In this document: in pieces, positions 1 through 64,000 of the stretch
Position numbering within the stretch: the stretch's first letter is position 1
Layout: the number at the start of each line of letters is the position of its first letter
NCBI GenBank assembly: GCA_017542055.1
Contig: JAFXXW010000009.1
Location: 2,204-66,203, forward strand
DNA: 64,000 nucleotides
From: Kiritimatiellia bacterium
GTDB taxonomy: Bacteria > Verrucomicrobiota > Kiritimatiellia > RFP12 > UBA1067
Direction: 5' to 3'
Translations under genes and position numbers: made by a program
The notes under the pieces: model-generated
The model's input: only the letters and a program-made list of their open reading frames with translations
The model's database searches: none
What the model was told of the DNA's origin: nothing

Positions 1-590
1 GCCAAATCCCGGACCGTCTCGCCCGGCAAAGCGCACATGACGCCCGTCCCCACCTGGTAGTCGAGCTTCCGGAGCGTCCGGAGGCACTCCACCCGGCGAC
101 GCCAGCTATGGTCGGCGGGATGGAGCCGGGAATAAAGCTTTTCATTGGCGGTTTCGATTCGGAGGAGATAGCGCGTAGCCCCCGCCTCGCGCCAACGCTT
201 ATAGACGTCCGCCTCCTGCTCGCCCAGGGAGAGCGTCACCCCCAAGTCGAGCGCGGCGAGTCGCTTCAAGACGCGCACGATCATTTGCGTATGCGATTCG
301 GACTCGATCTCGCCCGACTGGATCACCACGCTCGCATAGCCGAAACTCTTGGCCGCTTCCGCCAGACGCACGATGTCGTCCTCGCTTAGTTGATAGCGCC
401 GAACCTTGGGGTTGGACTTGCGGATACCGCAGTAATAGCAATCCTTGGCGCACACGTTGCCGCTTTCGATGAGGCCGCGCACGGAAACGTGGGGCCCGAT
501 GTACCGGAGCTTTTCCGCATACGCCTGGCGGTAGAGCGATTTGAGCCCGTCCGCGTCGGTAAGGCTCAAAATGGTTTCAAGCGAGTCCAT
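1..590 (-). CDS. hydE: Radical SAM enzyme, HydE/BioB-like (N-terminal part; runs off window start)
   Basis: Absent from the ORF track because it has no stop in the window. My translation from the ATG at 590-588 reads MDSLETILSLTDADGLKSLYRQAYAEKLRYIGPHVSVRGLIESGNVCAKDCYYCGIRKSNPKVRRYQLSEDDIVRLAEAAKSFGYASVVIQSGE. It has the CxxxCxxC radical-SAM motif with HydE-like flanks. The start overlaps the aroA stop by 14 nt. Confidence 0.55.
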   Translation of the reverse strand, partial: MDSLETILSLTDADGLKSLYRQAYAEKLRYIGPHVSVRGLIESGNVCAKDCYYCGIRKSNPKVRRYQLSEDDIVRLAEAAKSFGYASVVIQSGEIESESHTQMIVRVLKRLAALDLGVTLSLGEQEADVYKRWREAGATRYLLRIETANEKLYSRLHPADHSWRRRVECLRTLRKLDYQVGTGVMCALPGETVRDL

Positions 591-1647
591 CGAAGAGTGC
601 GAAAAACCGGGGATAGCTTTTGGCGGCGCAGTCGGCGTTGTCCAGTTCCACGGGACCGTCCGCGATGGTGGCACCCACCGCAATCGACATGGCGATGCGA
701 TGGTCGGCGTAGCTCGTAAACGCGCCCGACCGGTAGGGACCGGGGCGACCAAAGACGGTGAAGGTATCGTCCGTCATCTCCGTATCCACCCCAAAGCGCG
801 CCAGCACGTCGCGCATGGCGGCGGTGCGGTCGGACTCCTTGAGCTTGAGGCGGCGCGTGCCGGTGAAAAGCGTAGTCTGCGGCAAGGCGCCCGCCACCAC
901 CGAGAGCACGGGAAAGATGTCGGGACAGGCGGAAACGTCGATCCGCTCCCGACCCAGCAAAACGGCGATGGCGCGGTCGGGTTGGGCGCTTTCGGGGTCG
1001 AGTCCGTCCACTTCCACTTGGCTCCCCAACCGGTTCATGCCCAGCCAGAATGCCGCGCCCGACCAGTCCCCTTCCGGATGCGTCACGTCAACCGAAGCGA
1101 AACGCTGGCCGCCGGGAAGCTTAAAGCCGCCCTCGGGCGTTTCCTTGACCTCGATGCCGGCCGCCCTCACCACCCGAAGCGTCATATCCACGTACCCGCG
1201 CGATTCGAGGGGCGAGGTGAAGCGGATTTCGCTATTCCCCGGCAGAACGGGGAGCGCAAAGAGGAGGCCCGTCACATACTGCGAGGAAACGTTGCCCGCG
1301 AGTTCGTGCACGCCGGAGTGGATCTCGGGGTATTCGATCATCGGCCGGCTCGCCAAGCGCCCCGCCTTTTTGAATTCCGGCTTAAAGCCCAGCGCGGCCG
1401 TCACCGGCGCCAAAAAGCGCAGCGTGGAACCGCTTTCGCCGCAGTCGAGCACCGGCGTCCGGTCGGTCGCCTGCGCCATCGCGTTGAGGCAACGCTTGGT
1501 GGCCAAAATGTCGGCCGAGTCTTCCGGATCGAACGCGAAGGTTCGCTTGGGGTCGTTCAAGAAAGCCGCAATCAGGAGCCGATGCAAATGGCTCTTGGAA
1601 ACCGGGGCCGTCACCCGTCCGCGTCTCAACCCGGGCAGGAGCGTCAC
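577..1647 (-). CDS. aroA: 3-phosphoshikimate 1-carboxyvinyltransferase (EPSP synthase), compact 356 aa form
   Basis: Lies in the frame of ORF 577..2133. EPSPS motifs present: PVSKSHLHRLLIAA, CGESGSTLRFLAP, GRLASRPM, SSQYVTGLL, LKESDRTAAM, ADHRIAMS. The upstream 160 codons of the listed ORF overlap aroKB and look spurious. GTG at 1647 forms a GTGA overlap with the aroKB stop. Confidence 0.8.
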   Translation of the reverse strand: MTLLPGLRRGRVTAPVSKSHLHRLLIAAFLNDPKRTFAFDPEDSADILATKRCLNAMAQATDRTPVLDCGESGSTLRFLAPVTAALGFKPEFKKAGRLASRPMIEYPEIHSGVHELAGNVSSQYVTGLLFALPVLPGNSEIRFTSPLESRGYVDMTLRVVRAAGIEVKETPEGGFKLPGGQRFASVDVTHPEGDWSGAAFWLGMNRLGSQVEVDGLDPESAQPDRAIAVLLGRERIDVSACPDIFPVLSVVAGALPQTTLFTGTRRLKLKESDRTAAMRDVLARFGVDTEMTDDTFTVFGRPGPYRSGAFTSYADHRIAMSIAVGATIADGPVELDNADCAAKSYPRFFALFDGLA

Positions 1648-3032
1648 GGCAAGTCTCCGTTCAAATCGATTTTCACCGCGCGCACGTCGCCCCAGCCGCA
1701 AGGCAAGGTAAAGGTGACGGTGCTGCCCGCGCGCTTCTTGTCGCCGCGCATGATGTCCCGCAGGCTCTCGAGACTCATTCCCGCCGGGAGTTCCACCGGG
1801 AGACCCGCCTGCGCAAACCGGGCGGCGAATTCTTCCGGCCAACCGGTCGGCGCCAGGCCCAGCCGCACCGCCATGCGCGCTTCGGCCACGCAACCGATGG
1901 CCACCGCCTCGCCGTGCGAGAGTCGGTAACCCGACGCCTTCTCCACCGCGTGACCGATGGTGTGGCCGCAATTGAGCAGCATGCGCCGGCCCAGTTTCTC
2001 GAACGGATCCTCGCGCACGATTTCCACCTTGACGGAAAGATTGCCGGCGATTTCGGTGGCGTCCGGCACCGCGCGCGCGAATTCCTTTTTTCCGCCGATG
2101 GCCCAGTGCTTGATCATTTCCGCGAGGCCGCACTTCATCACTTCCGGCGGCAGCGTGGAGAGGAAGTCGGTATCGATGACGACGAGCTTGGGGCTATGGA
2201 ACGCGCCCGCGAGATTCTTGCCCTCGGGGAGGTCGCACCCCGTCTTGCCGCCGGTGGAGGCGTCCACCATCGAAAGGAGCGTGGTGGGCACGTTGATCCA
2301 GTCGATCCCGCGCATCCAGGTGGCGGCCGCAAATCCGGTCATGTCGCCCGTGACGCCGCCGCCCACCGCCACCACGCGGTCGCGTCGGCCAAGCCCCGCC
2401 TGCGCAAAAGCGCTCCACATTTTGAGAATCGTGGCGGGCGTCTTGTGCTCCTCGCCCGAAGGCATCGTAAAGACGGTGCCGTGGGCGAGCTCGGGATGGA
2501 GCTTCAAGACATTCTCGTCCGTCACCAGTTTTTCGCCGCCCACGATCGTCTGCGCAAGACCCTCCCCCGCCAGCACCAGCGAATCGTCCAACAGGAAGAA
2601 GCGCGAGAGCCGGATGGGGAACGAGGCGTAATGCGGCGCGCGCTCCTTGGCCTTGTTGCCCAAGGGACGCACCACTTCGCCCGCGAGAATGCGCGCTTCC
2701 AGTTCCGCCTCGTCCGGCGCGTCGATGCAGATGACGGCGCCCGACTTTTCCGCAAGCTCCCGGTTGGCCGACCTAAGGAGCGTCCCGCCCCCCAGTGCCA
2801 CCACGCAAGGCTCTTCGATGGCGCACGCTTCCGCCAGCGCCCGCGATTCCGCGTCACGGAAACATTCCTCGCCGCGCGTGGCGAAGATTTCGGAAATGTT
2901 GCAGCCCTCGGCCTGGCAGACGAGGAGGTCGGTGTCGACAAACTTGACGCCCAGCGCCCGGGCCAGCGCGCGCCCCACCGTGGTCTTGCCGCTCGCGGGC
3001 GGTCCGTAGAGGAACAGCCTATTCATGCTCAC
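1644..3032 (-). CDS. aroKB: Bifunctional shikimate kinase / 3-dehydroquinate synthase fusion
   Basis: The N-terminus LFLYGPPASGKTTVGRALARALGVKFVDTD carries the P-loop of shikimate kinase. The C-terminal two thirds carry DHQ synthase motifs (GGGVTGDMTGFAAATWMRGIDWINVPTTLLSMVDASTGGKTG, HTIGHAVE). Start is GTG at 3032 or ATG at 3026. Confidence 0.85.
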   Translation of the reverse strand: MSMNRLFLYGPPASGKTTVGRALARALGVKFVDTDLLVCQAEGCNISEIFATRGEECFRDAESRALAEACAIEEPCVVALGGGTLLRSANRELAEKSGAVICIDAPDEAELEARILAGEVVRPLGNKAKERAPHYASFPIRLSRFFLLDDSLVLAGEGLAQTIVGGEKLVTDENVLKLHPELAHGTVFTMPSGEEHKTPATILKMWSAFAQAGLGRRDRVVAVGGGVTGDMTGFAAATWMRGIDWINVPTTLLSMVDASTGGKTGCDLPEGKNLAGAFHSPKLVVIDTDFLSTLPPEVMKCGLAEMIKHWAIGGKKEFARAVPDATEIAGNLSVKVEIVREDPFEKLGRRMLLNCGHTIGHAVEKASGYRLSHGEAVAIGCVAEARMAVRLGLAPTGWPEEFAARFAQAGLPVELPAGMSLESLRDIMRGDKKRAGSTVTFTLPCGWGDVRAVKIDLNGDLP

Positions 3033-5433
3033 GATATATCCTCCGCTGATGGATGGCCTGGTCGATCAACATCCGCCAACCGTTTTCCGCCTGGCCGCCC
3101 GCGTCGAGGCAGCGCTGCATGGCGGTGGTGACGGCCGGATGATAGACGAGATCGAAGAGTTTTTCCCGTCCCGTGAAAACGTAGCCTTTGAGCGCGTCGT
3201 CGGTGGAGTTGAGTCCCACCGAAGTGGTCTGGACGATCACATCCACCGGGGAGAGGCCCTCCAGCTCGCCCACCCGGAACCAATACTTGGCGGCTAAAAG
3301 TTCCGCCTTTTCCAGCGTGCGGTTGCAGATGATGGCGTCGCCCTTAAGCCCATGGACGGCGTAGGCCACGGCCTTGGCCGCGCCACCCGCGCCCACGATG
3401 AGTACGCGCTTGCCCGTCAGATCTTCCGTACCCAAAAACGCGCACAGGGCCGAGGCGAAACCGGGCGCATCCGTGTTGTAGCCCTTCCAGCCGGTCGGCA
3501 CTCGAACGAGCGTGTTGACGGCGCCGATCGTCTGGGCGGCCTCGTCCAGCTCCACCGCCAAATCGCGCGCGGCCTCCTTGTGGGGCACGGTTACGGCCGA
3601 GCCTTGGATGCCGACCGTATCGGCAAAGCGGACGAACTCGTCCAAGGTCTGGGCCGGGAACGGCACCAGCACCTTGTCCTCCTGCTCGTGGGCGAAAGCG
3701 AGATTGTTGAGCTCGGGCGAGCCGGTCACTTCCAGCGGCCATCCGGTGACGGCGTAGAGCCGGGTGGATGGGGTAAGCTGGCGGAAGCGATACGTGCGCA
3801 CGAGTTCGAACGGCGTCAGCTGGCCCAACTTGGCGGTGGCCGCGTCCGGCACACTGGCAAAGGTGAGCAGGCTCCCCAGGCGAAGCGCAAGAATGCGCGT
3901 CACCTTGCCGAGATGCCCCATGGCGCAGACGATGTACGGGAAGGCCCGGAAAGTCTGCAGCTGGCGGAAAGCGTCGGTGACGTCGTCGGGGCAAAGCGGC
4001 TGGAAGGCGATCTTGGGGATTTCGTCCGTGTCGCCTTTAAGGAGCGTCAAAGTTTCGCACAAGTTCCGGACGGGGCCGGAAAAATCGTGGAGCGAGCGGA
4101 TGATCCGGGCGCCATGACGTCGGGCCGCCGCTTCCACTTCCGCGCGACGGAAGTCGGTTTCCAAATCCACGTACTGGAAGCCCGCGCCTTGGGTAAGGAG
4201 CTCCACAAGAATCCGGGCCCGACCCTCGTCGTCGCCGTCGGGCCACTTACCGCCATCGCGTTCGCGCCGCAGCGTGAGGATGACGGGGAGGCCGGCCCGG
4301 GCCGGAAAGTCGCCCGCCGCTGCGATTTCCTGCCGGTCGGCGAGCAAGTCGAGCCTGAGTTCGCAGAGGTCGATATGGTCGCGATTCTCCCTAACCTGTT
4401 TAAGATTCTCCTCCAGCGTCTTGCCGGTCAAGGTAAGACAGATGCGCGGCGTCCGCGCTTCTTCGGCGAGGATCACGTCGGCCATGACGAGCGAGGTCAA
4501 AGCCTCCACCACCGGCACGGCCCGGAGCGCGATGCAAGGATCGTGCCGACCCTTGATCTGGAGCTTCGTCTCCTCCCGGGTCGTGAGGTCCACCGAGTCC
4601 TGCTCCTGATAGATGCTGGGCGTGGGACGCATCGTCACCTTGAACACCACTTCCGCGCCGTTGGTCATGCCGCCGGTAAGTCCGCCCGAATGGTTGGTGC
4701 GGGGCGTCACCTGGCCGTTCTCGTCCAGTTTAAGCGCGTCGTTGAATTCGCTCCCTTTCATGTCGGCGGCCTTATCGCCATCGCCAAACGACAGCGCCTT
4801 GACGCCGGGAATGCCGAAGATGGCGGCACTGAGCTCGCTCTCGATGCCATCGAACATCGCCCAGCCGAGGCCCTTGGGCATGCCCTTCACCCGGCAAACA
4901 ATGGTGCCGCCGATGGAGTCGCCCGACTGCTTCACGGCCAAAATCTCTTCCGGCGTCCGTTGCGCCACGGCCTCCACCGTGATCCCGCGCGCGGCGAGAT
5001 ACTGCTTGCATACGCCGCCTGCGATGCACATGGGCGCGGTGAGTCGACCGGAATGGCAGCCGCCACCCGCGGGGATGAGGCCCGTCTTGACCCACACGGG
5101 ATAGTCGCTATGGCCGGGCCGCGGCACGCTCCGCACGGAAGCGTAATCTTGGCTGCGGCAGTCGCGGTTGACGATGCGCGCATCGAGCGTTTCGCCGGTG
5201 GTGACGCCATTCTGGTCAAGTCCCTGCAGGAATTCGGGCGTGTCCGGCTCCTTGCGGGCGGTGCTGGTGGCATCGCGACCGGGCGCACGCCGCTCCAAAA
5301 AAACCTGAAGCGCGGCAAGGTCCACCTGGAATCCCGCCGGGAAGCCATCGAGGCGCATGCCGGTTTCGCGCGCATGGGAAGCGCCGCGAATCGCCAGTTT
5401 AAGCTGCTGGCCGATGAAGCTCGAACCCGTCAT
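3019..5433 (-). CDS. aroCDE: Trifunctional chorismate synthase / type I 3-dehydroquinate dehydratase / shikimate dehydrogenase fusion
   Basis: Residues ~1-350 look like chorismate synthase (GRHDPCIALRAVPVVEA, HSGRLTAP). The middle looks like type I DHQase (ICLTLTGKT...ELRLDLL...IIRSLHDF). The C-terminus looks like shikimate dehydrogenase (GSAVTVPHKEAA, GYNTDAPGF, LIVGAGGAAKAVAYA). ATG at 5433 forms an ATGA overlap with the tyrA stop. Confidence 0.8.
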   Translation of the reverse strand: MTGSSFIGQQLKLAIRGASHARETGMRLDGFPAGFQVDLAALQVFLERRAPGRDATSTARKEPDTPEFLQGLDQNGVTTGETLDARIVNRDCRSQDYASVRSVPRPGHSDYPVWVKTGLIPAGGGCHSGRLTAPMCIAGGVCKQYLAARGITVEAVAQRTPEEILAVKQSGDSIGGTIVCRVKGMPKGLGWAMFDGIESELSAAIFGIPGVKALSFGDGDKAADMKGSEFNDALKLDENGQVTPRTNHSGGLTGGMTNGAEVVFKVTMRPTPSIYQEQDSVDLTTREETKLQIKGRHDPCIALRAVPVVEALTSLVMADVILAEEARTPRICLTLTGKTLEENLKQVRENRDHIDLCELRLDLLADRQEIAAAGDFPARAGLPVILTLRRERDGGKWPDGDDEGRARILVELLTQGAGFQYVDLETDFRRAEVEAAARRHGARIIRSLHDFSGPVRNLCETLTLLKGDTDEIPKIAFQPLCPDDVTDAFRQLQTFRAFPYIVCAMGHLGKVTRILALRLGSLLTFASVPDAATAKLGQLTPFELVRTYRFRQLTPSTRLYAVTGWPLEVTGSPELNNLAFAHEQEDKVLVPFPAQTLDEFVRFADTVGIQGSAVTVPHKEAARDLAVELDEAAQTIGAVNTLVRVPTGWKGYNTDAPGFASALCAFLGTEDLTGKRVLIVGAGGAAKAVAYAVHGLKGDAIICNRTLEKAELLAAKYWFRVGELEGLSPVDVIVQTTSVGLNSTDDALKGYVFTGREKLFDLVYHPAVTTAMQRCLDAGGQAENGWRMLIDQAIHQRRIYREHE

Positions 5434-6209
5434 GATTGAAGCCCCCTTTTGGCGTCCGCACCCGACTTGATCCAAGCCATGAGGCCCGCCTTGTCACCTT
5501 GCGACAGGAGTTGCCGGAACTCGTCGATCCGGCCGGCGAAGCGCTCGACGACGGCAAGAAGATGGTCGCGGTTTTCAAGGAAAAGATCGCTCCACGTGTC
5601 CGCGTCCATCGTGGCCACGCGAGACATGTCGGCAAACGACCCCGCCGTGTAGCCAGGCGTCTCGGAAGCGAGCGGATCTTGGATGTAGGCGCCGGAGATG
5701 ACGTGGCAAAGCTGCGAGGTATAGGCGATCATCCGGTCGTGCTGGTCGGGCGTGGCGGAGACGATGGTCGTGAAGCCGAGCGCCTGCAAGACCGGGCAAA
5801 GCTTGTCCAGGGGACCCCGCCCCATGAAAGGATAGGGCGTCAAGATGATTGACGCGCCCCGGAAAAGATCTTCGTCGGCGTTGGCGAAGCCGGCAACTTC
5901 CTTGCCGGCCATCGGGTGCGCGGGGATGAACGTCCAGTTTGCTTTAAGCGCCTTCTCGCGGAACGACTCGAATACCGGCCGCTTGACGCCGCACACGTCG
6001 GTGAGGATGGCGCCCGGCTTGAAGCCGGCCTCGTGCGCCTCGATCCACGGCGCGATCGACTTGGGCGGGAGCGCCACGAAAATGATATCGACGTCCGAGA
6101 GATCGGCCGGATCGGCATGATGGAGCCCTAGCGTTTCGTAGCCGGCCTTGCGGGCCGCCTTCAACAGCGAGCCGCCGATCAGTCCCATTCCCACCACTGC
6201 GAGTTTCAT
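5430..6209 (-). CDS. tyrA: Prephenate dehydrogenase
   Basis: MKLAVVGMGLIGGSLLKAARKAGY Rossmann N-terminus, plus PAHPMAGKEVAGF and a TyrA-like C-terminal half. Sits inside the aromatic amino-acid operon. Confidence 0.8.
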   Translation of the reverse strand: MKLAVVGMGLIGGSLLKAARKAGYETLGLHHADPADLSDVDIIFVALPPKSIAPWIEAHEAGFKPGAILTDVCGVKRPVFESFREKALKANWTFIPAHPMAGKEVAGFANADEDLFRGASIILTPYPFMGRGPLDKLCPVLQALGFTTIVSATPDQHDRMIAYTSQLCHVISGAYIQDPLASETPGYTAGSFADMSRVATMDADTWSDLFLENRDHLLAVVERFAGRIDEFRQLLSQGDKAGLMAWIKSGADAKRGLQS

Positions 6210-6213
6210 CGCC

Positions 6214-7272
6214 TTACAGCCTTTCGATTACCGCCTGGCCCATTTCCGAACACTTGACCGTGCCGCCCAGATCGCGGGTGAACACGCCGTCCGCCAGCGT
6301 CCGGCCCACCGCCGATTCGATATCGTCCGCTTCCGCCGCGAGCCCCAGACTGTGCCGGAGCATCATGGCGGCGGAGAGAATGGTGGCCAAGGGGTTGGCC
6401 ACGTCCTGTCCCGCGATGTCGGGGGCGGAACCGTGGATGGGCTCGTAGAGACCGAAGCCGTCGCTCCGGAGCGAGGCGGAAGGCAACATGCCGATGGACC
6501 CCGTGATCTGCGAGGCTTCGTCGGAGAGGATGTCGCCGAACATGTTTTCGGTGAGGATGACGTCGAAGTGCTGCGGCGCGCGCACCAGCTGCATGGCGCC
6601 GTTGTCCACGTACATGTGGTCGAGCTCCACGTCGGCGTAGTCGGCCTCGTGGATGCGCGTGACCGTCTCGCGCCAGAGCCGCGAAGTTTCGAGGACGTTG
6701 GCCTTGTCGATGCTGGTCACGCGTCCGCGCCGCTTGCGGGCGGCTTCGAAGGCCACCCGGGCGATGCGCTCTATTTCCGCCGTGGAATACGGCATGTAGT
6801 CGAGGGCGGAAAGTCCGTCCTCCGCGCGTTCGTGTCGACCGAAATACACGCCGCCCGTGAGTTCCCGCACCACCAATAGATCGAGTCCCGCTTCCACGAT
6901 GGAAGGCTTGAGGGGCGAAGCGTCTTTGAGCGGCGCCCACACTTTGGCCGGGCGCAGATTGGCGAAAAGCCCCAACTCTTTCCGGAGCGTCAGCAGCGCG
7001 CGCTTTTCGGGCCGCTGAGGGCCTGGGAGCCGGTCGTATTTGGGTCCGCCCACCGCGCCCAGCAACACCGCGTCCGCCGCCCGGCATGCCGCGAGCGTAG
7101 CGTCCGGCAGACAGTCGCCGCAGTCGTCGTACGCGGCGCCGCCCACGAGATGATGGTCGAGCGCCAACTCGTGGCCGAACTTGTCCGCCACCGCCTTCAG
7201 CACCTTGACCGCCTCGGCCACGATTTCGGGGCCGATTCCGTCGCCCGGAGTTACCGCAATCCTGGCTTTCAT
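6214..7272 (-). CDS. leuB: 3-isopropylmalate dehydrogenase
   Basis: [67 protein letters not shown]. Confidence 0.9.
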
Positions 7273-7275
7273 CGT

Positions 7276-7764
7276 TTACGCCCTCTTGCTCATGTACGCG
7301 CCAAGACCCCCGGCCGCGATCAGTTCCTGCATGAACGGCGGGAACGGCTCGGCCCGGAAACTCGCTCCGGTGGTTTCGTCCCGGATGACGCCGGTTTCGA
7401 AGTCCACGCTCGCCTGGTGGCCCGACGCGATGGCCGCGGCCGCTTCCGGACACTCCAGAATGGGCAGCCCGATGTTGAGCGCGTTGCGGTAGAAAATCCG
7501 CGCGAACGTGGCGGCGATGACGCACGCCACTCCCGCCGCCTTGATGGAGGCCGGCGCGTGCTCGCGACTCGATCCGCAACCGAAATTCCTGCCCGCCACC
7601 AGAATGTCGCCGGGCCGGACCGCGGCGGCGAAAGCGGGGTCGATGTCTTCCATGCAGTGCTTGGCGAGCTCCCGCATGTCCGGCGTGTTGAGATAGCGCG
7701 CCGGAATGATCACGTCGGTGTCGACGTTGTCTCCGTATTTGAAAACCTTGCCCGCTGCTTTCAT
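7276..7764 (-). CDS. leuD: 3-isopropylmalate dehydratase small subunit
   Basis: Last 162 codons of ORF 7276..8781: [25 protein letters not shown]...[16 protein letters not shown] at 7764 overlaps the leuC stop. Confidence 0.85.
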
Positions 7765-9014
7765 GGCGCGACGATCCTTCCCGCGATTGCGCTGGCCGCC
7801 GCCACCGCCGGCGACGCCAGATAGATTTCCGATTCCACGTGACCCATGCGGCCCACGAAGTTGCGGTTGGTGGTGGCCACGCATTTTTCGCCCTTGGCCA
7901 AAATCCCCATGTAGCCCCCGAGGCACGGTCCGCACGTGGGCGTGGACACCACGCACCCCGCTTCCGCGAAGATTTCGAGGAGCCCTTCCCGCGCCGCCTC
8001 CAGCCACACGCGTTGCGTGGCGGGAATCACGATGCAGCGCACGTCCGGATGCACCTTCTTGCCCCGGATGATCTCCGCGGCGATGCGCATATCGCCAATG
8101 CGACCGTTGGTGCACGACCCGATCACCACCTGGTCGATCTTGATGTCGCCCGCGTCGCCGATCGGTCGCGTATTCTCCGGGAGATGCGGAAACGCCACCG
8201 TGGGTTCGAGCGTGTCGAGATCGATTTTCACCTCGCGTTCGTAGACGGCGTCTTCGTCGGCCGCGTATACGACCGGCGCCTTGGCCCCGTGCGATGCGAG
8301 ATACTCGCGCGTCGCCGCGTCCACCGGAAAGATGCCGTTCTTGGCGCCGGCCTCGATGGCCATGTTGGCGATGGTGAAACGGTCGTCCATCGTGAGCGCG
8401 GAGAGTCCCTCGCCCGCGAACTCCAGCGACATGTACCGCGCGCCGTCCACCCCGATCAGGCCGATCAGGTGGAGAATGAGATCCTTGCCGCTGACATGGG
8501 GACGGAACCTGCCCGTCACCGTCACCTTGATGGCGCCCGGCACGCGGAACCATGTTTCGCCCGTCGCCATGCCGCAGGCCATGTCGGTGGAGCCTACGCC
8601 GGTGGAGAACGCGCCCACCGCCCCGTAGGTGCAGGTGTGGCTGTCCGCGCCGATGATGCAGTCGCCCGCCGTGACGAGACCCTTCTCCGGCAAGAGCGCG
8701 TGCTCCACGCCGCAGTCGTGGCCCACCTCGAAATAGTTCTTGATCTGCTGCGCCTTGGCGAAGCAGCGCATGGTGGCGCACTGCGTGGCCGCCTTGATGT
8801 CCTTGTTGGGCGCGAAATGGTCGGGCACGAGCGCGATCTTCTCGCGGTCGAAAACCGCCTGGCGTCCGAACTTGGGAAACTCGCCGATCGCCACCGGCGT
8901 GGTGATGTCGTTCCCGAGCACCAGGTCGAGCCTGGCCATGATGAGCTCGCCCGCGTGCACCTCGGCCTTGCCGGCGTGCGCGGCAAGGATCTTTTGCGTC
9001 ATCGTCATGCCCAT
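7761..9014 (-). CDS. leuC: 3-isopropylmalate dehydratase large subunit
   Basis: Last 417 codons of ORF 7761..9869: [13 protein letters not shown]...[12 protein letters not shown]...[13 protein letters not shown]...CGPCLG, the aconitase-family cluster ligands. Confidence 0.85.
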
Positions 9015-9019
9015 CGGCT

Positions 9020-10549
9020 TCACTCTCCCCTGTCGTTGACCATCCGGTTGACCGCGCTCAAGAGCGCCAGGATGCTGCCCTTGATGATGTCGGTGCTGAC
9101 GCCGCGTCCGCGGTACATGCCCTTCTTGTCCTTGATCTTCACGATCACCTCGCCCAAAGCGTCGCGATGCTCGGTGACGGCGTGGATCTGGTAGTCCTCC
9201 AGCGTGAACTTGTGGCCGATGATCTTCTCGATGGCCGCGAAGGACGCGTAGACGGGACCGGTGGCGAGCGCCACTTCCTGCTTGATCTTGCCGCCCCGCG
9301 AGAGCGTGACCTGGGCCGTCGTGGACATGAGGTTGCCGGAATTGACCACGAAGTTGTCGAGCTTCCACTCCAGCTTGGGTTCGCGGCGGATCGCGATCTT
9401 GCTCTCCGCCAGCGCCACGAGGTCGCGCTCGGCGATGACCTTCTTCTCGTCCGCCAGCTGCTTGAACTCGCCGAAGAGCTGGTCGATCCTGTCCTCTTCG
9501 AAATCGTACCCCAGTTCCTTGAGGCGCTCCGCGAACGCATGGCGGCCCGAGTGCTTGCCGAGGACGAGCTCGGTCTTCTTGACGCCCACCGATTCCGGCG
9601 TCATGATTTCGTACGTCTGCGCGTTGGCGAGGACCCCGTGCTGGTGGATGCCCGACTCGTGCGCGAACGCGTTGGAGCCCACGATGGCCTTGTTGGGGGC
9701 GATCTTGATGCCGGTGATGGTGGAAAGGAGATTCGCCGTGCGCATCAGCTCTTCCGTCTTGAGGTTGCAGTAGAGCCCCTGGTAGAAGTCGTGCCGCACC
9801 CGGAGGCCCATGGCGATTTCTTCCATGGCCGCGTTGCCGGCCCGCTCCCCGATGCCGCAGATGGTGCACTCGATCTGCCGCGCGCCCGCCTGGACGCCCG
9901 CCAGCGAGTTGGCGACGCCGAGACCCAGGTCGTCATGGCAGTGCATGGACAGGATGGCCTGGTCCATGTTGGGCACCTTGTCGTGCACGGTCTTGATCAT
10001 GCGATAGATCTCTTCCGGCGTGGAATACCCCACCGTGTCCGGCAGATTGACGATCGTCGCGCCCGCCTTGATGGCGGTTTCCGTGGCCCGGCAGAGGAAG
10101 TCGAGATCGGTCCGGGACGCGTCCTCGGCCGAGAACTCCACCTCGTCGCAGAGATTGCGCGCATACGCCACCATCTCCTTGATCTGCTTGAGACAGTCGG
10201 CGCGGCCGATCTTGAGCTTGTACTTGAGATGCAGATCGCTCGTGGCGAGGAAGGTGTGGATGCGCGCGTGCGCCGCCGGCTTGACCGCCTTGGCCGCCGC
10301 GTCGATGTCCTTGACGAGCGCCCGGCACAGCGAGGCCACCGTGGCGCGCTTGACCGTCTTGGCGATTTCGTTCACCGACTGGAAATCCCCCGGCGAGGCG
10401 ATGGCGAAACCGGCCTCGATCACGTCCACCCCCAGCGTCTCCAGCTGCTGCGCCATCCGGAGCTTTTCGTCGAGATGCATGGAGTAGCCGGGCGCCTGTT
10501 CGCCGTCCCGGAGCGTGGTGTCGAATATCTTGATCTGTTCGGTTTTCAT
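9020..10549 (-). CDS. leuA: 2-isopropylmalate synthase
   Basis: [45 protein letters not shown], and a C-terminal LeuA dimerisation/regulatory region. Confidence 0.9.
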
Positions 10550-10564
10550 CTTGCTTCCTGTCTG

Positions 10565-11713
10565 TTAATCCTCGGCATACGCCCCGAGGAAGGTGAAATG
10601 TTCGATTTCCGGATCGTCCGCCAGTTCCGCCAACAGCCGCAGCACCTGCTCGTCGCGCGGCGAGGCGTCGAAATCGAAAATGAAGCGGAATTCGAAATCC
10701 ATCCCCGGAATGGGCCGCGACTCCAGCTTGGTGATGTTGACCCCGATGGCCGCGAACTTGGAAAGGATGGTGGCCAGCGATCCCGGCCGGTGCGGCAGCG
10801 AGAGCATGATGGAGAACTTGCGCGCCACCGGATAGATCTCGAGCTTTTTGGAGATGCAGATGAATCGCGTGTAGTTGTAGCTCTCGTCCTGGATGTTGTC
10901 CGCGAGAATGTCCAGCCCGTACAACTCCGCGCAAGCCCGGGAGGCGATCACGGCGAGGTCCGTCCGGCCGCTCGCCGCCAAATCCTTGGCCGCCACCGCC
11001 GTGTTGATGTCCGCCGTGGCCTGCCAGTCCGGATGCGCCTTCAGATACTTGCTGCACTGCGCCAGCGCCTGGGGATGGCTCTTGACCGCCTTGATCTCCG
11101 CCAGCTTGGCCCCGCGCACCCCGAGGAGCACGTGGTTGACCTTGAGCCGGAGCGACTTCACGATGCGGAAATCGTGCTTGACCATCTGGTCGTACACCTG
11201 GGTCACCGTGCCCGCCGCCGAATTCTCCACCGGCAACACCCCGTAAGGCGCTTCGCCCCGGTCCACGGCGTCGAACACCTTCTCGAAGCCGGACACGTAC
11301 TTGATGGTGGGATAGCTGAACAGCTGGCTCACCGCCTGTTGCGCGTAAGAGCCCTCCACGCCCGAGCAGACCACCTCGGCGATGGTGGGGAATTTGTTGG
11401 CCGTCGTGGCCATGGCCGACTTGATTTCGCCCACCAGCTCCGGCTCTCCCCGCACGACTATGCGCTGGCGCGCGCGTGAAATGGACATCAGCGTGGAAAA
11501 GAGCAGACACGCCCCGTTTTCGTACTCGGGACCCACTTCCCGCGCCACTTTGGCGAGGATTTCGCGTTCGCGCGCGGGATCGAACACCGGCGCTCCGCGC
11601 TCTTTTTTGTTGGCCGCCACCTGCTCCACGATGCTCAGCCGCTGGCGAATCAATTTCACCAGTTCGGCGTCGATCGTGTCGATTTCGCGTCTGATTTCTG
11701 CTAGGTCTTTCAC
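10565..11713 (-). CDS. pheA: Bifunctional chorismate mutase / prephenate dehydratase (P-protein)
   Basis: The N-terminal LAEIRREIDTIDAELVKLIRQRLSIVEQVAANK is CM type 2. It is followed by a PDT domain (YGVLPVENSAAGTV) and an ACT domain (LPHRPGSLATILSKFA...NITKLESRP). I chose GTG at 11713, which has GGAGA 7 nt upstream. The listed start 11839 would run over the promoter. Confidence 0.8.
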   Translation of the reverse strand: MKDLAEIRREIDTIDAELVKLIRQRLSIVEQVAANKKERGAPVFDPAREREILAKVAREVGPEYENGACLLFSTLMSISRARQRIVVRGEPELVGEIKSAMATTANKFPTIAEVVCSGVEGSYAQQAVSQLFSYPTIKYVSGFEKVFDAVDRGEAPYGVLPVENSAAGTVTQVYDQMVKHDFRIVKSLRLKVNHVLLGVRGAKLAEIKAVKSHPQALAQCSKYLKAHPDWQATADINTAVAAKDLAASGRTDLAVIASRACAELYGLDILADNIQDESYNYTRFICISKKLEIYPVARKFSIMLSLPHRPGSLATILSKFAAIGVNITKLESRPIPGMDFEFRFIFDFDASPRDEQVLRLLAELADDPEIEHFTFLGAYAED

Positions 11714-11746
11714 TTTTTCTCCGTCTTTTCCGCTGTTTGGTCTGTT

Positions 11747-11775
11747 ATTATACCATATTCCGCCCGAAAAATCAA
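11747..11775 (-). promoter_or_regulatory. Sigma70-type promoter of the pheA-leu-tyrA-aro operon
   Basis: Minus strand reads cgcTTGATTtttcgggcggaatatggTATAATaa, with -35 TTGATT (11775-11770), a 17 nt spacer, TGn-extended -10 TATAAT (11752-11747) and a T-tract upstream of the -35. Confidence 0.7.
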
Positions 11776-11808
11776 GCGAAAACCGCAAACAATCGCCCGG
11801 TTTCCTTT

Positions 11809-12837
11809 TTACTTGGCGGAATGGGAGACGACGGTGCAACCGGTGGAAGTGACCTGTACGAGGTCTTCGATGCGCACGCCGAGCTTGCCCTCGAGATAGA
11901 TGCCGGGCTCGATGGTTACGAACATGCCGGGCAGGAGTTTCATCTTGCTCTTGCTGCTGGCGTTGGGCGCTTCGTGCACCTGGTAGCCCACGCCGTGGCC
12001 GAGGCTGTGCCCGAACGCCTTGCCGTAGCCGGCTTTCGCGATGTGGTCGCGCGCGATCTTGTCCAGCGCCTTGCCGGTCATGCCGGGCCTCAGTCCAGCA
12101 ATCGCCTTTTCGTTGGCTTCAAGCACGATCTTGTATATCTTGCGGTAGAGTCCGCGCACCGTCTTGGGCACGATATTGCGCGTCATGTCGGCGCAGACGC
12201 CGTCCAGCTTGACGCCCATATCCACCAGCACCGGCTCCTTGCCGTTCCACACCGTATCGTCCGGCACATGATGGCACTCGGCCGCGTGCTTGCCCACGCA
12301 GACTATGGTGGCGAACGCCTCGCCGTCGCCATGCTCCACCATGAGCACCTGGATTACCCGCGCCATTTCGCGCTCGGTCATGCCGGGACGGATCCGCTCC
12401 TGGGCGAGACTCCAGATCTTGTCGTTCAGCGCCTCCACCGCGCGCAGCTTTTCGATCTCCTCCGGCGTCTTGACGGCGCGCAGCTCCTTGATCTTGGGCT
12501 CCACGTCCACGAACTCCACCCCGGGATGCGCCTTCTGCAGGGCGAGGAAGCGCGCATGGCTCATGGACGGCTCGTAGCCCGCCCGCTTGCCCGGGAAGAC
12601 CACCTTCTTGATGTCCTTCACCTTCAACTCCGGCGCCACGCGATGCACCATCGGCACGTAGCGGAAGTCGGTGTAGAAGATCGGCGGCGCGTCCGGCAGC
12701 ACCACGAGACAGGCGTTGTCGCATTCGATGCCGGTGAGCGCGCGGACGTTGAATTCGTCGTAGACGAGCGCCGCCGAGAGTTGCTCCTCCTGGAGGTAGC
12801 GGGCGAATTGTTCGAGTCGATGCAGTTTGGGATTCAT
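11809..12837 (-). CDS. M24-family Xaa-Pro aminopeptidase/dipeptidase
   Basis: 342 aa with VLVDMGVKLDGVCADMTRN, FGHSLGHGVGYQVHE and VTIEPGIY...GVRIEDLV, the metal ligands of the M24B pita-bread fold. The RBS AGGAG lies inside the end of the preceding gene. Confidence 0.8.
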   Translation of the reverse strand: MNPKLHRLEQFARYLQEEQLSAALVYDEFNVRALTGIECDNACLVVLPDAPPIFYTDFRYVPMVHRVAPELKVKDIKKVVFPGKRAGYEPSMSHARFLALQKAHPGVEFVDVEPKIKELRAVKTPEEIEKLRAVEALNDKIWSLAQERIRPGMTEREMARVIQVLMVEHGDGEAFATIVCVGKHAAECHHVPDDTVWNGKEPVLVDMGVKLDGVCADMTRNIVPKTVRGLYRKIYKIVLEANEKAIAGLRPGMTGKALDKIARDHIAKAGYGKAFGHSLGHGVGYQVHEAPNASSKSKMKLLPGMFVTIEPGIYLEGKLGVRIEDLVQVTSTGCTVVSHSAK

Positions 12838-12842
12838 GTTTT

Positions 12843-13019
12843 CTACTCCTGGATTTCCAATTTGAAAATAAGCGGATGGTTGGCGCGATAGGCGTTGAGC
12901 GCGGCGAGACGCGGGGCGATGCCCTCGACGAAGATGCAGAGGACCGTCACCACCATCGCCACGCAGAGCATGCCGAGGGCGAGTTCCGTCAAGGCTTGGC
13001 CTTTGCGGTTAGTGACCAT
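12843..13019 (-). CDS. Small TadE-like pseudopilin (58 aa)
   Basis: Internal ATG of ORF 12843..13175: MVTNRKGQALTELALGMLCVAMVVTVLCIF. It has the TadE-type RKGQALxE N-terminal motif plus one hydrophobic helix. Overlaps the upstream gene end by 11 nt. Confidence 0.5.
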   Translation of the reverse strand: MVTNRKGQALTELALGMLCVAMVVTVLCIFVEGIAPRLAALNAYRANHPLIFKLEIQE

Positions 13020-14280
13020 GCGCCACGCCGCTCCCCATCGGCCGGCCGCCGCCTCCGCGACGACACGTTTTCTTGTTCCATTTGAGCCACCAGACGCCGT
13101 GTTTGCGGAACGCGGCGCGGTCCCACGTCTTGAGCAGTTTGCACCACTCGCACTTGTCGGCGTGGAGGCGGCCATGGTCGAGATACTCCGGCACGTGCAA
13201 TCGCACGTGGACGAGCCAGTCGTAATCGTCCATCGTGTTGCAGCAACCCGACACGGTCCCTAGCGGCACCAGCCGCGCGAACCGGAAGACGGGAAGCACG
13301 AAGCCCTTGGGGTCCAGCACGCCGAACGGCCGGGCCACCGACATCCAGCCGCAAGTGGAGCACGCGGACGCGCAGCCTTGGAAGTCGTACTCGGGCTTGG
13401 GCGCGCCGACCGCCGGAAAGCCGTTCTTGATGAGACTCCATTCGCCCATGAAGCCGCCGCTGAAGAAAAACCAGTACTGGTTGGGGTCGCTCGCCATATC
13501 CTCGTTGTAGCCGGGATCGATGCGGGCAAGCTCCTCCTTGGTGTAGACGTCGGTCAGCGCGCACTGGCGCACCTGGAGCCGGAGCGAGAAAAATTCGCAA
13601 TTGAGCGTGTCGACAACGTCCTTGAGATCCAGCTCCGGCCAGTCGTGGAAGTCGCGGTAGTTCTGGAGATAGTCGTAGGCGTTGAAATAGAACCAGCACC
13701 AGTCCCGGGCGGCTACGGCGTCGTAAAAAGCGTGCTCGGTCAGGATGTGGTCGCCGAAATGGCAGAACGACAAGTTGGCGCAGCCCATGTACCGGGCGGC
13801 GCCGGCGGCCTCGTAGAGCTTGTCCACGTATTCGCCCCAGGCGCCGGGGTAGGACGGCTCGTAGGGGAAGCCCTGCTCGTACACTTCCACCACCTGGCGC
13901 GCATGGTCCATCAAAATGCGCCAGGCGGCGTTGTTGTCGTCCAATTCCTTGGGCGCGAGCCCCATCTCCCCCGCCACCGCCTGGCCCGCGATATAGGCGT
14001 CGAGGGGGCCCAAGAGGCAAAGCTGGCGCTGCCGGAGGACGATTTCGTCCACCTTGGCGCCGAGCAAAGGATGCAGCTCCAGGTGCTCGAGGTTGAGCCG
14101 GCCGATTTCGTTGATGAGTTCTCCTTGGTACTGCGCCACCTTGACCGAGGCGGCGTCGATGGCGTTCTGCTTGAGCATTTTCCCGGCGAAGAAGGTGTAG
14201 AAGCGATAACTGGCCAGGGAGAGGAGCACGATCCCCACCAGCGCCATCGCCAGAAAAACCGCCACCTGTCCGCGTTTCAT
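13009..14280 (-). CDS. TadG-like (Tad_N type) membrane-anchored protein with Trp/Tyr/Cys-rich C-terminal domain of unknown function
   Basis: ATG at 14280 (ATGA overlap with the upstream stop): MKRGQVAVFLAMALVGIVLLSL...KQNAIDAASVKVAQ resembles the TadE/G-like N-terminus. The remainder (DWCWFYFNAYDYLQNY, GCASACSTCGW, GCCNTMDDYDW, DKCEWCKLLK) matches nothing I recognise. Confidence 0.5.
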   Translation of the reverse strand: MKRGQVAVFLAMALVGIVLLSLASYRFYTFFAGKMLKQNAIDAASVKVAQYQGELINEIGRLNLEHLELHPLLGAKVDEIVLRQRQLCLLGPLDAYIAGQAVAGEMGLAPKELDDNNAAWRILMDHARQVVEVYEQGFPYEPSYPGAWGEYVDKLYEAAGAARYMGCANLSFCHFGDHILTEHAFYDAVAARDWCWFYFNAYDYLQNYRDFHDWPELDLKDVVDTLNCEFFSLRLQVRQCALTDVYTKEELARIDPGYNEDMASDPNQYWFFFSGGFMGEWSLIKNGFPAVGAPKPEYDFQGCASACSTCGWMSVARPFGVLDPKGFVLPVFRFARLVPLGTVSGCCNTMDDYDWLVHVRLHVPEYLDHGRLHADKCEWCKLLKTWDRAAFRKHGVWWLKWNKKTCRRGGGGRPMGSGVAHGH

Positions 14281-14819
14281 GGCGCCGCCAGATAGTCCCG
14301 GTAATGGTTTTCGATATGCGATACGCCCGTCAGCGACACCGGGATGTCGAGAATGGCAAAGTCCATCCGCACGGAGGAGTCGTCGCCGGGCTTGACGTAA
14401 AGCGTGCGCCAATATTCGTACTCCATGAAGCCGGCCGCTTCGGACGGGGTTTCACGCCCCATGTAGAGCCGGGCCAGCTGCACCACCGTAGCCGCGCGGA
14501 GGCGGAGTTCTTCCGAGAGTTCCTCGTCGAGGAGCTCTTCGTCTTCGGCCGCGAGCTCGGGCAGGTTGGCCTCCAGTTCTTCGGCGTCGGGCCACAGCCG
14601 CGCGCCTGCCACGGTCATCACGGCCACCCGGGCCACTTTGTTGCAGACGAAATCGTTGAGCCCCACGGTGCGCGCCCGGGCCACCCGGGAGGCGGAATAC
14701 TCCAGCATGATCTTGACCGTGAGCAACCGCGCCAGGAAAAAGAGCGCGAAAAACAAGAAGGCGACGAAGAGTACGGCCACGACCGACTCCACCATCGCCT
14801 GTCCGCGCCTGAGACGCAC
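14277..14819 (-). CDS. TadE-like pseudopilin
   Basis: GTG start. (M)RLRRGQAMVESVVAVLFVAFLFFALFFL is a TadE-type N-terminus. An acidic stretch follows (AEDEELLDEELSEE). Confidence 0.55.
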   Translation of the reverse strand: MRLRRGQAMVESVVAVLFVAFLFFALFFLARLLTVKIMLEYSASRVARARTVGLNDFVCNKVARVAVMTVAGARLWPDAEELEANLPELAAEDEELLDEELSEELRLRAATVVQLARLYMGRETPSEAAGFMEYEYWRTLYVKPGDDSSVRMDFAILDIPVSLTGVSHIENHYRDYLAAP

Positions 14820-14820
14820 T

Positions 14821-15042
14821 TCAGTCCTCGCCCAGATTGCGGATGGAATCGGTGCCGACTTCCTCCACGGCCGCCTTGGCCTTTTCGCCCTCTTCGGCCG
14901 ACAACATGCTGGCGGCGCCGGCAGTCTTCTTGCCGATGGCGCGGGCGAGATAGCTGAACACCGCTATGAGCGACACCGCGATCAGGCACACGATGATGAT
15001 GTATTCCACCATCGTCTGGGCCTTGCGCATTTTCTTCATCAT
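14821..15042 (-). CDS. Flp/Fap-family pilin (73 aa)
   Basis: MMKKMRKAQTMVEYIIIVCLIAVSLIAVF carries the Flp motif (G/A)xxxxEY followed by a hydrophobic helix. Position -1 is Ala instead of Gly. RBS AAGGAAA lies upstream. Confidence 0.6.
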   Translation of the reverse strand: MMKKMRKAQTMVEYIIIVCLIAVSLIAVFSYLARAIGKKTAGAASMLSAEEGEKAKAAVEEVGTDSIRNLGED

Positions 15043-15057
15043 GGTTGTTTTCCTTTC

Positions 15058-15201
15058 TTAAGGCACGCCCGCCGAGAGCAGCGCCACCGTTTCGGTTTCG
15101 TGACGGTAGACGGCGCGGAAAAAATACGCGAAGACGACCGACAGCATCAGCATGCCCGCCAGCACCAACACGTATTCCACCATCGTCTGTCCCGTGCGCA
15201 T
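15058..15201 (-). CDS. Flp/Fap-family pilin (47 aa), not in ORF track
   Basis: My translation reads MRTGQTMVEYVLVLAGMLMLSVVFAYFFRAVYRHETETVALLSAGVP*. It has the G|QTMVEY Flp motif after a 4-residue leader and shares the QTMVEY core with the 73 aa paralogue. Confidence 0.55.
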   Translation of the reverse strand: MRTGQTMVEYVLVLAGMLMLSVVFAYFFRAVYRHETETVALLSAGVP

Positions 15202-15216
15202 GGATGGGTTTTCCGG

Positions 15217-16647
15217 TTACTTGAACATCTGCATGGAGATCGCGCCGGCCACGGCGCTGACCACCGACGAAATCGCGTTGAGCTCGTCGGCCGATACGCG
15301 CAGCACGAAGGCGTAGTCGTCCGCGTCGCGCCAGGCGGCTCCGGCCACGGCGCCGTTCTGGTTGTCGGCGAAAGCCATCATGACGGCGCGGATGGTGGGC
15401 TTCACGTCGTCCGGCGCGGCGGCCAGCACGTCCGGCGCCACCGCCCGGATGATGCCGTAGGGCGAGGAGACGGCGGCCGCGTTGAGCGAGCGGCCCTGCA
15501 CCTCCGGCAGAATTCTGGCCAGCTTGGCCGAAGGCGAAACCGGCGCCGGGCGGTTCTTGACGGAAAACGCCATGCCCCAGGGACGGTATTCGTGGCCGGG
15601 CTGGATCTGGTCCGCCTTGGCGGCGATGGCGTCGATCTCCGCCTGGAAAGTCTTATCGTCGAAGGTAGGCTGCTCCGCCTCGTCCTGGAGGTAGCCGATC
15701 AGCGACACAGTGTCGAGCTCCAGCAGGAGATTGTCGCCCTGCCTTTCGCGCTTGAGCCACGAAAGATCCAGCCGGTTGCGTTCGGCGCTGGCCAGCATTT
15801 CCCGGACGAGCTCGCCCGCCCGGTCGAACGCGGGGCCGTCCACCATCGTCACGCTCGCCGACTGGGCGCCGGCCGGGGCGAAAGCAAGCACGTCGCCCGT
15901 CAACGGCGAAACGCTCATGCGGTCGAATTCGCTGCCGGGCCGGACGCGGATGGCGCCATGCAGATCCACCCCGAGATCGTTGACCAGGAGTGCCAGCTTG
16001 ATGCCGTCCATGTCTTTGATATACTCGAGCGCGTCGTCCATGTCTTCGTCGAAGTTTTCGTCGCAGAAGCGCTGGGCGGCCGCCTCCATCCGGCGCATGC
16101 AGGCACGGGTCAACTCGAGCTGGACGAGATCGCCCGCCATCTCAGACCGGGCCGCGGGAAATTCCCCGGCCGCCAATTGAGCAATTTCGCGGCTTTCGGC
16201 CACCGCCACCCACTGCCCGTCCTCCGAAAAAATCGCATACTTGGGCTTGCCGTTTTCGGCCTCGATATACTTGACGATGCCGTCGCGCTCGCGCGACTTG
16301 AACTGCTTGGCGCAGAATTGCGCTTTGTTCAGCGTGGTCGGCAGCACCAAGGCCGCCTCCAAGTCGTCATCGTTGATTTCGGCGTCCGCTTTGGCGGTGT
16401 CGAGATAGGCCAAGAGCAGAATGGGGGCGTCGATCCGGCATTCGCCCAGCTCCTGTTCCACGGCTTCGCTCATGACCGCGATGCCCACCACCACGCCCAA
16501 GGGGTAATTGACGAATTCGCCCACCTTGGTGGCGGCTTGCACGAGCTGCGCGCGTCCTGTCGCCTTGATCGAACCCATCTTTTCCGGTACCGCGAAGGTC
16601 GCGGACGCCAGGCACAACGCCGCCAGCAGCGGCGCAAACTTTTTCAT
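15217..16647 (-). CDS. Secreted protein of unknown function (476 aa)
   Basis: Signal peptide MKKFAPLLAALCLASATFA. AAGGAG RBS lies 7 nt upstream of the ATG. First gene after the promoter at 16678-16706. I recognise no domain. Confidence 0.6.
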   Translation of the reverse strand: MKKFAPLLAALCLASATFAVPEKMGSIKATGRAQLVQAATKVGEFVNYPLGVVVGIAVMSEAVEQELGECRIDAPILLLAYLDTAKADAEINDDDLEAALVLPTTLNKAQFCAKQFKSRERDGIVKYIEAENGKPKYAIFSEDGQWVAVAESREIAQLAAGEFPAARSEMAGDLVQLELTRACMRRMEAAAQRFCDENFDEDMDDALEYIKDMDGIKLALLVNDLGVDLHGAIRVRPGSEFDRMSVSPLTGDVLAFAPAGAQSASVTMVDGPAFDRAGELVREMLASAERNRLDLSWLKRERQGDNLLLELDTVSLIGYLQDEAEQPTFDDKTFQAEIDAIAAKADQIQPGHEYRPWGMAFSVKNRPAPVSPSAKLARILPEVQGRSLNAAAVSSPYGIIRAVAPDVLAAAPDDVKPTIRAVMMAFADNQNGAVAGAAWRDADDYAFVLRVSADELNAISSVVSAVAGAISMQMFK

Positions 16648-16677
16648 ACGAGACTCCTTTTGTGCGATTTAGCGTCT

Positions 16678-16706
16678 ATTATATCATATTTCCGGAGATT
16701 TTTCAA
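16678..16706 (-). promoter_or_regulatory. Sigma70-type promoter of the Flp/Tad-like operon
   Basis: Minus strand reads ccgTTGAAAaatctccggaaatatgaTATAATaga, with -35 TTGAAA, a 17 nt spacer and TGA-extended TATAAT. A ~30 nt leader carries AAGGAG. Confidence 0.7.
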
Positions 16707-16727
16707 CGGAAAAATGGAAAAAACGCG

Positions 16728-19700
16728 TCAGTCGTCCGCCAGCAAGATGGCCGGGATGAAGCAAAACGCGAGCGCGTGATCGTTCAGATAGCGCACGGTG
16801 ACTTCGATGTCGCGGCCTTTGAAATTGTGGAAAGCGTCCAGCCAGCCGCCATAGAGGCGCATCGACAGTTTGCAGGTCTCGGCGTTGTAGGCCACCACCC
16901 GCATATCCTTGGGCGAATAGCGGATGCCCACGCCGAGCGCCTTGGAAACGGCCTCCTTGGCGCACCAGAAGCGGATGATGGTCTGGGCGGGATTGAGCGC
17001 GTGCGCGGCGAGGTCGAGCTCTACGGGATTGAAGACGCCGGCGGTGAAGTCTTCGGAGAGATTGCGGGTGGCGTTTTCCACGTCCACGCCGATCTTGACG
17101 TTGGCGCCCGCGAGGGCGATTACGAACTGGGCGGTGTGGGCGATGGCGATGTCCAGCTTGGCGGAGAGGAAGTCCAGCCACTCGCCGATGGCGTAGGGCT
17201 TGCCCATGTCGTTGGTGCAGATGGTCACGTCCGCGTAGCTCCACCGCGCCTGGTAGTAGTCCTTGAGGAAGCGCCGCACGGCCTCCTTGGCGGCGATGCG
17301 CCCGAAAAGCCACTCGGTGCGGCGCGCGGTGACCCCGGTTTTCTTGGCGAAGGTGCGGCGCTCGATGTCCGACAGGACGATATGCGAAAACGTCTTGAGC
17401 CACACTTCCTCGTCGCGCTCGAAAAGTTCGTAAGGGATGCCGGTGATGTAGGCCGCGCTGACGTCTGCCGGGGGCGCGCCGAGCGTCTCCTTGGACATGT
17501 CCTGCGAGATGAAGCTGGTGGCCGGCTGCATGACGAGCTGCTGGTAGCCGGGCGGAATGCGCTGCGAATACTCTTCCCAGCCGTCGATCGTCATGAGCGC
17601 GGTGCCGTTGCCGTCGGACACGACGATGTCGCACAGCTGGCTCTTGGGGGTGACGCCCGTCAGGCGCAGATAGCAGCGGAGATTCTGGTCTTCCTTGGGG
17701 GGCGCGTTATGGAATTCGATCTTCCGCACCTTGAAGGGAAACGACCAGGCGCCCGCGAAACGTTCGTGCGACCGCCACAACCGGAAGCCGTTGGTGATCG
17801 TCTCCAAAAGAAGCGGATTGACCTGCCACAGGGGGAACAGCGTGTGGCCCACGCAACCGGCCAGTTTGGGCACCGTAAGTTCGTAATCGAGTCCCGTTTC
17901 CGACCACGCCCCCACGAATTTGATGGCGCGTAGCCGCGCGCCGCAGCTCAGCCGCCCGGGATAGATGTCGCGACCGGCCCAGTGGACCGAGCGCGGTTTC
18001 AGGAGCTGCTCCGGCATGGCGGGGACGGGATCGCCGAACTGCTTGGCGAACGTGAACACGCCATCCATCACCGGCCAGGTGTAGCCGGCCTTGCCGTCGC
18101 CCGTGAACACCATGGCCTTGACCGCCATCAGATTGGCGTCGCCCGAGGCCACGCGTTCGGCCTTGAGAAAGAGCTCCAGTTCGCCGCCCTTGAATTCCAC
18201 CGTCTTGCGCGACTGCAGATCCTCGATGGATACCAGCTCGCGGTTGGGGGCGATGTAGGTGCAGAGCTCGGCCATGATTTCGGCCGCGACCGGCATGGTG
18301 AGCAAAACGAGTCCGCGCAGATTGGGGTCGGAATACGACAGCTGGCTCGTGCCCAGTGCCGAATCGGCGATGAACGGCAGTTCCGACAGCTTGAAGTTCT
18401 TGCGCATTTCGATGGACACGCCGGGCACGTGCTCGAGCGTGTCGGCGTCGGAAATGAGCGGATTCATGGCGCCGGCCTCGAACTGGCGCTGCCGGCGCGC
18501 CCGCGCTTCCATGGCGGCGGCGCGGGCGGCCACCTTGGCGATGCGGCCCTTGGGCTCGGCCAGCGGCGAGATGGAAGGCAGGAGCCCTTCCGGCGAGGCC
18601 AACGTCAGACGCGGAAAGCGACGCGAAAGCTTGAGTTCGCGCTCCTGGCGGACCTCCAGGGAAAAGGCGGAATCGAAATCGAGTTTGCGGGCGTGGCGGC
18701 GTTCGAGATACTTGCCGATGTCCACCTTGGCGCCCAACGCCGCCAATTGCGCCAACGCGTGCTGGAGCTGGAGGAGTCCGCGCCGATGGATGGAGTTGGT
18801 GGCGATGGCGGCGTGCTCGCGACCCTTGAGCGTGTCCTCCACCGCGGCCGTAATCATGCCGCGCGGTCCCACCTCCAGAAACACGCGGTAGCCGTCCGCG
18901 TACATGGTTTCGATCGTTTCGCGGAAGCGGATGGGCTTGATCCAGCGCGTCACGGTGTCTTCGCGCTGCGGCCGGATGCCCTTGGCCACCAGCGCGGCGG
19001 TGGCGCAGGAGTAGACGGGCGCGTAAGGCTCGAAACGCATCCACTTCTGGGCGAAGCGCCGGAACTCCGGCAGCAGTTTTTCGCAAGCCGGGGTGTTGAA
19101 GGGACGGTTGAGCGCCAGCTTGGAGGTTTTGACTCCATGTTCGGCCAGGATGCCCGCGATCAGTTCTTCGGCGGACTTTTCGGCCGCGTACACCTTTTGC
19201 CGGGGCGAGAGATCGTTGACCAGCCGGAAAGCGCCCGGCGGAATGCGGGCCAAGGCGGCCTCGAGATCGGCCTCGTCCTTGACGATGAGCGAAAGCATGG
19301 CGGCTTCGGGGAGGCCGGCGTGGTCCACCGCCTTGTCCACCAGCCGGTAGAGATCGCGGATGATTCCGATGCGATCCTGTCGGCCGGGATTGCGACCGAT
19401 CGAGCCGGACTCGATGAGCGAGGCCACGTCGCCCCCGGCGAATCCCACCACGCCTTCGGACTCGAGCCCGAAAAAGTTGAGGATGCGCTTTACCGCCACG
19501 CAGCCGGAATAGGTGGCCACCAGCGCCTGCGCGTACGCCCCGGAGGAAAAGATGTCGGCGTCGTGCCGGTAGTACGGGGCGGGCGGAAAGATGAAGCTCG
19601 AGGGCACGAAGTTGCCGGCGTCGCCCTTGAGCGCCTCTTCCAGCTCGTCGAAAGCCGAACGGCACTCGGGGTAGAGGTAGGCCAGATCGCGCATCATGTC

Positions 19701-20039
19701 GGGGTAGAAACTCATCACGCCCGGAAACACGAAAGCCAGCTTGCCGGCGCCCGCGCCCAGGAGCGGCTCGGAGAAATAGTAGGTGCCGCTCTTGTCCCGG
19801 ATGCGCTTTACTCCCGCGCCCTCCAACCGGCTTTTGGCGGAAGCGAGCCGCTGGCGGAGATCGGCCACGGAGTCGGTCACGATGGCCAGCGTCTGCGGTC
19901 CCCGGGAGAAGCCGCAGGTATAGGCCACGTCGCACAAGTTGGAATCGGGCGCGCGATCGAGAAAACCGACGATCCGGGCAACCTGCGCCAGCAGCGTTTC
20001 GCGGTCGGGCGCGCGGACGATGACCAGCTCGGTGCTCAC
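16728..20039 (-). CDS. PKS-like multidomain protein: post-KS linker, AT-like, PS-DH-like double hotdog and Sfp-type 4'-phosphopantetheinyl transferase
   Basis: 1103 aa, GTG start, GTGA overlap with the KS-like stop. The AT-like region has KLAFVFPGV...GVVGFAGGDVASL. The DH-like region has LPFIADSALG...LLTMPVAAEIMAE. The C-terminal PPTase has KIGVDVENAT and FWCAKEAVSKALG. Confidence 0.65.
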   Translation of the reverse strand: MSTELVIVRAPDRETLLAQVARIVGFLDRAPDSNLCDVAYTCGFSRGPQTLAIVTDSVADLRQRLASAKSRLEGAGVKRIRDKSGTYYFSEPLLGAGAGKLAFVFPGVMSFYPDMMRDLAYLYPECRSAFDELEEALKGDAGNFVPSSFIFPPAPYYRHDADIFSSGAYAQALVATYSGCVAVKRILNFFGLESEGVVGFAGGDVASLIESGSIGRNPGRQDRIGIIRDLYRLVDKAVDHAGLPEAAMLSLIVKDEADLEAALARIPPGAFRLVNDLSPRQKVYAAEKSAEELIAGILAEHGVKTSKLALNRPFNTPACEKLLPEFRRFAQKWMRFEPYAPVYSCATAALVAKGIRPQREDTVTRWIKPIRFRETIETMYADGYRVFLEVGPRGMITAAVEDTLKGREHAAIATNSIHRRGLLQLQHALAQLAALGAKVDIGKYLERRHARKLDFDSAFSLEVRQERELKLSRRFPRLTLASPEGLLPSISPLAEPKGRIAKVAARAAAMEARARRQRQFEAGAMNPLISDADTLEHVPGVSIEMRKNFKLSELPFIADSALGTSQLSYSDPNLRGLVLLTMPVAAEIMAELCTYIAPNRELVSIEDLQSRKTVEFKGGELELFLKAERVASGDANLMAVKAMVFTGDGKAGYTWPVMDGVFTFAKQFGDPVPAMPEQLLKPRSVHWAGRDIYPGRLSCGARLRAIKFVGAWSETGLDYELTVPKLAGCVGHTLFPLWQVNPLLLETITNGFRLWRSHERFAGAWSFPFKVRKIEFHNAPPKEDQNLRCYLRLTGVTPKSQLCDIVVSDGNGTALMTIDGWEEYSQRIPPGYQQLVMQPATSFISQDMSKETLGAPPADVSAAYITGIPYELFERDEEVWLKTFSHIVLSDIERRTFAKKTGVTARRTEWLFGRIAAKEAVRRFLKDYYQARWSYADVTICTNDMGKPYAIGEWLDFLSAKLDIAIAHTAQFVIALAGANVKIGVDVENATRNLSEDFTAGVFNPVELDLAAHALNPAQTIIRFWCAKEAVSKALGVGIRYSPKDMRVVAYNAETCKLSMRLYGGWLDAFHNFKGRDIEVTVRYLNDHALAFCFIPAILLADD

Positions 20040-21439
20040 GTGCGCACCTCCGGTTCCTCCTCCAGGATCAATACGGAGCTGCGGCCGCCGCGCGTATCGA
20101 TGCCGTCAGAGGTGACGGGATCGAAATTGGCGCCCAGCACGGCGGCGCGACGCGGATTGGCGGCGTCGCCTTTGATCCAGGGCCGGGGCTCGCTCAGCAG
20201 ATAGGCGCTGGAGGCGAGATTGGAAAGCTTGAGCGACGGATGCGGCACCGCCACCTGGGGCGCCAGCACCTTGTGGTGCAGGGCGAGCGCCGCCTTGACC
20301 GTGCCGGCCGCCATCGAGGCCCTGAGCGTATGGCCGATGTTGCCCTTGACGGAGCCTACGCCCACCAGCGGACCGCCGGGGACGTGTTCGCCCCACAAAC
20401 TCTGGATGACGGCGATTTCGCGATCTTCGGCGCGCTTGATGCCCGAGCCGTCGGCCTCGATCAGCTCGATGGACTTGACGGGAATCCCGGCCTCCTTCAC
20501 CGCCAGCTTGAAGAGGCACGCCGGATCGTCCTCCGGATTGTGGCCGATCGTGACCGACTTGATGAGCGCGTAGATGCGGTCGTGGTCTTTGAGCGCGTCC
20601 TCGCGCCGCTTGAGGACGAAAAACGCCCCGCCCTCGCCCGGCACCGTGCCCTTCTGGTTTTCGGCGAACGGCGCAAACTCGGGCGCGTCGGAAAAATCCA
20701 CCTCGCCCGAAACGCCTTCCAGATAGGCGCGCGACAACGGCGGCGTGATGGCGCCCGCGAGCGCCACTTCGCAATGGCCCGTCAGAAGATCGTTCACCGC
20801 GCCCCGGATGGCGGCCGCGCCCGTGAGCATGCCCGCGTCCAGAATGGTGGCGCCGCCCGCAAACGAGGTTTCGCGCGCGATCCAGGAGACGAAGCGATAG
20901 CCCGAACCCATGAGGAAACTGGCGGCGTTGGGGGCGGGGAGCGAATCCGACAGCCGCGCGGCGATCATGTCCATCTGCTCTTCGGGCGCATGCGGGAAGA
21001 ACCGGCGGATGATGTCGAGCGTCTGGTCGAGAAAGGCGGTGTGCTGCAGCCAGTTGACGGTGGAGGCGTTGAACGGCGGCGCGTACCCCAGCCGCACCGA
21101 GCCCGCGCGCATGTGGCGGCTGCGCGGACGCATGGAGGCGTCGGCGAGGGCGTCGAAGGCGAGCTGGGTGGCGAAGTACAGATCCTGGTTTTCGCCCGCG
21201 TTGATCTGGCGGGGAAAGGTCTGCATGGAAGGAACGCACGCGAAGAGATCGCCCAATTGGCCCATCCGCACCGGATACGGCCGCTTGAACACGTTCTGCT
21301 GGCCGATGGGCAGTTCCACGTCCGCGCCCGGCAAGGTCAGCATCGAGCGCTGGTTCATGATGGCGTCCCAATACGCCTCCAGCGAAGGACAACCGGCAAA
21401 ACGGCAACTCATGCCCACTATAGCTATCGAGTTATCCAT
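20036..21439 (-). CDS. Beta-ketoacyl synthase-like protein lacking the active-site Cys
   Basis: 467 aa. IAIVGMSCRFAGCPSLEAYWDAI is a type-I KS N-terminus. ILDAGMLTGAAAIRGAVNDLLTGHCEVALAGAI sits where DTACSSS is expected. EADGSGI sits where EAHGTG is expected. GNIGHTLRASMAAG is retained. Confidence 0.65.
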   Translation of the reverse strand: MDNSIAIVGMSCRFAGCPSLEAYWDAIMNQRSMLTLPGADVELPIGQQNVFKRPYPVRMGQLGDLFACVPSMQTFPRQINAGENQDLYFATQLAFDALADASMRPRSRHMRAGSVRLGYAPPFNASTVNWLQHTAFLDQTLDIIRRFFPHAPEEQMDMIAARLSDSLPAPNAASFLMGSGYRFVSWIARETSFAGGATILDAGMLTGAAAIRGAVNDLLTGHCEVALAGAITPPLSRAYLEGVSGEVDFSDAPEFAPFAENQKGTVPGEGGAFFVLKRREDALKDHDRIYALIKSVTIGHNPEDDPACLFKLAVKEAGIPVKSIELIEADGSGIKRAEDREIAVIQSLWGEHVPGGPLVGVGSVKGNIGHTLRASMAAGTVKAALALHHKVLAPQVAVPHPSLKLSNLASSAYLLSEPRPWIKGDAANPRRAAVLGANFDPVTSDGIDTRGGRSSVLILEEEPEVRT

Positions 21440-21463
21440 TTGCCGGTCGGGTCGCGGGGAAGT

Positions 21464-21556
21464 TGGCGGAGGGAGGGGGATTCGAACCCCCGGTACGGGT
21501 TTACCCCGTACGACGATTTAGCAAACCGCTGCCTTCAGCCACTCAGCCATCCCTCC
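21464..21556 (-). tRNA. tRNA-Ser (anticodon GCT), CCA encoded
   Basis: The reverse complement folds as a cloverleaf. Acceptor GGAGGGA/TCCCTCC, anticodon loop TTGCTAA, long variable arm GTACGGG-GTAA-CCCGTAC, T-arm GGGGG-TTCGAAT-CCCCC, discriminator G plus CCA. Confidence 0.85.
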
Positions 21557-21577
21557 TAAATCGTTTTATTGGTTGAT

Positions 21578-21606
21578 ATTATATCATATTTTCTGTTCGC
21601 CGTCAA
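21578..21606 (-). promoter_or_regulatory. Sigma70-type promoter upstream of tRNA-Ser
   Basis: Minus strand reads cgTTGACGgcgaacagaaaatatgaTATAATatc, with -35 TTGACG, a 17 nt spacer and TGA-extended TATAAT. The -10 directly follows the nagA stop codon, and the -35 lies inside the nagA 3' end. The tRNA 5' end is 21 nt below the -10. Confidence 0.65.
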
Positions 21607-22741
21607 CGAAAACCGCACTCGGACGCCAAGTTTTTTTGTTGATGACGACGAGGTCCGCCACAAAGCCCTTCTCGATTTTGCCCAGTTTGTCGCCCAAACC
21701 CTGCTCGATGGCCTGGTTCCACGACGTGGTGCGCACGAGATCCTTGAGCGGAATGCCGGTGACCTCGTGGACGTTCTTGAGCCCGTTGCCCATCCACAGC
21801 GTGGATCCCGCGAGATTGCCGCCGTTGACGAGCCGCGCTTCGCCGTTCTTGAGGAGCACGTCGAGCCCGCCCATCTGGAACGCATAGCCGTCGGGGCAGT
21901 GCGAGCAGCGCAGCGAGTCGGTGATCATCTGGATGTGCGCCAGATTCCGGCGCGTGAACACGAGCCGCAGCATGTCGGGGCAGAGGTGGATCTTGTCGCA
22001 GATGACTTCGGTGTTGAGGTCTTCGATGAGGAAGCCCGCGCCCACCATGCCGATTTCGCGATGGTGCAGCGGCGTCATCTGGTTGCAGAAGTGCGTCATG
22101 TGCCTCAGGCCGTTCTTGTAGGCCGGCATGAGGTCGGCCAGCTTGGCGCCGGTATGGCCCACCGAAGGCACCACGCCCATCTTGATGCAGTCCTTGGCGA
22201 ACTTGGCGCCGCCCTCGGCCTCCACCGCGTAGGAAATCTGCTTCACGGGGAAGACCTTGTCGATTTCCTTCAGTTCCTTGATGGAAGGCTTGCGCACGTA
22301 TTTGGGGTTCTGCGCACCGCAGCACTTGACGTTGATGAACGGTCCTTCCAGGTGGATGCCGATGATCTTGGCGTAGGGCGAGCCGGCCTTGACGTACGCC
22401 TTGGCGTTCTTGGCCGCCGCGATCAGCTCCTCGTGCGAGACGGTGAGCGTGGTGGGCAGGAACGAAGTGCACCCTTCCTGGAGCTTGCCTTCGGCCACCT
22501 TGAAGATGGCCTGGGGATCGGCGTCGCAGAAGTCGCACTCCAGCGCGCCGTGGGTGTGGACGTCGATGAAGCCCGGCATCAGATAGTTGCCTTTGGCGTC
22601 CACCACCGTGTCGCCCGCCTTGGGCTTGGGCGCGGCGAACTTGCCGACGCGGGAAATCTTACCGTTTTCGAGGATGACGGTGGCGCCGGCCAGATCCACT
22701 CCGGGGGAAATGACGTGCGCGTTGACGATGATCGTTTTCAT
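21584..22741 (-). CDS. nagA: N-acetylglucosamine-6-phosphate deacetylase
   Basis: 385 aa. MPGFIDVHTHGA, the HxH metal site of amidohydrolases, plus NagA-like SFLPTTLT and HLEGPF. Confidence 0.8.
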   Translation of the reverse strand: MKTIIVNAHVISPGVDLAGATVILENGKISRVGKFAAPKPKAGDTVVDAKGNYLMPGFIDVHTHGALECDFCDADPQAIFKVAEGKLQEGCTSFLPTTLTVSHEELIAAAKNAKAYVKAGSPYAKIIGIHLEGPFINVKCCGAQNPKYVRKPSIKELKEIDKVFPVKQISYAVEAEGGAKFAKDCIKMGVVPSVGHTGAKLADLMPAYKNGLRHMTHFCNQMTPLHHREIGMVGAGFLIEDLNTEVICDKIHLCPDMLRLVFTRRNLAHIQMITDSLRCSHCPDGYAFQMGGLDVLLKNGEARLVNGGNLAGSTLWMGNGLKNVHEVTGIPLKDLVRTTSWNQAIEQGLGDKLGKIEKGFVADLVVINKKTWRPSAVFVDGEQKI

Positions 22742-22769
22742 GTTGGTCTCTCCTTCGTTTTGCGTTAAA

Positions 22770-24278
22770 TCATTCGTACTCCACCCAATGCTCGCGCTCG
22801 CGGCATTTGGCCAGGAACTCCTTGGTGGTGTTCCAGACCACCGGCGACAGCATGATGAGCGCCATCAGGTTGGGGAACGCCATGAGGCCGTTGAACACGT
22901 CCGCGAGGCCCCACACGATGGAAACCGTGAGATACGGACCCACCGCCACCACGAGGATGTAGAGGAAGCGGTACGCCATGATGAGCGCCTTGCGCTTGCC
23001 CACCAGATATTCGAGGCAGCGCTCGGCGTAATAGTCCCACCCGAGGATCGTGGTGAAGGCGAAGAAGCCGAGCGAAATCATGATGAAAAGCCGCGCGACG
23101 TAGCCGGAATTGGGCAGAAACGAAAGCCCCTTGGTGAAAGCCTCGATCGTGATGTTGGCGCCTTCGAGCCCCAGCTCGGGCCGCCACGTTTCGGCCAGCA
23201 CGATGGTGATGCCGGTCATCAGGCAGATGATGATGGTAAAGAAGGTTCCCATCATGCAGACGAGACCCTGGCGGGCGGGTTCCCGGGTGCGGGCCGCCGC
23301 CGCCGCGATGGGGGCGGAGCCGAGACCCGCCTCGGTGGCGAAGATGCTGCGCGCGATACCCATCTGCATGGCCACGAAGATGGATCCGATGGCGCCGCCG
23401 GTGGCCGCCGCCGGATTGAACGCGGACCGCACGATGGTCTGCACCGCCCACAGGATCTGCGAGAAGTTGCCGAGGATGATGAAGAGGCACATCACCAGAT
23501 ACGTGACCGCCATGAACGGCACCACGAACGTGGAGACGGTGGCGATGCGCTTCAAGCCCCCGATGAGCACCATGGCGGTGGCGATGGTCACGATGGCGCC
23601 GGCCACCATCGTGCTGACGGGATAGACCGACCCGAAAAGCCGCACGCCTTCGACCGCCTGGCCGGAAACCGCTTCCGCCTCGAAGAACCGCTGCACGGCC
23701 GAAGTGATGCCGTGTATCTGCGTGATGGTGCCGATGCCCAAGAGCGCGGCCAGCATGCCGAAGACGGCGAACATCACCGCCAGCGGCTTCCATTTGGGAC
23801 CGAGCCCCCTTTCTATATAGTAGAAGGGACCGCCCAGCACCTTGCCGGACTCGTCCACCGTGCGGTACTTGACCGCCAGCAGGCCCTCGGCGTATTTGGT
23901 GCCCATCCCGAAGAACGCGGCCACCATCATCCAGAAGAGCGCGCCCGGTCCGCCCATGCCGATGGCCGTGGCCACGCCCACGATACTGCCGGTGCCGATG
24001 GTGGCGGAGAGCGCCGTGCACAAGGCGCCGAACGCCGACACCTCGCCGGTGGCCTCCACCCCCTTCTCGGTGCGCACCATGTAATGGAACGCCCGCTTGA
24101 GGTGGAAGAGATGCTCCATCCGGACGAAGGAGGTGATGACCACGCCCGCCACGAGCACCGTCAGGATGAGCGGCAGCCCCCAGACGTAGCCGTTGACCGT
24201 CCCCACCCACTCCGACAGCGTTTCCAGCCAGCCGGAGGAAGCGCCCGACGCGGCCGCAGCCGCCAATGTCGCGTTCAT
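22770..24278 (-). CDS. agcS: Alanine/glycine:cation symporter (AGCS family)
   Basis: 502 aa polytopic protein. GEVSAFGALCTALSATIGTGSIVGVATAI and GGPGALFWMMVAAFFGMGTKYAEG are typical of the AGCS family. Confidence 0.8.
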   Translation of the reverse strand: MNATLAAAAASGASSGWLETLSEWVGTVNGYVWGLPLILTVLVAGVVITSFVRMEHLFHLKRAFHYMVRTEKGVEATGEVSAFGALCTALSATIGTGSIVGVATAIGMGGPGALFWMMVAAFFGMGTKYAEGLLAVKYRTVDESGKVLGGPFYYIERGLGPKWKPLAVMFAVFGMLAALLGIGTITQIHGITSAVQRFFEAEAVSGQAVEGVRLFGSVYPVSTMVAGAIVTIATAMVLIGGLKRIATVSTFVVPFMAVTYLVMCLFIILGNFSQILWAVQTIVRSAFNPAAATGGAIGSIFVAMQMGIARSIFATEAGLGSAPIAAAAARTREPARQGLVCMMGTFFTIIICLMTGITIVLAETWRPELGLEGANITIEAFTKGLSFLPNSGYVARLFIMISLGFFAFTTILGWDYYAERCLEYLVGKRKALIMAYRFLYILVVAVGPYLTVSIVWGLADVFNGLMAFPNLMALIMLSPVVWNTTKEFLAKCREREHWVEYE

Positions 24279-24294
24279 GCCCTTAATCCTCCGG

Positions 24295-26844
24295 TCAGTC
24301 CTGCTTCTTGAGCGTCTTCAAAGTGAGCCCGGCCAGATCCTTGCCCTGCTCGCGGAAGATGAAGCTCGAAACGTAGGCCGTAAGTACGCACACCACGAGT
24401 CCGATGCCGCCCAGGAGGAACGGATGGAACTTGAGGCCGAACACGTCGCAGCCCATGATCTCGCAGCTGAAGCACACGAAGTAGTTGGCCGCGAGGCCCA
24501 GCACCGCCGCCACGCCCTTGATGCGCGGCATGAAGACACCCATGAAGAAGAGTCCGGTGAGGCCGGCCGTGAGCATGGCGATGTACTTGTTGAAGTTGTC
24601 GAACAAGGCGCTCGACTCCATCCGCGCCAGCGTCAGCGCCGCCATGATGCCGAGGACGCCCACCACGTAGGTGCACACCTGGCCGCAACGGATCTGCGTC
24701 TTGCCGGGGATGTCGGGCTTGAAGCGCTTGATGAAGTCGGTCACCACCGCGGTCGAAGCCGAGGACAGGTTCGCCGAGAGCGTGGAGATGGTGGCGGCGA
24801 ACACGGCCGCGATGACGAGCCCCGCGAGCCACGGCGGCATTTCGGTGGCCATGAAGATGGGCAGCACCGAGTCGCCCTTGGGCATCGTGACGTCCATCGC
24901 CTCCGGGTGAGTGTGGTAGAACGCGAAAAGCGCCATGCCGATGCCGTAGAACACCACCTGCGCGAACACGCTCATGCAGCCGTTGAACCACAGCGAGCGC
25001 TTGGTGGCGTTTTCGTCGGGCGTGGCGATGTAGCGCTGGATCACGCACTGGTCGGAGGTGTAGCTGGAGAGGTTGGAGATGAGACCCTGCACCGCCACCA
25101 CCCAGAACACGGGCTGCGTGAGGATGAAGCGGAAGTCCCACATGGTGTTCTTGCCGTAGCTGTCGGCGACGTTCCAGAAAGTGGCGAAATGCGCGCCGGG
25201 GGCGCCGGTCTTCATGATGAGCAGCACCAGCACGCTGACCGCGCCGCCCATGAGGACGATGCCCTGCACGAAGTCGCTCCAGATCACGGCTTCAAGTCCG
25301 CCCAGCGAGCAGTAGATCATGGTGAGGATGCCGCAAATGAGGATGCACGCGTCGATGGAAACGCCCGTCACCGCGTTGAGCGCGATGGCCGGGAGCAACG
25401 TCACCACCGCCACGCGGCAGACCATGAACACCACGAACGCCGCCGACCCGAAGAGCCGCACGCCCAGGTTGAAGCGCTTCTCCAGATACTCGTACGCCGA
25501 GGTGATGCCGAGCCGGCAGAAGAACGGCAGGTAATAGTAGATGGCCACCGGCGCCATGCCGATGATGAAGAACGCCATCACGAAGTAGCGCCAGTCCTGC
25601 AGATACGCCTGGGTGGGGATGGCGATGAAGGTTATGGACGAAAGCATCGTGGCGAAAATGGACATGCCGGCCACGTACCAGGGGATGCGGTTGCCGCCGC
25701 GGAAATAGTCGTTTTCGTCCTTCTTCTTGAAGATGAAGATGCAGGCCATGCCCACCATCAAGAGCGCGTACACGCCCACCACCGCCCAGGCCGTGGCGCC
25801 GAACTTGCCGGTCTTGCGGAAGTTGGCGGCGCTCACGCGGTCCGTGCGCACTCCCGGCGCCACCTCGCCGCCGGCGATCACGAGCGTATACTGCTCGGGC
25901 GTCTTGCCGGGCTTGAGGCCCACCGCGGCGCCGCAACGGGGAACGTCGTCCGGAGCGATTTCGCCGTATTCGCACCACGCGTCGGTCACGCAGTTGTAGG
26001 CCAGCACCTTGCGCTGCCAGCCGAGCTTGACCGGGTCGGTTTCGGCCGAGCCTTCGATGGCGCGCGCGATCCAGCCCTGTTCGCCGAAGCCGCCCACCAG
26101 GAGGATGTGCTGGTGGCCGCTGGGCAGAAATCCCGCGCCGATGACGGTGGTGTTCTCGGGGAGCGGCGCCAGCTCCACCCACTTCTCTTCCGCGAGCACG
26201 TACGCGTAGCCGTCCTTGAGCGGAGCGAGCGTGGCGGGATCGTAACCGCCGTAGATCACGAGCCGCTTCTGCTTCTGGTCGCCGTTCTGGATGGCCGCCA
26301 CCGGCTGCAGACGCTCGCACGCCGACGGAATCTCGCCCAGCAGCTTCCACTCGCACGCGGCCGGGTCCTTTACGTCGCCCACGTAGACGTTCTTGCGACC
26401 CACCACGTACACCTTGGAGCCGTCGGCCGCGGCCGCGCCCATCGTGACGCCTTCCGGCAGCTCCGGCAGCGGCTTGATTTCGGCGCCGTTCAGGAGATAG
26501 GCGTCCTTGAACGCCTCGCCGCCCGCCCGGTCCGTGCCGCCCGCGCAGAAAATCCAGCCTTGGACTTCGGCGCTGACGCCCTCGCCCGCGGGATGCGGCA
26601 ACGTGCCCGTCTGCGTCCAGGCGCCGTCGGCCCCGCGCACGCACACGGCGTCGCCGAAGACCTTGACCCGGCCGCCTTCGGGCGTGGCGACGAAATCGGT
26701 TCCGCCCGCCATCACGAATCTGCCGTCGCCCGCGAATCCGCCGAACGCCCTGGCCGCCTTGACGGGGGCCTGCGCCGGAGCCTGCCATTCGATCGCGACC
26801 GGAGTCGCCAGCATCAACGATGCCGCAATGAGTACGCTTGTCAT
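24295..26844 (-). CDS. Fusion of NanM-like (Kelch/mutarotase-type) periplasmic domain and sodium:solute symporter (SSS family, sialate-transporter-like)
   Basis: ATG at 26844 (ATGA overlap with the sialidase stop). Signal-like MTSVLIAASLMLATP, then ~350 aa of Gly/Trp-rich beta-propeller-like sequence, then an SSS core (GGNRIPWYVAGMSIFATMLSSITFIAIP, GGLEAVIWSDFVQG). Confidence 0.65.
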   Translation of the reverse strand: MTSVLIAASLMLATPVAIEWQAPAQAPVKAARAFGGFAGDGRFVMAGGTDFVATPEGGRVKVFGDAVCVRGADGAWTQTGTLPHPAGEGVSAEVQGWIFCAGGTDRAGGEAFKDAYLLNGAEIKPLPELPEGVTMGAAAADGSKVYVVGRKNVYVGDVKDPAACEWKLLGEIPSACERLQPVAAIQNGDQKQKRLVIYGGYDPATLAPLKDGYAYVLAEEKWVELAPLPENTTVIGAGFLPSGHQHILLVGGFGEQGWIARAIEGSAETDPVKLGWQRKVLAYNCVTDAWCEYGEIAPDDVPRCGAAVGLKPGKTPEQYTLVIAGGEVAPGVRTDRVSAANFRKTGKFGATAWAVVGVYALLMVGMACIFIFKKKDENDYFRGGNRIPWYVAGMSIFATMLSSITFIAIPTQAYLQDWRYFVMAFFIIGMAPVAIYYYLPFFCRLGITSAYEYLEKRFNLGVRLFGSAAFVVFMVCRVAVVTLLPAIALNAVTGVSIDACILICGILTMIYCSLGGLEAVIWSDFVQGIVLMGGAVSVLVLLIMKTGAPGAHFATFWNVADSYGKNTMWDFRFILTQPVFWVVAVQGLISNLSSYTSDQCVIQRYIATPDENATKRSLWFNGCMSVFAQVVFYGIGMALFAFYHTHPEAMDVTMPKGDSVLPIFMATEMPPWLAGLVIAAVFAATISTLSANLSSASTAVVTDFIKRFKPDIPGKTQIRCGQVCTYVVGVLGIMAALTLARMESSALFDNFNKYIAMLTAGLTGLFFMGVFMPRIKGVAAVLGLAANYFVCFSCEIMGCDVFGLKFHPFLLGGIGLVVCVLTAYVSSFIFREQGKDLAGLTLKTLKKQD

Positions 26845-28031
26845 TTTTTGATTATGTATTGGGATTTGAGTGTACAGAAACGGATGTCGGTCTCGCCCGA
26901 CCCTTCGAAAATCACGCCCAGGTCCGGCGGATTGCCTTTGATTCTGGCCGGGATGAGGCAAAGGTCGCTATAGGACGCCTTGCCCGGCTCGATCGTCAGC
27001 CCTTCGCTCCACGTCTGGCCGTCGTCCCAGCTGGTGCGCAGCGTGAGATTGCTGCGGCCGCCCGCCTTGCAGTTGGAAAACACGAGAATCTCCTCGGGAT
27101 ACTTCACCGCGCCCACCTTTTTGCCGGCGTACTTCTTGCCCAGCGGATAAGTCATGATCTGCGCGTTGCAACGCCCGTCCTGCAAACTCTTGTCGGACCG
27201 GTGCGACCAGGTTTCGCCCTGGTCGGGCGAGACGAACACTTCGCGCGCCCCCATGTCCTTGCGCGAGTTGATCATGAGCTCGCCGGACGAAAGTTCCACC
27301 ACCTTGCACTCGTCGCCCGGCTGCGTGGTGGGCTTGCCGTAAGCCTTCCAGGTTTCGCCGCCGTCCTCGCTGCCGAAAAGCGCCACCGCCTTGTTCACCA
27401 AAACCACCGTGTGCAGAAGCGTGCCCTCCTTGGTCTGAATGCCCGAGCCGGAGGTGATGAACACGAAACCGTTCTTGGGCCAGCCTTGGGGGCGGATGTC
27501 CGCCGTGATGTCCCGGGGCTCGCCCCACGTCTTGCCGTTGTCGGACGACTCCTGCACGTACTGCTTGTAGATGCCGGCCTCCTTCACGTATTCGGCCACG
27601 TTGTAGAACAGGAATATCTTCTTGGCCTTTTCGTCCACGATGAAGCTCGGGTCCGACCCCGCCCACTTCTCCTCGGCGTCCCACTTCCATTCGTGCGAAT
27701 AGACGGAAGGCGTCCAGGTTTTGCCGCCGTCCTTGCTGGTGCGCACGGCGATGTTGATCTTCTGGTAGTCGCCGCCGGGGCCGCCTTTGCGGTTGAGGTC
27801 CTGCGCGTGGTCGTAGCGCGCGTCGCACGCCGCCACCAGCGTTTTGCCGTCGGGAGCGGTGCAGAGCGCCGGAATGCGATACACCTTGACGCCGTTATCG
27901 CCGTTTTTCCACAACACCGTCTGCTTGGAAGCAGCCGCCTTGGGAGCCTTTTTGCCGCCCTGTTTCTGGGGCGCGCCGAACGCCACCAGCGACGCCATCA
28001 CTGCCGCCGCAAGAAGAATCTCGCATTTCAT
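26841..28031 (-). CDS. nanH: Exo-alpha-sialidase (GH33, BNR/Asp-box repeats)
   Basis: Internal ATG at 28031 of ORF 26841..29402. Signal peptide MKCEILLAAAVMASLVAFGA, YRIPAL (RIP motif), and repeated Asp-boxes SKDGGKTW, SSDNGKTW, SEDGGETW, SPDQGETW, SWDDGQTW. Confidence 0.85.
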   Translation of the reverse strand: MKCEILLAAAVMASLVAFGAPQKQGGKKAPKAAASKQTVLWKNGDNGVKVYRIPALCTAPDGKTLVAACDARYDHAQDLNRKGGPGGDYQKINIAVRTSKDGGKTWTPSVYSHEWKWDAEEKWAGSDPSFIVDEKAKKIFLFYNVAEYVKEAGIYKQYVQESSDNGKTWGEPRDITADIRPQGWPKNGFVFITSGSGIQTKEGTLLHTVVLVNKAVALFGSEDGGETWKAYGKPTTQPGDECKVVELSSGELMINSRKDMGAREVFVSPDQGETWSHRSDKSLQDGRCNAQIMTYPLGKKYAGKKVGAVKYPEEILVFSNCKAGGRSNLTLRTSWDDGQTWSEGLTIEPGKASYSDLCLIPARIKGNPPDLGVIFEGSGETDIRFCTLKSQYIIKK

Positions 28032-28038
28032 GTTGTAT

Positions 28039-28067
28039 ATTATATCAAATTTTCCCGCGAATTGCAA
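28039..28067 (-). promoter_or_regulatory. Sigma70-type promoter of the sialidase operon (leaderless geometry)
   Basis: Minus strand reads cgcTTGCAAttcgcgggaaaatttgaTATAATatacaacATG, with -35 TTGCAA, a 17 nt spacer and TGA-extended TATAAT. Only 7 nt separate the -10 from the ATG at 28031. Confidence 0.65.
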
Positions 28068-28093
28068 GCGTTTTCTTACCGGCGCCGGCGCTT

Positions 28094-30796
28094 TCAGTGC
28101 GCCGCGAGCCAGGTGGCGCCGGTGCCCACCCCCACCTCCAGCGGCACGCCGAAGTCCATGGCGGAAGTCATCTCGCGGCGGACGATCTCCACCACTTTGT
28201 CCACTTCGTCCCGGGGGCAATCGAACACCAATTCGTCGTGGATCTGCAAGACCATGCGACACTTGAGCCCCGCCGACTTGAGCGAGTCGTACACCTTTAC
28301 CATGGCCACTTTGATGAGATCGGCCGCGCTGCCCTGGATGGGCGTGTTGATGGCGTCGCGCTCGGCCGCCTGGCGCGAAGTGGCGTTGCGCGAATTGATG
28401 TCGCGGATGGTGCGCCGGCGCTTCAGCACGGTTTCGGCGTAGCCGCGTTCGCGGGCGAAAGCTATGGCGTCGGCCATGTAGGACTGCACCCGGGGATAGA
28501 GCGCGAAATACGTCCGGATGAGATCGGCCGCCTCCTTGCGCGGAATCTTGAGCCGCTGCGCGAGCCCGAACGCGCTGATGCCGTAGATGATGCCGAAATT
28601 GACCATCTTGCACCGCGAACGCATTTCCGGCGTGACCAGTTCGGGCATGCAGTCGTAGACGCGCGAGGCGGTGTCGCGATGGATGTCCTCGCCCTTGGCG
28701 AATGCTTCCAGCATGGCTTCGTCGCGCGAAAAAGCCGCCATGAGCCGGAGCTCGATCTGCGAGTAGTCGGCCGAAATCAACACGTGATCGCCGTCGCGCG
28801 GAACGAACGCCTGGCGGATCATCTTGCCGCGCTCGGTGCGGATGGGTATGTTCTGCAGGTTGGGATCGGCCGAGGAAAGACGGCCGGTCTCGGTGAGCGA
28901 CTGCGAATAGGTGGTATGGACGCGGCCCTCCCAGTCGATGAGCTGGGGCAGCTTGTCCACGTAGGTGGTCTTGAGCTTGGTGCAGGCGCGGTATTCCAGA
29001 ATGGCGTTCACCACCGGATGCGACCCCGCCAGCCGCTGCAGCACTTCCTCGCTGGTGGACCACTGGCCCGAAATCGTCTTTTTGCTGGCGGAGGTGTCGA
29101 GCCCGAGCTTGTCGAACAGCAACTCGCCCAGCTGGCGGGGACTGTCGATGTTGAGGCCGGGATCGGCATACCGCCGGATGGTTTGGGTGAGCTCCAGGAT
29201 TTCGCGGTCGAGCACGACGCCGAACGACGCCAGCGCCGCCACGTCCAGCTTGACGCCCTCGCGCTCCATGTCGATCAGCACCTTGACGAGCGGCTCCTCC
29301 ACTTCCTCCAGCGCCTTGAGCATCCCCAGTTCCGCCACCTTGGGCCGCAACACCTCGTCCAGCCGGAAGGTGACGTCGGCGTCCTCGGCGGCATAGTCGC
29401 AAATCTCGGCGGGCGACAGCGAAGCCATGTTCCGCTGCTCCTTGCCGCGTTCCTTGACGCCGATGAGCTCGGTGATGGGGATGGGCGAATAGCCGAGATA
29501 GCGCTCGGCGAGAAAATCCATGCCGTGGCGCGAAGCGGCGTCGATGCAGTAGTGCGCGAGCATGGTGTCGTGCGGCGTGGAGGCGAACGCGATGCCGTAG
29601 CGCATCAGGACGGTGCGGTCGAACTTCACGTTATGCCCCACAAACACCTTGCCCGGATCGTTGAACAGCGGCCGGAAAACGTCGATGAGATCGCCCGTCA
29701 CGTACCAGGCCTTGCCGGGACGCGTGGCGAAGGAAAATCCCACCAGCCGGCAGGAATGCTGGTCCAAACCGTCGGTTTCGGTGTCGAAAGCGATTTTCGG
29801 CTCGGCCATGAGTTCCGCCAGGAGCGCCTCGGCGCCCGCCCAGGTGTCGACAAGCCGGTAGTCGTGGGGGATGTCCTTGAGCGTCCGCAAATCGGCTCCG
29901 GGCGCCTCGGCGGGAGCGATTTCCGCCGGGAGCTCCCCCAATATCTCGTTGCAGAAGCGGTTGAGCTCGAACTTGCGGCAGGCGGCGATGAACTTTTCGC
30001 GATCGGGCGCCTTGCGTTCGTAGGCGGCGAAGTCGGCCGTCACCGGCGCGTCGGTGCGGATGGTGGTCAGGAATTTGCTCGTCCGGGCGTCTTCGCGACC
30101 CGCCTCGAGGCGTTCGCGCAACTTGCCGGACACGAGCGAGGAATGTTCGAGGATGCCCTCCACCGAGCCGAACTCCTTGATGAGTTTGGCGGCCGTCACC
30201 TCGCCCACGCCCTTGATGCCGGGAATGTTGTCGGCCGCATCGCCGGCGAGCGCGAGGTAATCGATCATCTGGCGGGGGGAGGCGAGGCCCCAATGCTCGC
30301 ATACGCCGGCTTCGTCGTAGATCTCCGGCTCCTTGCCGCCCTTCCCCGGCCGGAACAGTTTGATGCCGGGCGCCACCAGCTGGGCGGCGTCTTTGTCGGG
30401 CGTCACGAGATACACCTCGTAGCCGGCTTCGGCGCCCTGCCGGGCCAGCGTGCCCATCACGTCGTCCGCCTCGAAGCCGGGCACGGACACGATGGGAATG
30501 CGCAACGCTTCGGCCAGCTCCCGGGCGTAGCCGATGGAAGCGGCGAGATCCTCTGGCATCTTTTCGCGCTGCGCCTTGTAGGCGGGAAACGCCTCGTGCC
30601 GGAAGGTGGGACCGGAAGGATCCATCGCCAGCACCACGTGGGTGGGGGAATGTTTCTTGAAGATGGACTGCAACCCGGAGACGAGCCCGATCAGCGCCGA
30701 GGTGTTGATGCCGGATTTGGTGATGCGCGGCGAGCGCAGAAACACGAAATGCCCGCGATACAGCAGCGGCATCAGATCGATGATGAAAAGCGTCAT
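28094..30796 (-). CDS. polA: DNA polymerase I
   Basis: 900 aa with an N-terminal 5'-3' exonuclease domain, a 3'-5' exo-like middle and a PolA family palm (RRTIRDINSRNATSRQAAERDAINTPIQGSAADLIK, QIHDELVF). Confidence 0.9.
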   Translation of the reverse strand: MTLFIIDLMPLLYRGHFVFLRSPRITKSGINTSALIGLVSGLQSIFKKHSPTHVVLAMDPSGPTFRHEAFPAYKAQREKMPEDLAASIGYARELAEALRIPIVSVPGFEADDVMGTLARQGAEAGYEVYLVTPDKDAAQLVAPGIKLFRPGKGGKEPEIYDEAGVCEHWGLASPRQMIDYLALAGDAADNIPGIKGVGEVTAAKLIKEFGSVEGILEHSSLVSGKLRERLEAGREDARTSKFLTTIRTDAPVTADFAAYERKAPDREKFIAACRKFELNRFCNEILGELPAEIAPAEAPGADLRTLKDIPHDYRLVDTWAGAEALLAELMAEPKIAFDTETDGLDQHSCRLVGFSFATRPGKAWYVTGDLIDVFRPLFNDPGKVFVGHNVKFDRTVLMRYGIAFASTPHDTMLAHYCIDAASRHGMDFLAERYLGYSPIPITELIGVKERGKEQRNMASLSPAEICDYAAEDADVTFRLDEVLRPKVAELGMLKALEEVEEPLVKVLIDMEREGVKLDVAALASFGVVLDREILELTQTIRRYADPGLNIDSPRQLGELLFDKLGLDTSASKKTISGQWSTSEEVLQRLAGSHPVVNAILEYRACTKLKTTYVDKLPQLIDWEGRVHTTYSQSLTETGRLSSADPNLQNIPIRTERGKMIRQAFVPRDGDHVLISADYSQIELRLMAAFSRDEAMLEAFAKGEDIHRDTASRVYDCMPELVTPEMRSRCKMVNFGIIYGISAFGLAQRLKIPRKEAADLIRTYFALYPRVQSYMADAIAFARERGYAETVLKRRRTIRDINSRNATSRQAAERDAINTPIQGSAADLIKVAMVKVYDSLKSAGLKCRMVLQIHDELVFDCPRDEVDKVVEIVRREMTSAMDFGVPLEVGVGTGATWLAAH

Positions 30797-30812
30797 GACG
30801 CGCGACTGGGGC

Positions 30813-32504
30813 TTACGTGTAGCGCAGCACTTCGTCCACCGTGGTGTAGCCGTCGAGAATGGCGCGGATGCCGTCTTCGCGCATGGTGCGCATGCCGAGT
30901 TCGCGCGCTTTCTCGCGGATGATCAGGGTGGGGGCCTTGTTGTTGACGAGTTCGCGCAGCGGATTGGACATGCGCAGATACTCGAACACGCCTTTGCGGC
31001 CCTTGTAGCCGGTGCCGTTGCAGGTCTTGCAGCCCTTGCCGAAATAGAACGGCCGTCCGCCGATCTGGTCGCGCGTCATCTCGATGCGTTCCAGGGTTTC
31101 GTCGTCGGGCTCGTACGGCTGCTTGCAGTCTTTGCAGCAGGTACGCACGAGACGCTGGCCCAAAACGCCTTCCAAAGTGGACGACAACAGGTACGGCGCC
31201 ACGTTCATGTCCACGAGACGCATCACCGCGCCTGCGGCGTCGTTGGTGTGCAGGGTGGAGAACACGAAGTGGCCGGTGAGCGCGGCCTGCACGGCGATTT
31301 CGGCCGTCTCGAGGTCGCGGATTTCGCCGATCATCATGACGTCGGGGTCTTGACGCAGGAAGGCGCGCAGCACCTTGGCGAAGGTGTTGCCCACCTGCGC
31401 GTCGATGGGCACCTGCACGATGCCGTCCACGTTGTATTCCACCGGTTCCTCGGCGGTGAGGAGCTTGGTGTCGATCTGGTTGATGCGCCGGAGGACGGAA
31501 TAGAGCGTGGTCGTCTTGCCGGAGCCGGTAGGCCCCGTCACGATGAAAATGCCGTTGGGCTTTTCGATGTCCATCGTCACCTGCTCGTACACGTCTTCGG
31601 GGAGGCCCACGTTTTCGAGGTCGAGGCTCGTGGCGGACTGGTCCAGAATACGCATAACCACCGATTCGCCGTGCGCGGTGGGCAGACACGATACGCGCAG
31701 GTCCACGGGCTTGCCCGCCACGGTGAGCGCGATGCGGCCGTCTTGCGGAATGCGGCGCTCGGCGATGTTGAGGTTGGCCAGGATCTTGATGCGGCTGATG
31801 ATGGCCGGCGCCATCTTCACGTCGGGCGCCTTCATTTCGTACAGCGCGCCGTCCACGCGGTAGCGGATCTTGAAATCGTCCTCGAACGGCTCGATATGGA
31901 TATCGGCCGCGCGGTCCACCACGCCCTGGTAGAGCACCAGATTGACGAACCGGATGATGGCCGAGCTGTTGGCGGCCGACTCCATCGAGGCGATGTCGTT
32001 GGCGTTGGCGGCTCCAAGGGCGGCTTCGTCGTCCGTCATGCCCTCGCCGAGCTGCTTGATCATGTCGGCCACGGAGTCGTTGCTGTCGCCGTAGTACTGC
32101 GAAATCCGCGCCATCACGTCGGCCTCGCGGGCGAAGACGAAGCGCACTTCCTTGGACAGCGTGAAGAGCATTTCGTCGGAGATGCGCGGATCCACGAGAT
32201 CGAACGTGGCGAGCGTCACGGAACTGTCGTCCGCCGCCACCGGGAACACGTTGTACATGCGGGCGGTGGAGGCGGGGATCGCCTCGGTCACTTCCGTTTC
32301 GATCGTGAGGTTGCCGAGGTCGATGGCCTCGGTGTCCTGGTAGGCGGCCATGGCGCCCAGGAGGTCGTCCTCGCTCAGGATCTGCTGGTCGATGACGAGC
32401 TGGCGGATGGTTTTGCCTTCGGTCCGGGCCACGTCCTGGAGATCGCGGGCGGACTCCTCGTCGATGTAGCCGTTCTGGACCAGAATCTGAAGTAGCGCGT
32501 CCAC
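30813..32504 (-). CDS. GspE/PilB-family secretion/pilus-assembly ATPase (paralogue 1)
   Basis: 563 aa, GTG start. N-terminal T2SE_N-like domain (ARDLQDVARTEGKTIRQLVIDQQILSEDDL), Walker A GPTGSGKTTTLYS, Asp/His boxes and a tetracysteine motif (CKDCKQ...CKTCNGTGYKGR). Confidence 0.8.
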   Translation of the reverse strand: MDALLQILVQNGYIDEESARDLQDVARTEGKTIRQLVIDQQILSEDDLLGAMAAYQDTEAIDLGNLTIETEVTEAIPASTARMYNVFPVAADDSSVTLATFDLVDPRISDEMLFTLSKEVRFVFAREADVMARISQYYGDSNDSVADMIKQLGEGMTDDEAALGAANANDIASMESAANSSAIIRFVNLVLYQGVVDRAADIHIEPFEDDFKIRYRVDGALYEMKAPDVKMAPAIISRIKILANLNIAERRIPQDGRIALTVAGKPVDLRVSCLPTAHGESVVMRILDQSATSLDLENVGLPEDVYEQVTMDIEKPNGIFIVTGPTGSGKTTTLYSVLRRINQIDTKLLTAEEPVEYNVDGIVQVPIDAQVGNTFAKVLRAFLRQDPDVMMIGEIRDLETAEIAVQAALTGHFVFSTLHTNDAAGAVMRLVDMNVAPYLLSSTLEGVLGQRLVRTCCKDCKQPYEPDDETLERIEMTRDQIGGRPFYFGKGCKTCNGTGYKGRKGVFEYLRMSNPLRELVNNKAPTLIIREKARELGMRTMREDGIRAILDGYTTVDEVLRYT

Positions 32505-33629
32505 TTACATCTCCTCTTTGAGCTTCTGGACGATGGAGTCCGGATCCTGCGATTTGGTGATGAGCTCCTCGTAGGCGATAAGTCCGTCCTTGTAGAGCTG
32601 GGTAAGGTGCGCGTCCAGGGTCTGCATGCCGTACTTGGCGCCGGTCTGCAGGTCGCTCTTGATCATGTTCGTCTTGCCGTCGCGGATGCGGCTCTTGATG
32701 GCGTCGGTGGAGGTCATGATCTCGAACGCCGCCACGCGACCGTGCACCTCGCCGTTCTCGTCCAGCTTGGGGAGGAGGATCTGCGAAATCACCGCCTGGA
32801 GGCCCGCCGCCAGCTGGGTGCGGACCTGCGCCTGCTGGTTGGTGGGGAAGGCGTCGATGATACGGTCCACCGTTTCGGCCGCGCCGGTGGTGTGGAGCGT
32901 GCCGAACACCAGGTGGCCGGTTTCGGCCGCGGTCACCGCCGCGCCGATCGTTTCGATGTCGCGCATTTCGCCCACCAGGATCACGTCCGGGTCCTGGCGC
33001 AAGGCGCGACGGATGGCCTCGGCGAACGAAGGCACGTCGTCGCCCACTTCACGCTGGGTGATGAGCGATTTGTCGGACTGGTGGTAGAATTCGATCGGGT
33101 CTTCGATGGTGATGATGTGCACCGAGCGCTCGTGGTTGATCACGTTGAGCATGGAGGCGAGCGTGGTGGACTTGCCCGATCCGGTGGGCCCCGTCACCAG
33201 AATGAGCCCGCGCGGCTTGAACAGGAGCTCTTTGACCACCGGCGGCAATCCCAGCTGCTCCATCGACAGGAGCGTGGAGGGAATCTGCCGGAGCACCATG
33301 CCGTAGCGCTTGCGCTCCTTGAACACGGACACGCGGAAGCGGGTGGCGAGACGCTTCTCTTCCTCCTGGGCCTGTTCCTCGGGGCTGAACATGTCGCGAA
33401 AGGCGATGGCGTAGTCGGAACCGCCGTTCTTCTCCACTTCGGCCATCTGCTCGTCGGTGGAGATTTCGCGGCAGAGGTTGTACGAATCCTCCTCGGTGAG
33501 CGATTCCTCCGACAGCGGCAGCAGCTCGCCGTGCACGCGCAGTTCCGGCGGCATGTGGGCGCGGATGTGCAGGTCGCTCCCGCCTTCGTCGATCATCGCC
33601 GCCAGCAGGTCTTTCATCGAAATATTCAT
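32505..33629 (-). CDS. pilT: PilT-family retraction ATPase
   Basis: 374 aa. GGSDLHIRAHMPP, Walker A GPTGSGKSTTLAS, ITIEDPIEF, RQDPDVILVGEMRD and GHLVFGTLHT. GGAG RBS. Confidence 0.8.
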   Translation of the reverse strand: MNISMKDLLAAMIDEGGSDLHIRAHMPPELRVHGELLPLSEESLTEEDSYNLCREISTDEQMAEVEKNGGSDYAIAFRDMFSPEEQAQEEEKRLATRFRVSVFKERKRYGMVLRQIPSTLLSMEQLGLPPVVKELLFKPRGLILVTGPTGSGKSTTLASMLNVINHERSVHIITIEDPIEFYHQSDKSLITQREVGDDVPSFAEAIRRALRQDPDVILVGEMRDIETIGAAVTAAETGHLVFGTLHTTGAAETVDRIIDAFPTNQQAQVRTQLAAGLQAVISQILLPKLDENGEVHGRVAAFEIMTSTDAIKSRIRDGKTNMIKSDLQTGAKYGMQTLDAHLTQLYKDGLIAYEELITKSQDPDSIVQKLKEEM

Positions 33630-33657
33630 TGGTAGGCTCCTTGGAAGAACGGAAGTT

Positions 33658-35325
33658 TCAGTCGGCGTCGCCCATGGTGACGCGGAGGATTTCGGACAGC
33701 GAGGTCATGCCGCTGGCCACCTTGAGCATGCCGTCCTCGCGCAGGGTGCGCATGCCCATTTCGCGGGCGCGCTGCCGGAGCAGCGTGGCGGGGGCGTGGT
33801 CGAAGATGAGGCGCTGGATGGAGTCGTCCACCTTGAAGATCTCGAAGATGCCCTTGCGGCCCTTGTAGCCCGAGCCGCCGCACTTGTCGCAGCCGGCGCC
33901 GTGGTACATGGTTTCGGGGATGGTCTTGGAGATGGCGCCGAGCATCTTGAGTTCGCGCTCGGTGGGGGTGTAGGGCTCGCGGCACTTTTCGCAGATGGCC
34001 CGCACGAGACGCTGGGCCATCGCGGCCCGGAGCGCCGACGCGACGAGGAACGGCTTGACGCCGATATCCAAAAGACGCGTCACCGCGCTGGGGGCGTCGT
34101 TGGTGTGCAGCGTGGAGAACACCAAGTGGCCCGTCAAGGCCGCCTCCATGGCGATGTCGGCCGTTTCCGCGTCGCGGATTTCGCCGATCATCACGATGTT
34201 GGGCGCCTGACGCAGAATGGACCGGAGCGCGGCCGAGAAGTCGAGCCCCACGTCCTTGTTCACCTGCACCTGGTTGATGCCGCTCATCTGGTATTCCACC
34301 GGGTCCTCCACCGTGATGAGCTTCTTGTCGGGCTTGTTGATCTGCCCCAAGCAGGCGTACAGGGTGGTGGTCTTGCCCGAACCGGTGGGCCCCGTCACCA
34401 GCACCACGCCGTCGGGCAGCTTGATGAGCCGCTCGAAGGTGGTCTGGTCGTCGGAGAGGAAGCCCAATTGCGGCAGGCCCAGATTGAGATTCGACTTGTC
34501 CAGGACGCGCATGACGATGGATTCGCCGTGGTTGGTGGGCACGGAGTTGACGCGCAAGTCGAGATCGCGCCCGTTGACGGTGATCTGGATGCGGCCGTCC
34601 TGCGGGATGCGCTTTTCCGAGATCTTCATCTTGGACATGATCTTGATGCGGCTGATGATGGCGCCCTGCAGCCGCTTGGGGGGCGAGTCCATCTTGCGCA
34701 GCGCGCCGTCGATGCGGTAGCGCACCCGGAACTCCTTCTCCATGGGTTCCAGGTGGATATCGGAAGCCTTCATCTTGATGCCGTTGGTGATGAGCATGGT
34801 GGCCAACTTCACCACCGGGGCGTCGTCGCCCTTCTCGTCGCCGGAACCGAAATCGTCGTCGCCGCGCGTCTGCACGTCGGCCGGCTCGTCCTGCGCGTAC
34901 AGCTTGGCCATCGCCGCCGCCACTTCCGCCTTGGGCGACACCACGGCCTCCACGTCGCGGCCGTGCAGCACGTACCGGAGCGAATCGATGGCGTCGTAGC
35001 CCATGGGATCGGACAGCGCCACCGTGATGGCGTAGTCGTCGGCCATCACCGGCACCACGCCGTACTTCTTGGCGATGTCGGCCGGGATCTCCTTGGTCAC
35101 GTCTTGCGAAATCGCCTCCGGATTGACGTGGCAGTATTTGAGACCGAACTGGTCGGCCACCGTGCCGAGAACCGAGTCCTCGTCGATCACTCCGCCGGCC
35201 ACGAGCACGTCCAGCGTGGTCTCGTTTTCGGCCCGCATCGACTGGCGCGCCGACTCGATCTGTTCGGCCGTCAGAAAGCCGCGCTCCTGCAGGAGCTGCA
35301 GCACGTATTCGTCATTACTTGTCAT
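33658..35325 (-). CDS. GspE/PilB-family secretion/pilus-assembly ATPase (paralogue 2)
   Basis: ATG at 35325 (MTSNDEYVLQLLQERGFLTAEQIESARQ). Walker A GPTGSGKTTTLYA and CEKCRE...CDKCGGSGYKGR. The listed ORF start 35364 would overlap the promoter. Confidence 0.8.
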   Translation of the reverse strand: MTSNDEYVLQLLQERGFLTAEQIESARQSMRAENETTLDVLVAGGVIDEDSVLGTVADQFGLKYCHVNPEAISQDVTKEIPADIAKKYGVVPVMADDYAITVALSDPMGYDAIDSLRYVLHGRDVEAVVSPKAEVAAAMAKLYAQDEPADVQTRGDDDFGSGDEKGDDAPVVKLATMLITNGIKMKASDIHLEPMEKEFRVRYRIDGALRKMDSPPKRLQGAIISRIKIMSKMKISEKRIPQDGRIQITVNGRDLDLRVNSVPTNHGESIVMRVLDKSNLNLGLPQLGFLSDDQTTFERLIKLPDGVVLVTGPTGSGKTTTLYACLGQINKPDKKLITVEDPVEYQMSGINQVQVNKDVGLDFSAALRSILRQAPNIVMIGEIRDAETADIAMEAALTGHLVFSTLHTNDAPSAVTRLLDIGVKPFLVASALRAAMAQRLVRAICEKCREPYTPTERELKMLGAISKTIPETMYHGAGCDKCGGSGYKGRKGIFEIFKVDDSIQRLIFDHAPATLLRQRAREMGMRTLREDGMLKVASGMTSLSEILRVTMGDAD

Positions 35326-35335
35326 GTATGAGAAT

Positions 35336-35364
35336 ATTATACAATATTCCCGACAAAAAAGCAA
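35336..35364 (-). promoter_or_regulatory. Sigma70-type promoter of the pilB-pilT-pilB-polA unit (near-leaderless)
   Basis: Minus strand reads cgcTTGCTTttttgtcgggaatattgTATAATattctcatacATG, with -35 TTGCTT, a 17 nt spacer and TATAAT. There are 10 nt between the -10 and the ATG at 35325. Confidence 0.6.
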
Positions 35365-35382
35365 GCGAAAAATGAAAGTAAA

Positions 35383-36750
35383 TTATCCGACCACCAGCTC
35401 TTCCGCCGGGTAGCGGACATGCCGCTGGGTCTCGCGGTCGCCGATCATCAGCACCACCGAGAGCGCCCCCAGACGACCGCAGAACATGGCGCACATGATG
35501 GCGACGCGCCCCGCCGGCGACAGGCTGGAAGTGGTGTCGCCCATCGACAGCCCCGTGGTGGTGATGGCCGAACACGCCTCGAAAAACAGCGCGTCGGTGG
35601 GGATGCCGCGACCGTCCTCGGTCAACAGCAGCACGCCCATCGTCAGCGTCACCAGCACCACGAGCGCCATGAAGATGACGATCGACTCGCGCACGATATC
35701 CATCGGCACCATGCGCCGGCTGATGATGGTTTCGCGGTCGCCCCGGCACAGCGCCAGCAAGGTGTAGATGAGCACCGCGAAGGTGGTCACCTTGATGCCG
35801 GCCGCGGCCGAACCGGGCGCTCCGCCGATAAACATCAACACCTCGTACATGAGCCGGGTGAGCGGCTTCAGCGATTCGGTGGGCACCAGGCAGAAACCGC
35901 AGGTGCGCGGCGTGACCGCCTGGTAGAACGCCACGTAAAGCCGCTGGCGGCCGCCCATGCCCTGCAGCGCGCCGTTCCACTCCAGCGCCAGGAAACCGAG
36001 AAAGCCCACCAGCAGCAGATAGCCGGTGAAGCGCAGCACCACGCTGCTCTGGAGCGACATGCGCCCCCGTCCGCCGGACGGACGGTGGATGAATTTGAAG
36101 GTGAGGAGATTGAAGATGACAAGAAATCCGATCGATCCCAGAATGGTCTCGCACGCCAGCGTCAGCACCACCCAGGGATTGCCGGCGAAAGCGGCGATCG
36201 ACCCCGGCAGCACGGAAAAGCCGGCGTTGCAGAATCCCATGACGGAATAGAAAACCGCCAGATACGGATCGCGCAATTCCCACCAGAGCGCCGCCGCGCC
36301 CAGCAGTTCGAAGAACAGCATGGACCCGATCACCCAGAGAATCAGCGACTTCACGCCCTTGACCTGCTCCACCCCGTAGGCGTTCATCAGCGAAAACTCC
36401 GACGCCAGCGACAGCCGCCGGCCGATGGCGATCATGAGGAACGTGCCGCACATCATGAGGCCCAGGCACCCCACCTCCACCAGCGCCAGCAGCACGATCT
36501 GCCCCGCGGTCGAAAAGGTTCCGGCGATATCCACCACGGTCAGCCCCGTCACGCACACCGCCGAACAGGCGGTGAAGACGCTGCTCATGCCGTCGCCCCA
36601 CTCGCCGGAAACGCGGCAAGGCGGCAGCGCCAGGAGCACCGCGCCCACGGCGATCAGCGCCAGAAAACCGAGCGCCACCGTGAACTTGCCCTTCACCGCG
36701 CGCGCTCCTTTAGCCAGATCGCCCAGATCGAAATTTCGTACAGGAGGCAC
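35383..36750 (-). CDS. TrkH/KtrB-family potassium transporter subunit
   Basis: 455 aa polytopic protein. FTACSAVCVTGLTVVD, MGFCNAGFS, PRTCGFCLV and SAITTTGLSMG are the four MPM selectivity-filter-like repeats. An alternative GTG start at 36696 gives a GTGA overlap with the tatC stop. Confidence 0.75.
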   Translation of the reverse strand: MPPVRNFDLGDLAKGARAVKGKFTVALGFLALIAVGAVLLALPPCRVSGEWGDGMSSVFTACSAVCVTGLTVVDIAGTFSTAGQIVLLALVEVGCLGLMMCGTFLMIAIGRRLSLASEFSLMNAYGVEQVKGVKSLILWVIGSMLFFELLGAAALWWELRDPYLAVFYSVMGFCNAGFSVLPGSIAAFAGNPWVVLTLACETILGSIGFLVIFNLLTFKFIHRPSGGRGRMSLQSSVVLRFTGYLLLVGFLGFLALEWNGALQGMGGRQRLYVAFYQAVTPRTCGFCLVPTESLKPLTRLMYEVLMFIGGAPGSAAAGIKVTTFAVLIYTLLALCRGDRETIISRRMVPMDIVRESIVIFMALVVLVTLTMGVLLLTEDGRGIPTDALFFEACSAITTTGLSMGDTTSSLSPAGRVAIMCAMFCGRLGALSVVLMIGDRETQRHVRYPAEELVVG

Positions 36751-37430
36751 AGCGGCACCGCCATCATGATCTGGCTCATGGGATCGGGCGGGGTGAGCAG
36801 CATGCCCAGCACGAAACTCGCCACTATCGCCACGCGCCGCTTTTCGCGGAGCGCGTCGCTGGTCACCACGCCGAAGAGCCCCAGCACGAACAGGACGAGC
36901 GGCAGCTGGAACACGAGGCCGAACGCGATGATCGTCTTGATGGCGATGGCGATATAGCCCTCGATGCGGATGGTGGTAACCGGCAGCCCCACCCAGCCGT
37001 TGACCCGCTGGAACACGTCGACCACCAGGGGGAGCGTCTGCGCGTAAGCCAGATACACGCCGGTCAGAAACAGCACCGATCCGGACAGCAGCACGGACAA
37101 GAGCACCGCCTTTTCGCGCCGCGTCAAGGCCGGAAAAACGAAACGCAAAACCGCATACGCCATGAACGGAAAGCCCAGCGCCACGCCGCCCCAGACCGCG
37201 ATGGAAAAGATGGCGGAAAAACCGCTGGTGAGGTCCAGCCCCTGCAACATGCCCTCGTATTCCATCGCCGGCGCCTTGAGCATGGCGAGGATCCAGGGCG
37301 AAAACGCGCCGGCCAGCACGGAACAGACCAGCCAGGCCGCGCCGCCGAAGAGCACCATGGACCTCAACGCCCGGAGATGCTCCAGCAGCGGACGCTGGGG
37401 ATCATTGCGGAAATTTGGATTCGATATCAA
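36693..37430 (-). CDS. tatC: Twin-arginine translocase subunit TatC
   Basis: PLLEHLRALRSMVL is the conserved N-terminal TatC motif, followed by 6 predicted TM segments. I propose the TTG start at 37430 because the listed start 37496 would overlap tatA by 95 nt. The start is uncertain. Confidence 0.7.
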   Translation of the reverse strand: MISNPNFRNDPQRPLLEHLRALRSMVLFGGAAWLVCSVLAGAFSPWILAMLKAPAMEYEGMLQGLDLTSGFSAIFSIAVWGGVALGFPFMAYAVLRFVFPALTRREKAVLLSVLLSGSVLFLTGVYLAYAQTLPLVVDVFQRVNGWVGLPVTTIRIEGYIAIAIKTIIAFGLVFQLPLVLFVLGLFGVVTSDALREKRRVAIVASFVLGMLLTPPDPMSQIMMAVPLCLLYEISIWAIWLKERAR

Positions 37431-37605
37431 CTGCGTCTTGCTCCATGTCCGCCAGCTCCCGGCGGAAATGCTCCGCCATGCGCCGGAACTTGGCATAGCA
37501 ACGCCCCAACTCGCGCACCACCTTGGGCAGCGACTTGGGGCCGGTCACCACAAGCAAAACGGCGAGCAGCACCAGCCACTCGCCGCCTCCCACGCCATCG
37601 AACAT
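37402..37605 (-). CDS. tatA: Twin-arginine translocase subunit TatA/E
   Basis: 67 aa. GGGEWLVLLAVLLVVTGPKSLPKVVRELG is the TM helix, hinge and amphipathic helix of TatA. TAATG overlap with the pal stop. Confidence 0.8.
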   Translation of the reverse strand: MFDGVGGGEWLVLLAVLLVVTGPKSLPKVVRELGRCYAKFRRMAEHFRRELADMEQDAVDIESKFPQ

Positions 37606-38162
37606 TACTTCTTCTGGGTGGTGTCGTAGATGCCGAACTCGCCGCGGCGGTTCTTGGCCCAGGCCGATTCGTCATGACCTTCGACGGCCGGCTTTTCCTC
37701 GCCGAAGCTGCGCGTCTGGATGCGACCGGCGTCCACGCCGTTCTGCACCAGGTAGTTGCGGATGATGATGGCGCGGTTCTCGCCCAGCGACACGTTGTAC
37801 TCGTTGGATCCGCGCTCGTCGCAGTGGCCTTCCACCACCACCACGCGCTCGGTGCGGCTAGCGAGGTGCTGGGCCACTTCGTCGATCTTGCCCATTTCCT
37901 CGGCGGGAACCACCGTGGAATCGAAGCCGAAGTAGACCGGCGCGAAATCGACGTCGGTGCAGCGCGCATACATGTCCTCGAAGCGCTTTTCGGCCGCCAG
38001 GTCGTCCAGGCTGCCTTCGGTCAGATCGTCGGTCGTGCCGCCGATGTCGGTCATGGTGTTGGGGTCGTCACCCGCGCCCGCACCCGCCTTGTCGTACCGG
38101 CAACCGGTTACCGCGAGCGCCAGCGTAGCCGCGAAAACTGCCATCATCGTAGAAAACTTCAT
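37605..38162 (-). CDS. pal: OmpA-family peptidoglycan-associated lipoprotein (Pal-like)
   Basis: Lipobox LAVTGC, and an OmpA_C domain VVVVEGHCDERGSNEYNVSLGENRAIIIRNYLVQNGV. AAGGAG RBS. Confidence 0.75.
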   Translation of the reverse strand: MKFSTMMAVFAATLALAVTGCRYDKAGAGAGDDPNTMTDIGGTTDDLTEGSLDDLAAEKRFEDMYARCTDVDFAPVYFGFDSTVVPAEEMGKIDEVAQHLASRTERVVVVEGHCDERGSNEYNVSLGENRAIIIRNYLVQNGVDAGRIQTRSFGEEKPAVEGHDESAWAKNRRGEFGIYDTTQKK

Positions 38163-38199
38163 GTTGTTTACTCCTTTGGTTTTGAAATTGTTTAGTGAT

Positions 38200-38208
38200 A
38201 TTATATCA
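38200..38208 (-). promoter_or_regulatory. Extended -10 promoter element upstream of pal
   Basis: Minus strand reads aaaaaTGATATAATatcac. No convincing -35 at 17 nt (ATAGAC). It sits between the miaA stop (38218) and the pal start (38162), with a 37 nt leader carrying AAGGAG. Confidence 0.45.
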
Positions 38209-38217
38209 TTTTTGCGC

Positions 38218-38898
38218 TCAAATGTCTATAGTCCACGGACCTTTTTCTTTCCAGCAGCGCCGGACGCTGTCCACCGTGGGCTCCACGTAGAGGGGCGTCG
38301 CCTGGTGCCGGAACCAGGTGTCCTGACGCTTCGCCAGCTGGCAGGTGCGGGTCAGGATTTTGGCCTTGTCGTCCCCTTCGCGATAGCCGATGGCCAGCGC
38401 CGCCGTGCGCGACCAGACGGGATATTGCTGGCGCAAACGGGCTTTTTCCGCCTCCAGCCCCGCCATGAACATGTCGTCGAGCCGCGCGGCGATGCGCAAC
38501 CGGAGCGCGGCGCGGTCGATCCGGATCACGGGGTATTCCGGCGGAGGATTTTCCCATTTCCGGTCCAGTCCGCGCAGCAAGGCGGAGAAGTAGAGACCCG
38601 TCCCGCCCACGATCACCAATTTCTCCGTGCGCGCCAATCGGGAGGCCCACGCGCCTGCGGCCGCCAACCACTTGCCCGACGAAAATTCCTCGGCCGGCGT
38701 CACCAGATCCACCCCGCCCATGTCGAATTCGGCGCGTTCCTCGGGCGAAGGTTTGGCCGTTCCGATATCCATGCCCTTGTAGACCAGCATGGAGTCGGCG
38801 GAGAGAATCTTGGCGCCCAGCTCCCGCGCCAGCACCGCCGCGATGGCGCTCTTACCGCTGGCCGTGGGTCCGGCCAAGATATAGGCTTCGCGCTTCAT
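38218..38898 (-). CDS. miaA: tRNA dimethylallyltransferase-like protein (short, 226 aa)
   Basis: ILAGPTASGKSAIAAVLA (P-loop), ILSADSMLVYKGMDIGTAKP and VIVGGTGLYFSALLRGL. About 80-90 residues shorter than typical MiaA. Confidence 0.65.
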   Translation of the reverse strand: MKREAYILAGPTASGKSAIAAVLARELGAKILSADSMLVYKGMDIGTAKPSPEERAEFDMGGVDLVTPAEEFSSGKWLAAAGAWASRLARTEKLVIVGGTGLYFSALLRGLDRKWENPPPEYPVIRIDRAALRLRIAARLDDMFMAGLEAEKARLRQQYPVWSRTAALAIGYREGDDKAKILTRTCQLAKRQDTWFRHQATPLYVEPTVDSVRRCWKEKGPWTIDI

Positions 38899-39328
38899 GG
38901 AGCAGCATCAGCGCCGCCGCCACCGAGATGAGCGCGTCGGCCACGTTGAAACAGGGAAAGTGATGGACGCCCCAATGGCAATCGAACATGTCCACCACGT
39001 AGCCCCGGAAAATCCGGTCGAGGAGATTGCCCGCGATGCCGGCGTAGAGCATGGCGGGCACGAGAACGCCCTCGCCGAAAATCTTGCGCTGCTTCCACAC
39101 CAGGAAAGCCAGCGCCAGAAGGCCGAACGCCGCCAGCGGCCAAACCTGGCCCTGCAGCATACCCCAGGCGCAACCCCGGTTCTCCACGTACGCGAGATCG
39201 AACCACCCCGGAACAATTTGAATCGCCGCGACCGGCTTGAGCCGGACCACGGCGATTTCCTTGACCAGCTGGTCCACGAACGCCAGATTGAGCGCCAGGA
39301 CCAGCGCCGCGAGCCGGGCTTTGATCAA
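38852..39328 (-). CDS. lspA: Lipoprotein signal peptidase (signal peptidase II)
   Basis: AYVENRGCAWGML, GNLLDRIFRGYVVDMF and FNVADALISV are the LspA catalytic Asp motifs. TTG at 39328 forms a TTGA overlap with the dksA-like stop. The listed upstream extension overlaps that gene. Confidence 0.75.
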   Translation of the reverse strand: MIKARLAALVLALNLAFVDQLVKEIAVVRLKPVAAIQIVPGWFDLAYVENRGCAWGMLQGQVWPLAAFGLLALAFLVWKQRKIFGEGVLVPAMLYAGIAGNLLDRIFRGYVVDMFDCHWGVHHFPCFNVADALISVAAALMLLHEARSLYLGRTHGQR

Positions 39329-39882
39329 ACCCGGCCCTTCTCCATGGCGTTCTGGCACTCCATGCAGGTGGTGGCGAACGGCTGGTTCAAAAGCCGCGGC
39401 TTGCGGATCAGCTGGCCGCACGCCGTGCAGATGCCGTAGGTGCCGTCGTCGATGCGATGCAGCGCCTCTTCGATCTTCTGGATGATCGAATTGATGTTGC
39501 CCATCTGCCCGAGCGCCTGCAGCCGCAGCGTCTGGTTGGTGCCGTCGCCGCCGTCGGACTCGCGGTCGCCGCTTTCGTTGAAGCCGGTGGCCTTCATGGC
39601 CTCCACCCCGCTCATGGCCTCTTCGCGCGCCGCGAGGAGCAGCTTGCGGAACTCCTTGAGGTCGGCCGCCGGAAACTTGGTGGTGGCCTTGCCCTTTTCC
39701 GTGCGCGACTCCGGACGCTTGCTCAGCTTGATGCCGTTGTCGTCCTCTTCGCGGTTGTCGATGGCCACCGCCTCCGCCTTCTTCTCGGCGGCGATGCCCA
39801 TCACGAACTTGCGCGCCTCTTCGGGCGTCATCTGGCGTCCCGCCGGACGTTTCGGCGGCTGGGGTTTCACGGGTTTGTTCAT
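39325..39882 (-). CDS. DksA/TraR-family C4 zinc-finger protein with Lys/Glu-rich N-terminal extension
   Basis: Last 185 codons of ORF 39325..41610. ...IEEALHRIDDGTYGICTACGQLIRKPRLLNQPFATTCMECQ is the CxxC-N17-CxxC finger. ATG at 39882 forms an ATGA overlap with the greA-like stop. Confidence 0.7.
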   Translation of the reverse strand: MNKPVKPQPPKRPAGRQMTPEEARKFVMGIAAEKKAEAVAIDNREEDDNGIKLSKRPESRTEKGKATTKFPAADLKEFRKLLLAAREEAMSGVEAMKATGFNESGDRESDGGDGTNQTLRLQALGQMGNINSIIQKIEEALHRIDDGTYGICTACGQLIRKPRLLNQPFATTCMECQNAMEKGRV

Positions 39883-41888
39883 ATCTGCACTCCTTCCGGC
39901 AGTTTCATCCAGTTCTTGACCGCTTCGGTGAGCGGCGAAATAAGCTTGACGGTTCCGAACTTGACCTCGCCCTCCGCGCCGGGCAGCTCGAACTTGTCGC
40001 CCGCCTTCTTGCCCAGCATGTTCTCGGCCAGTTTGGCCCGCTGCGAGAGGATGCCCATCTCCACGTCGTTGTCCCATTCGCCCAGGATGGCGTAGGTTTT
40101 GCCGCCTTCCTCGGTCTGGATCGTCACCATCACGCCCGGCATCACCTCGTCGCAGGTGGCGTCGGCGAAATCGGAAGGCTTGACCGCCTCCAGATCGGCC
40201 TGCATCAGCGTCTGCTTCTGCATCAGCGCGCGCTGTTCGTCCTTGGCGTACTGGTATTCCGCGTTTTCCGACAGATCGCCGAAGCCCTTGGCGAATTCGA
40301 TCTTGCGGATGTTCTCGGGCATGTCTTCGTTGATGAGCTTCAGATATTCGCGCTTCTTGAGCCCGAAGCTGCGGAAACTGGTCACGCGCGGATATTCCTT
40401 CTTCTTCTCCGCCTTCACGACCAGCGCCTTGAGCGCCGGATTGATGCCGGTCATGCGCGTCAAAATCAGATGGTGCGAAGCCGACTCCCAGGTGAGCGAA
40501 GCCTGCAACCGCTCGAAGACAAGCCGCTGCTCTTCCGCGGCAAGATGGTCGAACATGGCCTTGAGCCAGTTCTTGTCCGCGAATAGCCGGTGTACGATGT
40601 TCTGCATCCGCAAGGTTTCGCCCGACTGCCGGCTTTCGCCCAACGCGATGGCGTGCATGATGAGCGTCGACAGCGGCGGCAGCTCGTCCCAGGCCTTGTA
40701 GTCGTCGTACTTGCCGATGACTAACGCCACGAGCGTGGCCGGCGCGTTGGGCAGTTTGAGCAGCGCGCCGATGGCCGCGCGGCAAGCCGGATCGTTGCCG
40801 AGTTCGCGGATGACCTCCTGCACCGCCGCGTAGCAAAGGTCGGGCAGATGCTTGTAGATGAGCGCCTTGGATTCGTCGCCGTCGGCCAGGAACCGGATGA
40901 GATTGCCCGTTTCGCCCGCCGGCAGCCCCGCCGCCGCCTCCACGAACCGGCTGCGCTCCTTGAGATAGGCGCGCATCTCCGCGGCCGGCGGCTCGGCGAA
41001 ACCGAGCGAGGTCACCATGCACGCCAAGCGGGCGTAGAGGGCGTCGTTGGACTTGCGCGCCGCCGTCAACGCGAACGCCAGCCGGCCGGCGAACAGCTTG
41101 GCCGTTTCTTCGTCCAGCTTCTTCTTGGCCGCCACGTATTCGCGCACCTTGAGCAGGATCTGCCCGGGATCGGTGATGTTGGCGAATTCGATGAACCAGC
41201 TGGTGCCGTACTTCTCCGCTTCGTCGCGCACGCGAATGGGATCGGTGCGCTTGACCGGAATCTGCACGCACTTGTCGGCGATGAGCTCCTTGCGCGCGGC
41301 GTTCCAGAAATCCTTCCACCCTTCCTTCTTGACGAAGCCGTTGGCGATGCAGATCTCCTCCAGCTTGTTCAGCGACGGCTCGGAATAGCTCTTGAGCACG
41401 CGCTTGACGAATTCGCCGCGCTTGGTCTGCAGCAGCGTGTCGAACGCGGCGCGATCGGCCTCCTTCAATACGAGAATATGGTCTTCCGGCGCCCGCACGA
41501 TGATGTCGCAAGCCGCCGCATACGAAAACTGATGGCCCTTCTTGACCGGGAAATCCACCACGATGCGCTGGTAGAAGTCGTCGATGCGCTTGACCTTGCC
41601 GAGACCCCACGCCTTGGAGAGCACCAGCGCGCCCTCCTCGAACGACAGCAGCTTCTCCAGCTTGGCGAAAGACTCTTCCAGCGGCAGCTTGCCGAACTCG
41701 GCGCTATCCAGAAACGAAAGGTACTTGCGCTCCTTGGTGGCTCCCTTGAGCGCGTCGCACACCCCCTCCGGCGACAGCACCTTGCCTATTTTCGCCAGGT
41801 TCTTGCGCACCAGTTCGTACGCCCCCGCAAAATCCTGCGCCTCCTTCAGCGCCGATAGTTCCGCCACCACACTGTCGATTTCTGCCAT
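39879..41888 (-). CDS. greA: Giant GreA-family transcript-cleavage factor (about 500 aa N-terminal extension + Gre domains)
   Basis: The C-terminal ~160 aa carry Gre motifs (GDLSENAEYQYAKDEQRALMQKQ coiled-coil tip, then an FKBP-like domain). ATG at 41888 has GGAG 7 nt upstream. The listed start 41906 is TTG. Confidence 0.7.
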   Translation of the reverse strand: MAEIDSVVAELSALKEAQDFAGAYELVRKNLAKIGKVLSPEGVCDALKGATKERKYLSFLDSAEFGKLPLEESFAKLEKLLSFEEGALVLSKAWGLGKVKRIDDFYQRIVVDFPVKKGHQFSYAAACDIIVRAPEDHILVLKEADRAAFDTLLQTKRGEFVKRVLKSYSEPSLNKLEEICIANGFVKKEGWKDFWNAARKELIADKCVQIPVKRTDPIRVRDEAEKYGTSWFIEFANITDPGQILLKVREYVAAKKKLDEETAKLFAGRLAFALTAARKSNDALYARLACMVTSLGFAEPPAAEMRAYLKERSRFVEAAAGLPAGETGNLIRFLADGDESKALIYKHLPDLCYAAVQEVIRELGNDPACRAAIGALLKLPNAPATLVALVIGKYDDYKAWDELPPLSTLIMHAIALGESRQSGETLRMQNIVHRLFADKNWLKAMFDHLAAEEQRLVFERLQASLTWESASHHLILTRMTGINPALKALVVKAEKKKEYPRVTSFRSFGLKKREYLKLINEDMPENIRKIEFAKGFGDLSENAEYQYAKDEQRALMQKQTLMQADLEAVKPSDFADATCDEVMPGVMVTIQTEEGGKTYAILGEWDNDVEMGILSQRAKLAENMLGKKAGDKFELPGAEGEVKFGTVKLISPLTEAVKNWMKLPEGVQI

Positions 41889-41922
41889 GCTAAAACTCCG
41901 TTTCAAAATTTCGTTGTCCCAT

Positions 41923-41952
41923 ATTATACCATATTCCGCCCCGAAAAGTCAA
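41923..41952 (-). promoter_or_regulatory. Sigma70-type promoter of the greA-dksA-lspA-miaA unit
   Basis: Minus strand reads tgcTTGACTtttcggggcggaatatggTATAATatg, with -35 TTGACT, an 18 nt spacer and TGG-extended TATAAT. Confidence 0.65.
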
Positions 41953-41968
41953 GCATAATCTTCGCGCG

Positions 41969-42583
41969 TCAGCGGGCGAAAAGGATATCGGGCGGAGGCG
42001 GCGCGGAAAATTCGCGTCCCGGCAGACCCAGCGTCACCGCATGCAGCAGGAGCCGGGCCGGCCGGACCGGACGCGACCGGTCCTTCTGCGCGCTGCCGTG
42101 GAGCGTGTCGCCCAGGATCGGATGGCCCAGACCCGCCGCATGGAGGCGGATCTGGTGCGTACGGCCCGTTTCGATGGTCCACTCCACCAGACTGATGCCG
42201 TCGTGCGCCGCGAGCACCTCGTAATGCGACCTGGCCGGGCGACCCTTGACGGGCGAGTCCACCGTGCCCCGGCGCGGCTTGGGCGTGCCGTGCATCACGG
42301 CGAGATACCGCTTGCGCACGTCCGCATGGCTTTCGAACAGCCGGCGCAATTTCAGATAAGTCGCCTGGTTTTTGGCCAGCACCATCACGCCGGAAGTTTC
42401 CCGGTCCAGCCGGTGCACCACCCCGGGACGATCCGCCGACCCCACGCTCCTCGCCGCCGGACAATGGCGGACAAACCAGTCCGTCACCGTCGGTTCGCCC
42501 GCGTGGCCGGGCGCGGCATGCACCAAAAGTCCGGCCGGCTTGTCCACCGCCACCAGATCCGCGTCCTCGAAAATCACTCGCAC
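41969..42583 (-). CDS. RluA-family pseudouridine synthase
   Basis: 204 aa. VAVDKPAGLLVH, HRLDRETSGVMVLAK (catalytic Asp motif) and TGRTHQIRLH. Confidence 0.75.
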   Translation of the reverse strand: MRVIFEDADLVAVDKPAGLLVHAAPGHAGEPTVTDWFVRHCPAARSVGSADRPGVVHRLDRETSGVMVLAKNQATYLKLRRLFESHADVRKRYLAVMHGTPKPRRGTVDSPVKGRPARSHYEVLAAHDGISLVEWTIETGRTHQIRLHAAGLGHPILGDTLHGSAQKDRSRPVRPARLLLHAVTLGLPGREFSAPPPPDILFAR

Positions 42584-43653
42584 GCCCCGTCCCTCCGCCG
42601 CAACTCCTCCACGATGGCGTACGCGCCCCGGTCCGGCCAGTTGGTGGCGTTGCGCAAAACTATCGTCACGCGCCGGCGATCCGGCTCGAAGGCCACGAAA
42701 CTGCTACCTCCGTAAATCATGCCGTGCCGGTAGTATACGGGCGTGCCGTCCTGGAGGTAATGGACGCGCAGAAGCCCCGCCACGCCCCCTTCCGACGCCT
42801 TGAGCGACCGCTCCGTCTCGTCGATCAGCCGCCAGAGCGCGTCGCTGTTGAACACCTTGGCCATGTCGGCCGCGCTCGAAAACATGCCGCCCGTCGCACG
42901 CAAGGCCGGACCCAGCCGGTTCTCCGGCACGGGCCGGCCGCGCCGCGTGTCCCACGGCAATCCCCCCGCCAGACAGGGCGTCAGGCGCGCCAGCATCTCC
43001 GGATGCGACTCCGGCTCGAAGGTGGTGTCGAGGAGTCCGTACGGCTCCACCAGATAAGCTTTCAGCAACTCTTCGCTCGACCGGCCGGTGACGTGCTCGA
43101 GACACATCCCCAAGAGCCCAAAGCCCATGTTGGAATAGCATTCGCCCCCCTCGGCCGCCATCCGGCGGTACCGCGCTTCCCACAGCCGCTCGACAAACGC
43201 CTCCGGCGTATCGTAGTCGCCGTAGATGTGGGTCCCGAACGCGCCGCAGTTGACCGCCTTGAAGACGAACAGCGCATCGTGGAATTCGCGCGGCAGTCCC
43301 GTGCGGTTGTGGAGGAGATCGTCCAGCGTCCAGCGGTCCCACTCGGGCGGCAACGCCATGGGGGCCGCCTCTTCCACCTTGGTCGACAGTTCCACCCCGC
43401 AACCCGTCACCACCGGATAGTACATGAGCTTGCCCAGCGACGCGATCCGGAAAAGGTCGTGCGCGCGGGTCTCGTCGGAATATTTTACGCCGTTGGCGTC
43501 CGCCACCGCCACCACGCAACCGGGATCGCCGAAGTCTTCGGTATAGAACTTCACCGTGCCCTGCAGCACGTCCGGTTCCGTCGCGAGCCGCTTTTCCAGC
43601 GACGCGCAACCGGCCCCAACCGCCAACGCCAAGAGCCAGAACCGCTTAGCCAT
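42574..43653 (-). CDS. Beta-lactamase-fold serine hydrolase lipoprotein
   Basis: Lipobox LAVGAGC. FRIASLGKLM is the SxxK motif, and the overall class-C beta-lactamase/esterase-like length is 359 aa. Confidence 0.6.
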   Translation of the reverse strand: MAKRFWLLALAVGAGCASLEKRLATEPDVLQGTVKFYTEDFGDPGCVVAVADANGVKYSDETRAHDLFRIASLGKLMYYPVVTGCGVELSTKVEEAAPMALPPEWDRWTLDDLLHNRTGLPREFHDALFVFKAVNCGAFGTHIYGDYDTPEAFVERLWEARYRRMAAEGGECYSNMGFGLLGMCLEHVTGRSSEELLKAYLVEPYGLLDTTFEPESHPEMLARLTPCLAGGLPWDTRRGRPVPENRLGPALRATGGMFSSAADMAKVFNSDALWRLIDETERSLKASEGGVAGLLRVHYLQDGTPVYYRHGMIYGGSSFVAFEPDRRRVTIVLRNATNWPDRGAYAIVEELRRRDGACE

Positions 43654-43945
43654 CGGGGAAAAGCCGGCTCAGGATGTCCTCGGCCGGAGTGCGCGCCCGC
43701 TTGGAATTGTTGCACTCCTTGCAGCAAGGCACGCAATTGCCTTTGGTGGACCGGCCGCCGCGCGCCACCGGAATCACGTGGTCCATCGTGAGATTGTCCG
43801 CCCCCACTTGCCGGCCGCAGTAATGGCACACGCCCTGCTGCAGCTGCGCGCGCCACCAGTCGGTCTGGCGAAGCGCGCGAGCTTTTTCGCGCTCGCGTTT
43901 GGAGTGGACCGGATCGGCGTCAAAGGGAATGTATTCGTCGCTCAT
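43646..43945 (-). CDS. Small HNH endonuclease-domain protein
   Basis: 99 aa. CHYCGRQVGADNLTMDHVIPVARGG...CVPCCKECNNSK is the HNH/zinc-ribbon signature. Confidence 0.65.
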   Translation of the reverse strand: MSDEYIPFDADPVHSKREREKARALRQTDWWRAQLQQGVCHYCGRQVGADNLTMDHVIPVARGGRSTKGNCVPCCKECNNSKRARTPAEDILSRLFPDG

Positions 43946-43954
43946 CGGGAAAAC

Positions 43955-44470
43955 TCAAATGGTGCAGTGATGGAGCGCGCGGCCGTCGAAATAGCCGAAA
44001 GACCGCGCGCTGCCGCCTTTGGGGAGCGAGATCGACCCCGGGTTGAACAGCCTTATTCCGCACTCCAGCATCCGGTTCTCCGGCACGTGGGTGTGGCCGT
44101 GCGCGAGCACCGTGCCCATCCCCGGCGGCGGCAGGCGGTATTCGTTGAACAGATGCCCGTGCGTGAGGAAGAATTTTTCCGTCCCCGCGTCCAGCACCTG
44201 ATACGGCCCGGAAATGGAAAAATCCAGCATCATCTGGTCCACTTCGGCATCGCAGTTGCCCCGCACCGCCACTATCTTTTCCTTGCGTTCGTTGAGGATT
44301 TCGGCCACTTTCACCGGATCGTAGAAGTTGGGCACGCCGTTGCGCGGGCCATGGTACAGCAAGTCCCCCAGGAGCACGAGTTTGTCGTACCCCAGTTTTT
44401 CGCCCGCCGACAACGCCGTCTCCAGCGTGGAGGGCACGCCGTGGATGTCGCTCAAAAACAGTATTCGCAT
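43955..44470 (-). CDS. YfcE/MJ0936-family metallophosphoesterase
   Basis: ATG at 44470. MRILFLSDIHG, GDLLYHGPRN, RGNCD and THGH are calcineurin-like metal-binding motifs. GAGGAAA RBS. Confidence 0.75.
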   Translation of the reverse strand: MRILFLSDIHGVPSTLETALSAGEKLGYDKLVLLGDLLYHGPRNGVPNFYDPVKVAEILNERKEKIVAVRGNCDAEVDQMMLDFSISGPYQVLDAGTEKFFLTHGHLFNEYRLPPPGMGTVLAHGHTHVPENRMLECGIRLFNPGSISLPKGGSARSFGYFDGRALHHCTI

Positions 44471-44498
44471 CTGCCGTTTCCTCGGTTGCTGATTGGAT

Positions 44499-44527
44499 AT
44501 TATATCAAAAATTCTTGAAAAAAACAA
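44499..44527 (-). promoter_or_regulatory. Sigma70-type promoter of the phosphoesterase-HNH-hydrolase-rluA unit
   Basis: Minus strand reads TTGTTTttttcaagaatttttgaTATAATatcc, with -35 TTGTTT, a 17 nt spacer and TGA-extended TATAAT. A 28 nt leader carries GAGGAAA. Confidence 0.6.
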
Positions 44528-44556
44528 TTGAAAACGCAAACAAAATTTGATATAAT
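44528..44556 (+). promoter_or_regulatory. Sigma70-type promoter of the CBM48 gene (divergent, back-to-back with the minus-strand promoter)
   Basis: Plus strand reads TTGAAAacgcaaacaaaatttgaTATAAT, with -35 TTGAAA (44528-44533), a 17 nt spacer and TGA-extended TATAAT (44551-44556). Confidence 0.65.
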
Positions 44557-44575
44557 ATTCCTATGTTCACGCGAG

Positions 44576-44626
44576 AAAAGGTTTTCGTGCGGACGCGAGA
44601 AGACAAAAAACCTTTTAGCAAAAGGG
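44576..44626 (+). promoter_or_regulatory. Candidate 5'-UTR switch: two mutually exclusive hairpins, one sequestering the SD
   Basis: AAAAGGTTTT (44576-85) is the perfect complement of AAAACCTTTT (44607-16). CCTTTT (44611-16) also pairs with AAAAGG (44620-25), which overlaps the only SD-like sequence, AAAGGG (44621-26), 10 nt before the ATG at 44637. Confidence 0.3.
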
Positions 44627-44636
44627 TACAAAACAA

Positions 44637-45002
44637 ATGAAGATCAAAGCGAAAAAGTGCGCTTGCGCGGAGGCCCCCAAGAAGGTGGTCGCCAAGAAGG
44701 CCGCTGCTCCCAAGGCCGAAAAGGCCCCCAAGGCGCCTGCCAAGCAGGCGGTCACGTTCACCGTTCACGCCGACGCCGGCAAGGCCGTCTTCGTGGCGGG
44801 CGAGTTCAACGGTTGGGATCCCACCGCCAAGAAGATGGCTTACAAGGCCCGTCAGGGCGTGTACGCCGCCGAGGTGAAGCTGGCTCCCGGCACCTACCAG
44901 TACAAGTACGTCATCGACGGCACCTGGTGCGCCGATCCGGAGAACGTCAACGCGGTCGCCAACGACCAGGGTACGTTCAACTCCGTGATCACCGTCAAGT
45001 AA
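44637..45002 (+). CDS. Small CBM48/AMPK-beta-type glycogen-binding-domain protein with Lys/Ala/Pro-rich basic N-terminal tail
   Basis: 121 aa. Tail KKCACAEAPKKVVAKKAAAPKAEKAPKAPAK, then VTFTVHADAGKAVFVAGEFNGWDPTAKKMAYKARQGVYAAEVKLAPGTYQYKYVIDGTWCADPEN. This is the only plus-strand gene in the first 53 kb. Confidence 0.7.
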   Translation: MKIKAKKCACAEAPKKVVAKKAAAPKAEKAPKAPAKQAVTFTVHADAGKAVFVAGEFNGWDPTAKKMAYKARQGVYAAEVKLAPGTYQYKYVIDGTWCADPENVNAVANDQGTFNSVITVK

Positions 45003-45011
45003 ACGGAAGCG

Positions 45012-45821
45012 TCAATCGACCGCGAGTTCGCGGCCGATCTTAGGTACACTCGCCATCAAATAGCGGGTGTACTCTTTTTTTGGGCTCTTGAGGACTTCGT
45101 CGCAAGTCCCGCTCTCTTCGATCTTGCCCCGGTTCATCACGATTATGCGATCGGCGATATGCTGCACCACGCCGATGTCGTGGGTGATGAAAAGAAAACT
45201 GAGCCCCAGCTCGCGCTTGAGGTCCGCCAGCAGATCGAGCACCTGCGCGCGGATGGACAGGTCAAGCGCGGAAACGGCCTCGTCGCAGATGAGGAGCTCC
45301 GGCTTGAGCGCGATGGCCCGCGCGATGCAGATGCGCTGGCGCTGTCCGCCGGAAAACTCGTGCGGATAGCGATCGAGAATCGTCGGCGGCATGCCCACCT
45401 GCTCCAGCAGCTTGGCGGCCGTGGCGCCGGCCTCCTCCTTGGCGATGAGTCCGTGGTAGATCATGCCCTCGGTGAGGATGTCGCGTATGGTATGGCGCGG
45501 GTTGAGGCTCGCCTGCGGATCCTGGAACACCACCTGCACCTTGCGATGGTACTCCAGGAGCTCCTTGCCCTGGAGCGTGGAAATGTCGCGACCGTTCACC
45601 TTGATGGTGCCGCCGCACGGCTTGTTCAGCATCAGAATGGCGCGCGAGGTGGTGCTCTTGCCGCAACCCGACTCGCCCACCACGCCCAGCGTTTCGCCGC
45701 GCCGCAAATCGAAACTCACGCCGTCCACCGCCTTCACGTAGCCGGTGGTGCGCGAAAAAATCCCCTTCTTGATGGGGAAGTAAACCTTCAGGTCACGGAC
45801 CTCGAGAATATTGTCTGGCAT
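45012..45821 (-). CDS. Oligopeptide/dipeptide-type ABC transporter ATP-binding protein (OppF/DppF-like), no cognate permease nearby
   Basis: Last 269 codons of ORF 45012..47165. Walker A GESGCGKST, signature FSGGQRQRICIARA, Walker B LLICDEAVSALD. Confidence 0.8.
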   Translation of the reverse strand: MPDNILEVRDLKVYFPIKKGIFSRTTGYVKAVDGVSFDLRRGETLGVVGESGCGKSTTSRAILMLNKPCGGTIKVNGRDISTLQGKELLEYHRKVQVVFQDPQASLNPRHTIRDILTEGMIYHGLIAKEEAGATAAKLLEQVGMPPTILDRYPHEFSGGQRQRICIARAIALKPELLICDEAVSALDLSIRAQVLDLLADLKRELGLSFLFITHDIGVVQHIADRIIVMNRGKIEESGTCDEVLKSPKKEYTRYLMASVPKIGRELAVD

Positions 45822-47380
45822 TTCTTTTTCGACTCCCTGGGATAGTCCAGCGTGTAATGGAGCCCCCGGCTTTCGTGCCGCTTCTGCGCGCTCTTGACGA
45901 TGAGCTCGGCGCATACGGCCAGGTTCCTCAGCTCCAGCGTATCCGGCGTCACCAGATACTTGAAATAGTATTCGCGGATTTCCTTGCGCAAGGTTTTGAT
46001 GCGATGCGCCGCCCGGTCCAACCGCTTGTTGGTGCGCACGATCCCCACGTAGTCCCACATGAGGCGGCGGATCTCGTCCCACATGTGCGCCACCAGCACC
46101 GCTTCGTCCTCCGGTACCGCGTTGCCAATCCGCCACGCGGGGATTTTCGGCTTGTCCTTGCCGAATTTTTCCGGCCGGGGACCCAGCCGCGCCGCCGTGA
46201 GCCGCGCGCACACCATGGCCTCCATCAGCGAATTGCTGGCCAGCCGGTTGGCGCCGTGCAACCCGGTGGAAGCGCACTCGCCCACCGCGCTCAGGCCCGG
46301 AATGTTCGTCTCGCCCGCGGTGGTGGCCTTGATGCCCCCGCAGGTGTAGTGCGCGGCCGGCACCACCGGAATGAGATCTTTGGCCATGTCGATCCCGAAG
46401 GAGAGACACTTGGCGTAGATGTTGGGGAAGCGCTCCATCAGATACTTCTTCCCCTTCTTGCGGATGTCGAGGAACATGCAGTCGGCGCCGGTGCGCTTCA
46501 TCTCGGAATCGATGCTCCGGGCCACGATGTCGCGCGGCGCCAAACTCCCCCGGGGATCGTACTTGCGCATGAACTCCCGGCCGTTCCGGTCCACCAGCAC
46601 CGCCCCCTCGCCGCGCACCGCCTCGGAAATGAGGAACCGCTTGGCCTGGGGATGGTAGAGACAGGTGGGATGGAACTGGATGAACTCCATGTTCTCGATC
46701 TTGGCGCCGGCCCGCCACGCGAGCGCGATGCCGTCGCCCGTGGCGGTATCGGGGTTGCAGGTGTAGAGGTACACCTTGCCGCAACCGCCCGTGGCGAGAA
46801 TCGTGTTGGGCGACCGGATGGCGTAGATTTCGTTCTTGGCCTTGTCCAGCACGTACGCTCCGAGACACCGGTTTTCGCCCGCGATCCCGATCCGCCTGGT
46901 CATGATGAGATCGATGACTATCGTCTCTTCGCGCCAGTCGATCGACTTCGTCTTCTTCACCGTGCGGATAAGCGCCTTTTCGCACTTTTCGCCGGTGATG
47001 TCGCCCGCGTGGAAAATGCGCCGCGCGCTGTGTCCGCCTTCGCGCGTCAGGTCCCAGCCGCCGTCCGGCTTCTTGTTGAACCTGACCCCGCAGTCGATCA
47101 GATCCTGGATCGCCTCGGGCGCGTGCTCGCAGATTTCGTGCACCACCTGGCTGTTGCCCAGCCACGCCCCGGCGATCATCGTGTCGCGCGCATGCTTGGC
47201 GAAGGAATCCCCCTCGTCCATCACGCAGCAGATGCCGCCCTGCGCAAAGTTGGTGTTGCAGTCCTGCAGCCGACCCTTCGTGACCACCGTCACCTTGCCG
47301 TAGGCGCTCAGGTGCAGCGCGGTCATGAGTCCGGCCATGCCGGACCCCACCACGAAGTAATCGGTGTCGACGATTTTCAA
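45788..47380 (-). CDS. nadB: L-aspartate oxidase
   Basis: TTG at 47380, directly after the glyQS stop. DYFVVGSGMAGLMTAL (FAD fold), RIFHAGDITG, FIQFHPT and GLHGANRLASNSLMEA. Confidence 0.8.
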   Translation of the reverse strand: MKIVDTDYFVVGSGMAGLMTALHLSAYGKVTVVTKGRLQDCNTNFAQGGICCVMDEGDSFAKHARDTMIAGAWLGNSQVVHEICEHAPEAIQDLIDCGVRFNKKPDGGWDLTREGGHSARRIFHAGDITGEKCEKALIRTVKKTKSIDWREETIVIDLIMTRRIGIAGENRCLGAYVLDKAKNEIYAIRSPNTILATGGCGKVYLYTCNPDTATGDGIALAWRAGAKIENMEFIQFHPTCLYHPQAKRFLISEAVRGEGAVLVDRNGREFMRKYDPRGSLAPRDIVARSIDSEMKRTGADCMFLDIRKKGKKYLMERFPNIYAKCLSFGIDMAKDLIPVVPAAHYTCGGIKATTAGETNIPGLSAVGECASTGLHGANRLASNSLMEAMVCARLTAARLGPRPEKFGKDKPKIPAWRIGNAVPEDEAVLVAHMWDEIRRLMWDYVGIVRTNKRLDRAAHRIKTLRKEIREYYFKYLVTPDTLELRNLAVCAELIVKSAQKRHESRGLHYTLDYPRESKKKCQTIFSRSVT

Positions 47381-47382
47381 GC

Positions 47383-48966
47383 TCAGAATTCCAGCTGGTC
47401 GTAGAGCATGGCGAGGAACTCGGGATACGTCATGCGCGTCTGCTTCATCGAGTCGCGCTCGCGCACCGTGAAAGTGCCGTCCTCCACCGACTGTCCGTCC
47501 ACCGTGATGCACCAGGGCGTGCCCGCTTCGTCCTGCCGGCGATACCTGCGTCCGATGGCGCCGGAAACGTCCCACATCACGTTCACCTTCTTCTGGAGCT
47601 TGACGAAGATTTCGCGCGCCAGCTTGTCCTGCGCCTCGTCCTTCTTGATGAGCGGGAAAATGGCCACCTTGATCGGCGCCACCTTGGGGCTGAAATGGAG
47701 CACCGTGCGGACGTCTTCCTTGCCCTTCTCGTCCACGAGCTTCTCTTCCTCGTAGGCCTCGCACAGCAGCGCCAGCATCAACCGGTCCACGCCGGCCGAA
47801 GGTTCGATCACGTGCGGAACGTACTTGCCCTCGAAAAGGTTCTGGCAGAACTTCTCGGCCGCGATCGCGTCCTTGCCGCGCTTGACCCAGTCAGCCTGCA
47901 CCTTCTCGACGAAAGCCTTCCTCGCGGCCTCGTCCATCCGCTTGGCGGCCTGCTTCAGCGGATCGTCGAACACCATCTGGCTCTGGCCGGAATGGATCTG
48001 GTGCTGGGTGAGATCGAAGTCGCTGCGCGCCGCGATGCCCTCCAGCTCCTGCCGGCCGAACGGGAAGTCGTACTCGATGTCCACGCACGCCCGGGCGTAG
48101 TGCGCCAGCTCGTCCGGCTTTTGCCAGTATTCCACGAACCGCTCGGTGGGGAGGCCCACCGCGTTCAGGAATTTCTTGCGCTGTTCCACCCAGTACTTGT
48201 GCCACACTTCCCAGCCCCAGTCGTCCTGCACCGGGCCGCTCAAATCGGGCTTGTCCTTGAGCGTGACCACGTGGCCGTGGAGAATCTCCACCGCCTCGTC
48301 GGGCCGGATGAAGAACTCCAGCTCCATCTGCTCGAATTCGCGACTGCGGAACGTGTAGTTCCGGGGCGTCACCTCGTTGCGGAAACTCTTGCCCATCTGC
48401 GCGATGCCGAACGGCACGGTCTGGCGACTCGTGGCGAGCACGTTCTGGAACTGCGCAAAGATGGCCTGCGCCGTTTCGGGCCGCAGATACGCCACGTTCG
48501 ACGGATCGTCGACGGGTCCCACGATCGTCTTGAACATGAGATTGAACGGCTTGGGCTCGGTCAGCTCGCCGCCGCAGTAGGGACAGAAAAAGTCGCTGCC
48601 CGGAATCTTGGGCTGGGGCTTTTTCTTCTGGTCGGCGTAGATGTCCTTGATCTGGTCGGACCGCATCAGCTTCTTGCAGTCCTTGCACATCGTCATCGGA
48701 TCGGCGAAAGTGTCCAGATGGCCCGAAGCCTTCCAGATTTTCGGGTGCATGATGATGGCGGCGTCGAGTCCCGCCACGTCCTCGCGACCGCGCACCGTGA
48801 ACTGCCACCACGCCTGCTTCACGTTGGCCTTGAGCTCGCTGCCCAAAGGACCATAATCCCAGAATCCCGGCATTCCGCCGTAGATTTCGGACGAGTGATA
48901 GATGAACCCGCGACGCTTGCACAGCGCCGCGAGCGCGTCGAGCGACGACTTGTTTTCTTCCGCCAT
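47383..48966 (-). CDS. glyQS: Glycine--tRNA ligase (dimeric GlyQS type)
   Basis: ATG at 48966 (TGATG overlap with the accA stop). MAEENKSSLDALAALCKRRGFIYHSSEIYGGMPGFWDYGPLGSELK, FRNEVTPRNYTFRSREFEQMELEFF and PHVIEPSAGVDR. Confidence 0.9.
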   Translation of the reverse strand: MAEENKSSLDALAALCKRRGFIYHSSEIYGGMPGFWDYGPLGSELKANVKQAWWQFTVRGREDVAGLDAAIIMHPKIWKASGHLDTFADPMTMCKDCKKLMRSDQIKDIYADQKKKPQPKIPGSDFFCPYCGGELTEPKPFNLMFKTIVGPVDDPSNVAYLRPETAQAIFAQFQNVLATSRQTVPFGIAQMGKSFRNEVTPRNYTFRSREFEQMELEFFIRPDEAVEILHGHVVTLKDKPDLSGPVQDDWGWEVWHKYWVEQRKKFLNAVGLPTERFVEYWQKPDELAHYARACVDIEYDFPFGRQELEGIAARSDFDLTQHQIHSGQSQMVFDDPLKQAAKRMDEAARKAFVEKVQADWVKRGKDAIAAEKFCQNLFEGKYVPHVIEPSAGVDRLMLALLCEAYEEEKLVDEKGKEDVRTVLHFSPKVAPIKVAIFPLIKKDEAQDKLAREIFVKLQKKVNVMWDVSGAIGRRYRRQDEAGTPWCITVDGQSVEDGTFTVRERDSMKQTRMTYPEFLAMLYDQLEF

Positions 48967-49820
48967 CAGTTGAACCTTCCCATCTTCATCAGCTTTTCGT
49001 ATCGCGCGGCCATGAGCTCGTCGAGCGACCGCTTTTTGAGCTCCTTGAGCGCTTTCAGCACTGCCGCCTTCACGTAGGCCGCGGCCGCCTGGTGGTCGGT
49101 TTGCGCGCCGCCCCGGGGTTCCGGCACGATCTCGTCGATGACTCCCAGCCTCGCCAGATCCGCCGCCGTGATCTTGAGCGCCTCGGCCGCCAGCGGAGCC
49201 GCCTTGCCGTCGCGCCACAGAATGCCCGCGCAGCCTTCCGGCGAAATGACGGAATAGACGGCGTTCTCCAGCATGAGGATGCGGTCTCCCACCGCGATCG
49301 CCAAAGCTCCGCCCGAACCGCCTTCGCCCGTCACCACCACCACGATCGGCGTCTTGAGCCCCGCGAAAACCTCCAGGCTCTTGGCGATGGCCTCGGCCTG
49401 TCCGCGCGCTTCGGCCGTGTCGCCGGGATAGGCTCCGGGCGTGTCCACGAAAGTCACGATGGGCAGATGGAACTTCTCCGCCAGCCTCCCCAGGCGCATC
49501 GCCTTGCGATAGCCGTCGGGGTTGACCATGCCGAAATTGGCCTCCATGTTCTCTTCCACCGTGGCGCCCTTGTGGTGACCCAGCACCAGCACCTTCTCGC
49601 CACCGATGGTGGCGAAACCGCCGATGAGCGCGCGGTCGTCGTTGACCAGCCTATCGCCATGCAGTTCCTCGAAGTCGCTCGCCATCTCGCGCAGGAAATC
49701 GGCGAGGTGCGGACGCTTGGCGTCGCGCGCCAGCTGCACCCGGTCCCAAGCGGTAGGCGCCTTGGCCTTGGGCGTCTTGGGCGTTTTGGCCGTCTTGGCC
49801 ACAGTCTTCTTGCTTGCCAT
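48966..49820 (-). CDS. accA: Acetyl-CoA carboxylase carboxyltransferase alpha subunit
   Basis: PIVTFVDTPGAYPG, EARGQAEAIAKSL and GEGGSGGALAIAVGD. The N-terminus is Lys/Thr/Pro-rich. Confidence 0.85.
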   Translation of the reverse strand: MASKKTVAKTAKTPKTPKAKAPTAWDRVQLARDAKRPHLADFLREMASDFEELHGDRLVNDDRALIGGFATIGGEKVLVLGHHKGATVEENMEANFGMVNPDGYRKAMRLGRLAEKFHLPIVTFVDTPGAYPGDTAEARGQAEAIAKSLEVFAGLKTPIVVVVTGEGGSGGALAIAVGDRILMLENAVYSVISPEGCAGILWRDGKAAPLAAEALKITAADLARLGVIDEIVPEPRGGAQTDHQAAAAYVKAAVLKALKELKKRSLDELMAARYEKLMKMGRFN

Positions 49821-49838
49821 GATTGAATTCCTCCCCGC

Positions 49839-50669
49839 TTAGCAGCCCCAGTAGTTGAGCATCTTGGCGATGAACGCCTTCAGGTCCTTGCGCTCCACGA
49901 TCTTGTCGATGAAGCCGTGCTTCTCCAGATACTCCGCGCTCTGGAAATCGTCCGGCAGCTTCTGGTGGATGGTGTTCTCGATGACTCGCCGCCCAGCAAA
50001 GCCGATCAGCGCCTTGGGCTCGGTGATGTTGATGTCGCCCAGCATCGCGTACGACGCGCTGACGCCGCCCGTCGTGGGATCGGTGAGCACGCTGATGTAC
50101 GGCAACCCCGACTCCTTCAGCTTGCCGATGGCGGCCGAGGTCTTGGCCATCTGCATGAGACTCAAAATGCCCTCGTGCATCCGGGCCCCGCCCGACGCCG
50201 AAAAGATCACGAGCGCCCGCTTTTCCGCCATCGCCGTTTCGCACGCCCGGGCGATGCGTTCGCCCGTGCCGGTCCCCAGGCTCCCGCCCATGAAGGCGAA
50301 ATCCATCACGCCCAGCATCACCGGATGCCCCCCGATCGTCGCCCGGCCCATCACGATGGACTCGGTCTCTTTCGTCTTGGCGATCGTCGCCTCCACCTTG
50401 CTCTTGTAGTCGCCCGACGCGTCGTGGAACTCCAGATGGTCGGAGTAGCTCACCGCGCGGAACAGCTCCTCGAAACTCCCCTCGTCCGCCACTTGCGCAA
50501 TGCGTTCGCGCGCCGACAGCCGCCCGTGATAGTTGCACCGGGGGCAGATGGCGTTGTTGGCCTTCCACTCCTCCTTGGGCATGTGGCTCTTGCACTTGGG
50601 GCACACGGCCCACAGCGCCTTGGCCGGCGGAATGGCCGGCTTCTCCTTTTTCGCCTCGAACCAACTCAT
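49839..50669 (-). CDS. accD: Acetyl-CoA carboxylase carboxyltransferase beta subunit
   Basis: Zinc ribbon CPKCKSH...CPRCNYH, then MGGSLGTGTGERI and SASGGARMHEG. Confidence 0.85.
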   Translation of the reverse strand: MSWFEAKKEKPAIPPAKALWAVCPKCKSHMPKEEWKANNAICPRCNYHGRLSARERIAQVADEGSFEELFRAVSYSDHLEFHDASGDYKSKVEATIAKTKETESIVMGRATIGGHPVMLGVMDFAFMGGSLGTGTGERIARACETAMAEKRALVIFSASGGARMHEGILSLMQMAKTSAAIGKLKESGLPYISVLTDPTTGGVSASYAMLGDINITEPKALIGFAGRRVIENTIHQKLPDDFQSAEYLEKHGFIDKIVERKDLKAFIAKMLNYWGC

Positions 50670-50682
50670 CTTTTTCGCTCCT

Positions 50683-51213
50683 TTACATTGGCATGTAGTG
50701 TACGCCCACGACCGTCGCCTTCCGGCCGCCGATGGCCTTGTAATTGTGACTCACGAGCGCGTTGAAATAGGCGCTGTCGCCCTTTTTGAGCGTTTCGCGC
50801 CTGTCGCCGTAGTTGAGTTCCACCTCGCCGTCGATGACCAGCATGAAGAATTCGCCCTCGAACGTCATGTTGCGCACCGTGCCCTTTTCGTCCAGCTCGA
50901 TCCAGTACGGGTCCATGTTGCGATCGGGCTTGCCGTGCGCCATCATCTTGACTCCCTCGGCGTCCACCGGTTCCTCCGCGCGCGAAATGATGGGATCGGG
51001 CTCGTACTGGTCGTCCATGAACGTCCCCAGCCGCTGACCCATGGCCTTGGCGATGCGGAACATGGCGCCCATGCCGGGCAGGAGCGTACCGTTCTCCAAC
51101 CGGGTGATGGTACGCACGTCCACCTGACTCTTGAGGCCCAATTCCTCGACGGTCATGCCCAGATTTTCGCGATACGCTTTCACGCGCGCGCCAAGTTGTG
51201 CTTGATTGGCCAT
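50683..51213 (-). CDS. XRE-family HTH transcriptional regulator with C-terminal cupin domain
   Basis: LGARVKAYRENLGMTVEELGLKSQVDVRTITRLENG (HTH_3), followed by a cupin-like GEFFMLVIDGEVELNYGD...GDSAYF...HNY. AAGGAG RBS. Confidence 0.75.
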   Translation of the reverse strand: MANQAQLGARVKAYRENLGMTVEELGLKSQVDVRTITRLENGTLLPGMGAMFRIAKAMGQRLGTFMDDQYEPDPIISRAEEPVDAEGVKMMAHGKPDRNMDPYWIELDEKGTVRNMTFEGEFFMLVIDGEVELNYGDRRETLKKGDSAYFNALVSHNYKAIGGRKATVVGVHYMPM

Positions 51214-51227
51214 ACTGCTCCTTTTTC

Positions 51228-51238
51228 TAGATTATCTA
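51228..51238. promoter_or_regulatory. Palindrome TAGAT-T-ATCTA between -10 and RBS of the XRE-cupin gene (candidate operator)
   Basis: Perfect 5+1+5 inverted repeat at 51228-51238, immediately downstream of the -10 hexamer (51241-51246). Confidence 0.35.
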
Positions 51239-51240
51239 AT

Positions 51241-51269
51241 ATTATACCATATTCCGGGCGGAAAATCAA
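51241..51269 (-). promoter_or_regulatory. Sigma70-type promoter of the XRE-accD-accA-glyQS-nadB unit
   Basis: Minus strand reads cgcTTGATTttccgcccggaatatggTATAATatt, with -35 TTGATT (overlapping the GT4 gene stop codon), a 17 nt spacer and TGG-extended TATAAT. Confidence 0.7.
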
Positions 51270-52093
51270 GCGATTTTTCGCAAGATCGCCAATCGGAGCA
51301 TTTCCGTCCGGTCCTCGCCGGAAGCCGCGAGAAAGCCCTTGACGTACTCTAGCCGCCCGCCATACTTTTCTCCGTCGCCCCACGCAGGAGCCCCGTCCGT
51401 GACGATCACGTCCTTGCCGCGCTCCAACGCCTCGGCCACCACCAACCCGAAATTGTCGGACAAAGTAGGCAGCGCCAGCACCTGGCACCAATCCCAAATT
51501 CGCGCCTTTTCCTCGCCAAAAACCCTACTCGCCACCTTGAGCTCCACTTGATTCCCCAACTCCTCGACCGCCCGCTCCAGATACTCGAGCCCCTTCAAAG
51601 GATGCGCCCGCCCCATATAGAGCACCCGCAAGGCTCCCCGCCGATCTTGTCCCTTCGGTCCCTCCCCGGCGTCCAACCGGAAAAACCGCTTGATGTCCGT
51701 CACCTCCACCCGCTTCACCTTGGGTTCGTACCGACGGATCCACCCCGCTTCCGCCTCGCACGTGGCGATCACGCATTCCGCGCGCCTTAGCGCCCAACGC
51801 TCCACCGGTCCCGCCAAAAACTTCTTCCACCCGTGATACTTGAGCCGGATGGGATCGTAACTCGCCTCCGGCACCCACTTGACGCGCTTCCCCCATAAGG
51901 CCGCCCACCAGAGACACGGCTTCCACGCGCAGTGGATCCACACTTCGTCCGCCGCGACCAGTTCCCGCGCCGACGCCCAAATCCGGGCCGTCGTCTCGTG
52001 GCCCAAACCCGACTGCTCCGCCATGATGAGCCGGGCGATCCGGGCCGCCCCGTTGTTCTCCTCCCAGCCGGCGCAAACGTGGACTATCTTCAC
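51266..52093 (-). CDS. GT4-family (GT-B fold) glycosyltransferase
   Basis: GTG at 52093 (GTGA overlap with the upstream stop). VKIVHVCAGWEENNGAARIA...LRVLYMGRAHPLKG...LALPTLSDNFGLVVAEALERG is the E-x7-E-type C-terminal motif region. Confidence 0.6.
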   Translation of the reverse strand: MKIVHVCAGWEENNGAARIARLIMAEQSGLGHETTARIWASARELVAADEVWIHCAWKPCLWWAALWGKRVKWVPEASYDPIRLKYHGWKKFLAGPVERWALRRAECVIATCEAEAGWIRRYEPKVKRVEVTDIKRFFRLDAGEGPKGQDRRGALRVLYMGRAHPLKGLEYLERAVEELGNQVELKVASRVFGEEKARIWDWCQVLALPTLSDNFGLVVAEALERGKDVIVTDGAPAWGDGEKYGGRLEYVKGFLAASGEDRTEMLRLAILRKIA

Positions 52094-53589
52094 CGCTCCC
52101 CTTCCCGGTTGTCGTGCCATTCCAGTCGGGAAACGGAAATCCCGTCCCACAACTTGGCGCCCGGACAAGCGAAAACGTTGCCGGTCACCGCGATATGGCC
52201 GTGATACGGCGTTTGCTGTCCGGCCAAATCCGGCACGGACGGAGCCGAAGTGATCACCGCGTGGCAGAACTGGTAGCGCGAAGTGAGGCAATCGAGGAAG
52301 CGGTTGCCCGCAATCTCCACCTCCGTGCACGCGCCCGACTCGAACCAGTTGGACGCGTCGCCCGCCAGCAAAATGGCGCTGCCCGAAACGTGATCGAACG
52401 TATTGTCCCGCACCGTCACCTTGCCCGGCGTGGTGAAAAGCGCCGCTCTCGCCCGGTTGTTTTTGACCGTATTGCCCGTAAACTCCACTTCCGGCTGATA
52501 GTCCGCGTTCTCCACCGCGTCGCCGACTCCCAATCCCGCCGGCACTTCGTCCGCCAACGTCAAAACTACCGTCCTTTCGTCAAGGCGATCCACTTCCCGC
52601 ACCGTCGTCTCGGGGCCGTTCTCCAACGTGCGCGACCGGATGAAGCGCAGCTTTTCTCCCGGCCCGAATACCTCGAAGCCGATCGCCTGCGGATGCATGT
52701 AGCGACACTTGATCCGCTTCCCCTCCTGTGTTTCCTCGATCCTGAGACACGTGGAATGCACGTTGATGGCGTCGTCCATCATTCCCTCGAATCTCGCGCC
52801 CTTGACCAATATCTTCCCCCGGCAATTCGAAAAGTGCGTGGCGTCCGCTTGGGTGGAACAAAAACACCCCTCGCGCGGATACACGCCCCCGCCCGACCAC
52901 TCGATATCGCCCGACCGCTGCGCCAACAGTCCCATCCCGTGCGCGGAATGGACCGTCACCTGGTCCAGCTTCACGTCTTGGGCCCGGTAGAGACAGATGG
53001 CGGGAGAGGGCCTGCTCCACGCGCGCATCGATATTATATCTCCCGCCGTCGCCTGCGACCACTCGAAATCGTCGCCCGTATCCGGCTTGATGGACCTCGT
53101 CTCCCCGTCCCACAACATCCAGGCGTTGGCCGTTTCCCCGTCGCACCCGTGCACCCGCCAAGCGAGCTCCGGTTTGCCGTCCTTGTCCATGCCCTCGTAC
53201 CTCGCTTCGCCGATGGGCGGCTCGGCCCAGTCCAAGGCCAGGTTCTCCAGCCGCACCGCTTTGGCGTCCATCAACAAAATCCCCGTCGACTCGCCGTGAA
53301 AGACGAGCCTCGCCCCCTTCCCCAATCCGCGCAACGTAAAGTTTTCCACCCCGCACAACGGCAACTGCACCTTGCGCGGCACCGGTTGGTCGTGATTGGA
53401 AACGTACACCTCCATCCGTCTGGCCCGGTCCGCGTAGAAATGGTACTCGCCCTCCGCCAGCTCCAGCGTCTCGCCCGACTTCGCCCGCACCTGCACCGCC
53501 CGGGTCATATCGTTAGTCCCGTCGGGGGTGATCGCCCCGACGAGACTCAACGCCGCCACCATGCAATTGGCCATCAAAACTACGCTCAT
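52090..53589 (-). CDS. Secreted right-handed parallel beta-helix (pectin-lyase-fold) protein, putative glycoside hydrolase/lyase
   Basis: 499 aa. Signal-like MSVVLMANCMVAALSLVGA, and repeated short beta-helix rungs (NVHSTCLRIE, VENADYQPEVEFTGNTVKNNRARAALFTT, TVRDNTFDHVSGSAILLAG, EIAGNRFLDC). Confidence 0.5.
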   Translation of the reverse strand: MSVVLMANCMVAALSLVGAITPDGTNDMTRAVQVRAKSGETLELAEGEYHFYADRARRMEVYVSNHDQPVPRKVQLPLCGVENFTLRGLGKGARLVFHGESTGILLMDAKAVRLENLALDWAEPPIGEARYEGMDKDGKPELAWRVHGCDGETANAWMLWDGETRSIKPDTGDDFEWSQATAGDIISMRAWSRPSPAICLYRAQDVKLDQVTVHSAHGMGLLAQRSGDIEWSGGGVYPREGCFCSTQADATHFSNCRGKILVKGARFEGMMDDAINVHSTCLRIEETQEGKRIKCRYMHPQAIGFEVFGPGEKLRFIRSRTLENGPETTVREVDRLDERTVVLTLADEVPAGLGVGDAVENADYQPEVEFTGNTVKNNRARAALFTTPGKVTVRDNTFDHVSGSAILLAGDASNWFESGACTEVEIAGNRFLDCLTSRYQFCHAVITSAPSVPDLAGQQTPYHGHIAVTGNVFACPGAKLWDGISVSRLEWHDNREGER

Positions 53590-53636
53590 TCCTGGGCCGC
53601 CGATAGGTTACCGGAATTTTTCCCGAATTTTTTCAT
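53586..53636 (-). CDS. Candidate leaderless 16-codon uORF (MKKFGKNSGNLSAAQE) coupled by ATGA to the beta-helix gene
   Basis: My translation. ATG at 53636 lies 10 nt below the -10 hexamer. Its TGA (53588-53586) overlaps the main ATG (53589-53587). The main ORF has no properly spaced SD. Confidence 0.3.
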   Translation of the reverse strand: MKKFGKNSGNLSAAQE

Positions 53637-53646
53637 CTTGCTCCAT

Positions 53647-53675
53647 ATTATACCATATTTTCTCCCCGATTTCAA
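53647..53675 (-). promoter_or_regulatory. Sigma70-type promoter of the beta-helix/GT4 unit
   Basis: Minus strand reads tgcTTGAAAtcggggagaaaatatggTATAATatg, with -35 TTGAAA, a 17 nt spacer and TGG-extended TATAAT. Confidence 0.65.
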
Positions 53676-53700
53676 GCAAAATCTTCCCTCCCCTCTCCAA

Positions 53701-53742
53701 TTCAATCACCAATCATAAATCCAAAATCGCAAATCGTAAATC
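53701..53742. repeat. Six tandem heptamers NNNAATC (minus strand GATTNNN) upstream of the promoter
   Basis: ttcaatc accaatc ataaatc caaaatc gcaaatc gtaaatc, read directly from 53701-53742. Confidence 0.6.
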
Positions 53743-53760
53743 ACTTCCTCTTCCTTTTCC

Positions 53761-53790
53761 GCCCCTCGGTCCATGGGGTCAGTCCCCACT
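53761..53790 (+). repeat. Left copy of imperfect ~30 nt direct repeat (core GTCCATGGGGTCAGTC, 53769-53784)
   Basis: gcccctcgGTCCATGGGGTCAGTCcccactg compared with gccccttgtgcGTCCATGGGGTCAGTCaactg at 61323-61354. The 16 nt core is identical, with shared gcccct and actg flanks. Confidence 0.6.
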
Positions 53791-53808
53791 GACACCCACG
53801 CGGGGCGC

Positions 53809-53883
53809 GTGCAGGACTGGTCGAGCCACGCCATCGAACACGAACTTTCGGCGCTCTACGACTGCGCCCACGGCGCGGCTTTA
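53809..53883 (+). pseudogene. Relic (about 25 codons) of an iron-containing alcohol dehydrogenase gene
   Basis: VQDWSSHAIEHELSALYDCAHGAAL matches the conserved DWxxHxxxHELSxxxxxxHG metal-binding segment of Fe-ADH/YqhD-type enzymes. Nothing ADH-like is visible on either side. It ends exactly at the LysR stop. Confidence 0.45.
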
Positions 53884-54792
53884 TTTTGTCTCTGTTGTCT
53901 GGGCGGTCATTCTGATTGCGGCGGCAAACTGCGCACCAGCGCGCGAAAGGTTGCCCCTGCGGTGCAGGAGTCCTACGCGGATGGTCTCGTTAAGCTCTAG
54001 CGGTACTTTGACGATATCGGGACCATTGAGTTTCCTGCTGAGGCCGCTGGAGGCGATAGTGTAGCCGTCCAGTTCCAATATGAGGTTGGTCATGGTGCCG
54101 CGGTCACGTACGCGGATGTTCTTTTTGCGGTCGATTGAGGGCATTATCTCCTCAGCGAAGTAGAGTGCATTATCCGCACCCTGCTCGTAGGAGACGTAGG
54201 GGTAGGGGTCGAGCCATTTGGGCTTGATGCTTTTTTCCTTGGCGAGCGGATGCTTGCGCCCCAGGAACACGTGCGGCTTGCTTGCGTAGAGTTCTTCAAA
54301 TACCAACTCGTGCTTGCGGAAGATTTTGCCTAGCGCGGATTCATTACGCCGGGAGAGATAGATTACACCTATTTCGCTCTTGTACGTGGCTACGTCCTCG
54401 ATCAATTCGCTGGTGACGGTTTCGCGCAGGGTGAAGTCGTATTCGTCCGACAAGTTGGCCTTTACAACCCGTACGAACGCTTCCACGGCAAAAGCGTAGT
54501 GCTGGCAGCTCACCGCGAATTGCGGCAGACGCACCGCCTTGCCAGAGTACTTTGCTTGGATGTGCTCGGCGTCAGTGAGAATCTGGCGAGCGCTCGCCAA
54601 AAATTCTTCGCCTTCGCGCGTGGGTGTTACACCTTTTGGCGTGCGGTTGAAGATTGCGATTCTGAGCTCCTCCTCCAGTTGGCGAATGGATTCGGTGAGA
54701 GTCGGCTGGGAGACGAAAAGCCGTGCCGCCGCCTCGGTGAAGGTGCCGAACCGGGCGGCGCCGTCGACGTATTTGAGTTGTTGCAGTGTCAT
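53881..54792 (-). CDS. LysR-family transcriptional regulator (leaderless geometry)
   Basis: ATG at 54792. MTLQQLKYVDGAARFGTFTEAAARLFVSQPTLTESIRQLEEEL is a LysR HTH, followed by a substrate-binding domain. Transcribed divergently from metY. Confidence 0.8.
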   Translation of the reverse strand: MTLQQLKYVDGAARFGTFTEAAARLFVSQPTLTESIRQLEEELRIAIFNRTPKGVTPTREGEEFLASARQILTDAEHIQAKYSGKAVRLPQFAVSCQHYAFAVEAFVRVVKANLSDEYDFTLRETVTSELIEDVATYKSEIGVIYLSRRNESALGKIFRKHELVFEELYASKPHVFLGRKHPLAKEKSIKPKWLDPYPYVSYEQGADNALYFAEEIMPSIDRKKNIRVRDRGTMTNLILELDGYTIASSGLSRKLNGPDIVKVPLELNETIRVGLLHRRGNLSRAGAQFAAAIRMTAQTTETK

Positions 54793-54799
54793 GTTAGGT

Positions 54800-54828
54800 A
54801 TTATATCATAAATTCTTTTGTCTGTCAA
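54800..54828 (-). promoter_or_regulatory. Consensus sigma70 promoter of the LysR gene
   Basis: Minus strand reads gcTTGACAgacaaaagaatttatgaTATAATacctaacATG, with a perfect TTGACA, a 17 nt spacer and TGA-extended TATAAT. There are 7 nt between the -10 and the ATG. Confidence 0.65.
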
Positions 54829-54896
54829 GCTGAAAACATAGGAGAAACCTATGGCCACATGGAGAAATTTCCGATTGGATTTATGGTCGTAAATTA

Positions 54897-54905
54897 TGAT
54901 ATAAT
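54897..54905 (+). promoter_or_regulatory. Extended -10 promoter element upstream of metY
   Basis: Plus strand reads aaattaTGATATAATatgc. The -35 is weak (TTGGAT at a 19 nt spacing). The ~50 nt leader ends in AAAGGAA before the ATG at 54961. Confidence 0.5.
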
Positions 54906-54960
54906 ATGCAGCATCTGCTCCGGAATGTCCCGGGACGGACCAATGAAAGGAACAAACAAA

Positions 54961-56256
54961 ATGAGCAACCGGAAACTTCATATCGAGACGTTGGCGGTGC
55001 ACGCCGGACAGGACGTGTTCGGAGATCCTGCGACACATTCGCGCGCTGTACCAATCTATCGCACTACGGCCTACAACTTCCGCGACTCCAAGCACGGCGC
55101 GGATCTTTTTGCCCTCAAGGAGTTGGGCAACATCTACGCCCGCCTCATGAACCCCACGAACGACGTGCTCGCGCGCCGTCTCGCTGCGCTCGAAGGCGGC
55201 GCGGCGGCACAGACGCTCGCTTCTGGCACGGCGGCGATCTACTTCACCATAACCAATATCGCCCGCGCAGGAGACGAAATCGTCGCCCCGACCAATCTCT
55301 ACGGCGGCACGTTCGCGCAATTCGACGCGATTTTGCCGAATGTGGGAATCAAGGTGAACTTCACGCCCGTCAACGATTTCGGGACAGTCGAAGCCGCGAT
55401 AAACGAGAAGACTAGGCTTCTCTTCATCGAGACGGTCGGCAACCCCGCCCTTGACATCGCAGACATCGAGAAGTATGCCGAAGTTGCGCATCGCCACCGC
55501 CTGCCGCTCGTCGTGGATGCCACGTTCACTCCGCCGCCTCTCCTTAGGGCGCTGGACCACGGCGCGGACTTCGTCATCCACTCCCTTTCGAAGTGGATCG
55601 GCGGACACGGCGCTGGAATCGGCGGCGTAGTGGTCGAGAAAGGCGGCTTCGACTGGAGCGATCCCAAGTTCGCGCTCTACAACGAGCCGGACGCGGGTTA
55701 CCACGGCCTCAGGTTCGCACACGACCTCCCGGAGCCGCTTAAGCCCATCGCGTTCTCGATTCGCCTTCTCACGGTCGGCATCCGCAATCAGGGCCCGACG
55801 CTCGCGCCGGATGCTGCGTGGATCTTCCTCCAGGGCGTCGAGTCGCTGCCGCTCCGCATCGCGCGCCACAGCGAAAACGCGCTCGCGGTCGCAAAGCACC
55901 TCGAGAAGCATCCGAAGGTTGCATGGGTGAAGTATCCTTCCCTCACGCAGCCGGAACTCGCGGCAAAGTATCTGCCAAACGGCGCGGGTGGAGTTGTCGT
56001 CTTCGGCGTCAAGGGAGGTTCGGCGGAGGCTCGCAAGGTGACGGACGCCGCGAACGGAGAGATATTCTCGATTCTCGCCAATGTGGGCGACGCAAAGAGT
56101 CTGATAATCCATCCGGCTTCGACCACCCACTCGCAGCTCTCCGATGAAGATTTGCGCAAGGGTGGCGTTTTGCCGGAACTAATACGCCTCTCCATCGGCC
56201 TCGAACATATCGACGACATCATCGACGCCCTTGACGAGGCGCTCAAAGCAATTTGA
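54961..56256 (+). CDS. metY: O-acetylhomoserine (thiol)-lyase / sulfhydrylase
   Basis: MSNRKLHIETLAVHAGQ...AVPIYRTTAYNF...NPTNDVL...VIHSLSKWIGGHG (PLP-Lys motif)...ANVGDAKSLIIHPASTTHSQL. Confidence 0.85.
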   Translation: MSNRKLHIETLAVHAGQDVFGDPATHSRAVPIYRTTAYNFRDSKHGADLFALKELGNIYARLMNPTNDVLARRLAALEGGAAAQTLASGTAAIYFTITNIARAGDEIVAPTNLYGGTFAQFDAILPNVGIKVNFTPVNDFGTVEAAINEKTRLLFIETVGNPALDIADIEKYAEVAHRHRLPLVVDATFTPPPLLRALDHGADFVIHSLSKWIGGHGAGIGGVVVEKGGFDWSDPKFALYNEPDAGYHGLRFAHDLPEPLKPIAFSIRLLTVGIRNQGPTLAPDAAWIFLQGVESLPLRIARHSENALAVAKHLEKHPKVAWVKYPSLTQPELAAKYLPNGAGGVVVFGVKGGSAEARKVTDAANGEIFSILANVGDAKSLIIHPASTTHSQLSDEDLRKGGVLPELIRLSIGLEHIDDIIDALDEALKAI

Positions 56257-56280
56257 GGTAAAAACGAAAGGAACAAAACC

Positions 56281-57147
56281 ATGAAGAACACATACATAAA
56301 ACTCGCAATAATCGCTGCCGTTGCCGCCATCCACGACATCCTCTTCGCGAGCGTGCCGCTCAACAATCTGCAAGGCACTGGGGGCATCGCTTTCAACCCG
56401 TTAGCCTACACTGCAGGCCTACCGTGGGAGTACGGCAGTACAAGCAACCTGAACGATACAGTCTCCGCACCGCAGGTCGGCGCATGGTACGTCAATCTCA
56501 AAGACGCAGACATAAGTTGGTACGCCGGTTCCGCCGCGCTCACATTCTTCGATAGACTCGAAGTTTCGTACGGCTACGGATTCATCAACGCCCACAAATA
56601 TGGCGACAAGTCCATCGAGACGCACAACATCGGCGCGAAGTTCCGCTTCCTCGATGAAAATGCGTTCGATACCGTTTGGGTGCCGGCGCTCGCCGTCGGC
56701 GGCGTCTGGAAGTACACCGACTCCAAGACTGTCGATGCGCTGGGGCTAGACGATAACGGCTTTGACGCCTATGTCGTGGCATCCAAACTCATCACGCAGA
56801 CGCCAATACCCGTGCTTCTTTCTGGAGGCGTCCTATACACGGACGAAGTCGTGAACGGAGTAGTCGGCCACAACGACTATGATACCGTCTTTTTCGGCAA
56901 TATCGACATACTGCCGGCGGAAAACATCGCGCTCGGTTTCGAATACAAGCAGGGCGCGAGGGTTGGAGACGGCATTCGCAACCACGACTACTACGACGGG
57001 CACGTCGCTTGGTTCGCCACCGACAGGCTCACGCTTGTTGCAGCCTATGTCGATACCGGCGACAAGGACAGGTTTTATCGTAACGGCTCCGCCAAGAATC
57101 TCGGCGTGGGTTCGGGTCTCGTCTTTAGCGTGCAGTATCAATTCTAA
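56281..57147 (+). CDS. Putative outer-membrane beta-barrel protein
   Basis: 288 aa. Signal-like MKNTYIKLAIIAAVAAIHDILFA, alternating amphipathic beta-strand pattern, and a C-terminal VFSVQYQF ending in Phe (OMP sorting signature). Confidence 0.5.
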   Translation: MKNTYIKLAIIAAVAAIHDILFASVPLNNLQGTGGIAFNPLAYTAGLPWEYGSTSNLNDTVSAPQVGAWYVNLKDADISWYAGSAALTFFDRLEVSYGYGFINAHKYGDKSIETHNIGAKFRFLDENAFDTVWVPALAVGGVWKYTDSKTVDALGLDDNGFDAYVVASKLITQTPIPVLLSGGVLYTDEVVNGVVGHNDYDTVFFGNIDILPAENIALGFEYKQGARVGDGIRNHDYYDGHVAWFATDRLTLVAAYVDTGDKDRFYRNGSAKNLGVGSGLVFSVQYQF

Positions 57148-57202
57148 TACCCTGGAGGGTTGCAATTCATTGCGGCCGTCACAAACAGGAGAGAATAGAA
57201 CA

Positions 57203-58126
57203 ATGAGCAATACAATCCAAAATATACTCGGCAAGGTCGGCGGCACGCCGCTAGTCGAGATTTCCGACAAGCTGAACAAGGGTGGGGCGAAAGTTCTCGC
57301 GAAGGTGGAGTTTTTCAATCCGGGCGGCAGCGTCAAGGATCGCATAGCGCTCGCGATGGTCGAGGCCGCCGAGAAGGACGGCACGCTCAATCCCGGCGCG
57401 ACAATCATCGAGCCTACGAGCGGCAACACGGGCGTAGGCCTCGCGCTCGTTAGTGCGGTCAAGGGCTACCACCTCATCCTTACCATGCCTGAGACGATGA
57501 GCATCGAGCGGCGCAAGCTCGCCGCCGCCTACGGCGCGGAAATCGTCCTCACGCCCGGCGCGGCCGGCATGAAGGGCGCAATCGCAAAAGCGAACGAACT
57601 TCGCGATGCCACGCCTGGCGCCGTGATCCTCCAGCAATTCGAGAACCCGGCGAACCCCGACTTCCACTACCGCACTACGGGTCCGGAAGTTTGGGACGGC
57701 ACGAACGGCGAAGTGGCGGCGTTTGTCGCCGGCGTTGGCACAGGTGGCACGATTACGGGCACCGGCAAATATCTCAAAGAGAAGAAGCCCAATGTGAAAC
57801 TCTTCGCGGTGGAACCCGATACGTCGCCAGTCCTCTCCGGCGGCCAGCCAGGACCACACAAGATCCAGGGAATCGGCGCGGGATTCGTTCCGAAGGTGCT
57901 CGACACGTCGCTCCTCACCGAGGTGATCCAGGCATCTGCGGAGAATGCGGGCGCGACCGCGCGCGCCGCCGCGGCACAGGAAGGGTTGCTTATCGGCATC
58001 TCGTCCGGCGCGGCGCTCTGGGCGGCGCTCGAGCTCTCGAAGCGTCCCGACTTCGCAGGCAAGACCATCGTCGCGCTCCTCCCCGATACCGGCGAGCGTT
58101 ACCTCTCGACTTGGCTCTTCGAGTAG
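57203..58126 (+). CDS. cysK: Cysteine synthase (O-acetylserine sulfhydrylase)
   Basis: GGTPLVEI, FFNPGGSVKDRIALAM (PLP-Lys), EPTSGNTGVGLA, GVGTGGTITG and GISSGAAL. AGGAGAG RBS. Confidence 0.85.
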   Translation: MSNTIQNILGKVGGTPLVEISDKLNKGGAKVLAKVEFFNPGGSVKDRIALAMVEAAEKDGTLNPGATIIEPTSGNTGVGLALVSAVKGYHLILTMPETMSIERRKLAAAYGAEIVLTPGAAGMKGAIAKANELRDATPGAVILQQFENPANPDFHYRTTGPEVWDGTNGEVAAFVAGVGTGGTITGTGKYLKEKKPNVKLFAVEPDTSPVLSGGQPGPHKIQGIGAGFVPKVLDTSLLTEVIQASAENAGATARAAAAQEGLLIGISSGAALWAALELSKRPDFAGKTIVALLPDTGERYLSTWLFE

Positions 58127-58132
58127 AAGAAA

Positions 58133-58333
58133 ATGACGATCGTCTATCAGGGGAATAGCGTGGAAACGTCCGCGACTTCGGTCGCGGCGTTTCTCGCGGA
58201 CAAGGGAATCGACGTGGCGACGGCTATTGTCGAATACGGAGGCGAAATCTACGGCAAGGCAACAGACCTCTCCGCGCAGACTCTCGCCGACGGTGCGGAA
58301 CTCAACGTATTCAATATCGTGTCGGGAGGTTGA
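58133..58333 (+). CDS. thiS: ThiS/MoaD-family sulfur-carrier protein (ends in Gly-Gly)
   Basis: 66 aa, of beta-grasp length. C-terminus NIVSGG followed directly by the stop. Confidence 0.7.
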   Translation: MTIVYQGNSVETSATSVAAFLADKGIDVATAIVEYGGEIYGKATDLSAQTLADGAELNVFNIVSGG

Positions 58334-58336
58334 ACT

Positions 58337-58936
58337 GTGGGCGCCAACACATACCTCGTCGAACGGGAACGGAGCATTCTCGAAAATGCCGTTGTCGGCA
58401 TCGCCGGCGCGGGCGGCCTTGGCTCCAACTGCGCCATGCACCTTGTCAGAGCCGGCGTGAAGAAATTCGTCATCGCCGACTTCGATGTCGTTAGCGAATC
58501 CAACCTCAACCGCCAGTTCTTTTTCCGCGACCAACTGGGGCGCAAGAAGGTGGACGCGCTCGCCGAAAATCTGCGGCGCATAGAACCAAAGTTGGAACTC
58601 GATATGCGTGACGTGAAACTCTCGACTGAGAATATCGCTTGGACGTTTTCGGGTTGTTCCGTCATCGTCGAAGCATTCGATTCTGCGGAGGCGAAAGCGA
58701 TGCTGCTCCACGCCGTGCTGCCGCTCGAAAAACCTGTCGTTGCGGCAAGCGGCCTTGCCGGTTGGGGGCGTTCGGCGCAAATCACCCAGCGGCGCATCGG
58801 CAAGGACCTCATCCTGATCGGCGACACGACAAGCGATATCAGAAGCGGCCTCGCCCCTGTCAGTCCGCGCGTCGGCATCGCCGCCACCATGCAGGCCAAC
58901 GCCGTCGTCGCGCTTTTGCTGGGAGAGGAACTGTAG
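58337..58936 (+). CDS. thiF: ThiF/MoeB-family E1-like adenylyltransferase (short form, no rhodanese domain)
   Basis: GTG start. VVGIAGAGGLGSNCAMHLVRAGVKKFVIADFDVVSESNLNRQ is the nucleotide-binding motif of ThiF/MoeB. 199 aa. Confidence 0.75.
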   Translation: MGANTYLVERERSILENAVVGIAGAGGLGSNCAMHLVRAGVKKFVIADFDVVSESNLNRQFFFRDQLGRKKVDALAENLRRIEPKLELDMRDVKLSTENIAWTFSGCSVIVEAFDSAEAKAMLLHAVLPLEKPVVAASGLAGWGRSAQITQRRIGKDLILIGDTTSDIRSGLAPVSPRVGIAATMQANAVVALLLGEEL

Positions 58937-58937
58937 C

Positions 58938-59870
58938 ATGATCGAAAGAACCGAGGCATTGGCGTTGCTGAAGCCGGAACGGCGCGAGGAGCTGCGCGAG
59001 CGGGCGCATGAAACGACGGAGCGGTGCGTGGAAAAGCGCTTCGACTTCTGCTCCATCATCAACGCGCGTTCGGGACACTGCAGCGAGAACTGCAAGTGGT
59101 GCGCACAGTCCGCGCATTGGAAGACGGGTTGCGAGACCTACGGCTGGGTCGGCTCCGAGGCTTGCGTAAAAGCGGCGAAGGAGGCGGAGGCGAACGGCGC
59201 GGACAGGATCGGCATCGTCACTTCCGGCCGCACCCTCTCGCATGAGGATGTTGATAACGCATGCGCGGCGCTCCGCGAAATGCGAAAGGCGACGGACATC
59301 GGGCTTTGCGCCTCGCTCGGGCTGCTATCTGAAGACGATCTCGCAAAACTCAAAGCGGCGGGGCTTCAGCGTGTCCACTGCAACATCGAGACGGCGCCTT
59401 CCCTCTTTCCGTCGCTCTGCTCCTCCCACACGCTTGAAGATAAGCTTTCCACACTTCGCGCCGCGAAGAAACTCGGTTTCCATATTTGCTGCGGCGGGAT
59501 AATCGGCATGGGCGAGACCGATGAACAGCTTGTGGAGTTCGCGTTCGCGCTTAAGGAGATAGCGCCCGACTCGATTCCGGTCAACGTTCTCCATCCGATC
59601 GAGGGAACGCCACTAGGCTCGCGCGGCATACTCGACCCTGAGCGCGTGATAGATTCTGTGGCGCTACTTCGCCTCGTAAATCCATCGACTCCGCTCCGCT
59701 TCGCGGGCGGACGCCGTGACATGTCGGACGAGACTGCCGCGAAGTGCATCTACGTGGGGATGTCTGCTGGCATTGCGGGTCCGCTCCTTACCACGCCAGG
59801 GGCGGACTTCGACGACGACCGTCATCTCGCCATCCAGGCCGGCTATTCCGTCAGCGCAAGGAAAGTATAA
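58938..59870 (+). CDS. bioB: Biotin synthase-type radical SAM enzyme
   Basis: SGHCSENCKWCAQS (CxxxCxxC), IGIVTSGR, CASLGLL, HCNIETAPSLFPSLCSSHTLEDKL and CCGGIIGMGET are BioB-like motifs. 310 aa. Confidence 0.7.
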   Translation: MIERTEALALLKPERREELRERAHETTERCVEKRFDFCSIINARSGHCSENCKWCAQSAHWKTGCETYGWVGSEACVKAAKEAEANGADRIGIVTSGRTLSHEDVDNACAALREMRKATDIGLCASLGLLSEDDLAKLKAAGLQRVHCNIETAPSLFPSLCSSHTLEDKLSTLRAAKKLGFHICCGGIIGMGETDEQLVEFAFALKEIAPDSIPVNVLHPIEGTPLGSRGILDPERVIDSVALLRLVNPSTPLRFAGGRRDMSDETAAKCIYVGMSAGIAGPLLTTPGADFDDDRHLAIQAGYSVSARKV

Positions 59871-59903
59871 TATCCGCAAATCACCGACGAAAGGAGAACA
59901 ACC

Positions 59904-60776
59904 ATGGACAACAGACAGGAACTCAACAGGAACCTCGCGCAGATGCTGAAGGGCGGGGTGATAATGGACGTGACGACGCCCGAACAGGCGAAGATCGCGG
60001 AGGCGGCTGGCGCGTGCGCCGTGATGGCGCTCGAGCGCATCCCCGCCGACATCCGCGCCGCCGGAGGCGTTTCGCGCATGAGCGACCCCGCGATGATCAA
60101 GGGTATACAGGAGGCTGTCACCATCCCCGTGATGGCGAAGTGCCGCATCGGACACATCGCCGAGGCGCGTATCCTCGAGGCGATAGAGATCGACTACATC
60201 GACGAATCTGAAGTGCTTTCCCCTGCCGATGACACGCGGCACATAGACAAGACGAAATTTGCCGTGCCGTTCGTCTGCGGGGCGCGCGACCTCGGCGAGG
60301 CCTTGCGCCGCATCGGCGAGGGCGCCACGATGATCCGCACCAAGGGCGAACCGGGCACGGGGGATGTGGTTCAAGCAGTGCGCCACATGCGAAAGATGCA
60401 GAGCGAAATCCGCCGCGTTACGTCGCTGCGCGAAGACGAGCTCTACGAGGCGGCGAAGGAACTTGCCGCGCCGCTCGACCTCGTGAAGTACGTGCACGCG
60501 AACGGAAAGCTCCCTGTCGTCAACTTTGCGGCCGGCGGAGTCGCGACCCCGGCGGACGCGGCGCTCATGATGGAGCTTGGCGCGGAGGGCGTGTTCGTGG
60601 GCTCCGGCATCTTCAAGTCGGGCGATCCCGCGAAGCGCGCCGCGGCGATTGTGCAGGCGGTCACCAACTGGCAGGACGCAAAACTCTTGGCGAAACTCTC
60701 CGAAAACCTCGGTCCCGCGATGGTGGGCATCAACGCCGACGAAATCGAAACTATCATGGAGGAGCGCGGGAAGTGA
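59904..60776 (+). CDS. pdxS: Pyridoxal 5'-phosphate synthase lyase subunit
   Basis: [52 protein letters not shown] and [17 protein letters not shown]. Confidence 0.9.
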
Positions 60777-61297
60777 AAACTGGAGTTCTGGCAGTTCAAG
60801 GCGCGTTCGCGGAGATGTCTGCATACTGGCGTGCGAAGGGCGCGGATACGTTCGAGATTCGCCAGCGGCGTGACCTGGAGCGCGACTTCGACCTTCTCGC
60901 GCTACCCGGAGGCGAATCGACCGTGCAGGGGAAACTGCTGAATGACCTTGGTCTCTTTGGACCGCTGAAGGAACGAATTGAGCACGGACTCCCTGTCTTC
61001 GCCGTCTGCGCAGGGCTGATTCTTCTCGCCGACTTATTCAAGCTCCTGCCCGTCACGGTCAAGCGCAACGCCTATGGACGGCAACTTGGTAGTTTTACGA
61101 CCGTCGGCATGTGGGACGGACACCCGGGCACCAAGATGACGTTCATCAGAGCTCCTGCCATCACTTCCGTCGCGCCAAATGTAGAAGTCCTCTCTACTTT
61201 CAACGGACAGCCGACCTCCGTCAAGTGGAACAACATAACGGCTTTCACCTGGCATCCGGAGTTGCAACTGGAAAAACAAAACCATAAAAAGTACTGA
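60773..61297 (+). CDS. pdxT: Pyridoxal 5'-phosphate synthase glutaminase subunit
   Basis: GTG start, GTGA overlap with the pdxS stop. [30 protein letters not shown] (catalytic Cys), RNAYGRQ and FTWHPEL. Confidence 0.8.
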
Positions 61298-61322
61298 CTT
61301 TTGCAATCGCTTTTCGCCGGCA

Positions 61323-61354
61323 GCCCCTTGTGCGTCCATGGGGTCAGTCAACTG
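61323..61354 (+). repeat. Right copy of the imperfect direct repeat (core GTCCATGGGGTCAGTC, 61334-61349)
   Basis: See the left copy. A degenerate third copy, tgtgcGTCCATGGaGTCAaac, follows at 61360-61380. Confidence 0.6.
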
Positions 61355-61363
61355 TATTTTGTG

Positions 61364-61410
61364 CGTCCATGGAGTCAAACCCCATGGACGTCCGCCTCTT
61401 TGCGGACGTC
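61364..61410. repeat. Two overlapping perfect 9-bp-stem hairpins
   Basis: CGTCCATGG (61364-72) pairs with CCATGGACG (61382-90). GACGTCCGC (61387-95) pairs with GCGGACGTC (61402-10). The two share 61387-90, so they are mutually exclusive. Confidence 0.55.
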
Positions 61411-61617
61411 CGGCGACTGGAAGCCTTTCGCCAGCCGGAACCAGAGCCGGATCTGCGTTTCCAGCAGTTCTTCCTTATCCAGCTTCGCCTCCTTCGCATA
61501 CCGCTTAATCAAAGCGTCCATCGCCCTTACGTGCGTCGACGGATTGCCGCCGGTGCCGCCCATCATGGCATTGAGTTCATCCACCATCTTGTACAGCGCG
61601 GCCCTAACCGCGATCAT
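61375..61617 (-). CDS. Hypothetical small protein (80 aa)
   Basis: ORF-track ORF only. Helical-looking sequence (ALIKRYAKEAKLDKEELLETQIRLWFRLAK). Its 3' end runs through the hairpin/repeat element. Coding status is uncertain. Confidence 0.3.
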   Translation of the reverse strand: MIAVRAALYKMVDELNAMMGGTGGNPSTHVRAMDALIKRYAKEAKLDKEELLETQIRLWFRLAKGFQSPDVRKEADVHGV

Positions 61618-61653
61618 GTCGCAGTTTCTCGCCGAGAAACAGGGTGGGCCACT

Positions 61654-62118
61654 TCACGACGGCCATCGCGCCATCCAGCTTGTCGAGAAAAGCCGGGGGC
61701 CGCCTTTCGTGTACCCGCTGAGGGATGCAACCTTCCGTCCTTTCGAATCGGTTATCACCATCGATGGATAGCCTACGATGCGGTATTGCCGCGCCAAATC
61801 TGGATTCTGCGTCGCCGCAAGTTCGCACAGCCGCGATTTGTTTTGCTGGCAGTCAATCATCACAAGCACGTATTTCCGGGACGCCTTGCGGATGAAATCG
61901 CTTTGCGAAAAGACCTCTTGGTCCATGCGACGGCACCAGCCGCACCAGTCCGAACCCGAAAACGCCATTAAGACGAACTTGCCCTGCAAGGCGGCCTGCC
62001 GTCTGGCCTTGGCCACATCCTCCATCCAGCCGTCGGGCACCCCGAGCGACACGGCCGGCGCGGTCCGCGCCGGCATGGCGGCCAACACCAAGGCAAGTAT
62101 GAGCAATATCTTCTTCAT
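61654..62118 (-). CDS. Secreted thioredoxin-fold protein (CGWC), possibly frameshifted near its 3' end
   Basis: ATG at 62118 (ATGA overlap with the upstream stop). Signal peptide MKKILLILALVLAAMPARTAPA, plus FSGSDWCGWCRRMDQEVF and GYPSMVI. Confidence 0.65.
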   Translation of the reverse strand: MKKILLILALVLAAMPARTAPAVSLGVPDGWMEDVAKARRQAALQGKFVLMAFSGSDWCGWCRRMDQEVFSQSDFIRKASRKYVLVMIDCQQNKSRLCELAATQNPDLARQYRIVGYPSMVITDSKGRKVASLSGYTKGGPRLFSTSWMARWPS

Positions 62119-64000
62119 TTCAATCCCCACTGCCTGCACATGTCGTCGAAAGTGGTCGCTTCCGCCAGTCTGCCGGGCGGGGTCTTTATGGCCGGCTCCA
62201 GCCGCATCACCTCTTGCTTCATCGCTTCGGCTCCCCGCTCCCTGGCGATCCGCTCGAAATACGGCGTAAGCAAATCCCACAACGGCTGTCCGCCGGACTT
62301 GAAGCCTTTGACCAACGTATTGACATACCTGTTCCAATCCTCCATCGAAGCGTTGGCCCACAACAGATACGACTCGTACTCTAGCCATGCGCCATAATGT
62401 CCGGGATGAAGCGCGCACGCGCGCCGGTAATACTTCTGCACCGTATCAAAGTCGCGCTTCGACTCCCAAGCCAGCTTCGCCAAAGTCAGCATGCGGTCGG
62501 CCGCGTGGCGAGTCTCGCGCGCGGCGCCAAAGGTTGCCTCCACCGCCGACACATACTGCCACGGACGCAGCATCCTGTCATGCGGCCAGAAGCAGAAATG
62601 CATTTGCGAAGGATACATCAAATTATTGCCCAGCACCCAAGTGCCGTCCGGCTTGCGGTAGGAAAAAGCGAGATGCCCTTGCGGCTGCTCCACCATCAGC
62701 GCCGGTACGCCCCGCGCGTTGGCGCAAGCCAAGGCCAATTTGGACCGCTGATGCGAAGCATGTCCCATCAAGCACGTATATCCCACGAGCGTCGTCTCAT
62801 CGGCTTTTCTGAACACCTGCACCAGCTCCGTCCAACGCCCGCCGAAGCAACTTATGGGACCGGTGAACTGCAAATCCCAAGGGATTTTGTGGTATTCCCT
62901 TACCGGAACATTGCAGAAACTGTCCATAACCATCTGCTGCCCGGCAACATTGCCGAAGTAATAGAGGTTGAGCGCCATTCGCCACATCCATACCGGTTGG
63001 CTGTAGGCCGACTTGTGCAACCTTCCGGCTTGCGCCGTTGTGCGGTAGTCATTCAACTCTCTGGCCAGCCATTGCTCGCTTTGGTCCGGATAGTTGAACG
63101 CCAGCGCCGTCATAAACCTGCGCCCTTCGTTATCCTCGAACTTGCCGTCCTTAAACTTGACCCACTGCCCGTTGTCCTGGAACACCAGCTTCTCGAGCGC
63201 CAGGATCGCCCCTGCCCCGGCGCCGGGCTCGCAGGATTCTTTTCGGTGATAGCCGGTCTTGGGGAATAGTCCATTCCAGGCAAAGTCTTCCAGCCAGGTG
63301 CGGTCCTCGAGAAACGCGCGGACGAAATTTTCCGACCCAGGACGCGACACCAGTTTTTGCCATCCCTCCTCGCCGATCAGCCTCAATGCCGCATACCGGG
63401 CGATTTCAAGTTTCTGACTCTCGCTGAGCTTGGCGTTGGGCTTGATGCCCTTTATTGCCGCCCTAGACCGGTCCAGCAGGAAAGGAACCGGCTCTGCCGG
63501 CTTATCCGGCCGCGGAACCATTTCCAGTTTAGTCCATTCCGGCGGCGCAATCTGTTCGCCGTCCATGATCAGGCGTCCGCGGGCAAAGTTTCCCCAAAAA
63601 GTACCGTCGTCCAAAGCAAGCACGTCATGGAGCAGTTTTTTCTGCGCTGGTGTAAGCGGCTTATCCAACCCGTCCATATCCAGCGCGTATTCCATGATCA
63701 TTAAGCACTGCTGCTGGTCGGGAGAAAAATGCTTGGACTTAGACCGTACTTTTTCGATGTACGCTTTCGCGTCTTCCCGCGATTTAGCTTTTAGTTCGGT
63801 GACTTTGGCCACCATTTTCATGGCCTCCGGCGTATGCATCTGGATGTGCATCACCCACCCATACTTGTCGTCCTCATCAAGTTTGCAAAGCGCATCCCAC
63901 TCTTTTCCCCAGCCGTGCTCGCCGGTCAGGAATTCTTTGGCGACGGACTTGCTCAGCCGCCCGATCAGACGGTAAAAGCCTTGGCCGTACAGGTCTGCCG
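62115..64000 (-). CDS. Large hypothetical protein with possible transglutaminase-like Cys-His core and TPR-like C-terminus (5' end outside window)
   Basis: The reading frame stays open upstream of the listed start to position 64000 (my translation ...GWGKEWDALCKLDEDDKYGWVMHIQMH). The segment GYTCLMGHASHQRSKLALACANARGVPALMVEQPQGHLAFSYRKPDGTW resembles the Cys...His pattern of transglutaminase-like proteases. Confidence 0.4.
   Translation of the reverse strand, partial: ADLYGQGFYRLIGRLSKSVAKEFLTGEHGWGKEWDALCKLDEDDKYGWVMHIQMHTPEAMKMVAKVTELKAKSREDAKAYIEKVRSKSKHFSPDQQQCLMIMEYALDMDGLDKPLTPAQKKLLHDVLALDDGTFWGNFARGRLIMDGEQIAPPEWTKLEMVPRPDKPAEPVPFLLDRSRAAIKGIKPNAKLSESQKLEIARYAALRLIGEEGWQKLVSRPGSENFVRAFLEDRTWLEDFAWNGLFPKTGYHRKESCEPGAGAGAILALEKLVFQDNGQWVKFKDGKFEDNEGRRFMTALAFNYPDQSEQWLARELNDYRTTAQAGRLHKSAYSQPVWMWRMALNLYYFGNVAGQQMVMDSFCNVPVREYHKIPWDLQFTGPISCFGGRWTELVQVFRKADETTLVGYTCLMGHASHQRSKLALACANARGVPALMVEQPQGHLAFSYRKPDGTWVLGNNLMYPSQMHFCFWPHDRMLRPWQYVSAVEATFGAARETRHAADRMLTLAKLAWESKRDFDTVQKYYRRACALHPGHYGAWLEYESYLLWANASMEDWNRYVNTLVKGFKSGGQPLWDLLTPYFERIARERGAEAMKQEVMRLEPAIKTPPGRLAEATTFDDMCRQWGLK

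Follow-up and report, generated by a model that had tools for sequence, protein, structure and literature searches.

The locus described here raises the question of how a bacterium could use a set of Flp/Tad-type pilin genes that stands apart from pilus assembly machinery. It lies in a stretch of 64,000 nucleotides from a member of the Kiritimatiellae, which was analyzed as a whole and is called the window below. The preliminary description had offered two answers, namely that the structural genes are uncoupled from a Tad machine encoded elsewhere, or that a different apparatus services the Flp-like proteins. We consider that the locus probably represents the subunit-encoding half of a pilus system of type IVc (Tad/Flp) in a gut-associated Kiritimatiellae member, in a split form typical of its lineage, with the machinery encoded elsewhere.

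Organization of the gene unit

The pilin genes belong to a minus-strand unit of seven tightly packed genes (the coordinates given below all refer to this strand), with all ORFs located as previously described and successive gaps of 15, 15, 1, -4, -11 and 5 nt. The unit is headed by a sigma-70-like promoter at 16678-16706 (TTGAAA-17-TATAAT with an extended -10 TG, 11/12 matches to the sigma-70 consensus, which may not apply in this phylum). This is the sole such minus-strand site before the one at 11747-11775 (TTGATT-17-TATAAT), which is located between the stop codon of the last gene, an M24 peptidase gene, and pheA (start near 11713 by gene calls) and likely marks the end of the unit. The upstream arrangement is the same at a relative locus, L010, where a 10/12 promoter-like site stands at the corresponding place ahead of the first gene's homologue and the upstream neighbor is a different one. 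The ORFs, their junctions and the single upstream promoter-like site bear out the proposed operon of six genes plus M24 behind one promoter, and the proposed motifs were all recovered: QTMVEY in both Flp proteins, RRGQAMVE in the TadE-like, KRGQVAV in the TadG-like and RKGQALTE in the mini pilin. Gene order and motifs alike are repeated in approximately 80 independent loci and hence are not a chance pattern.

The first gene (15217-16647) encodes an acidic, Ala-rich protein of 476 aa with a signal-peptide-like segment at the N-terminus and no Pfam domain, in agreement with its first characterization as a secreted protein without a recognizable domain. Only two homologue clusters were found (99% and 74% identity), the compared loci contained homologues only in L010 (49% identity) and L013, and the AF2 model was unusable (pLDDT 35). 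Judging from this distribution, the protein is lineage-specific and limited to the sub-clade of the window, and it falls outside the conserved pilin module to which it had been assigned.

Composition of the pilin set

The two Flp genes encode short prepilins. FlpA (15058-15201, 47 aa; MRTG/QTMVEY, with the slash at the predicted cleavage site) has orthologues in 80 loci; position -1 is G in 78/80, and E at +5 and Y at +6 were found in 74/74. Pfam Class_IIIsignal matched 29 members of this family, and all FlpA sequences displayed end in Pro, mostly as S-(D/E)-Y-P. FlpB (14821-15042, 73 aa; MMKKMRKA/QTMVEY) is a canonical Flp prepilin with an acidic C-terminal tail; it scored 21.6 bits against Flp_Fap, under the gathering score of 32.2, but all 73 scanned family members matched this profile (E<=0.01, best 1.2e-10) and E+5/Y+6 was found in 81/81 orthologues. 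As a check for the N-methyl-Phe class, PF07963 was matched by just 4 of the 146 scanned members.

Three putative minor pilins follow. The TadE-like protein (14277-14819, 180 aa; MRLRRG/QAMVES) scored 18.9 bits against the TadE profile (gathering score 22.9), but PF07811 matched 61 of 72 orthologues (best 2.4e-9), all 72 of which have E at +5. Since RRGQAMVE is conserved, its GTG start is favored over the start chosen by gene callers, which gives 172 aa. The mini pilin (12843-13019, 58 aa; MVTNRKG/QALTE), which begins within the 3' end of tadG (11 nt overlap), is a truncated TadF-like protein with orthologues in 79 loci (E+5 in 78/78) and, counted from G(-1), has 53 aa here versus approximately 97 aa typically. 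It occupies the position of a class-III-signal protein of 162-183 aa in complete loci, to which its N-terminus is weakly similar.

The TadG-like protein (13009-14280, 423 aa) has an N-terminal hydrophobic helix without E+5 and a Trp/Tyr/Cys/His-rich head of approximately 350 aa, which had been called unrecognizable and indeed is so: the confident AF2 model (pLDDT 84.5, pTM 0.82) gave no Foldseek match in the PDB below E=1, and the sequence gave no PDB match. In sequence searches 190 representative clusters matched at E<=1e-30, and the alignment has 31 invariant positions, including WCWF, N227/E229, C380, C406 and the terminal H423; C377, H358 and H362 are nearly invariant.

Because the window proteins score under the Pfam gathering thresholds, it is their orthologues and synteny that assign them to these families. 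The profile check was mixed: the window proteins stayed under the cut-offs and the TadG-like protein had no Pfam Tad match, but orthologues match Flp_Fap and TadE, and PF13400 is recorded on many TadG-like orthologues. G/A(-1) and E(+5) occur without exception in the pilin-set orthologues of approximately 80 Kiritimatiellae/Lentisphaerae genomes. The window TadG-like protein has F at +5, so that the complete cleavage-type motif is present in only four of the five proteins to which a class-III-like signal had been attributed. On sequence grounds, we regard the five genes as a Tad-type pilin set of two Flp pilins, a TadE-like, a TadG-like and a truncated TadF-like minor pilin.

Separation from the assembly machinery

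As previously reported, the window lacks Tad assembly machinery: genes for an A24 prepilin peptidase, a secretin, CpaE, CpaF/TadA and a T2SSF protein are all absent from the 64 kb, and its three T2SSE ATPases are of the GspE/PilB (two) and PilT (one) types. A tad locus directly beyond the edges, which would have made this an ordinary split locus, was not found either in the 8.4 kb past the left edge or in the approximately 3 kb past the right edge. The genome of the window is visible as these 64 kb and approximately 11 kb of flanks, and no prepilin peptidase, CpaF, TadB/C, RcpC or secretin gene is present there.

Relatives give a clearer picture. In environmental relatives (L004, L081, L088, L090, L098, L099 and L114), the five-gene pilin block is directly followed by rcpC, FHA-cpaF, tadB and tadC, and in several of these complete loci by FHA and PEGA proteins after TadC. 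In the gut/rumen clade containing the window, M24 takes the place of the machinery after the pilin block in 49 of 71 assessable loci, and no M24-type locus has cpaF within 10 kb, nor could a CpaF-type ATPase be assigned with confidence to any M24-type genome. A neighbor-joining tree of TadG places the complete loci in one clade and the M24-type loci with their derivatives in the other, and this tree suggests that block and machinery were split in a single ancient event. The orphan state of the pilin operon is common to the whole gut/rumen clade and not peculiar to this genome, which makes it less surprising than first thought.

Fragments of a machine are scattered in this group. An intact tadC accompanied by FHA and PEGA genes lies 4 kb downstream of one M24-type locus (L022), and the encoded TadC is 48-52% identical to those of complete loci. 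The same tadC-FHA-PEGA trio was found in ten metagenomic relatives, with TadC identities of 72-79% among the M24-type genome and its relatives; no cpaF or tadB was detected upstream of the ten trios in the available sequence, which covers 7-10 kb in four of them. Another locus (L112), from a related organism whose placement in the M24-type clade is not confident, carries FHA-cpaF-tadB-...-tadC without pilin genes. In the stretches read of the "complete" Kiritimatiellae loci, no tadV or secretin gene was present, and one of these loci is adjoined by a gene of the CbiA/ParA family, to which TadZ/CpaE also belongs. Of the two original answers, the complete loci in environmental relatives and the scattered fragments favor uncoupling from a Tad machine elsewhere.

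The other answer, that the gut clade lost its Tad motor and that another type IV filament machine processes and assembles the Flp-type subunits, appears rather unlikely and finds no direct support here. It would imply a machine powered by the only pilus-type ATPases of the window, those of the GspE/PilB and PilT types, with a GspD/PilQ-like secretin, and the absence of nearby cpaF at M24-type loci and of detected cpaF/tadB at the trios is consistent with it. A GspD-like (not RcpA-like) secretin does follow the pilin block and two unknown proteins, and precedes another unknown protein, in L008 and L037, but these loci are nearly identical and confine the adjacency to one narrow lineage. A well-conserved, intact tadC persists in one M24-type genome and in its relatives, suggesting continued use of a Tad platform, and the machine-only locus of L112 also speaks against the hybrid reading. 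In addition, an Flp prepilin as a rule depends on a dedicated TadV-type peptidase and TadA/BC motor, as known for P. aeruginosa FppA/PilD and A. actinomycetemcomitans TadV.

The adjoining M24 peptidase gene

The last gene of the unit (11809-12837) encodes a 342 aa protein of the M24B Xaa-Pro dipeptidase/aminopeptidase-P family without a signal peptide (Peptidase_M24, 206.8 bits; Creatinase_N, 51.9 bits; best PDB match proline dipeptidase 5giu, E 5.5e-58). Its ATG lies 5 nt past the mini pilin TAG with a GGAG in the last codons of the mini gene, exactly as described before. What had been seen as simply the next gene is the most conserved partner of the block: M24 is placed directly 3' of the mini pilin in the 49 loci, at distances of -28 to +94 nt, while the flanks are variable (best upstream neighbor in 16/86 loci, best gene 3' of M24 in 4/86).

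This raises the possibility that the peptidase itself functions in the pilus pathway, for example in maturing or turning over a pilin or the released leader. The often overlapping or nearly overlapping stop and start codons amid varying surroundings, the lack of a promoter-like site in front of M24 and the Xaa-Pro end of the FlpA sequences speak for it; even so, we judge it improbable. The protein resembles an ordinary prolidase of the cytoplasm, whereas the C-terminus of FlpA would be on the periplasmic side, and Pro is absent from position 2 of leaders and mature N-termini. None of the complete Tad loci of the sister clade has M24 in its vicinity, the adjacency was secondarily lost in approximately 15 loci without a shared replacement gene, and a promoter-less gene would remain linked even without a shared function. 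In the reading favored here, M24 would be a passenger.

Discussion

Compared with known systems, the locus is closest to the pilus loci of the Tad/Flp (type IVc) kind, exemplified by flp-tad-rcp of Aggregatibacter actinomycetemcomitans and by cpa of Caulobacter crescentus. Like these, it has two flp genes in tandem, and its Flp prepilins are short, carry a basic leader and show G/A at -1, E+5 and Y+6. Also shared are pseudopilins of the TadE/TadF type in which E+5 is present, a large TadG-type protein that lacks E+5 and has a hydrophobic N-terminus and, in the sister lineages, a block contiguous with rcpC, cpaF/tadA, tadB and tadC. Unlike them, the window keeps its subunit genes apart from peptidase, ATPase, platform and secretin and ends its operon in an M24 gene, and CpaF of the complete Kiritimatiellae loci has an N-terminal FHA domain. 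For the TadG head in the window, neither Pfam nor the PDB offered a match; a vWA-type domain is found in many TadG proteins.

A second parallel is the Kil Tad pilus of Myxococcus xanthus, in which a heterotrimeric tip is predicted for KilLMN, the homologues of TadE/F/G, the large tip subunit has a head domain without PDB homologue, and three extra tip clusters each lie in their own cluster elsewhere (PMC12075869). In both systems three minor pilins resembling TadE, TadF and TadG are encoded together, of which one is small and one large, with a Cys-rich head and a C-terminal domain without PDB structural homologue in the large one, and such clusters are sited away from the main machinery. However, the Myxococcus clusters are extra paralogous sets beside a machinery-linked set and lack a major pilin, whereas the single set of the window travels with both Flp genes, and the head domains share no sequence similarity. 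The type IVa operon fimU-pilVWXY1E, unlinked from pilBCD and pilMNOPQ, likewise places pilin and minor-pilin genes far from motor and secretin, but the window pilins lack the N-methyl-Phe motif and would belong with another peptidase and motor family. The PilB/PilT genes of the window likewise stand alone.

That the block is a decaying remnant of a lost Tad system, its filament no longer made, is very improbable: the machinery is out of view and the third minor pilin shortened from approximately 180 aa to approximately 97 aa in the gut clade and 58 aa here, but the five ORFs are intact with their order kept in approximately 80 species-level genomes, cleavage-site residues and the 31 TadG-like positions are invariant, the junctions keep translational coupling, and a strong promoter-like site is present.

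For the split Tad/Flp pilus that we favor, the following scheme can be proposed. The single promoter would drive all seven coupled genes, and FlpB, probably also FlpA, would be inserted in the inner membrane as prepilins with a short basic leader, cut after G/A(-1) by a TadV/CpaA-type prepilin peptidase and polymerized by a CpaF-TadB-TadC motor. The TadE-like, TadG-like and truncated TadF-like minor pilins may initiate assembly and come to lie at the tip of the pilus, where the Cys/His/Trp-rich TadG head would form the exposed and presumably adhesive end. The genes for the peptidase, the motor, RcpC and the secretin would be located elsewhere in the same genome. An ancestral 12-gene operon (flpA-flpB-tadE-tadG-tadF-x240-rcpC-cpaF-tadB-tadC-FHA-PEGA) probably broke apart in the ancestor of the gut/rumen clade, with the pilin block landing immediately 5' of a housekeeping-type gene for an M24 Xaa-Pro peptidase and being co-transcribed with it ever since; the 476 aa gene would be a later, sub-clade-specific addition at the 5' end.

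In conclusion, the separation of pilin and motor genes seen here appears to be an ancient rearrangement present in dozens of related species, and it can be regarded as a real but fairly ordinary feature of these organisms.

Operon structure and neighbouring genes

Seven minus-strand ORFs, all with high third-position GC, were found within 16706-11809. They encode, in order, proteins of 476, 47 (FlpA), 73 (FlpB), 180 (TadE-like, GTG start), 423 (TadG-like), 58 (a truncated TadF-like minor pilin, here called mini) and 342 aa (M24 peptidase), with gaps of 15, 15, 1, -4, -11 and 5 nt between them. Reading the sequence directly bore out the packing at the 3' end: the mini gene starts with an ATG inside the final codons of the 423 aa gene, and, as claimed in the preliminary description, the M24 ATG is located 5 nt past the mini stop, with a GGAG inside the mini gene. 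A sigma-70-like site on the minus strand (16706-16678; TTGAAA, 17 nt spacer, TATAAT, and a TG before the -10) scored 11/12 against a consensus that may not hold for this phylum. The following site of this type (11775-11747, minus) is between the M24 stop and pheA, and no convincing minus-strand terminator was found between the two. The simplest reading is that the seven genes form a single transcription unit.

The flanking genes are housekeeping genes, for aromatic amino acid and leucine biosynthesis on one side and, on the other, for a ketosynthase and a large acyltransferase/dehydratase/phosphopantetheinyl-transferase protein, with transporters and polA farther out. The region at 1644-5493 (minus) encodes a fused chorismate synthase, dehydroquinase and shikimate dehydrogenase (804 aa) and a fused shikimate kinase and dehydroquinate synthase (460 aa). 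Directly upstream of the operon (16728-21517, minus), the ketosynthase has 467 aa, and the accompanying 1103 aa protein looks like a PKS or PUFA synthase, since it combines an acyltransferase region with a dehydratase-like one and with a phosphopantetheinyl-transferase region at the C-terminus. Also encoded in the window are an 888 aa fusion of a Kelch/NanM-like (N-acetylneuraminate epimerase) domain with a sodium:solute symporter (24295-26967, minus), and a 689 aa protein (39879-41948, minus) with GreA/GreB domains in its last 160 residues only and a long N-terminal region matching nothing.

Conservation of the pilin block in relatives

A one-genome-per-species scan of bacteria and archaea with the TadG-like family alignment gave 385 relatives, from which the best 80 loci were taken. 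When reference proteins were mapped onto the loci, the order flpA-flpB-tadE-tadG-mini was found in essentially every one. Seven loci, from environmental Kiritimatiellae, are complete, with the motor genes directly after the pilin block. Here, tadG is followed by genes for a 162-183 aa class-III-signal protein, which is the positional equivalent of mini, a protein of about 240-290 aa, RcpC, FHA-fused CpaF, TadB and TadC, and, where the contig runs on, an FHA protein and a PEGA protein past TadC. This arrangement is a bona fide Tad (type IVc pilus) locus, and the block in the window is therefore the orthologue of the subunit portion of a functioning Tad system.

The remaining loci are nearly all from gut, rumen or faecal MAGs. 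Of the 71 loci whose downstream sequence is long enough for an assessment, 49 have an M24 gene after the block, at gaps of -28 to +94 nt. The rest of the surroundings is not conserved: the commonest upstream neighbour of the block is found in 16 of 86 loci, and the commonest gene past M24 in 4 of 86. In the TadG-like neighbour-joining tree, the midpoint root separates the complete loci from all M24-type loci, with 15 other loci and two secretin-linked loci nested within the M24-type clade. This distance-based, midpoint-rooted tree, which is suggestive and not conclusive, suggests a single ancient break that may have been followed by secondary losses.

Flp pilins and TadE-like minor pilins

Among the window proteins, those of 47, 423 and 58 aa had no Pfam or NCBIfam assignment on their own, and searches with these libraries were only sub-threshold; a scan of about 290 individual orthologues settled the matter. 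FlpB carries the exact motif of Flp prepilins, which have about 50-80 aa (basic leader, G/A at -1, E+5 and Y+6). Its Flp_Fap (PF04964) score in the window is 21.6 bits, under the cut-off of 32.2, and the profile was matched by all 73 FlpB members scanned (that of the window and 72 orthologues), with a best E of 1.2e-10. Across the loci, position -1 is G in 71 and A in 10, and both E+5 and Y+6 are kept in 81/81; FlpB has the features of the Flp-type major pilin of a Tad/Flp system. In FlpA, G(-1) is present in 78/80 and E+5 and Y+6 in 74/74 each, and the archaeal-type Class_IIIsignal profile was matched by 29 members. Pro is the last residue of every FlpA printed (L004-L092, loci of relatives), mostly in S-[DE]-Y-P, and the window protein (15058-15201) ends in A-G-V-P. 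This terminus may be related to the operon-terminal Xaa-Pro peptidase gene, or it may be coincidence, as the topology does not seem right for an enzyme of the cytoplasm.

The TadE-like protein of the window scored 18.9 bits with PF07811 (cut-off 22.9), and 61 of its 72 orthologues matched. Its -1 residue is G, A or S across the loci, and E+5 is found in 72/72, so that the profile and the class-III-type signal together argue for a TadE/TadF pseudopilin. For the TadE-like gene (14277-14819), the gene calls of public assemblies start at an internal Met and give 172 aa. The conserved RRGQAMVE shows the GTG at 14819 to be the probable true start, because the internal Met would delete the conserved MRLRRG|QAMVE signal; annotation pipelines begin this gene 8 codons too late.

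The assignment of the mini protein is based on its position and on an N-terminus that weakly resembles that of the third pseudopilin in complete loci. Its -1 residue is G or A across the loci and E+5 is found in 78/78; PF07811 was matched by just 3 members, and the sole NCBIfam match of the window protein was NF007660 at 16.6 bits (cut-off 86). Counted from G(-1), mini has 53 aa in the window; most gut-clade members have about 97 aa, and the protein at this position in complete loci has 162-183 aa; the window mini is a shortened form of that longer protein. A less likely reading is that the pilin block is a decaying remnant, and in this regard the shortened mini stands beside signal motifs kept across the loci.

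Type IVa or type II secretion pseudopilins were rejected as an identity for these proteins: the N-methyl motif G|F(T/S)LxE is missing, +1 is Q in all five, and PF07963 (N-terminal methylation) was found in 4 of the 146 members scanned. Chance occurrence of the motifs is excluded, since about 80 loci conserve them.

The TadG-like protein and a putative tip set

At E<=1e-30, the TadG-like family comprises 190 representative clusters. The 423 aa protein has 47 homologue clusters, and those that bear names are Kiritimatiellae or Lentisphaerae MAG proteins. Full-length matches have a single length range and begin at the N-terminus. The window protein had no PF13400 match at E<=1, and this domain is precomputed on about half of the orthologues at 29-37% identity; in the complete loci, the gene keeps the tadE-tadG position. 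G(-1) is present in 79/81, and E+5 in none, position +5 being aromatic or aliphatic. TadG proteins usually do not have E+5.

A structure predicted from a 35-sequence alignment (pLDDT 84.5, pTM 0.82) begins with an N-terminal helix of 67 residues, after which comes a confident globular head of mixed, mostly helical content. Foldseek found no PDB fold match under E=1, and searching the PDB sequences with a profile gave none either. In the family alignment, W194-C195-W196-F197, N227, E229, C380 and C406 are invariant, and C377 (forming CxxC with C380), H358 and H362 (HxxxH) are near-invariant. This pattern of Cys and His suggests disulfides, which may lock the head, or a possible metal site. The protein (13009-14280) also has a Gly-rich tail, of which the very last residue is an invariant His. 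The head domain, which is confidently modelled, has conserved Cys, His and Trp residues and has no solved relative, is a candidate adhesin.

In Myxococcus, a tip complex has been predicted for the TadE/F/G homologues, as a heterotrimer on a bundle of N-terminal helices; the head of its large subunit has no known fold, and extra tip genes sit in clusters of their own (PMC12075869). In gene content and size pattern, the operon in the window fits this KilLMN-like tip, with three co-encoded minor pilins of which one is large, and the TadG head has no PDB match. By analogy with the Myxococcus model, the three minor pilins would be a putative tip set.

The 476 aa protein and the M24 peptidase

Homologues of the 476 aa protein were found solely in the immediate relatives of the window (99%, 74% and 49% identity, plus the locus L013), always as the gene immediately before flpA and preceded by a promoter-like site of a similar kind. 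In other lineages, unrelated genes of the same orientation take this position, at gaps that are just as short, and in most loci flpA starts a few tens of nt after some such gene. The protein was rejected as a core component, being restricted to one sub-clade, and is treated as a probable sub-clade-specific addition. A model from a three-sequence alignment had a pLDDT of 35 and was unusable.

The M24 protein matches PF00557 (the pita-bread Peptidase_M24 domain; 206.8 bits), PF01321 (Creatinase_N; 51.9 bits) and PDB prolidases (E 5.5e-58), has no signal peptide, and its motifs for the D, D, H, E and E metal ligands (VDMG, ADMTR, GHGVG, IEPG and RIED), read by eye from the translation, are intact. 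These features are those of a standard M24B enzyme (Xaa-Pro dipeptidase/aminopeptidase P). A pilus-related role, in line with its place after the block in most gut-type loci, is less likely than that the gene would be a long-standing co-transcribed passenger.

Distribution of the Tad machinery

Within the 64 kb window, no A24 peptidase, T2SSF protein (TadB/TadC), secretin, RcpC or TadA-type ATPase was found, and a peptidase search of the window ORFs found LspA (A8) alone and no Peptidase_A24. The three T2SSE proteins are of the GspE/PilB and PilT types; the possibility that one is a misread CpaF was rejected by family matching, in which the CpaF of the relative locus L004, used as a control, matched the TadA family. 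These genes are consecutive between polA and trkH (30813-35382, minus; GspE/PilB-like 563 aa, PilT-family 399 aa, GspE/PilB-like 574 aa), and no platform, alignment or secretin genes are near them. Type IV filament genes seem to be scattered in general in this genome.

For the flanks of the window, contigs of this organism in other assemblies were used, and no tad genes were found in them (-8.4 kb, about +3 kb). The 8.4 kb on the left encodes EPSP synthase, radical SAM enzymes and a kinase. On the same side (L095 16234-21383, 5-10 kb left of the window) are also an SRA-domain gene and the beginning of a gene for a 3208 aa protein that has no Pfam match. The approximately 3 kb on the right encodes unknown proteins, with a DUF3987 protein in a second assembly. 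At the right end (54000-64000), GC is 0.58-0.60 compared with 0.63-0.65 elsewhere, with the DUF3987 gene just past the edge (L094 12174-13172), and this could be an acquired segment.

In some relatives, motor genes are found apart from the pilin block. For example, in L022, an M24-type gut MAG locus, tadC is intact and lies 4 kb downstream from the block, past thioesterase and MetRS genes, with a product 48-52% identical to TadC of complete loci, and the FHA and PEGA genes after it are those after tadC in L088. A metagenome scan with this TadC gave ten loci at 72-79% identity. All are tadC-FHA(-PEGA), and neither cpaF nor tadB was detected in the available upstream sequence, which spans 7-10 kb in four of the loci. 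The tadC, FHA-domain and PEGA-repeat genes are a conserved stand-alone three-gene unit in gut-clade genomes (L022 15902-19625; L101-L110), and the same unit forms the 3' end of the tad operon in complete loci. The same scan also gave L112, with FHA-cpaF, tadB, two inserted genes and tadC, and with no pilin genes upstream; identity matrices of TadC and CpaF did not place it firmly in the M24-type clade. From L022, the ten tadC loci and L112, the tad genes are therefore in separate pieces in these lineages. A CpaF search gave 120 near-equal Kiritimatiellae matches, and the three looked up were all complete-type loci. The A24 peptidase was not found in the flanks read around complete Kiritimatiellae loci, so that in this class as a whole its gene is probably unlinked. 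From these relatives, we infer that a Tad motor is present elsewhere in the genome of the window.

It is less likely that another machine serves these pilins. The sole secretin adjoining any pilin module seen is GspD-like (L008 and L037), and the ATPases in the window are not of the TadA type; on the other side are the motor genes of the complete loci and their separate pieces in gut genomes. In L008 (11861-17573) and L037, which belong to one gut lineage, the block is followed by 437 aa and 178 aa unknown proteins in place of M24, and further on by a 953 aa secretin nearest GspD and not RcpA and by a 324 aa Ala/Lys/Glu-rich low-complexity protein; a PDB sequence search with the 437 aa protein of L008 had no match. 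We consider very improbable the stronger version in which the gut/rumen clade has no Tad ATPase and prepilin peptidase, its Flp filaments depend on a GspE/PilB-PilT-type machine with a GspD-like secretin, and M24 acts in pilin maturation. If true, these bacteria would have a chimeric type IV filament system whose processing enzyme is non-canonical.

Discussion

The best-supported reading is that the operon in the window is a split Tad locus typical of its lineage. The operon would furnish the filament and tip subunits, and the peptidase, the motor and the outer-membrane parts would be encoded elsewhere. The comparison with relatives shows that an ancestral 12-gene tad operon was broken into pieces in the gut clade. 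This is a known kind of system, tidily described for a poorly known phylum, and no new mechanism is needed; the current view of how Tad pili work is unchanged by any of these findings.

The analysis has several useful outcomes. First, a conserved subunit operon, with two Flp pilins and a three-protein putative tip set, is defined in at least 80 species-level genomes. Second, pipelines seeking contiguous tad loci will miss this system. Kiritimatiellae are abundant and almost uncultured in animal gut and rumen communities, and a full-text literature search found no description of their pili. In addition, the head of the TadG-like protein could be used for studying attachment to mucus, fibre or host cells.

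Follow-up and report, generated by a model that had tools for sequence, protein, structure and literature searches.

What can a polyketide synthase (PKS)-like module do when the catalytic residues of its ketosynthase (KS)-, acyltransferase (AT)- and dehydratase (DH)-like domains all appear to be replaced, and only the PPTase at its C-terminus looks intact? The question is raised by two neighboring genes on the minus strand of a 64,000-nucleotide stretch of DNA (hereafter, the window) from a gut/rumen Kiritimatiellae bacterium. We consider it probable (roughly 0.6) that the pair is a pseudoenzyme scaffold working as a carrier-protein PPTase rather than a locus for polyketide or PUFA biosynthesis. 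With all the synthase active sites gone and only the PPTase intact, the module is unlikely to be a natural-product gene cluster.

Organization of the gene pair

Both open reading frames (Table 1) agree in position and length with the initial annotation, as does their proposed translational coupling: the stop and start codons overlap in GTGA at positions 20036-20039 of the minus strand, and a Shine-Dalgarno sequence, GGAGG, is located 7 nt upstream of the GTG start codon of the gene for the 1103-aa protein. This arrangement would agree with the formation of a 1:1 complex of the two proteins, the genes for which are adjacent in 24/24 Kiritimatiellae loci with enough upstream sequence. Judging from its match to the consensus, the promoter upstream of the tRNA-Ser gene likely starts a transcription unit that includes the tRNA, the KS-like gene and the AT-DH-PPTase gene; on the minus strand between this promoter and position 16728, no terminator-like sites were found except for a weak 5-bp stem within the coding sequence (19748-19735). 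The promoter just downstream of the pair implies that the next gene, which encodes a 476-aa secreted protein and is no conserved neighbor across the related loci, is a separate unit. The pair had been placed between a tRNA-Ser gene and a Flp/Tad-like operon; the tRNA was confirmed by ARAGORN, whereas the matches of the Flp/Tad-like neighbors (Flp_Fap, E=2e-4; TadE, E=1.7e-3) are both below threshold.

Table 1. Features of the gene pair and its surroundings, in window coordinates
Feature	Position	Strand	Evidence and remarks
Sigma-70-like promoter upstream of tRNA-Ser	21578..21606	-	TTGACG, 17 nt spacer, TG-TATAAT; 11/12 consensus matches
tRNA-Ser (anticodon GCT)	21464..21556	-	ARAGORN; ends 24 nt upstream of the KS-like start codon
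KS-like pseudo-ketosynthase gene	20036..21439	-	467 aa; Pfam PF00109 and PF02801, PDB alignments, AF2/Foldseek
Large gene, KS-AT linker/AT-like/DH-like/Sfp-type PPTase	16728-20039	-	1103 aa
N-terminal KS-AT linker, residues 1-95	19755..20039	-	CurL-like_PKS_C and RhiE-like_linker sub-threshold in Pfam; high-confidence AF2 region
AT-like pseudo-acyltransferase, residues 96-440	18720..19754	-	PDB alignments, NCBIfam partial matches, Foldseek
Post-AT linker, residues 441-533	18441..18719	-	AF2 low confidence, mostly disordered/single-helix
Double-hotdog DH-like pseudo-dehydratase, residues 534-830	17550..18440	-	Pfam PS-DH sub-threshold, AF2, Foldseek
Sfp-type PPTase, residues 866-1103	16731..17444 (stop codon 16728-16730)	-	Pfam ACPS, TIGR00556, PDB matches
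Sigma-70-like promoter just downstream of the pair	16678..16706	-	11/12 consensus matches

Catalytic columns of the synthase-like domains and of the PPTase

The KS-like protein possesses the thiolase-type/type I PKS KS fold, as indicated by Pfam and Foldseek: the N- and C-terminal KS models (ketoacyl-synt) score 75.3 and 61.8 bits (cut-off 20.8), and the AF2 model (pLDDT 75) matches the KS of DEBS, Pks13 and the bacillaene synthase with E~1e-30. HMMER alignments to solved PKS structures agree with the motif replacements that had been read by eye. In these alignments, DTACSAS becomes DAGMLTG, with Met204 (codon 20828-20830) in the Cys column, EAHGTG becomes EADGSG, with Asp330 (20450-20452) in the column of the first His, and GNIGHT is retained, along with the second His, His370 (20330-20332), and Lys365; the fold of a condensing ketosynthase is present, and its Cys nucleophile and His-His pair are not. 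Across 48 relatives, the Cys column is occupied by M/V/I/N/L/A; the Met is particular to this genome and is no conserved replacement. Asp330, Lys365 and His370 are each found in 48/48 KS-like sequences.

The AT fold of the large protein is supported by phmmer matches to the CurL, salinomycin and FabD structures (E 5e-17 to 1e-11), by a high-confidence AF2 model with Foldseek matches to PKS AT domains, and by strong partial NCBIfam matches of the 1103-aa protein to PfaA and type I PKS models, as well as FabD; the Pfam Acyl_transf_1 score, 22.2, is below the cut-off of 32.7. The alignments to PKS structures again concur with the initial annotation: GHSxG becomes GFAGG, with Ala201 (19437-19439) in place of the Ser, GQGSQ becomes GVMSF, and AFHS becomes PFNT, with Asn315 in place of the distal His. 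Among the relatives, the Ser column holds A/V/G/L and the His column holds Asn in 55/55, whereas the 121 catalytically intact members of the wider family all have the Ser and the His. As a malonyl/acyl-CoA:ACP acyltransferase, the domain retains the fold and lacks both the GHSxG Ser and the distal His (AFHS/YHTP). In the linker that follows (residues 441-533; pLDDT <50 at residues 470-526), there is no ACP fold, motif or ACP-profile match, and the linker is equally long in intact 1104-aa relatives, which have a separate ACP gene.

The DH-like domain is modeled by AF2 as a beta-rich double hotdog (residues 534-827), scores 20.3 against the Pfam PS-DH cut-off of 23.7 and is covered, together with the AT-like domain, by Foldseek alignments of 850-1000 columns to CalA3 KS-AT-DH-KR, PsoA, MAS and FAS. 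Compared with the 121 intact family members, LxDHTLG is replaced by IADSALG, with Ser560 (18360-18362) in the His column, so that the loss of this His noted previously is corroborated and extends to the Asp: the Pro of HxxxGxxxxP is Thr581, FHGP is SCGA, and the invariant Asp of LDxxGQ is Glu746. In the relatives, the His column varies as F/Y/S/C/T/G and the Asp column as E/G/Q/A/H; the intact members have His and Asp there without exception (100%). Accordingly, the fold of a PKS-type dehydratase is accompanied by neither the catalytic His (HxxxGxxxxP) nor the Asp (DxxxQ). In all, the columns that were once catalytic vary from one inert residue to another, which indicates that no substitute nucleophile has been fixed.

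The C-terminal domain differs from all of these in that an Sfp-type (group II) PPTase is apparently intact. It consists of two AcpS-like halves (residues 881-975 and 982-1090) with PDB matches to AcpS and the yeast FAS PPT domain, and exceeds the cut-offs of both Pfam ACPS PF01648 (53.1 bits vs 25) and NCBIfam TIGR00556 (48.3 vs 45.35). His968 in IAIAHT, Asp986 and Glu988 in GVDVE (17076-17084), and Lys1028, Glu1029 and Lys1033 within FWCAKEAVSK (K-E codons 16953-16958) are invariant in 55/55 relatives, as expected from the intact appearance of the motifs in the initial annotation. By published motif definitions, MGKP is a P1a-type 'xGxP' and IAIAH a P1b'-like 'hShxH' (PMC3098273). Because the AF2 model of this domain is poor (pLDDT 25-79), we judge the PPTase from its motifs and profile scores.

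Selection, family origin and known relatives

Across most of the 24 Kiritimatiellae loci, identity is 67-72% for the KS-like and 51-61% for the large proteins. All domains of the pair are under purifying selection (dN/dS 0.03-0.21): against the closest relative, dN/dS is 0.064 for the KS, 0.21 for the linker, 0.076 for the AT, 0.098 for the DH and, lowest, 0.030 for the PPTase, so that the KS-like protein is under stronger constraint than the AT-like and DH-like parts. Together with the substituted catalytic columns, these comparisons show the remnant to be a pseudoenzyme scaffold maintained by purifying selection, in which the PPTase is the only competent-looking active site.

The pair is a member of an extensive [KS]-AT-(ACP)-DH-PPTase family with kinship to the PUFA-synthase-like "secondary lipid" synthases. 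Most members of the family are catalytically intact: the GEGSQ, GHSxGE and YHTP motifs and both DH residues, His and Asp, are kept in 121/150 representatives. An NJ tree, computed without bootstrapping, groups the 13 representatives that lack the His into a single exclusive clade with nested losses in the order DH, AT, KS; the basal members of this clade still have a Cys-His-His KS beside dead AT and DH.

The fusion of a PPTase to KS-AT-DH is widespread in the family and is itself not new. Integrated PPTases have been described in PfaBC-type subunits of PUFA-synthase-like synthases, including Type M of Shulse & Allen 2011 (Renibacterium, Frankia), the Aquimarina/Flavobacterium hybrid clusters and the PfaC-PPTase of Pseudoalteromonas DS-12 (PMC3098273, PMC13291983). 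The KS-AT-DH-PPTase order is common to these subunits and the window pair (in locus L027, it is a single 1475-aa protein); however, the PfaBC-PPTase subunits have intact active sites and lie beside an ER-KS-AT-ACP-KR (PfaDA-like) partner, whereas the window pair is split after the KS, has lost the KS, AT and DH residues, and has no ACP-bearing partner nearby. The PfaA and PfaB family models are not passed (TIGR02813, 142.6 and 87.4 bits vs 1010; TIGR02816 pfaB_fam, 16.7 vs 144). The split point, domain order and sizes (467 + 1104 aa) are those of a metagenomic split iterative synthase (L031; P0271/P0135), at 31% identity for both the large protein (P0135) and the KS. The operon of this synthase encodes KR, KS (467 aa, Cys-His-His), AT-DH-PPT (1104 aa) and an ACP-like protein (99 aa), and it keeps a GHSxGE/YHTP AT, the DH His and Asp, the PfaA-like KR gene and the ACP-like gene, none of which is present in the window.

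Other systems resemble the pair in part. Enediyne PKSs (PKSEs) are catalytically active and contain ACP and KR domains between AT and DH. Like the window pair, these iterative type I PKSs (CalE8, SgcE, DynE8) carry a C-terminal PPTase in cis (PMC3107222). Membership in this group is contradicted by the lack of ACP and KR, residues 441-533 forming only a short low-confidence linker, and no PKSE structures are among the listed sequence matches of the pair. The alpha-subunit of fungal type I FAS likewise has a C-terminal PPTase fixed to a KS-containing megasynthase, and residues 982-1090 weakly match the sequence of the yeast PPT domain (2was); this AcpS-like, trimeric domain, however, serves a synthase that is fully active and has an ACP of its own, and the overall architecture is not homologous. 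Cys-less KS folds are kept in synthases as the chain-length factor (CLF, KS-beta), the KSQ loading domains and the KS0 of trans-AT PKSs. In CLF and KSQ, the Cys site holds a conserved Gln, and both His are retained for decarboxylation; the window-type KS has no Gln there, its Cys column is unconserved, and the first His has given way to an invariant Asp, which argues against either identity. Such non-condensing variants, among them the PfaB KS, operate beside active AT and ACP domains. The KS of PfaB from DHA producers lacks the active-site Cys yet affects the product (PMC3098273).

When all six frames of the 64-kb window were scanned at maximum sensitivity with a PPTase profile and a small ACP profile built in-house, neither a carrier protein nor a further PPTase was found, in line with the absence of a carrier protein noted in the initial annotation. 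Searches of 574 kb, comprising the window plus 36 related loci, with ER, KS, AT, ACP, KR and DH queries produced matches only within the pair itself, so that no clustering with an ACP-bearing PfaA/PfaDA-like partner was observed there; Pfam and NCBIfam identified no PP-binding or KR match in the pair. The relatives that do have KR and ACP genes beside them are all remote (at most about 30% identity) and catalytically intact. In 15 loci of the gut clade, the 3' end of the pair is overlapped by a radical SAM gene of the KamA family, a feature that we list against the scaffold reading.

Proposed role and alternatives

Neither profile nor pairwise alignments place the catalytic Cys, Ser or His at the respective columns, and across 574 kb the close homologs do not turn out to be ordinary PfaB/CLF subunits beside ACP-bearing synthases. 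A non-condensing scaffold carrying a PPTase, as opposed to a biosynthetic PKS, is therefore the best fit, as the initial annotation had suggested.

An unlikely alternative is that the pair is a non-catalytic biosynthetic subunit, comparable to CLF/KS-beta, KS0 or PfaB, which cooperates in trans with a PfaA-like, ACP-bearing synthase from another part of the genome and activates its ACPs, so that a PUFA-like secondary lipid is still made. Such arrangements have precedents in Allokutzneria, where an ER-KS-AT-ACP-KR protein adjoins a KS-AT-DH-PPTase protein, and in a Chitinivibrionales MAG, where ER-KS-AT-ACP and KR-DH proteins adjoin a KS-AT protein; the influence of the Cys-less PfaB KS on the product (PMC3098273) and the selection on all domains of the pair fit as well. 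However, pfa-type genes are normally clustered (PMC3098273), and no ACP, KR, ER or PfaA-like gene lies within ~10 kb of the pair in the inactive-clade loci, nor does a partner lie in the window; the neighbors are housekeeping genes that change between lineages, the His-His pair kept by CLF and KSQ is broken, and with KS, AT and DH all dead at once, the PPTase alone is left to contribute. It is distinctly improbable that one or more of the 'dead' domains catalyze non-canonically, for instance, the KS-like domain as a decarboxylase or thioester-binding protein via K365/H370/D330, or the AT-like domain as a hydrolase, which would make the pair an unrecognized enzyme. The stronger conservation of the KS-like protein and its three invariant residues point in this direction, as do the basal clade members, in which a complete KS beside dead AT and DH implies that the role of the KS outlived the rest of the module. 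Conversely, the variable and hydrophobic nucleophile columns of KS, AT and DH speak against covalent catalysis, neither the malonyl-binding motifs GQGSQ and GHSxG nor the distal His have survived, and Pfam and NCBIfam reveal no cofactor-binding or new motif. That the KS, AT and DH are decaying remnants of a broken cluster, heading for loss while only the PPTase matters, is hardly credible: the canonical catalytic residues of the synthase, like its KR and ACP partners, have been lost, as this explanation would have it, but it is contradicted by dN/dS of 0.06-0.21 for each non-PPTase segment, by intact reading frames in all loci, by lengths that stay at ~467 and 1100 aa over 13 clusters defined at 50% identity, the most divergent being 31% identical to the query, and by hundreds of invariant positions outside the PPTase.

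Under the preferred reading, a scaffold carrying a PPTase, the two genes would be halves of one PKS-like module, KS followed by linker-AT-DH-PPTase, derived from a PUFA-synthase-like iterative synthase family with its own C-terminal Sfp-type PPTase. On the line to the gut Kiritimatiellae, the catalytic residues would have been lost in the DH, next the AT and next the KS, and the KR and ACP partner genes would have disappeared. The KS-like protein may form a dimer onto which the linker-AT and post-AT linker of its larger partner dock, as they do in all KS-AT didomains, and the complex would take the pantetheine arm of CoA and attach it to a carrier protein whose gene lies elsewhere, the most plausible target being the ACP of fatty acid synthesis. 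The dead KS, AT and DH, formerly ACP-docking domains, might have been kept for assembly, for carrier capture or presentation, or for regulation, such that the scaffold may present or regulate the PPTase. The strong constraint on the KS-like protein, together with its invariant D330, K365 and H370, hints that it does more than hold the PPTase, a point against this reading as it stands. In three separate inactive-clade lineages, panB, a gene of pantothenate/CoA synthesis, is directly upstream of the KS-like gene, a link to the substrate pathway of the PPTase that we count in favor of the PPTase reading.

Domain organization and active sites of the gene pair

The two ORFs described in the initial annotation and their overlap were borne out (Table), and both are real genes as judged by codon-position GC, in a genome of 64% GC, with GGAGG located 7 nt 5' of the start of the large protein. 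The tRNA-Ser(GCT) gene and the KS-like ORF downstream of it are 24 nt apart. A sigma-70-like promoter (11 of 12 matches) lies upstream of this tRNA and another one, also with 11/12 matches, follows the pair ahead of the next gene, so that the transcription unit most simply consists of tRNA-Ser, the KS-like gene, and the AT-DH-PPTase gene.

The KS-like protein scores above threshold in both Pfam ketosynthase (KS) models, and the large protein does so in the Pfam ACPS (phosphopantetheinyl transferase, PPTase) model; the Pfam matches of the large protein to the KS-AT linker, acyltransferase (AT), and PS-DH (dehydratase, DH) are all sub-threshold. NCBIfam searches gave strong yet partial matches to PfaA, type I PKS, and FabD over the expected segments. 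AlphaFold2 predictions support the assigned folds: the KS model (pLDDT 75) is structurally similar to KS domains of PKSs (E~1e-30), and in the model of the large protein (pLDDT 70.6) the linker-AT portion is confident, the double hotdog is of medium confidence, the post-AT linker is disordered without an ACP-like (carrier protein-like) bundle, and the PPTase is modelled poorly. The best structural matches of the latter model are KS-AT-DH-containing PKS and FAS structures, with 850-1000 columns aligned.

Catalytic columns of the KS and AT were read from HMMER alignments to solved PKS structures, and those of the DH against intact members of the same family. These readings confirm the substitution of catalytic residues in all three domains, originally noted by eye. 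The KS Cys column is occupied by Met204 and the first KS His is replaced by Asp330, with the second, His370, kept; in the AT, GHSxG has become GFAGG, GQGSQ has become GVMSF, and AFHS has become PFNT. In the DH, the degeneracy goes further than had been claimed: the His of LxDHTLG is replaced by Ser560, the Pro of HxxxGxxxxP by Thr581, FHGP by SCGA, and the Asp of LDxxGQ by Glu746. The PPTase region comprises two AcpS-like halves in which all expected motif residues are present, in agreement with the earlier reading of its motifs as intact.

A DSL-like motif between the AT and DH (LDFDSAFSLEV, positions ~454-464) was considered as a hidden ACP and rejected. Modular PKSs carry a conserved linker motif at this place in the post-AT linker; the AlphaFold2 model has no helical bundle there, the ACP profile does not match, and intact relatives of equal length have a separate ACP gene.

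Coordinates of the gene pair, of related loci (L-handles) from other genomes or metagenomes, and of other genes in the window
Feature	Location	Strand	Remarks
KS-like ORF, 467 aa	window 20036-21439	minus	
AT-DH-PPTase ORF, 1103 aa	window 16728-20039	minus	GTGA overlap with KS-like ORF
Genes 3' of the pair	window 13009-16647	minus	
476-aa protein	window 15217-16647		
77-aa ORF	window 14827-15057		
Three-enzyme fusion, 818 aa	window 3019-5475	minus	
NanM-symporter ORF, 888 aa	window 24295-26961	minus	
Three T2SSE-family ATPase genes	window 30813-35364	minus	
Cys-His-His KS of basal members	L034:1702-3114; L038:5877-7256		adjoining AT and DH already dead
Operon of intact relative	L031:7919-15247		PfaA-like KR (218), KS (467, Cys-His-His), AT-DH-PPT (1104), ACP-like (99), alkaline-phosphatase-family protein
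KamA-family gene	L002:6391-7254; L003:4804-5688; L007:13287-14204		and 12 other loci
panB (ketopantoate hydroxymethyltransferase)	L029:7735-8574; L038:5085-5867; L040:7790-8587		directly upstream of KS-like gene

Conservation and selection

Scanning a single genome from each species yielded 25 close loci, nearly all from gut or rumen Kiritimatiellae by label, with some labelled Verrucomicrobia or Lentisphaerae. In each of the 24 loci that extend far enough, the KS-like gene directly precedes the large gene. In metagenomes, the two proteins of the pair are represented by >500 and >700 clusters at 90% identity; the KS-like protein is named 'polyketide synthase' or 'hypothetical protein' at NCBI. 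Two loci with a Kiritimatiellae-type pair (~60% identity), L003 and L008, are assigned to Barnesiella intestinihominis and Gemmiger sp. in their assemblies; these contigs are probably mis-binned, given their GC content of 64-65% versus ~44% in Barnesiella.

All segments of the pair are under purifying selection, with dN/dS values, relative to the closest relative, of 0.064 for the KS-like protein, 0.21 for the linker, 0.076 for the AT-like, 0.089 for the post-AT, 0.098 for the DH-like, and 0.030 for the PPTase segment. Among the relatives, the columns of the former nucleophiles are unconserved (M/V/I/N/L/A at the KS Cys, A/V/G/L at the AT Ser), as are the DH His (F/Y/S/C/T/G) and DH Asp (E/G/Q/A/H) columns. 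Of the conservation in homologues to which the initial annotation had looked, the PPTase part held, with H968, D986, E988, K1028, E1029, and K1033 invariant in 55 of 55 sequences; the replacement residues at the KS Cys, AT Ser, and DH His columns vary. In the KS-like protein, D330, K365, and H370 are invariant (48/48 sequences). Drifting KS, AT, and DH columns, invariant PPTase residues, and purifying dN/dS together indicate that the synthase chemistry is gone, that the PPTase chemistry is guarded, and that the dead domains are maintained.

Parent family and order of loss

An exhaustive profile search detected 10,915 relatives, 844 of these at E<1e-30, which are proteins of 1100-1900 aa with the domain order [KS]-linker-AT-(ACP)-DH-PPTase. 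Of the 150 best representatives, 121 have GEGSQ, GHSxGE, YHTP, and the DH His and Asp together; KS-AT-DH proteins with a fused PPTase are thus common and normally catalytic, and the fused architecture is already known. In Allokutzneria, ER-KS-AT-ACP-KR adjoins a single KS-AT-DH-PPTase protein, and the order in a Chitinivibrionales MAG is ER-KS-AT-ACP, then KR-DH, then KS-AT. Both arrangements are of the PUFA-synthase-like 'secondary lipid synthase' type, described for Renibacterium and Frankia as Type M (PMC3098273). The enediyne PKSE was ruled out as the parent family by the absent ACP and KR and by best NCBIfam matches of the PfaA type.

The intact relative L031 (31% identity) shares the split and the sizes of the window's pair. 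Its ACP-like 99-aa protein carries FQS where DSL is usual, and genes for esterases and an RND pump come after the operon.

In a neighbour-joining tree of 132 sequences, built without bootstrap values, the 13 representatives without the DH His group into a single exclusive clade. Within this inactive clade, the AT Ser is gone in every member except one and an inner group lacks the AT His. The partner KS retains Cys-His-His in two basal lineages (L034 and L038), with no ACP or KR gene near it; in L036 and L029, the KS Cys has changed to Ala or Ser, and the Cys and first His are both gone only in the gut Kiritimatiellae group. As read from this unbootstrapped tree, the DH site was apparently lost first, the AT site second, and the KS site last. 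The clade thereby offers a clean natural case of stepwise pseudoenzyme conversion, in which the DH, AT, and KS sites were lost with every domain under purifying selection, and a natural series for non-catalytic roles of synthase domains, such as docking, assembly, and carrier-protein capture. The literature searches returned nothing relevant on a dead-scaffold PPTase or on Kiritimatiellae PKS/hglE-KS, and no description of a clade with a wholly dead yet conserved module was found in the literature searched.

Genomic neighbourhoods and proposed role

The lineages of the inactive clade contain no KR, ER, ACP, or second synthase gene within ~10 kb of the pair. Across 574 kb, comprising the window and 36 loci, tblastn with PfaDA, KR-DH, KR, KS, and ACP queries matched only the pair itself, and the matches of ACP and PPTase profiles were likewise confined to the pair; no carrier protein was found in the pair or the window, as initially claimed. 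The neighbours are housekeeping genes that change from lineage to lineage, with only three recurring. In 15 gut-clade loci, the AT-DH-PPTase gene is directly followed, and often overlapped, by a KamA-family radical SAM gene (~290 aa); its product passes TIGR00238 and, of the 417 positions in the lysine 2,3-aminomutase model, matches only 85-333, and tblastn detected no copy in the 64-kb window. A FadD-like AMP-ligase is found near the pair in five loci. The third, panB, precedes the KS-like gene in three deeper lineages within the inactive clade. PanB catalyzes the first step of the synthesis of pantothenate and hence of CoA, and its position suggests an operon tying CoA precursor synthesis to the PPTase.

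As read from sequence, the pair is a conserved module of two proteins in which the KS, AT, and DH sites are dead and the Sfp-type PPTase looks intact; it is located outside any biosynthetic cluster. By analogy with the KS-AT didomain architecture, the KS-like protein would dimerize and bind two parts of the large protein, the linker domain and the post-AT linker, as would likewise be needed in the intact split relatives; translational coupling would fit such a stoichiometric complex. We propose, with a probability of about 0.6, that this scaffold complex has PPTase activity, that its substrate is a carrier protein whose gene lies elsewhere (most plausibly the ACP of fatty acid synthesis), and that the dead domains, ancestrally ACP-docking, would be kept for assembly, substrate capture, or regulation. 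The description of the module is much firmer than the claims on its target and on the scaffold role. A more specific scheme, possible if doubtful as a whole, is that the former KS, AT, and DH form a pseudoenzyme platform for ACP docking or for sensing that serves the main, perhaps the only, PPTase of the cell in Kiritimatiellota, that the supply of holo-ACP is coupled to CoA/pantothenate or fatty-acid status, and that the invariant Asp-Lys-His remnant of the KS pocket binds the pantetheine arm or an acyl-ACP not as a substrate but as a ligand.

The same invariant triad, together with the strong constraint on the KS-like protein, could instead reflect residual non-canonical catalysis, above all in that protein, which we consider distinctly unlikely. 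The pair might also contribute in trans, as a non-catalytic subunit, to a synthase whose genes lie elsewhere; this is unlikely, given that the genes are consistently unclustered and that all three activities were lost together. A decaying remnant is contradicted by the dN/dS values and also by length conservation down to 31% identity, which leaves this reading highly improbable.

Should the platform scheme be true, the pair would be the first complete synthase module kept to support post-translational activation in primary metabolism, in the role of a regulatory or adaptor scaffold. The pair bears on carrier-protein activation and PPTase supply in Kiritimatiellota, a poorly studied gut and rumen phylum; if its PPTase is the housekeeping one, this would be an unusual solution to an essential function. 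Genome-mining tools keyed to KS and AT may count these genes as PKS or PUFA clusters. Those named 'polyketide synthase' at NCBI are probably not biosynthetic, and the evidence on the pair implies that estimates of biosynthetic potential from Kiritimatiellae MAGs should exclude it.

The surroundings of the pair in the window comprise genes for aromatic amino acid and leucine biosynthesis, prolidase, NagA, transporters, PolA, and secretion ATPases. None of the genes immediately 3' of the pair is a conserved neighbour, and all their pilus matches are sub-threshold, including those of the 77-aa ORF to Flp/Fap pilin (E=2e-4) and of a 180-aa ORF to TadE (E=1.7e-3). The 476-aa protein, with a putative N-terminal signal peptide judged by eye, and a 422-467-aa ORF have no family match. 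Elsewhere in the window, three secretion/pilus ATPase genes (563, 374, and 568 aa) stand in a row downstream of polA, and the 818-aa ORF is an unusual shikimate-pathway fusion of chorismate synthase, type I 3-dehydroquinase, and shikimate dehydrogenase. The 888-aa ORF, in which an N-acetylneuraminate-epimerase-like Kelch domain (NanM) is fused to a sodium:solute symporter, is adjacent to the genes for NagA and an alanine:sodium symporter, and this fusion may take part in sialic-acid uptake.
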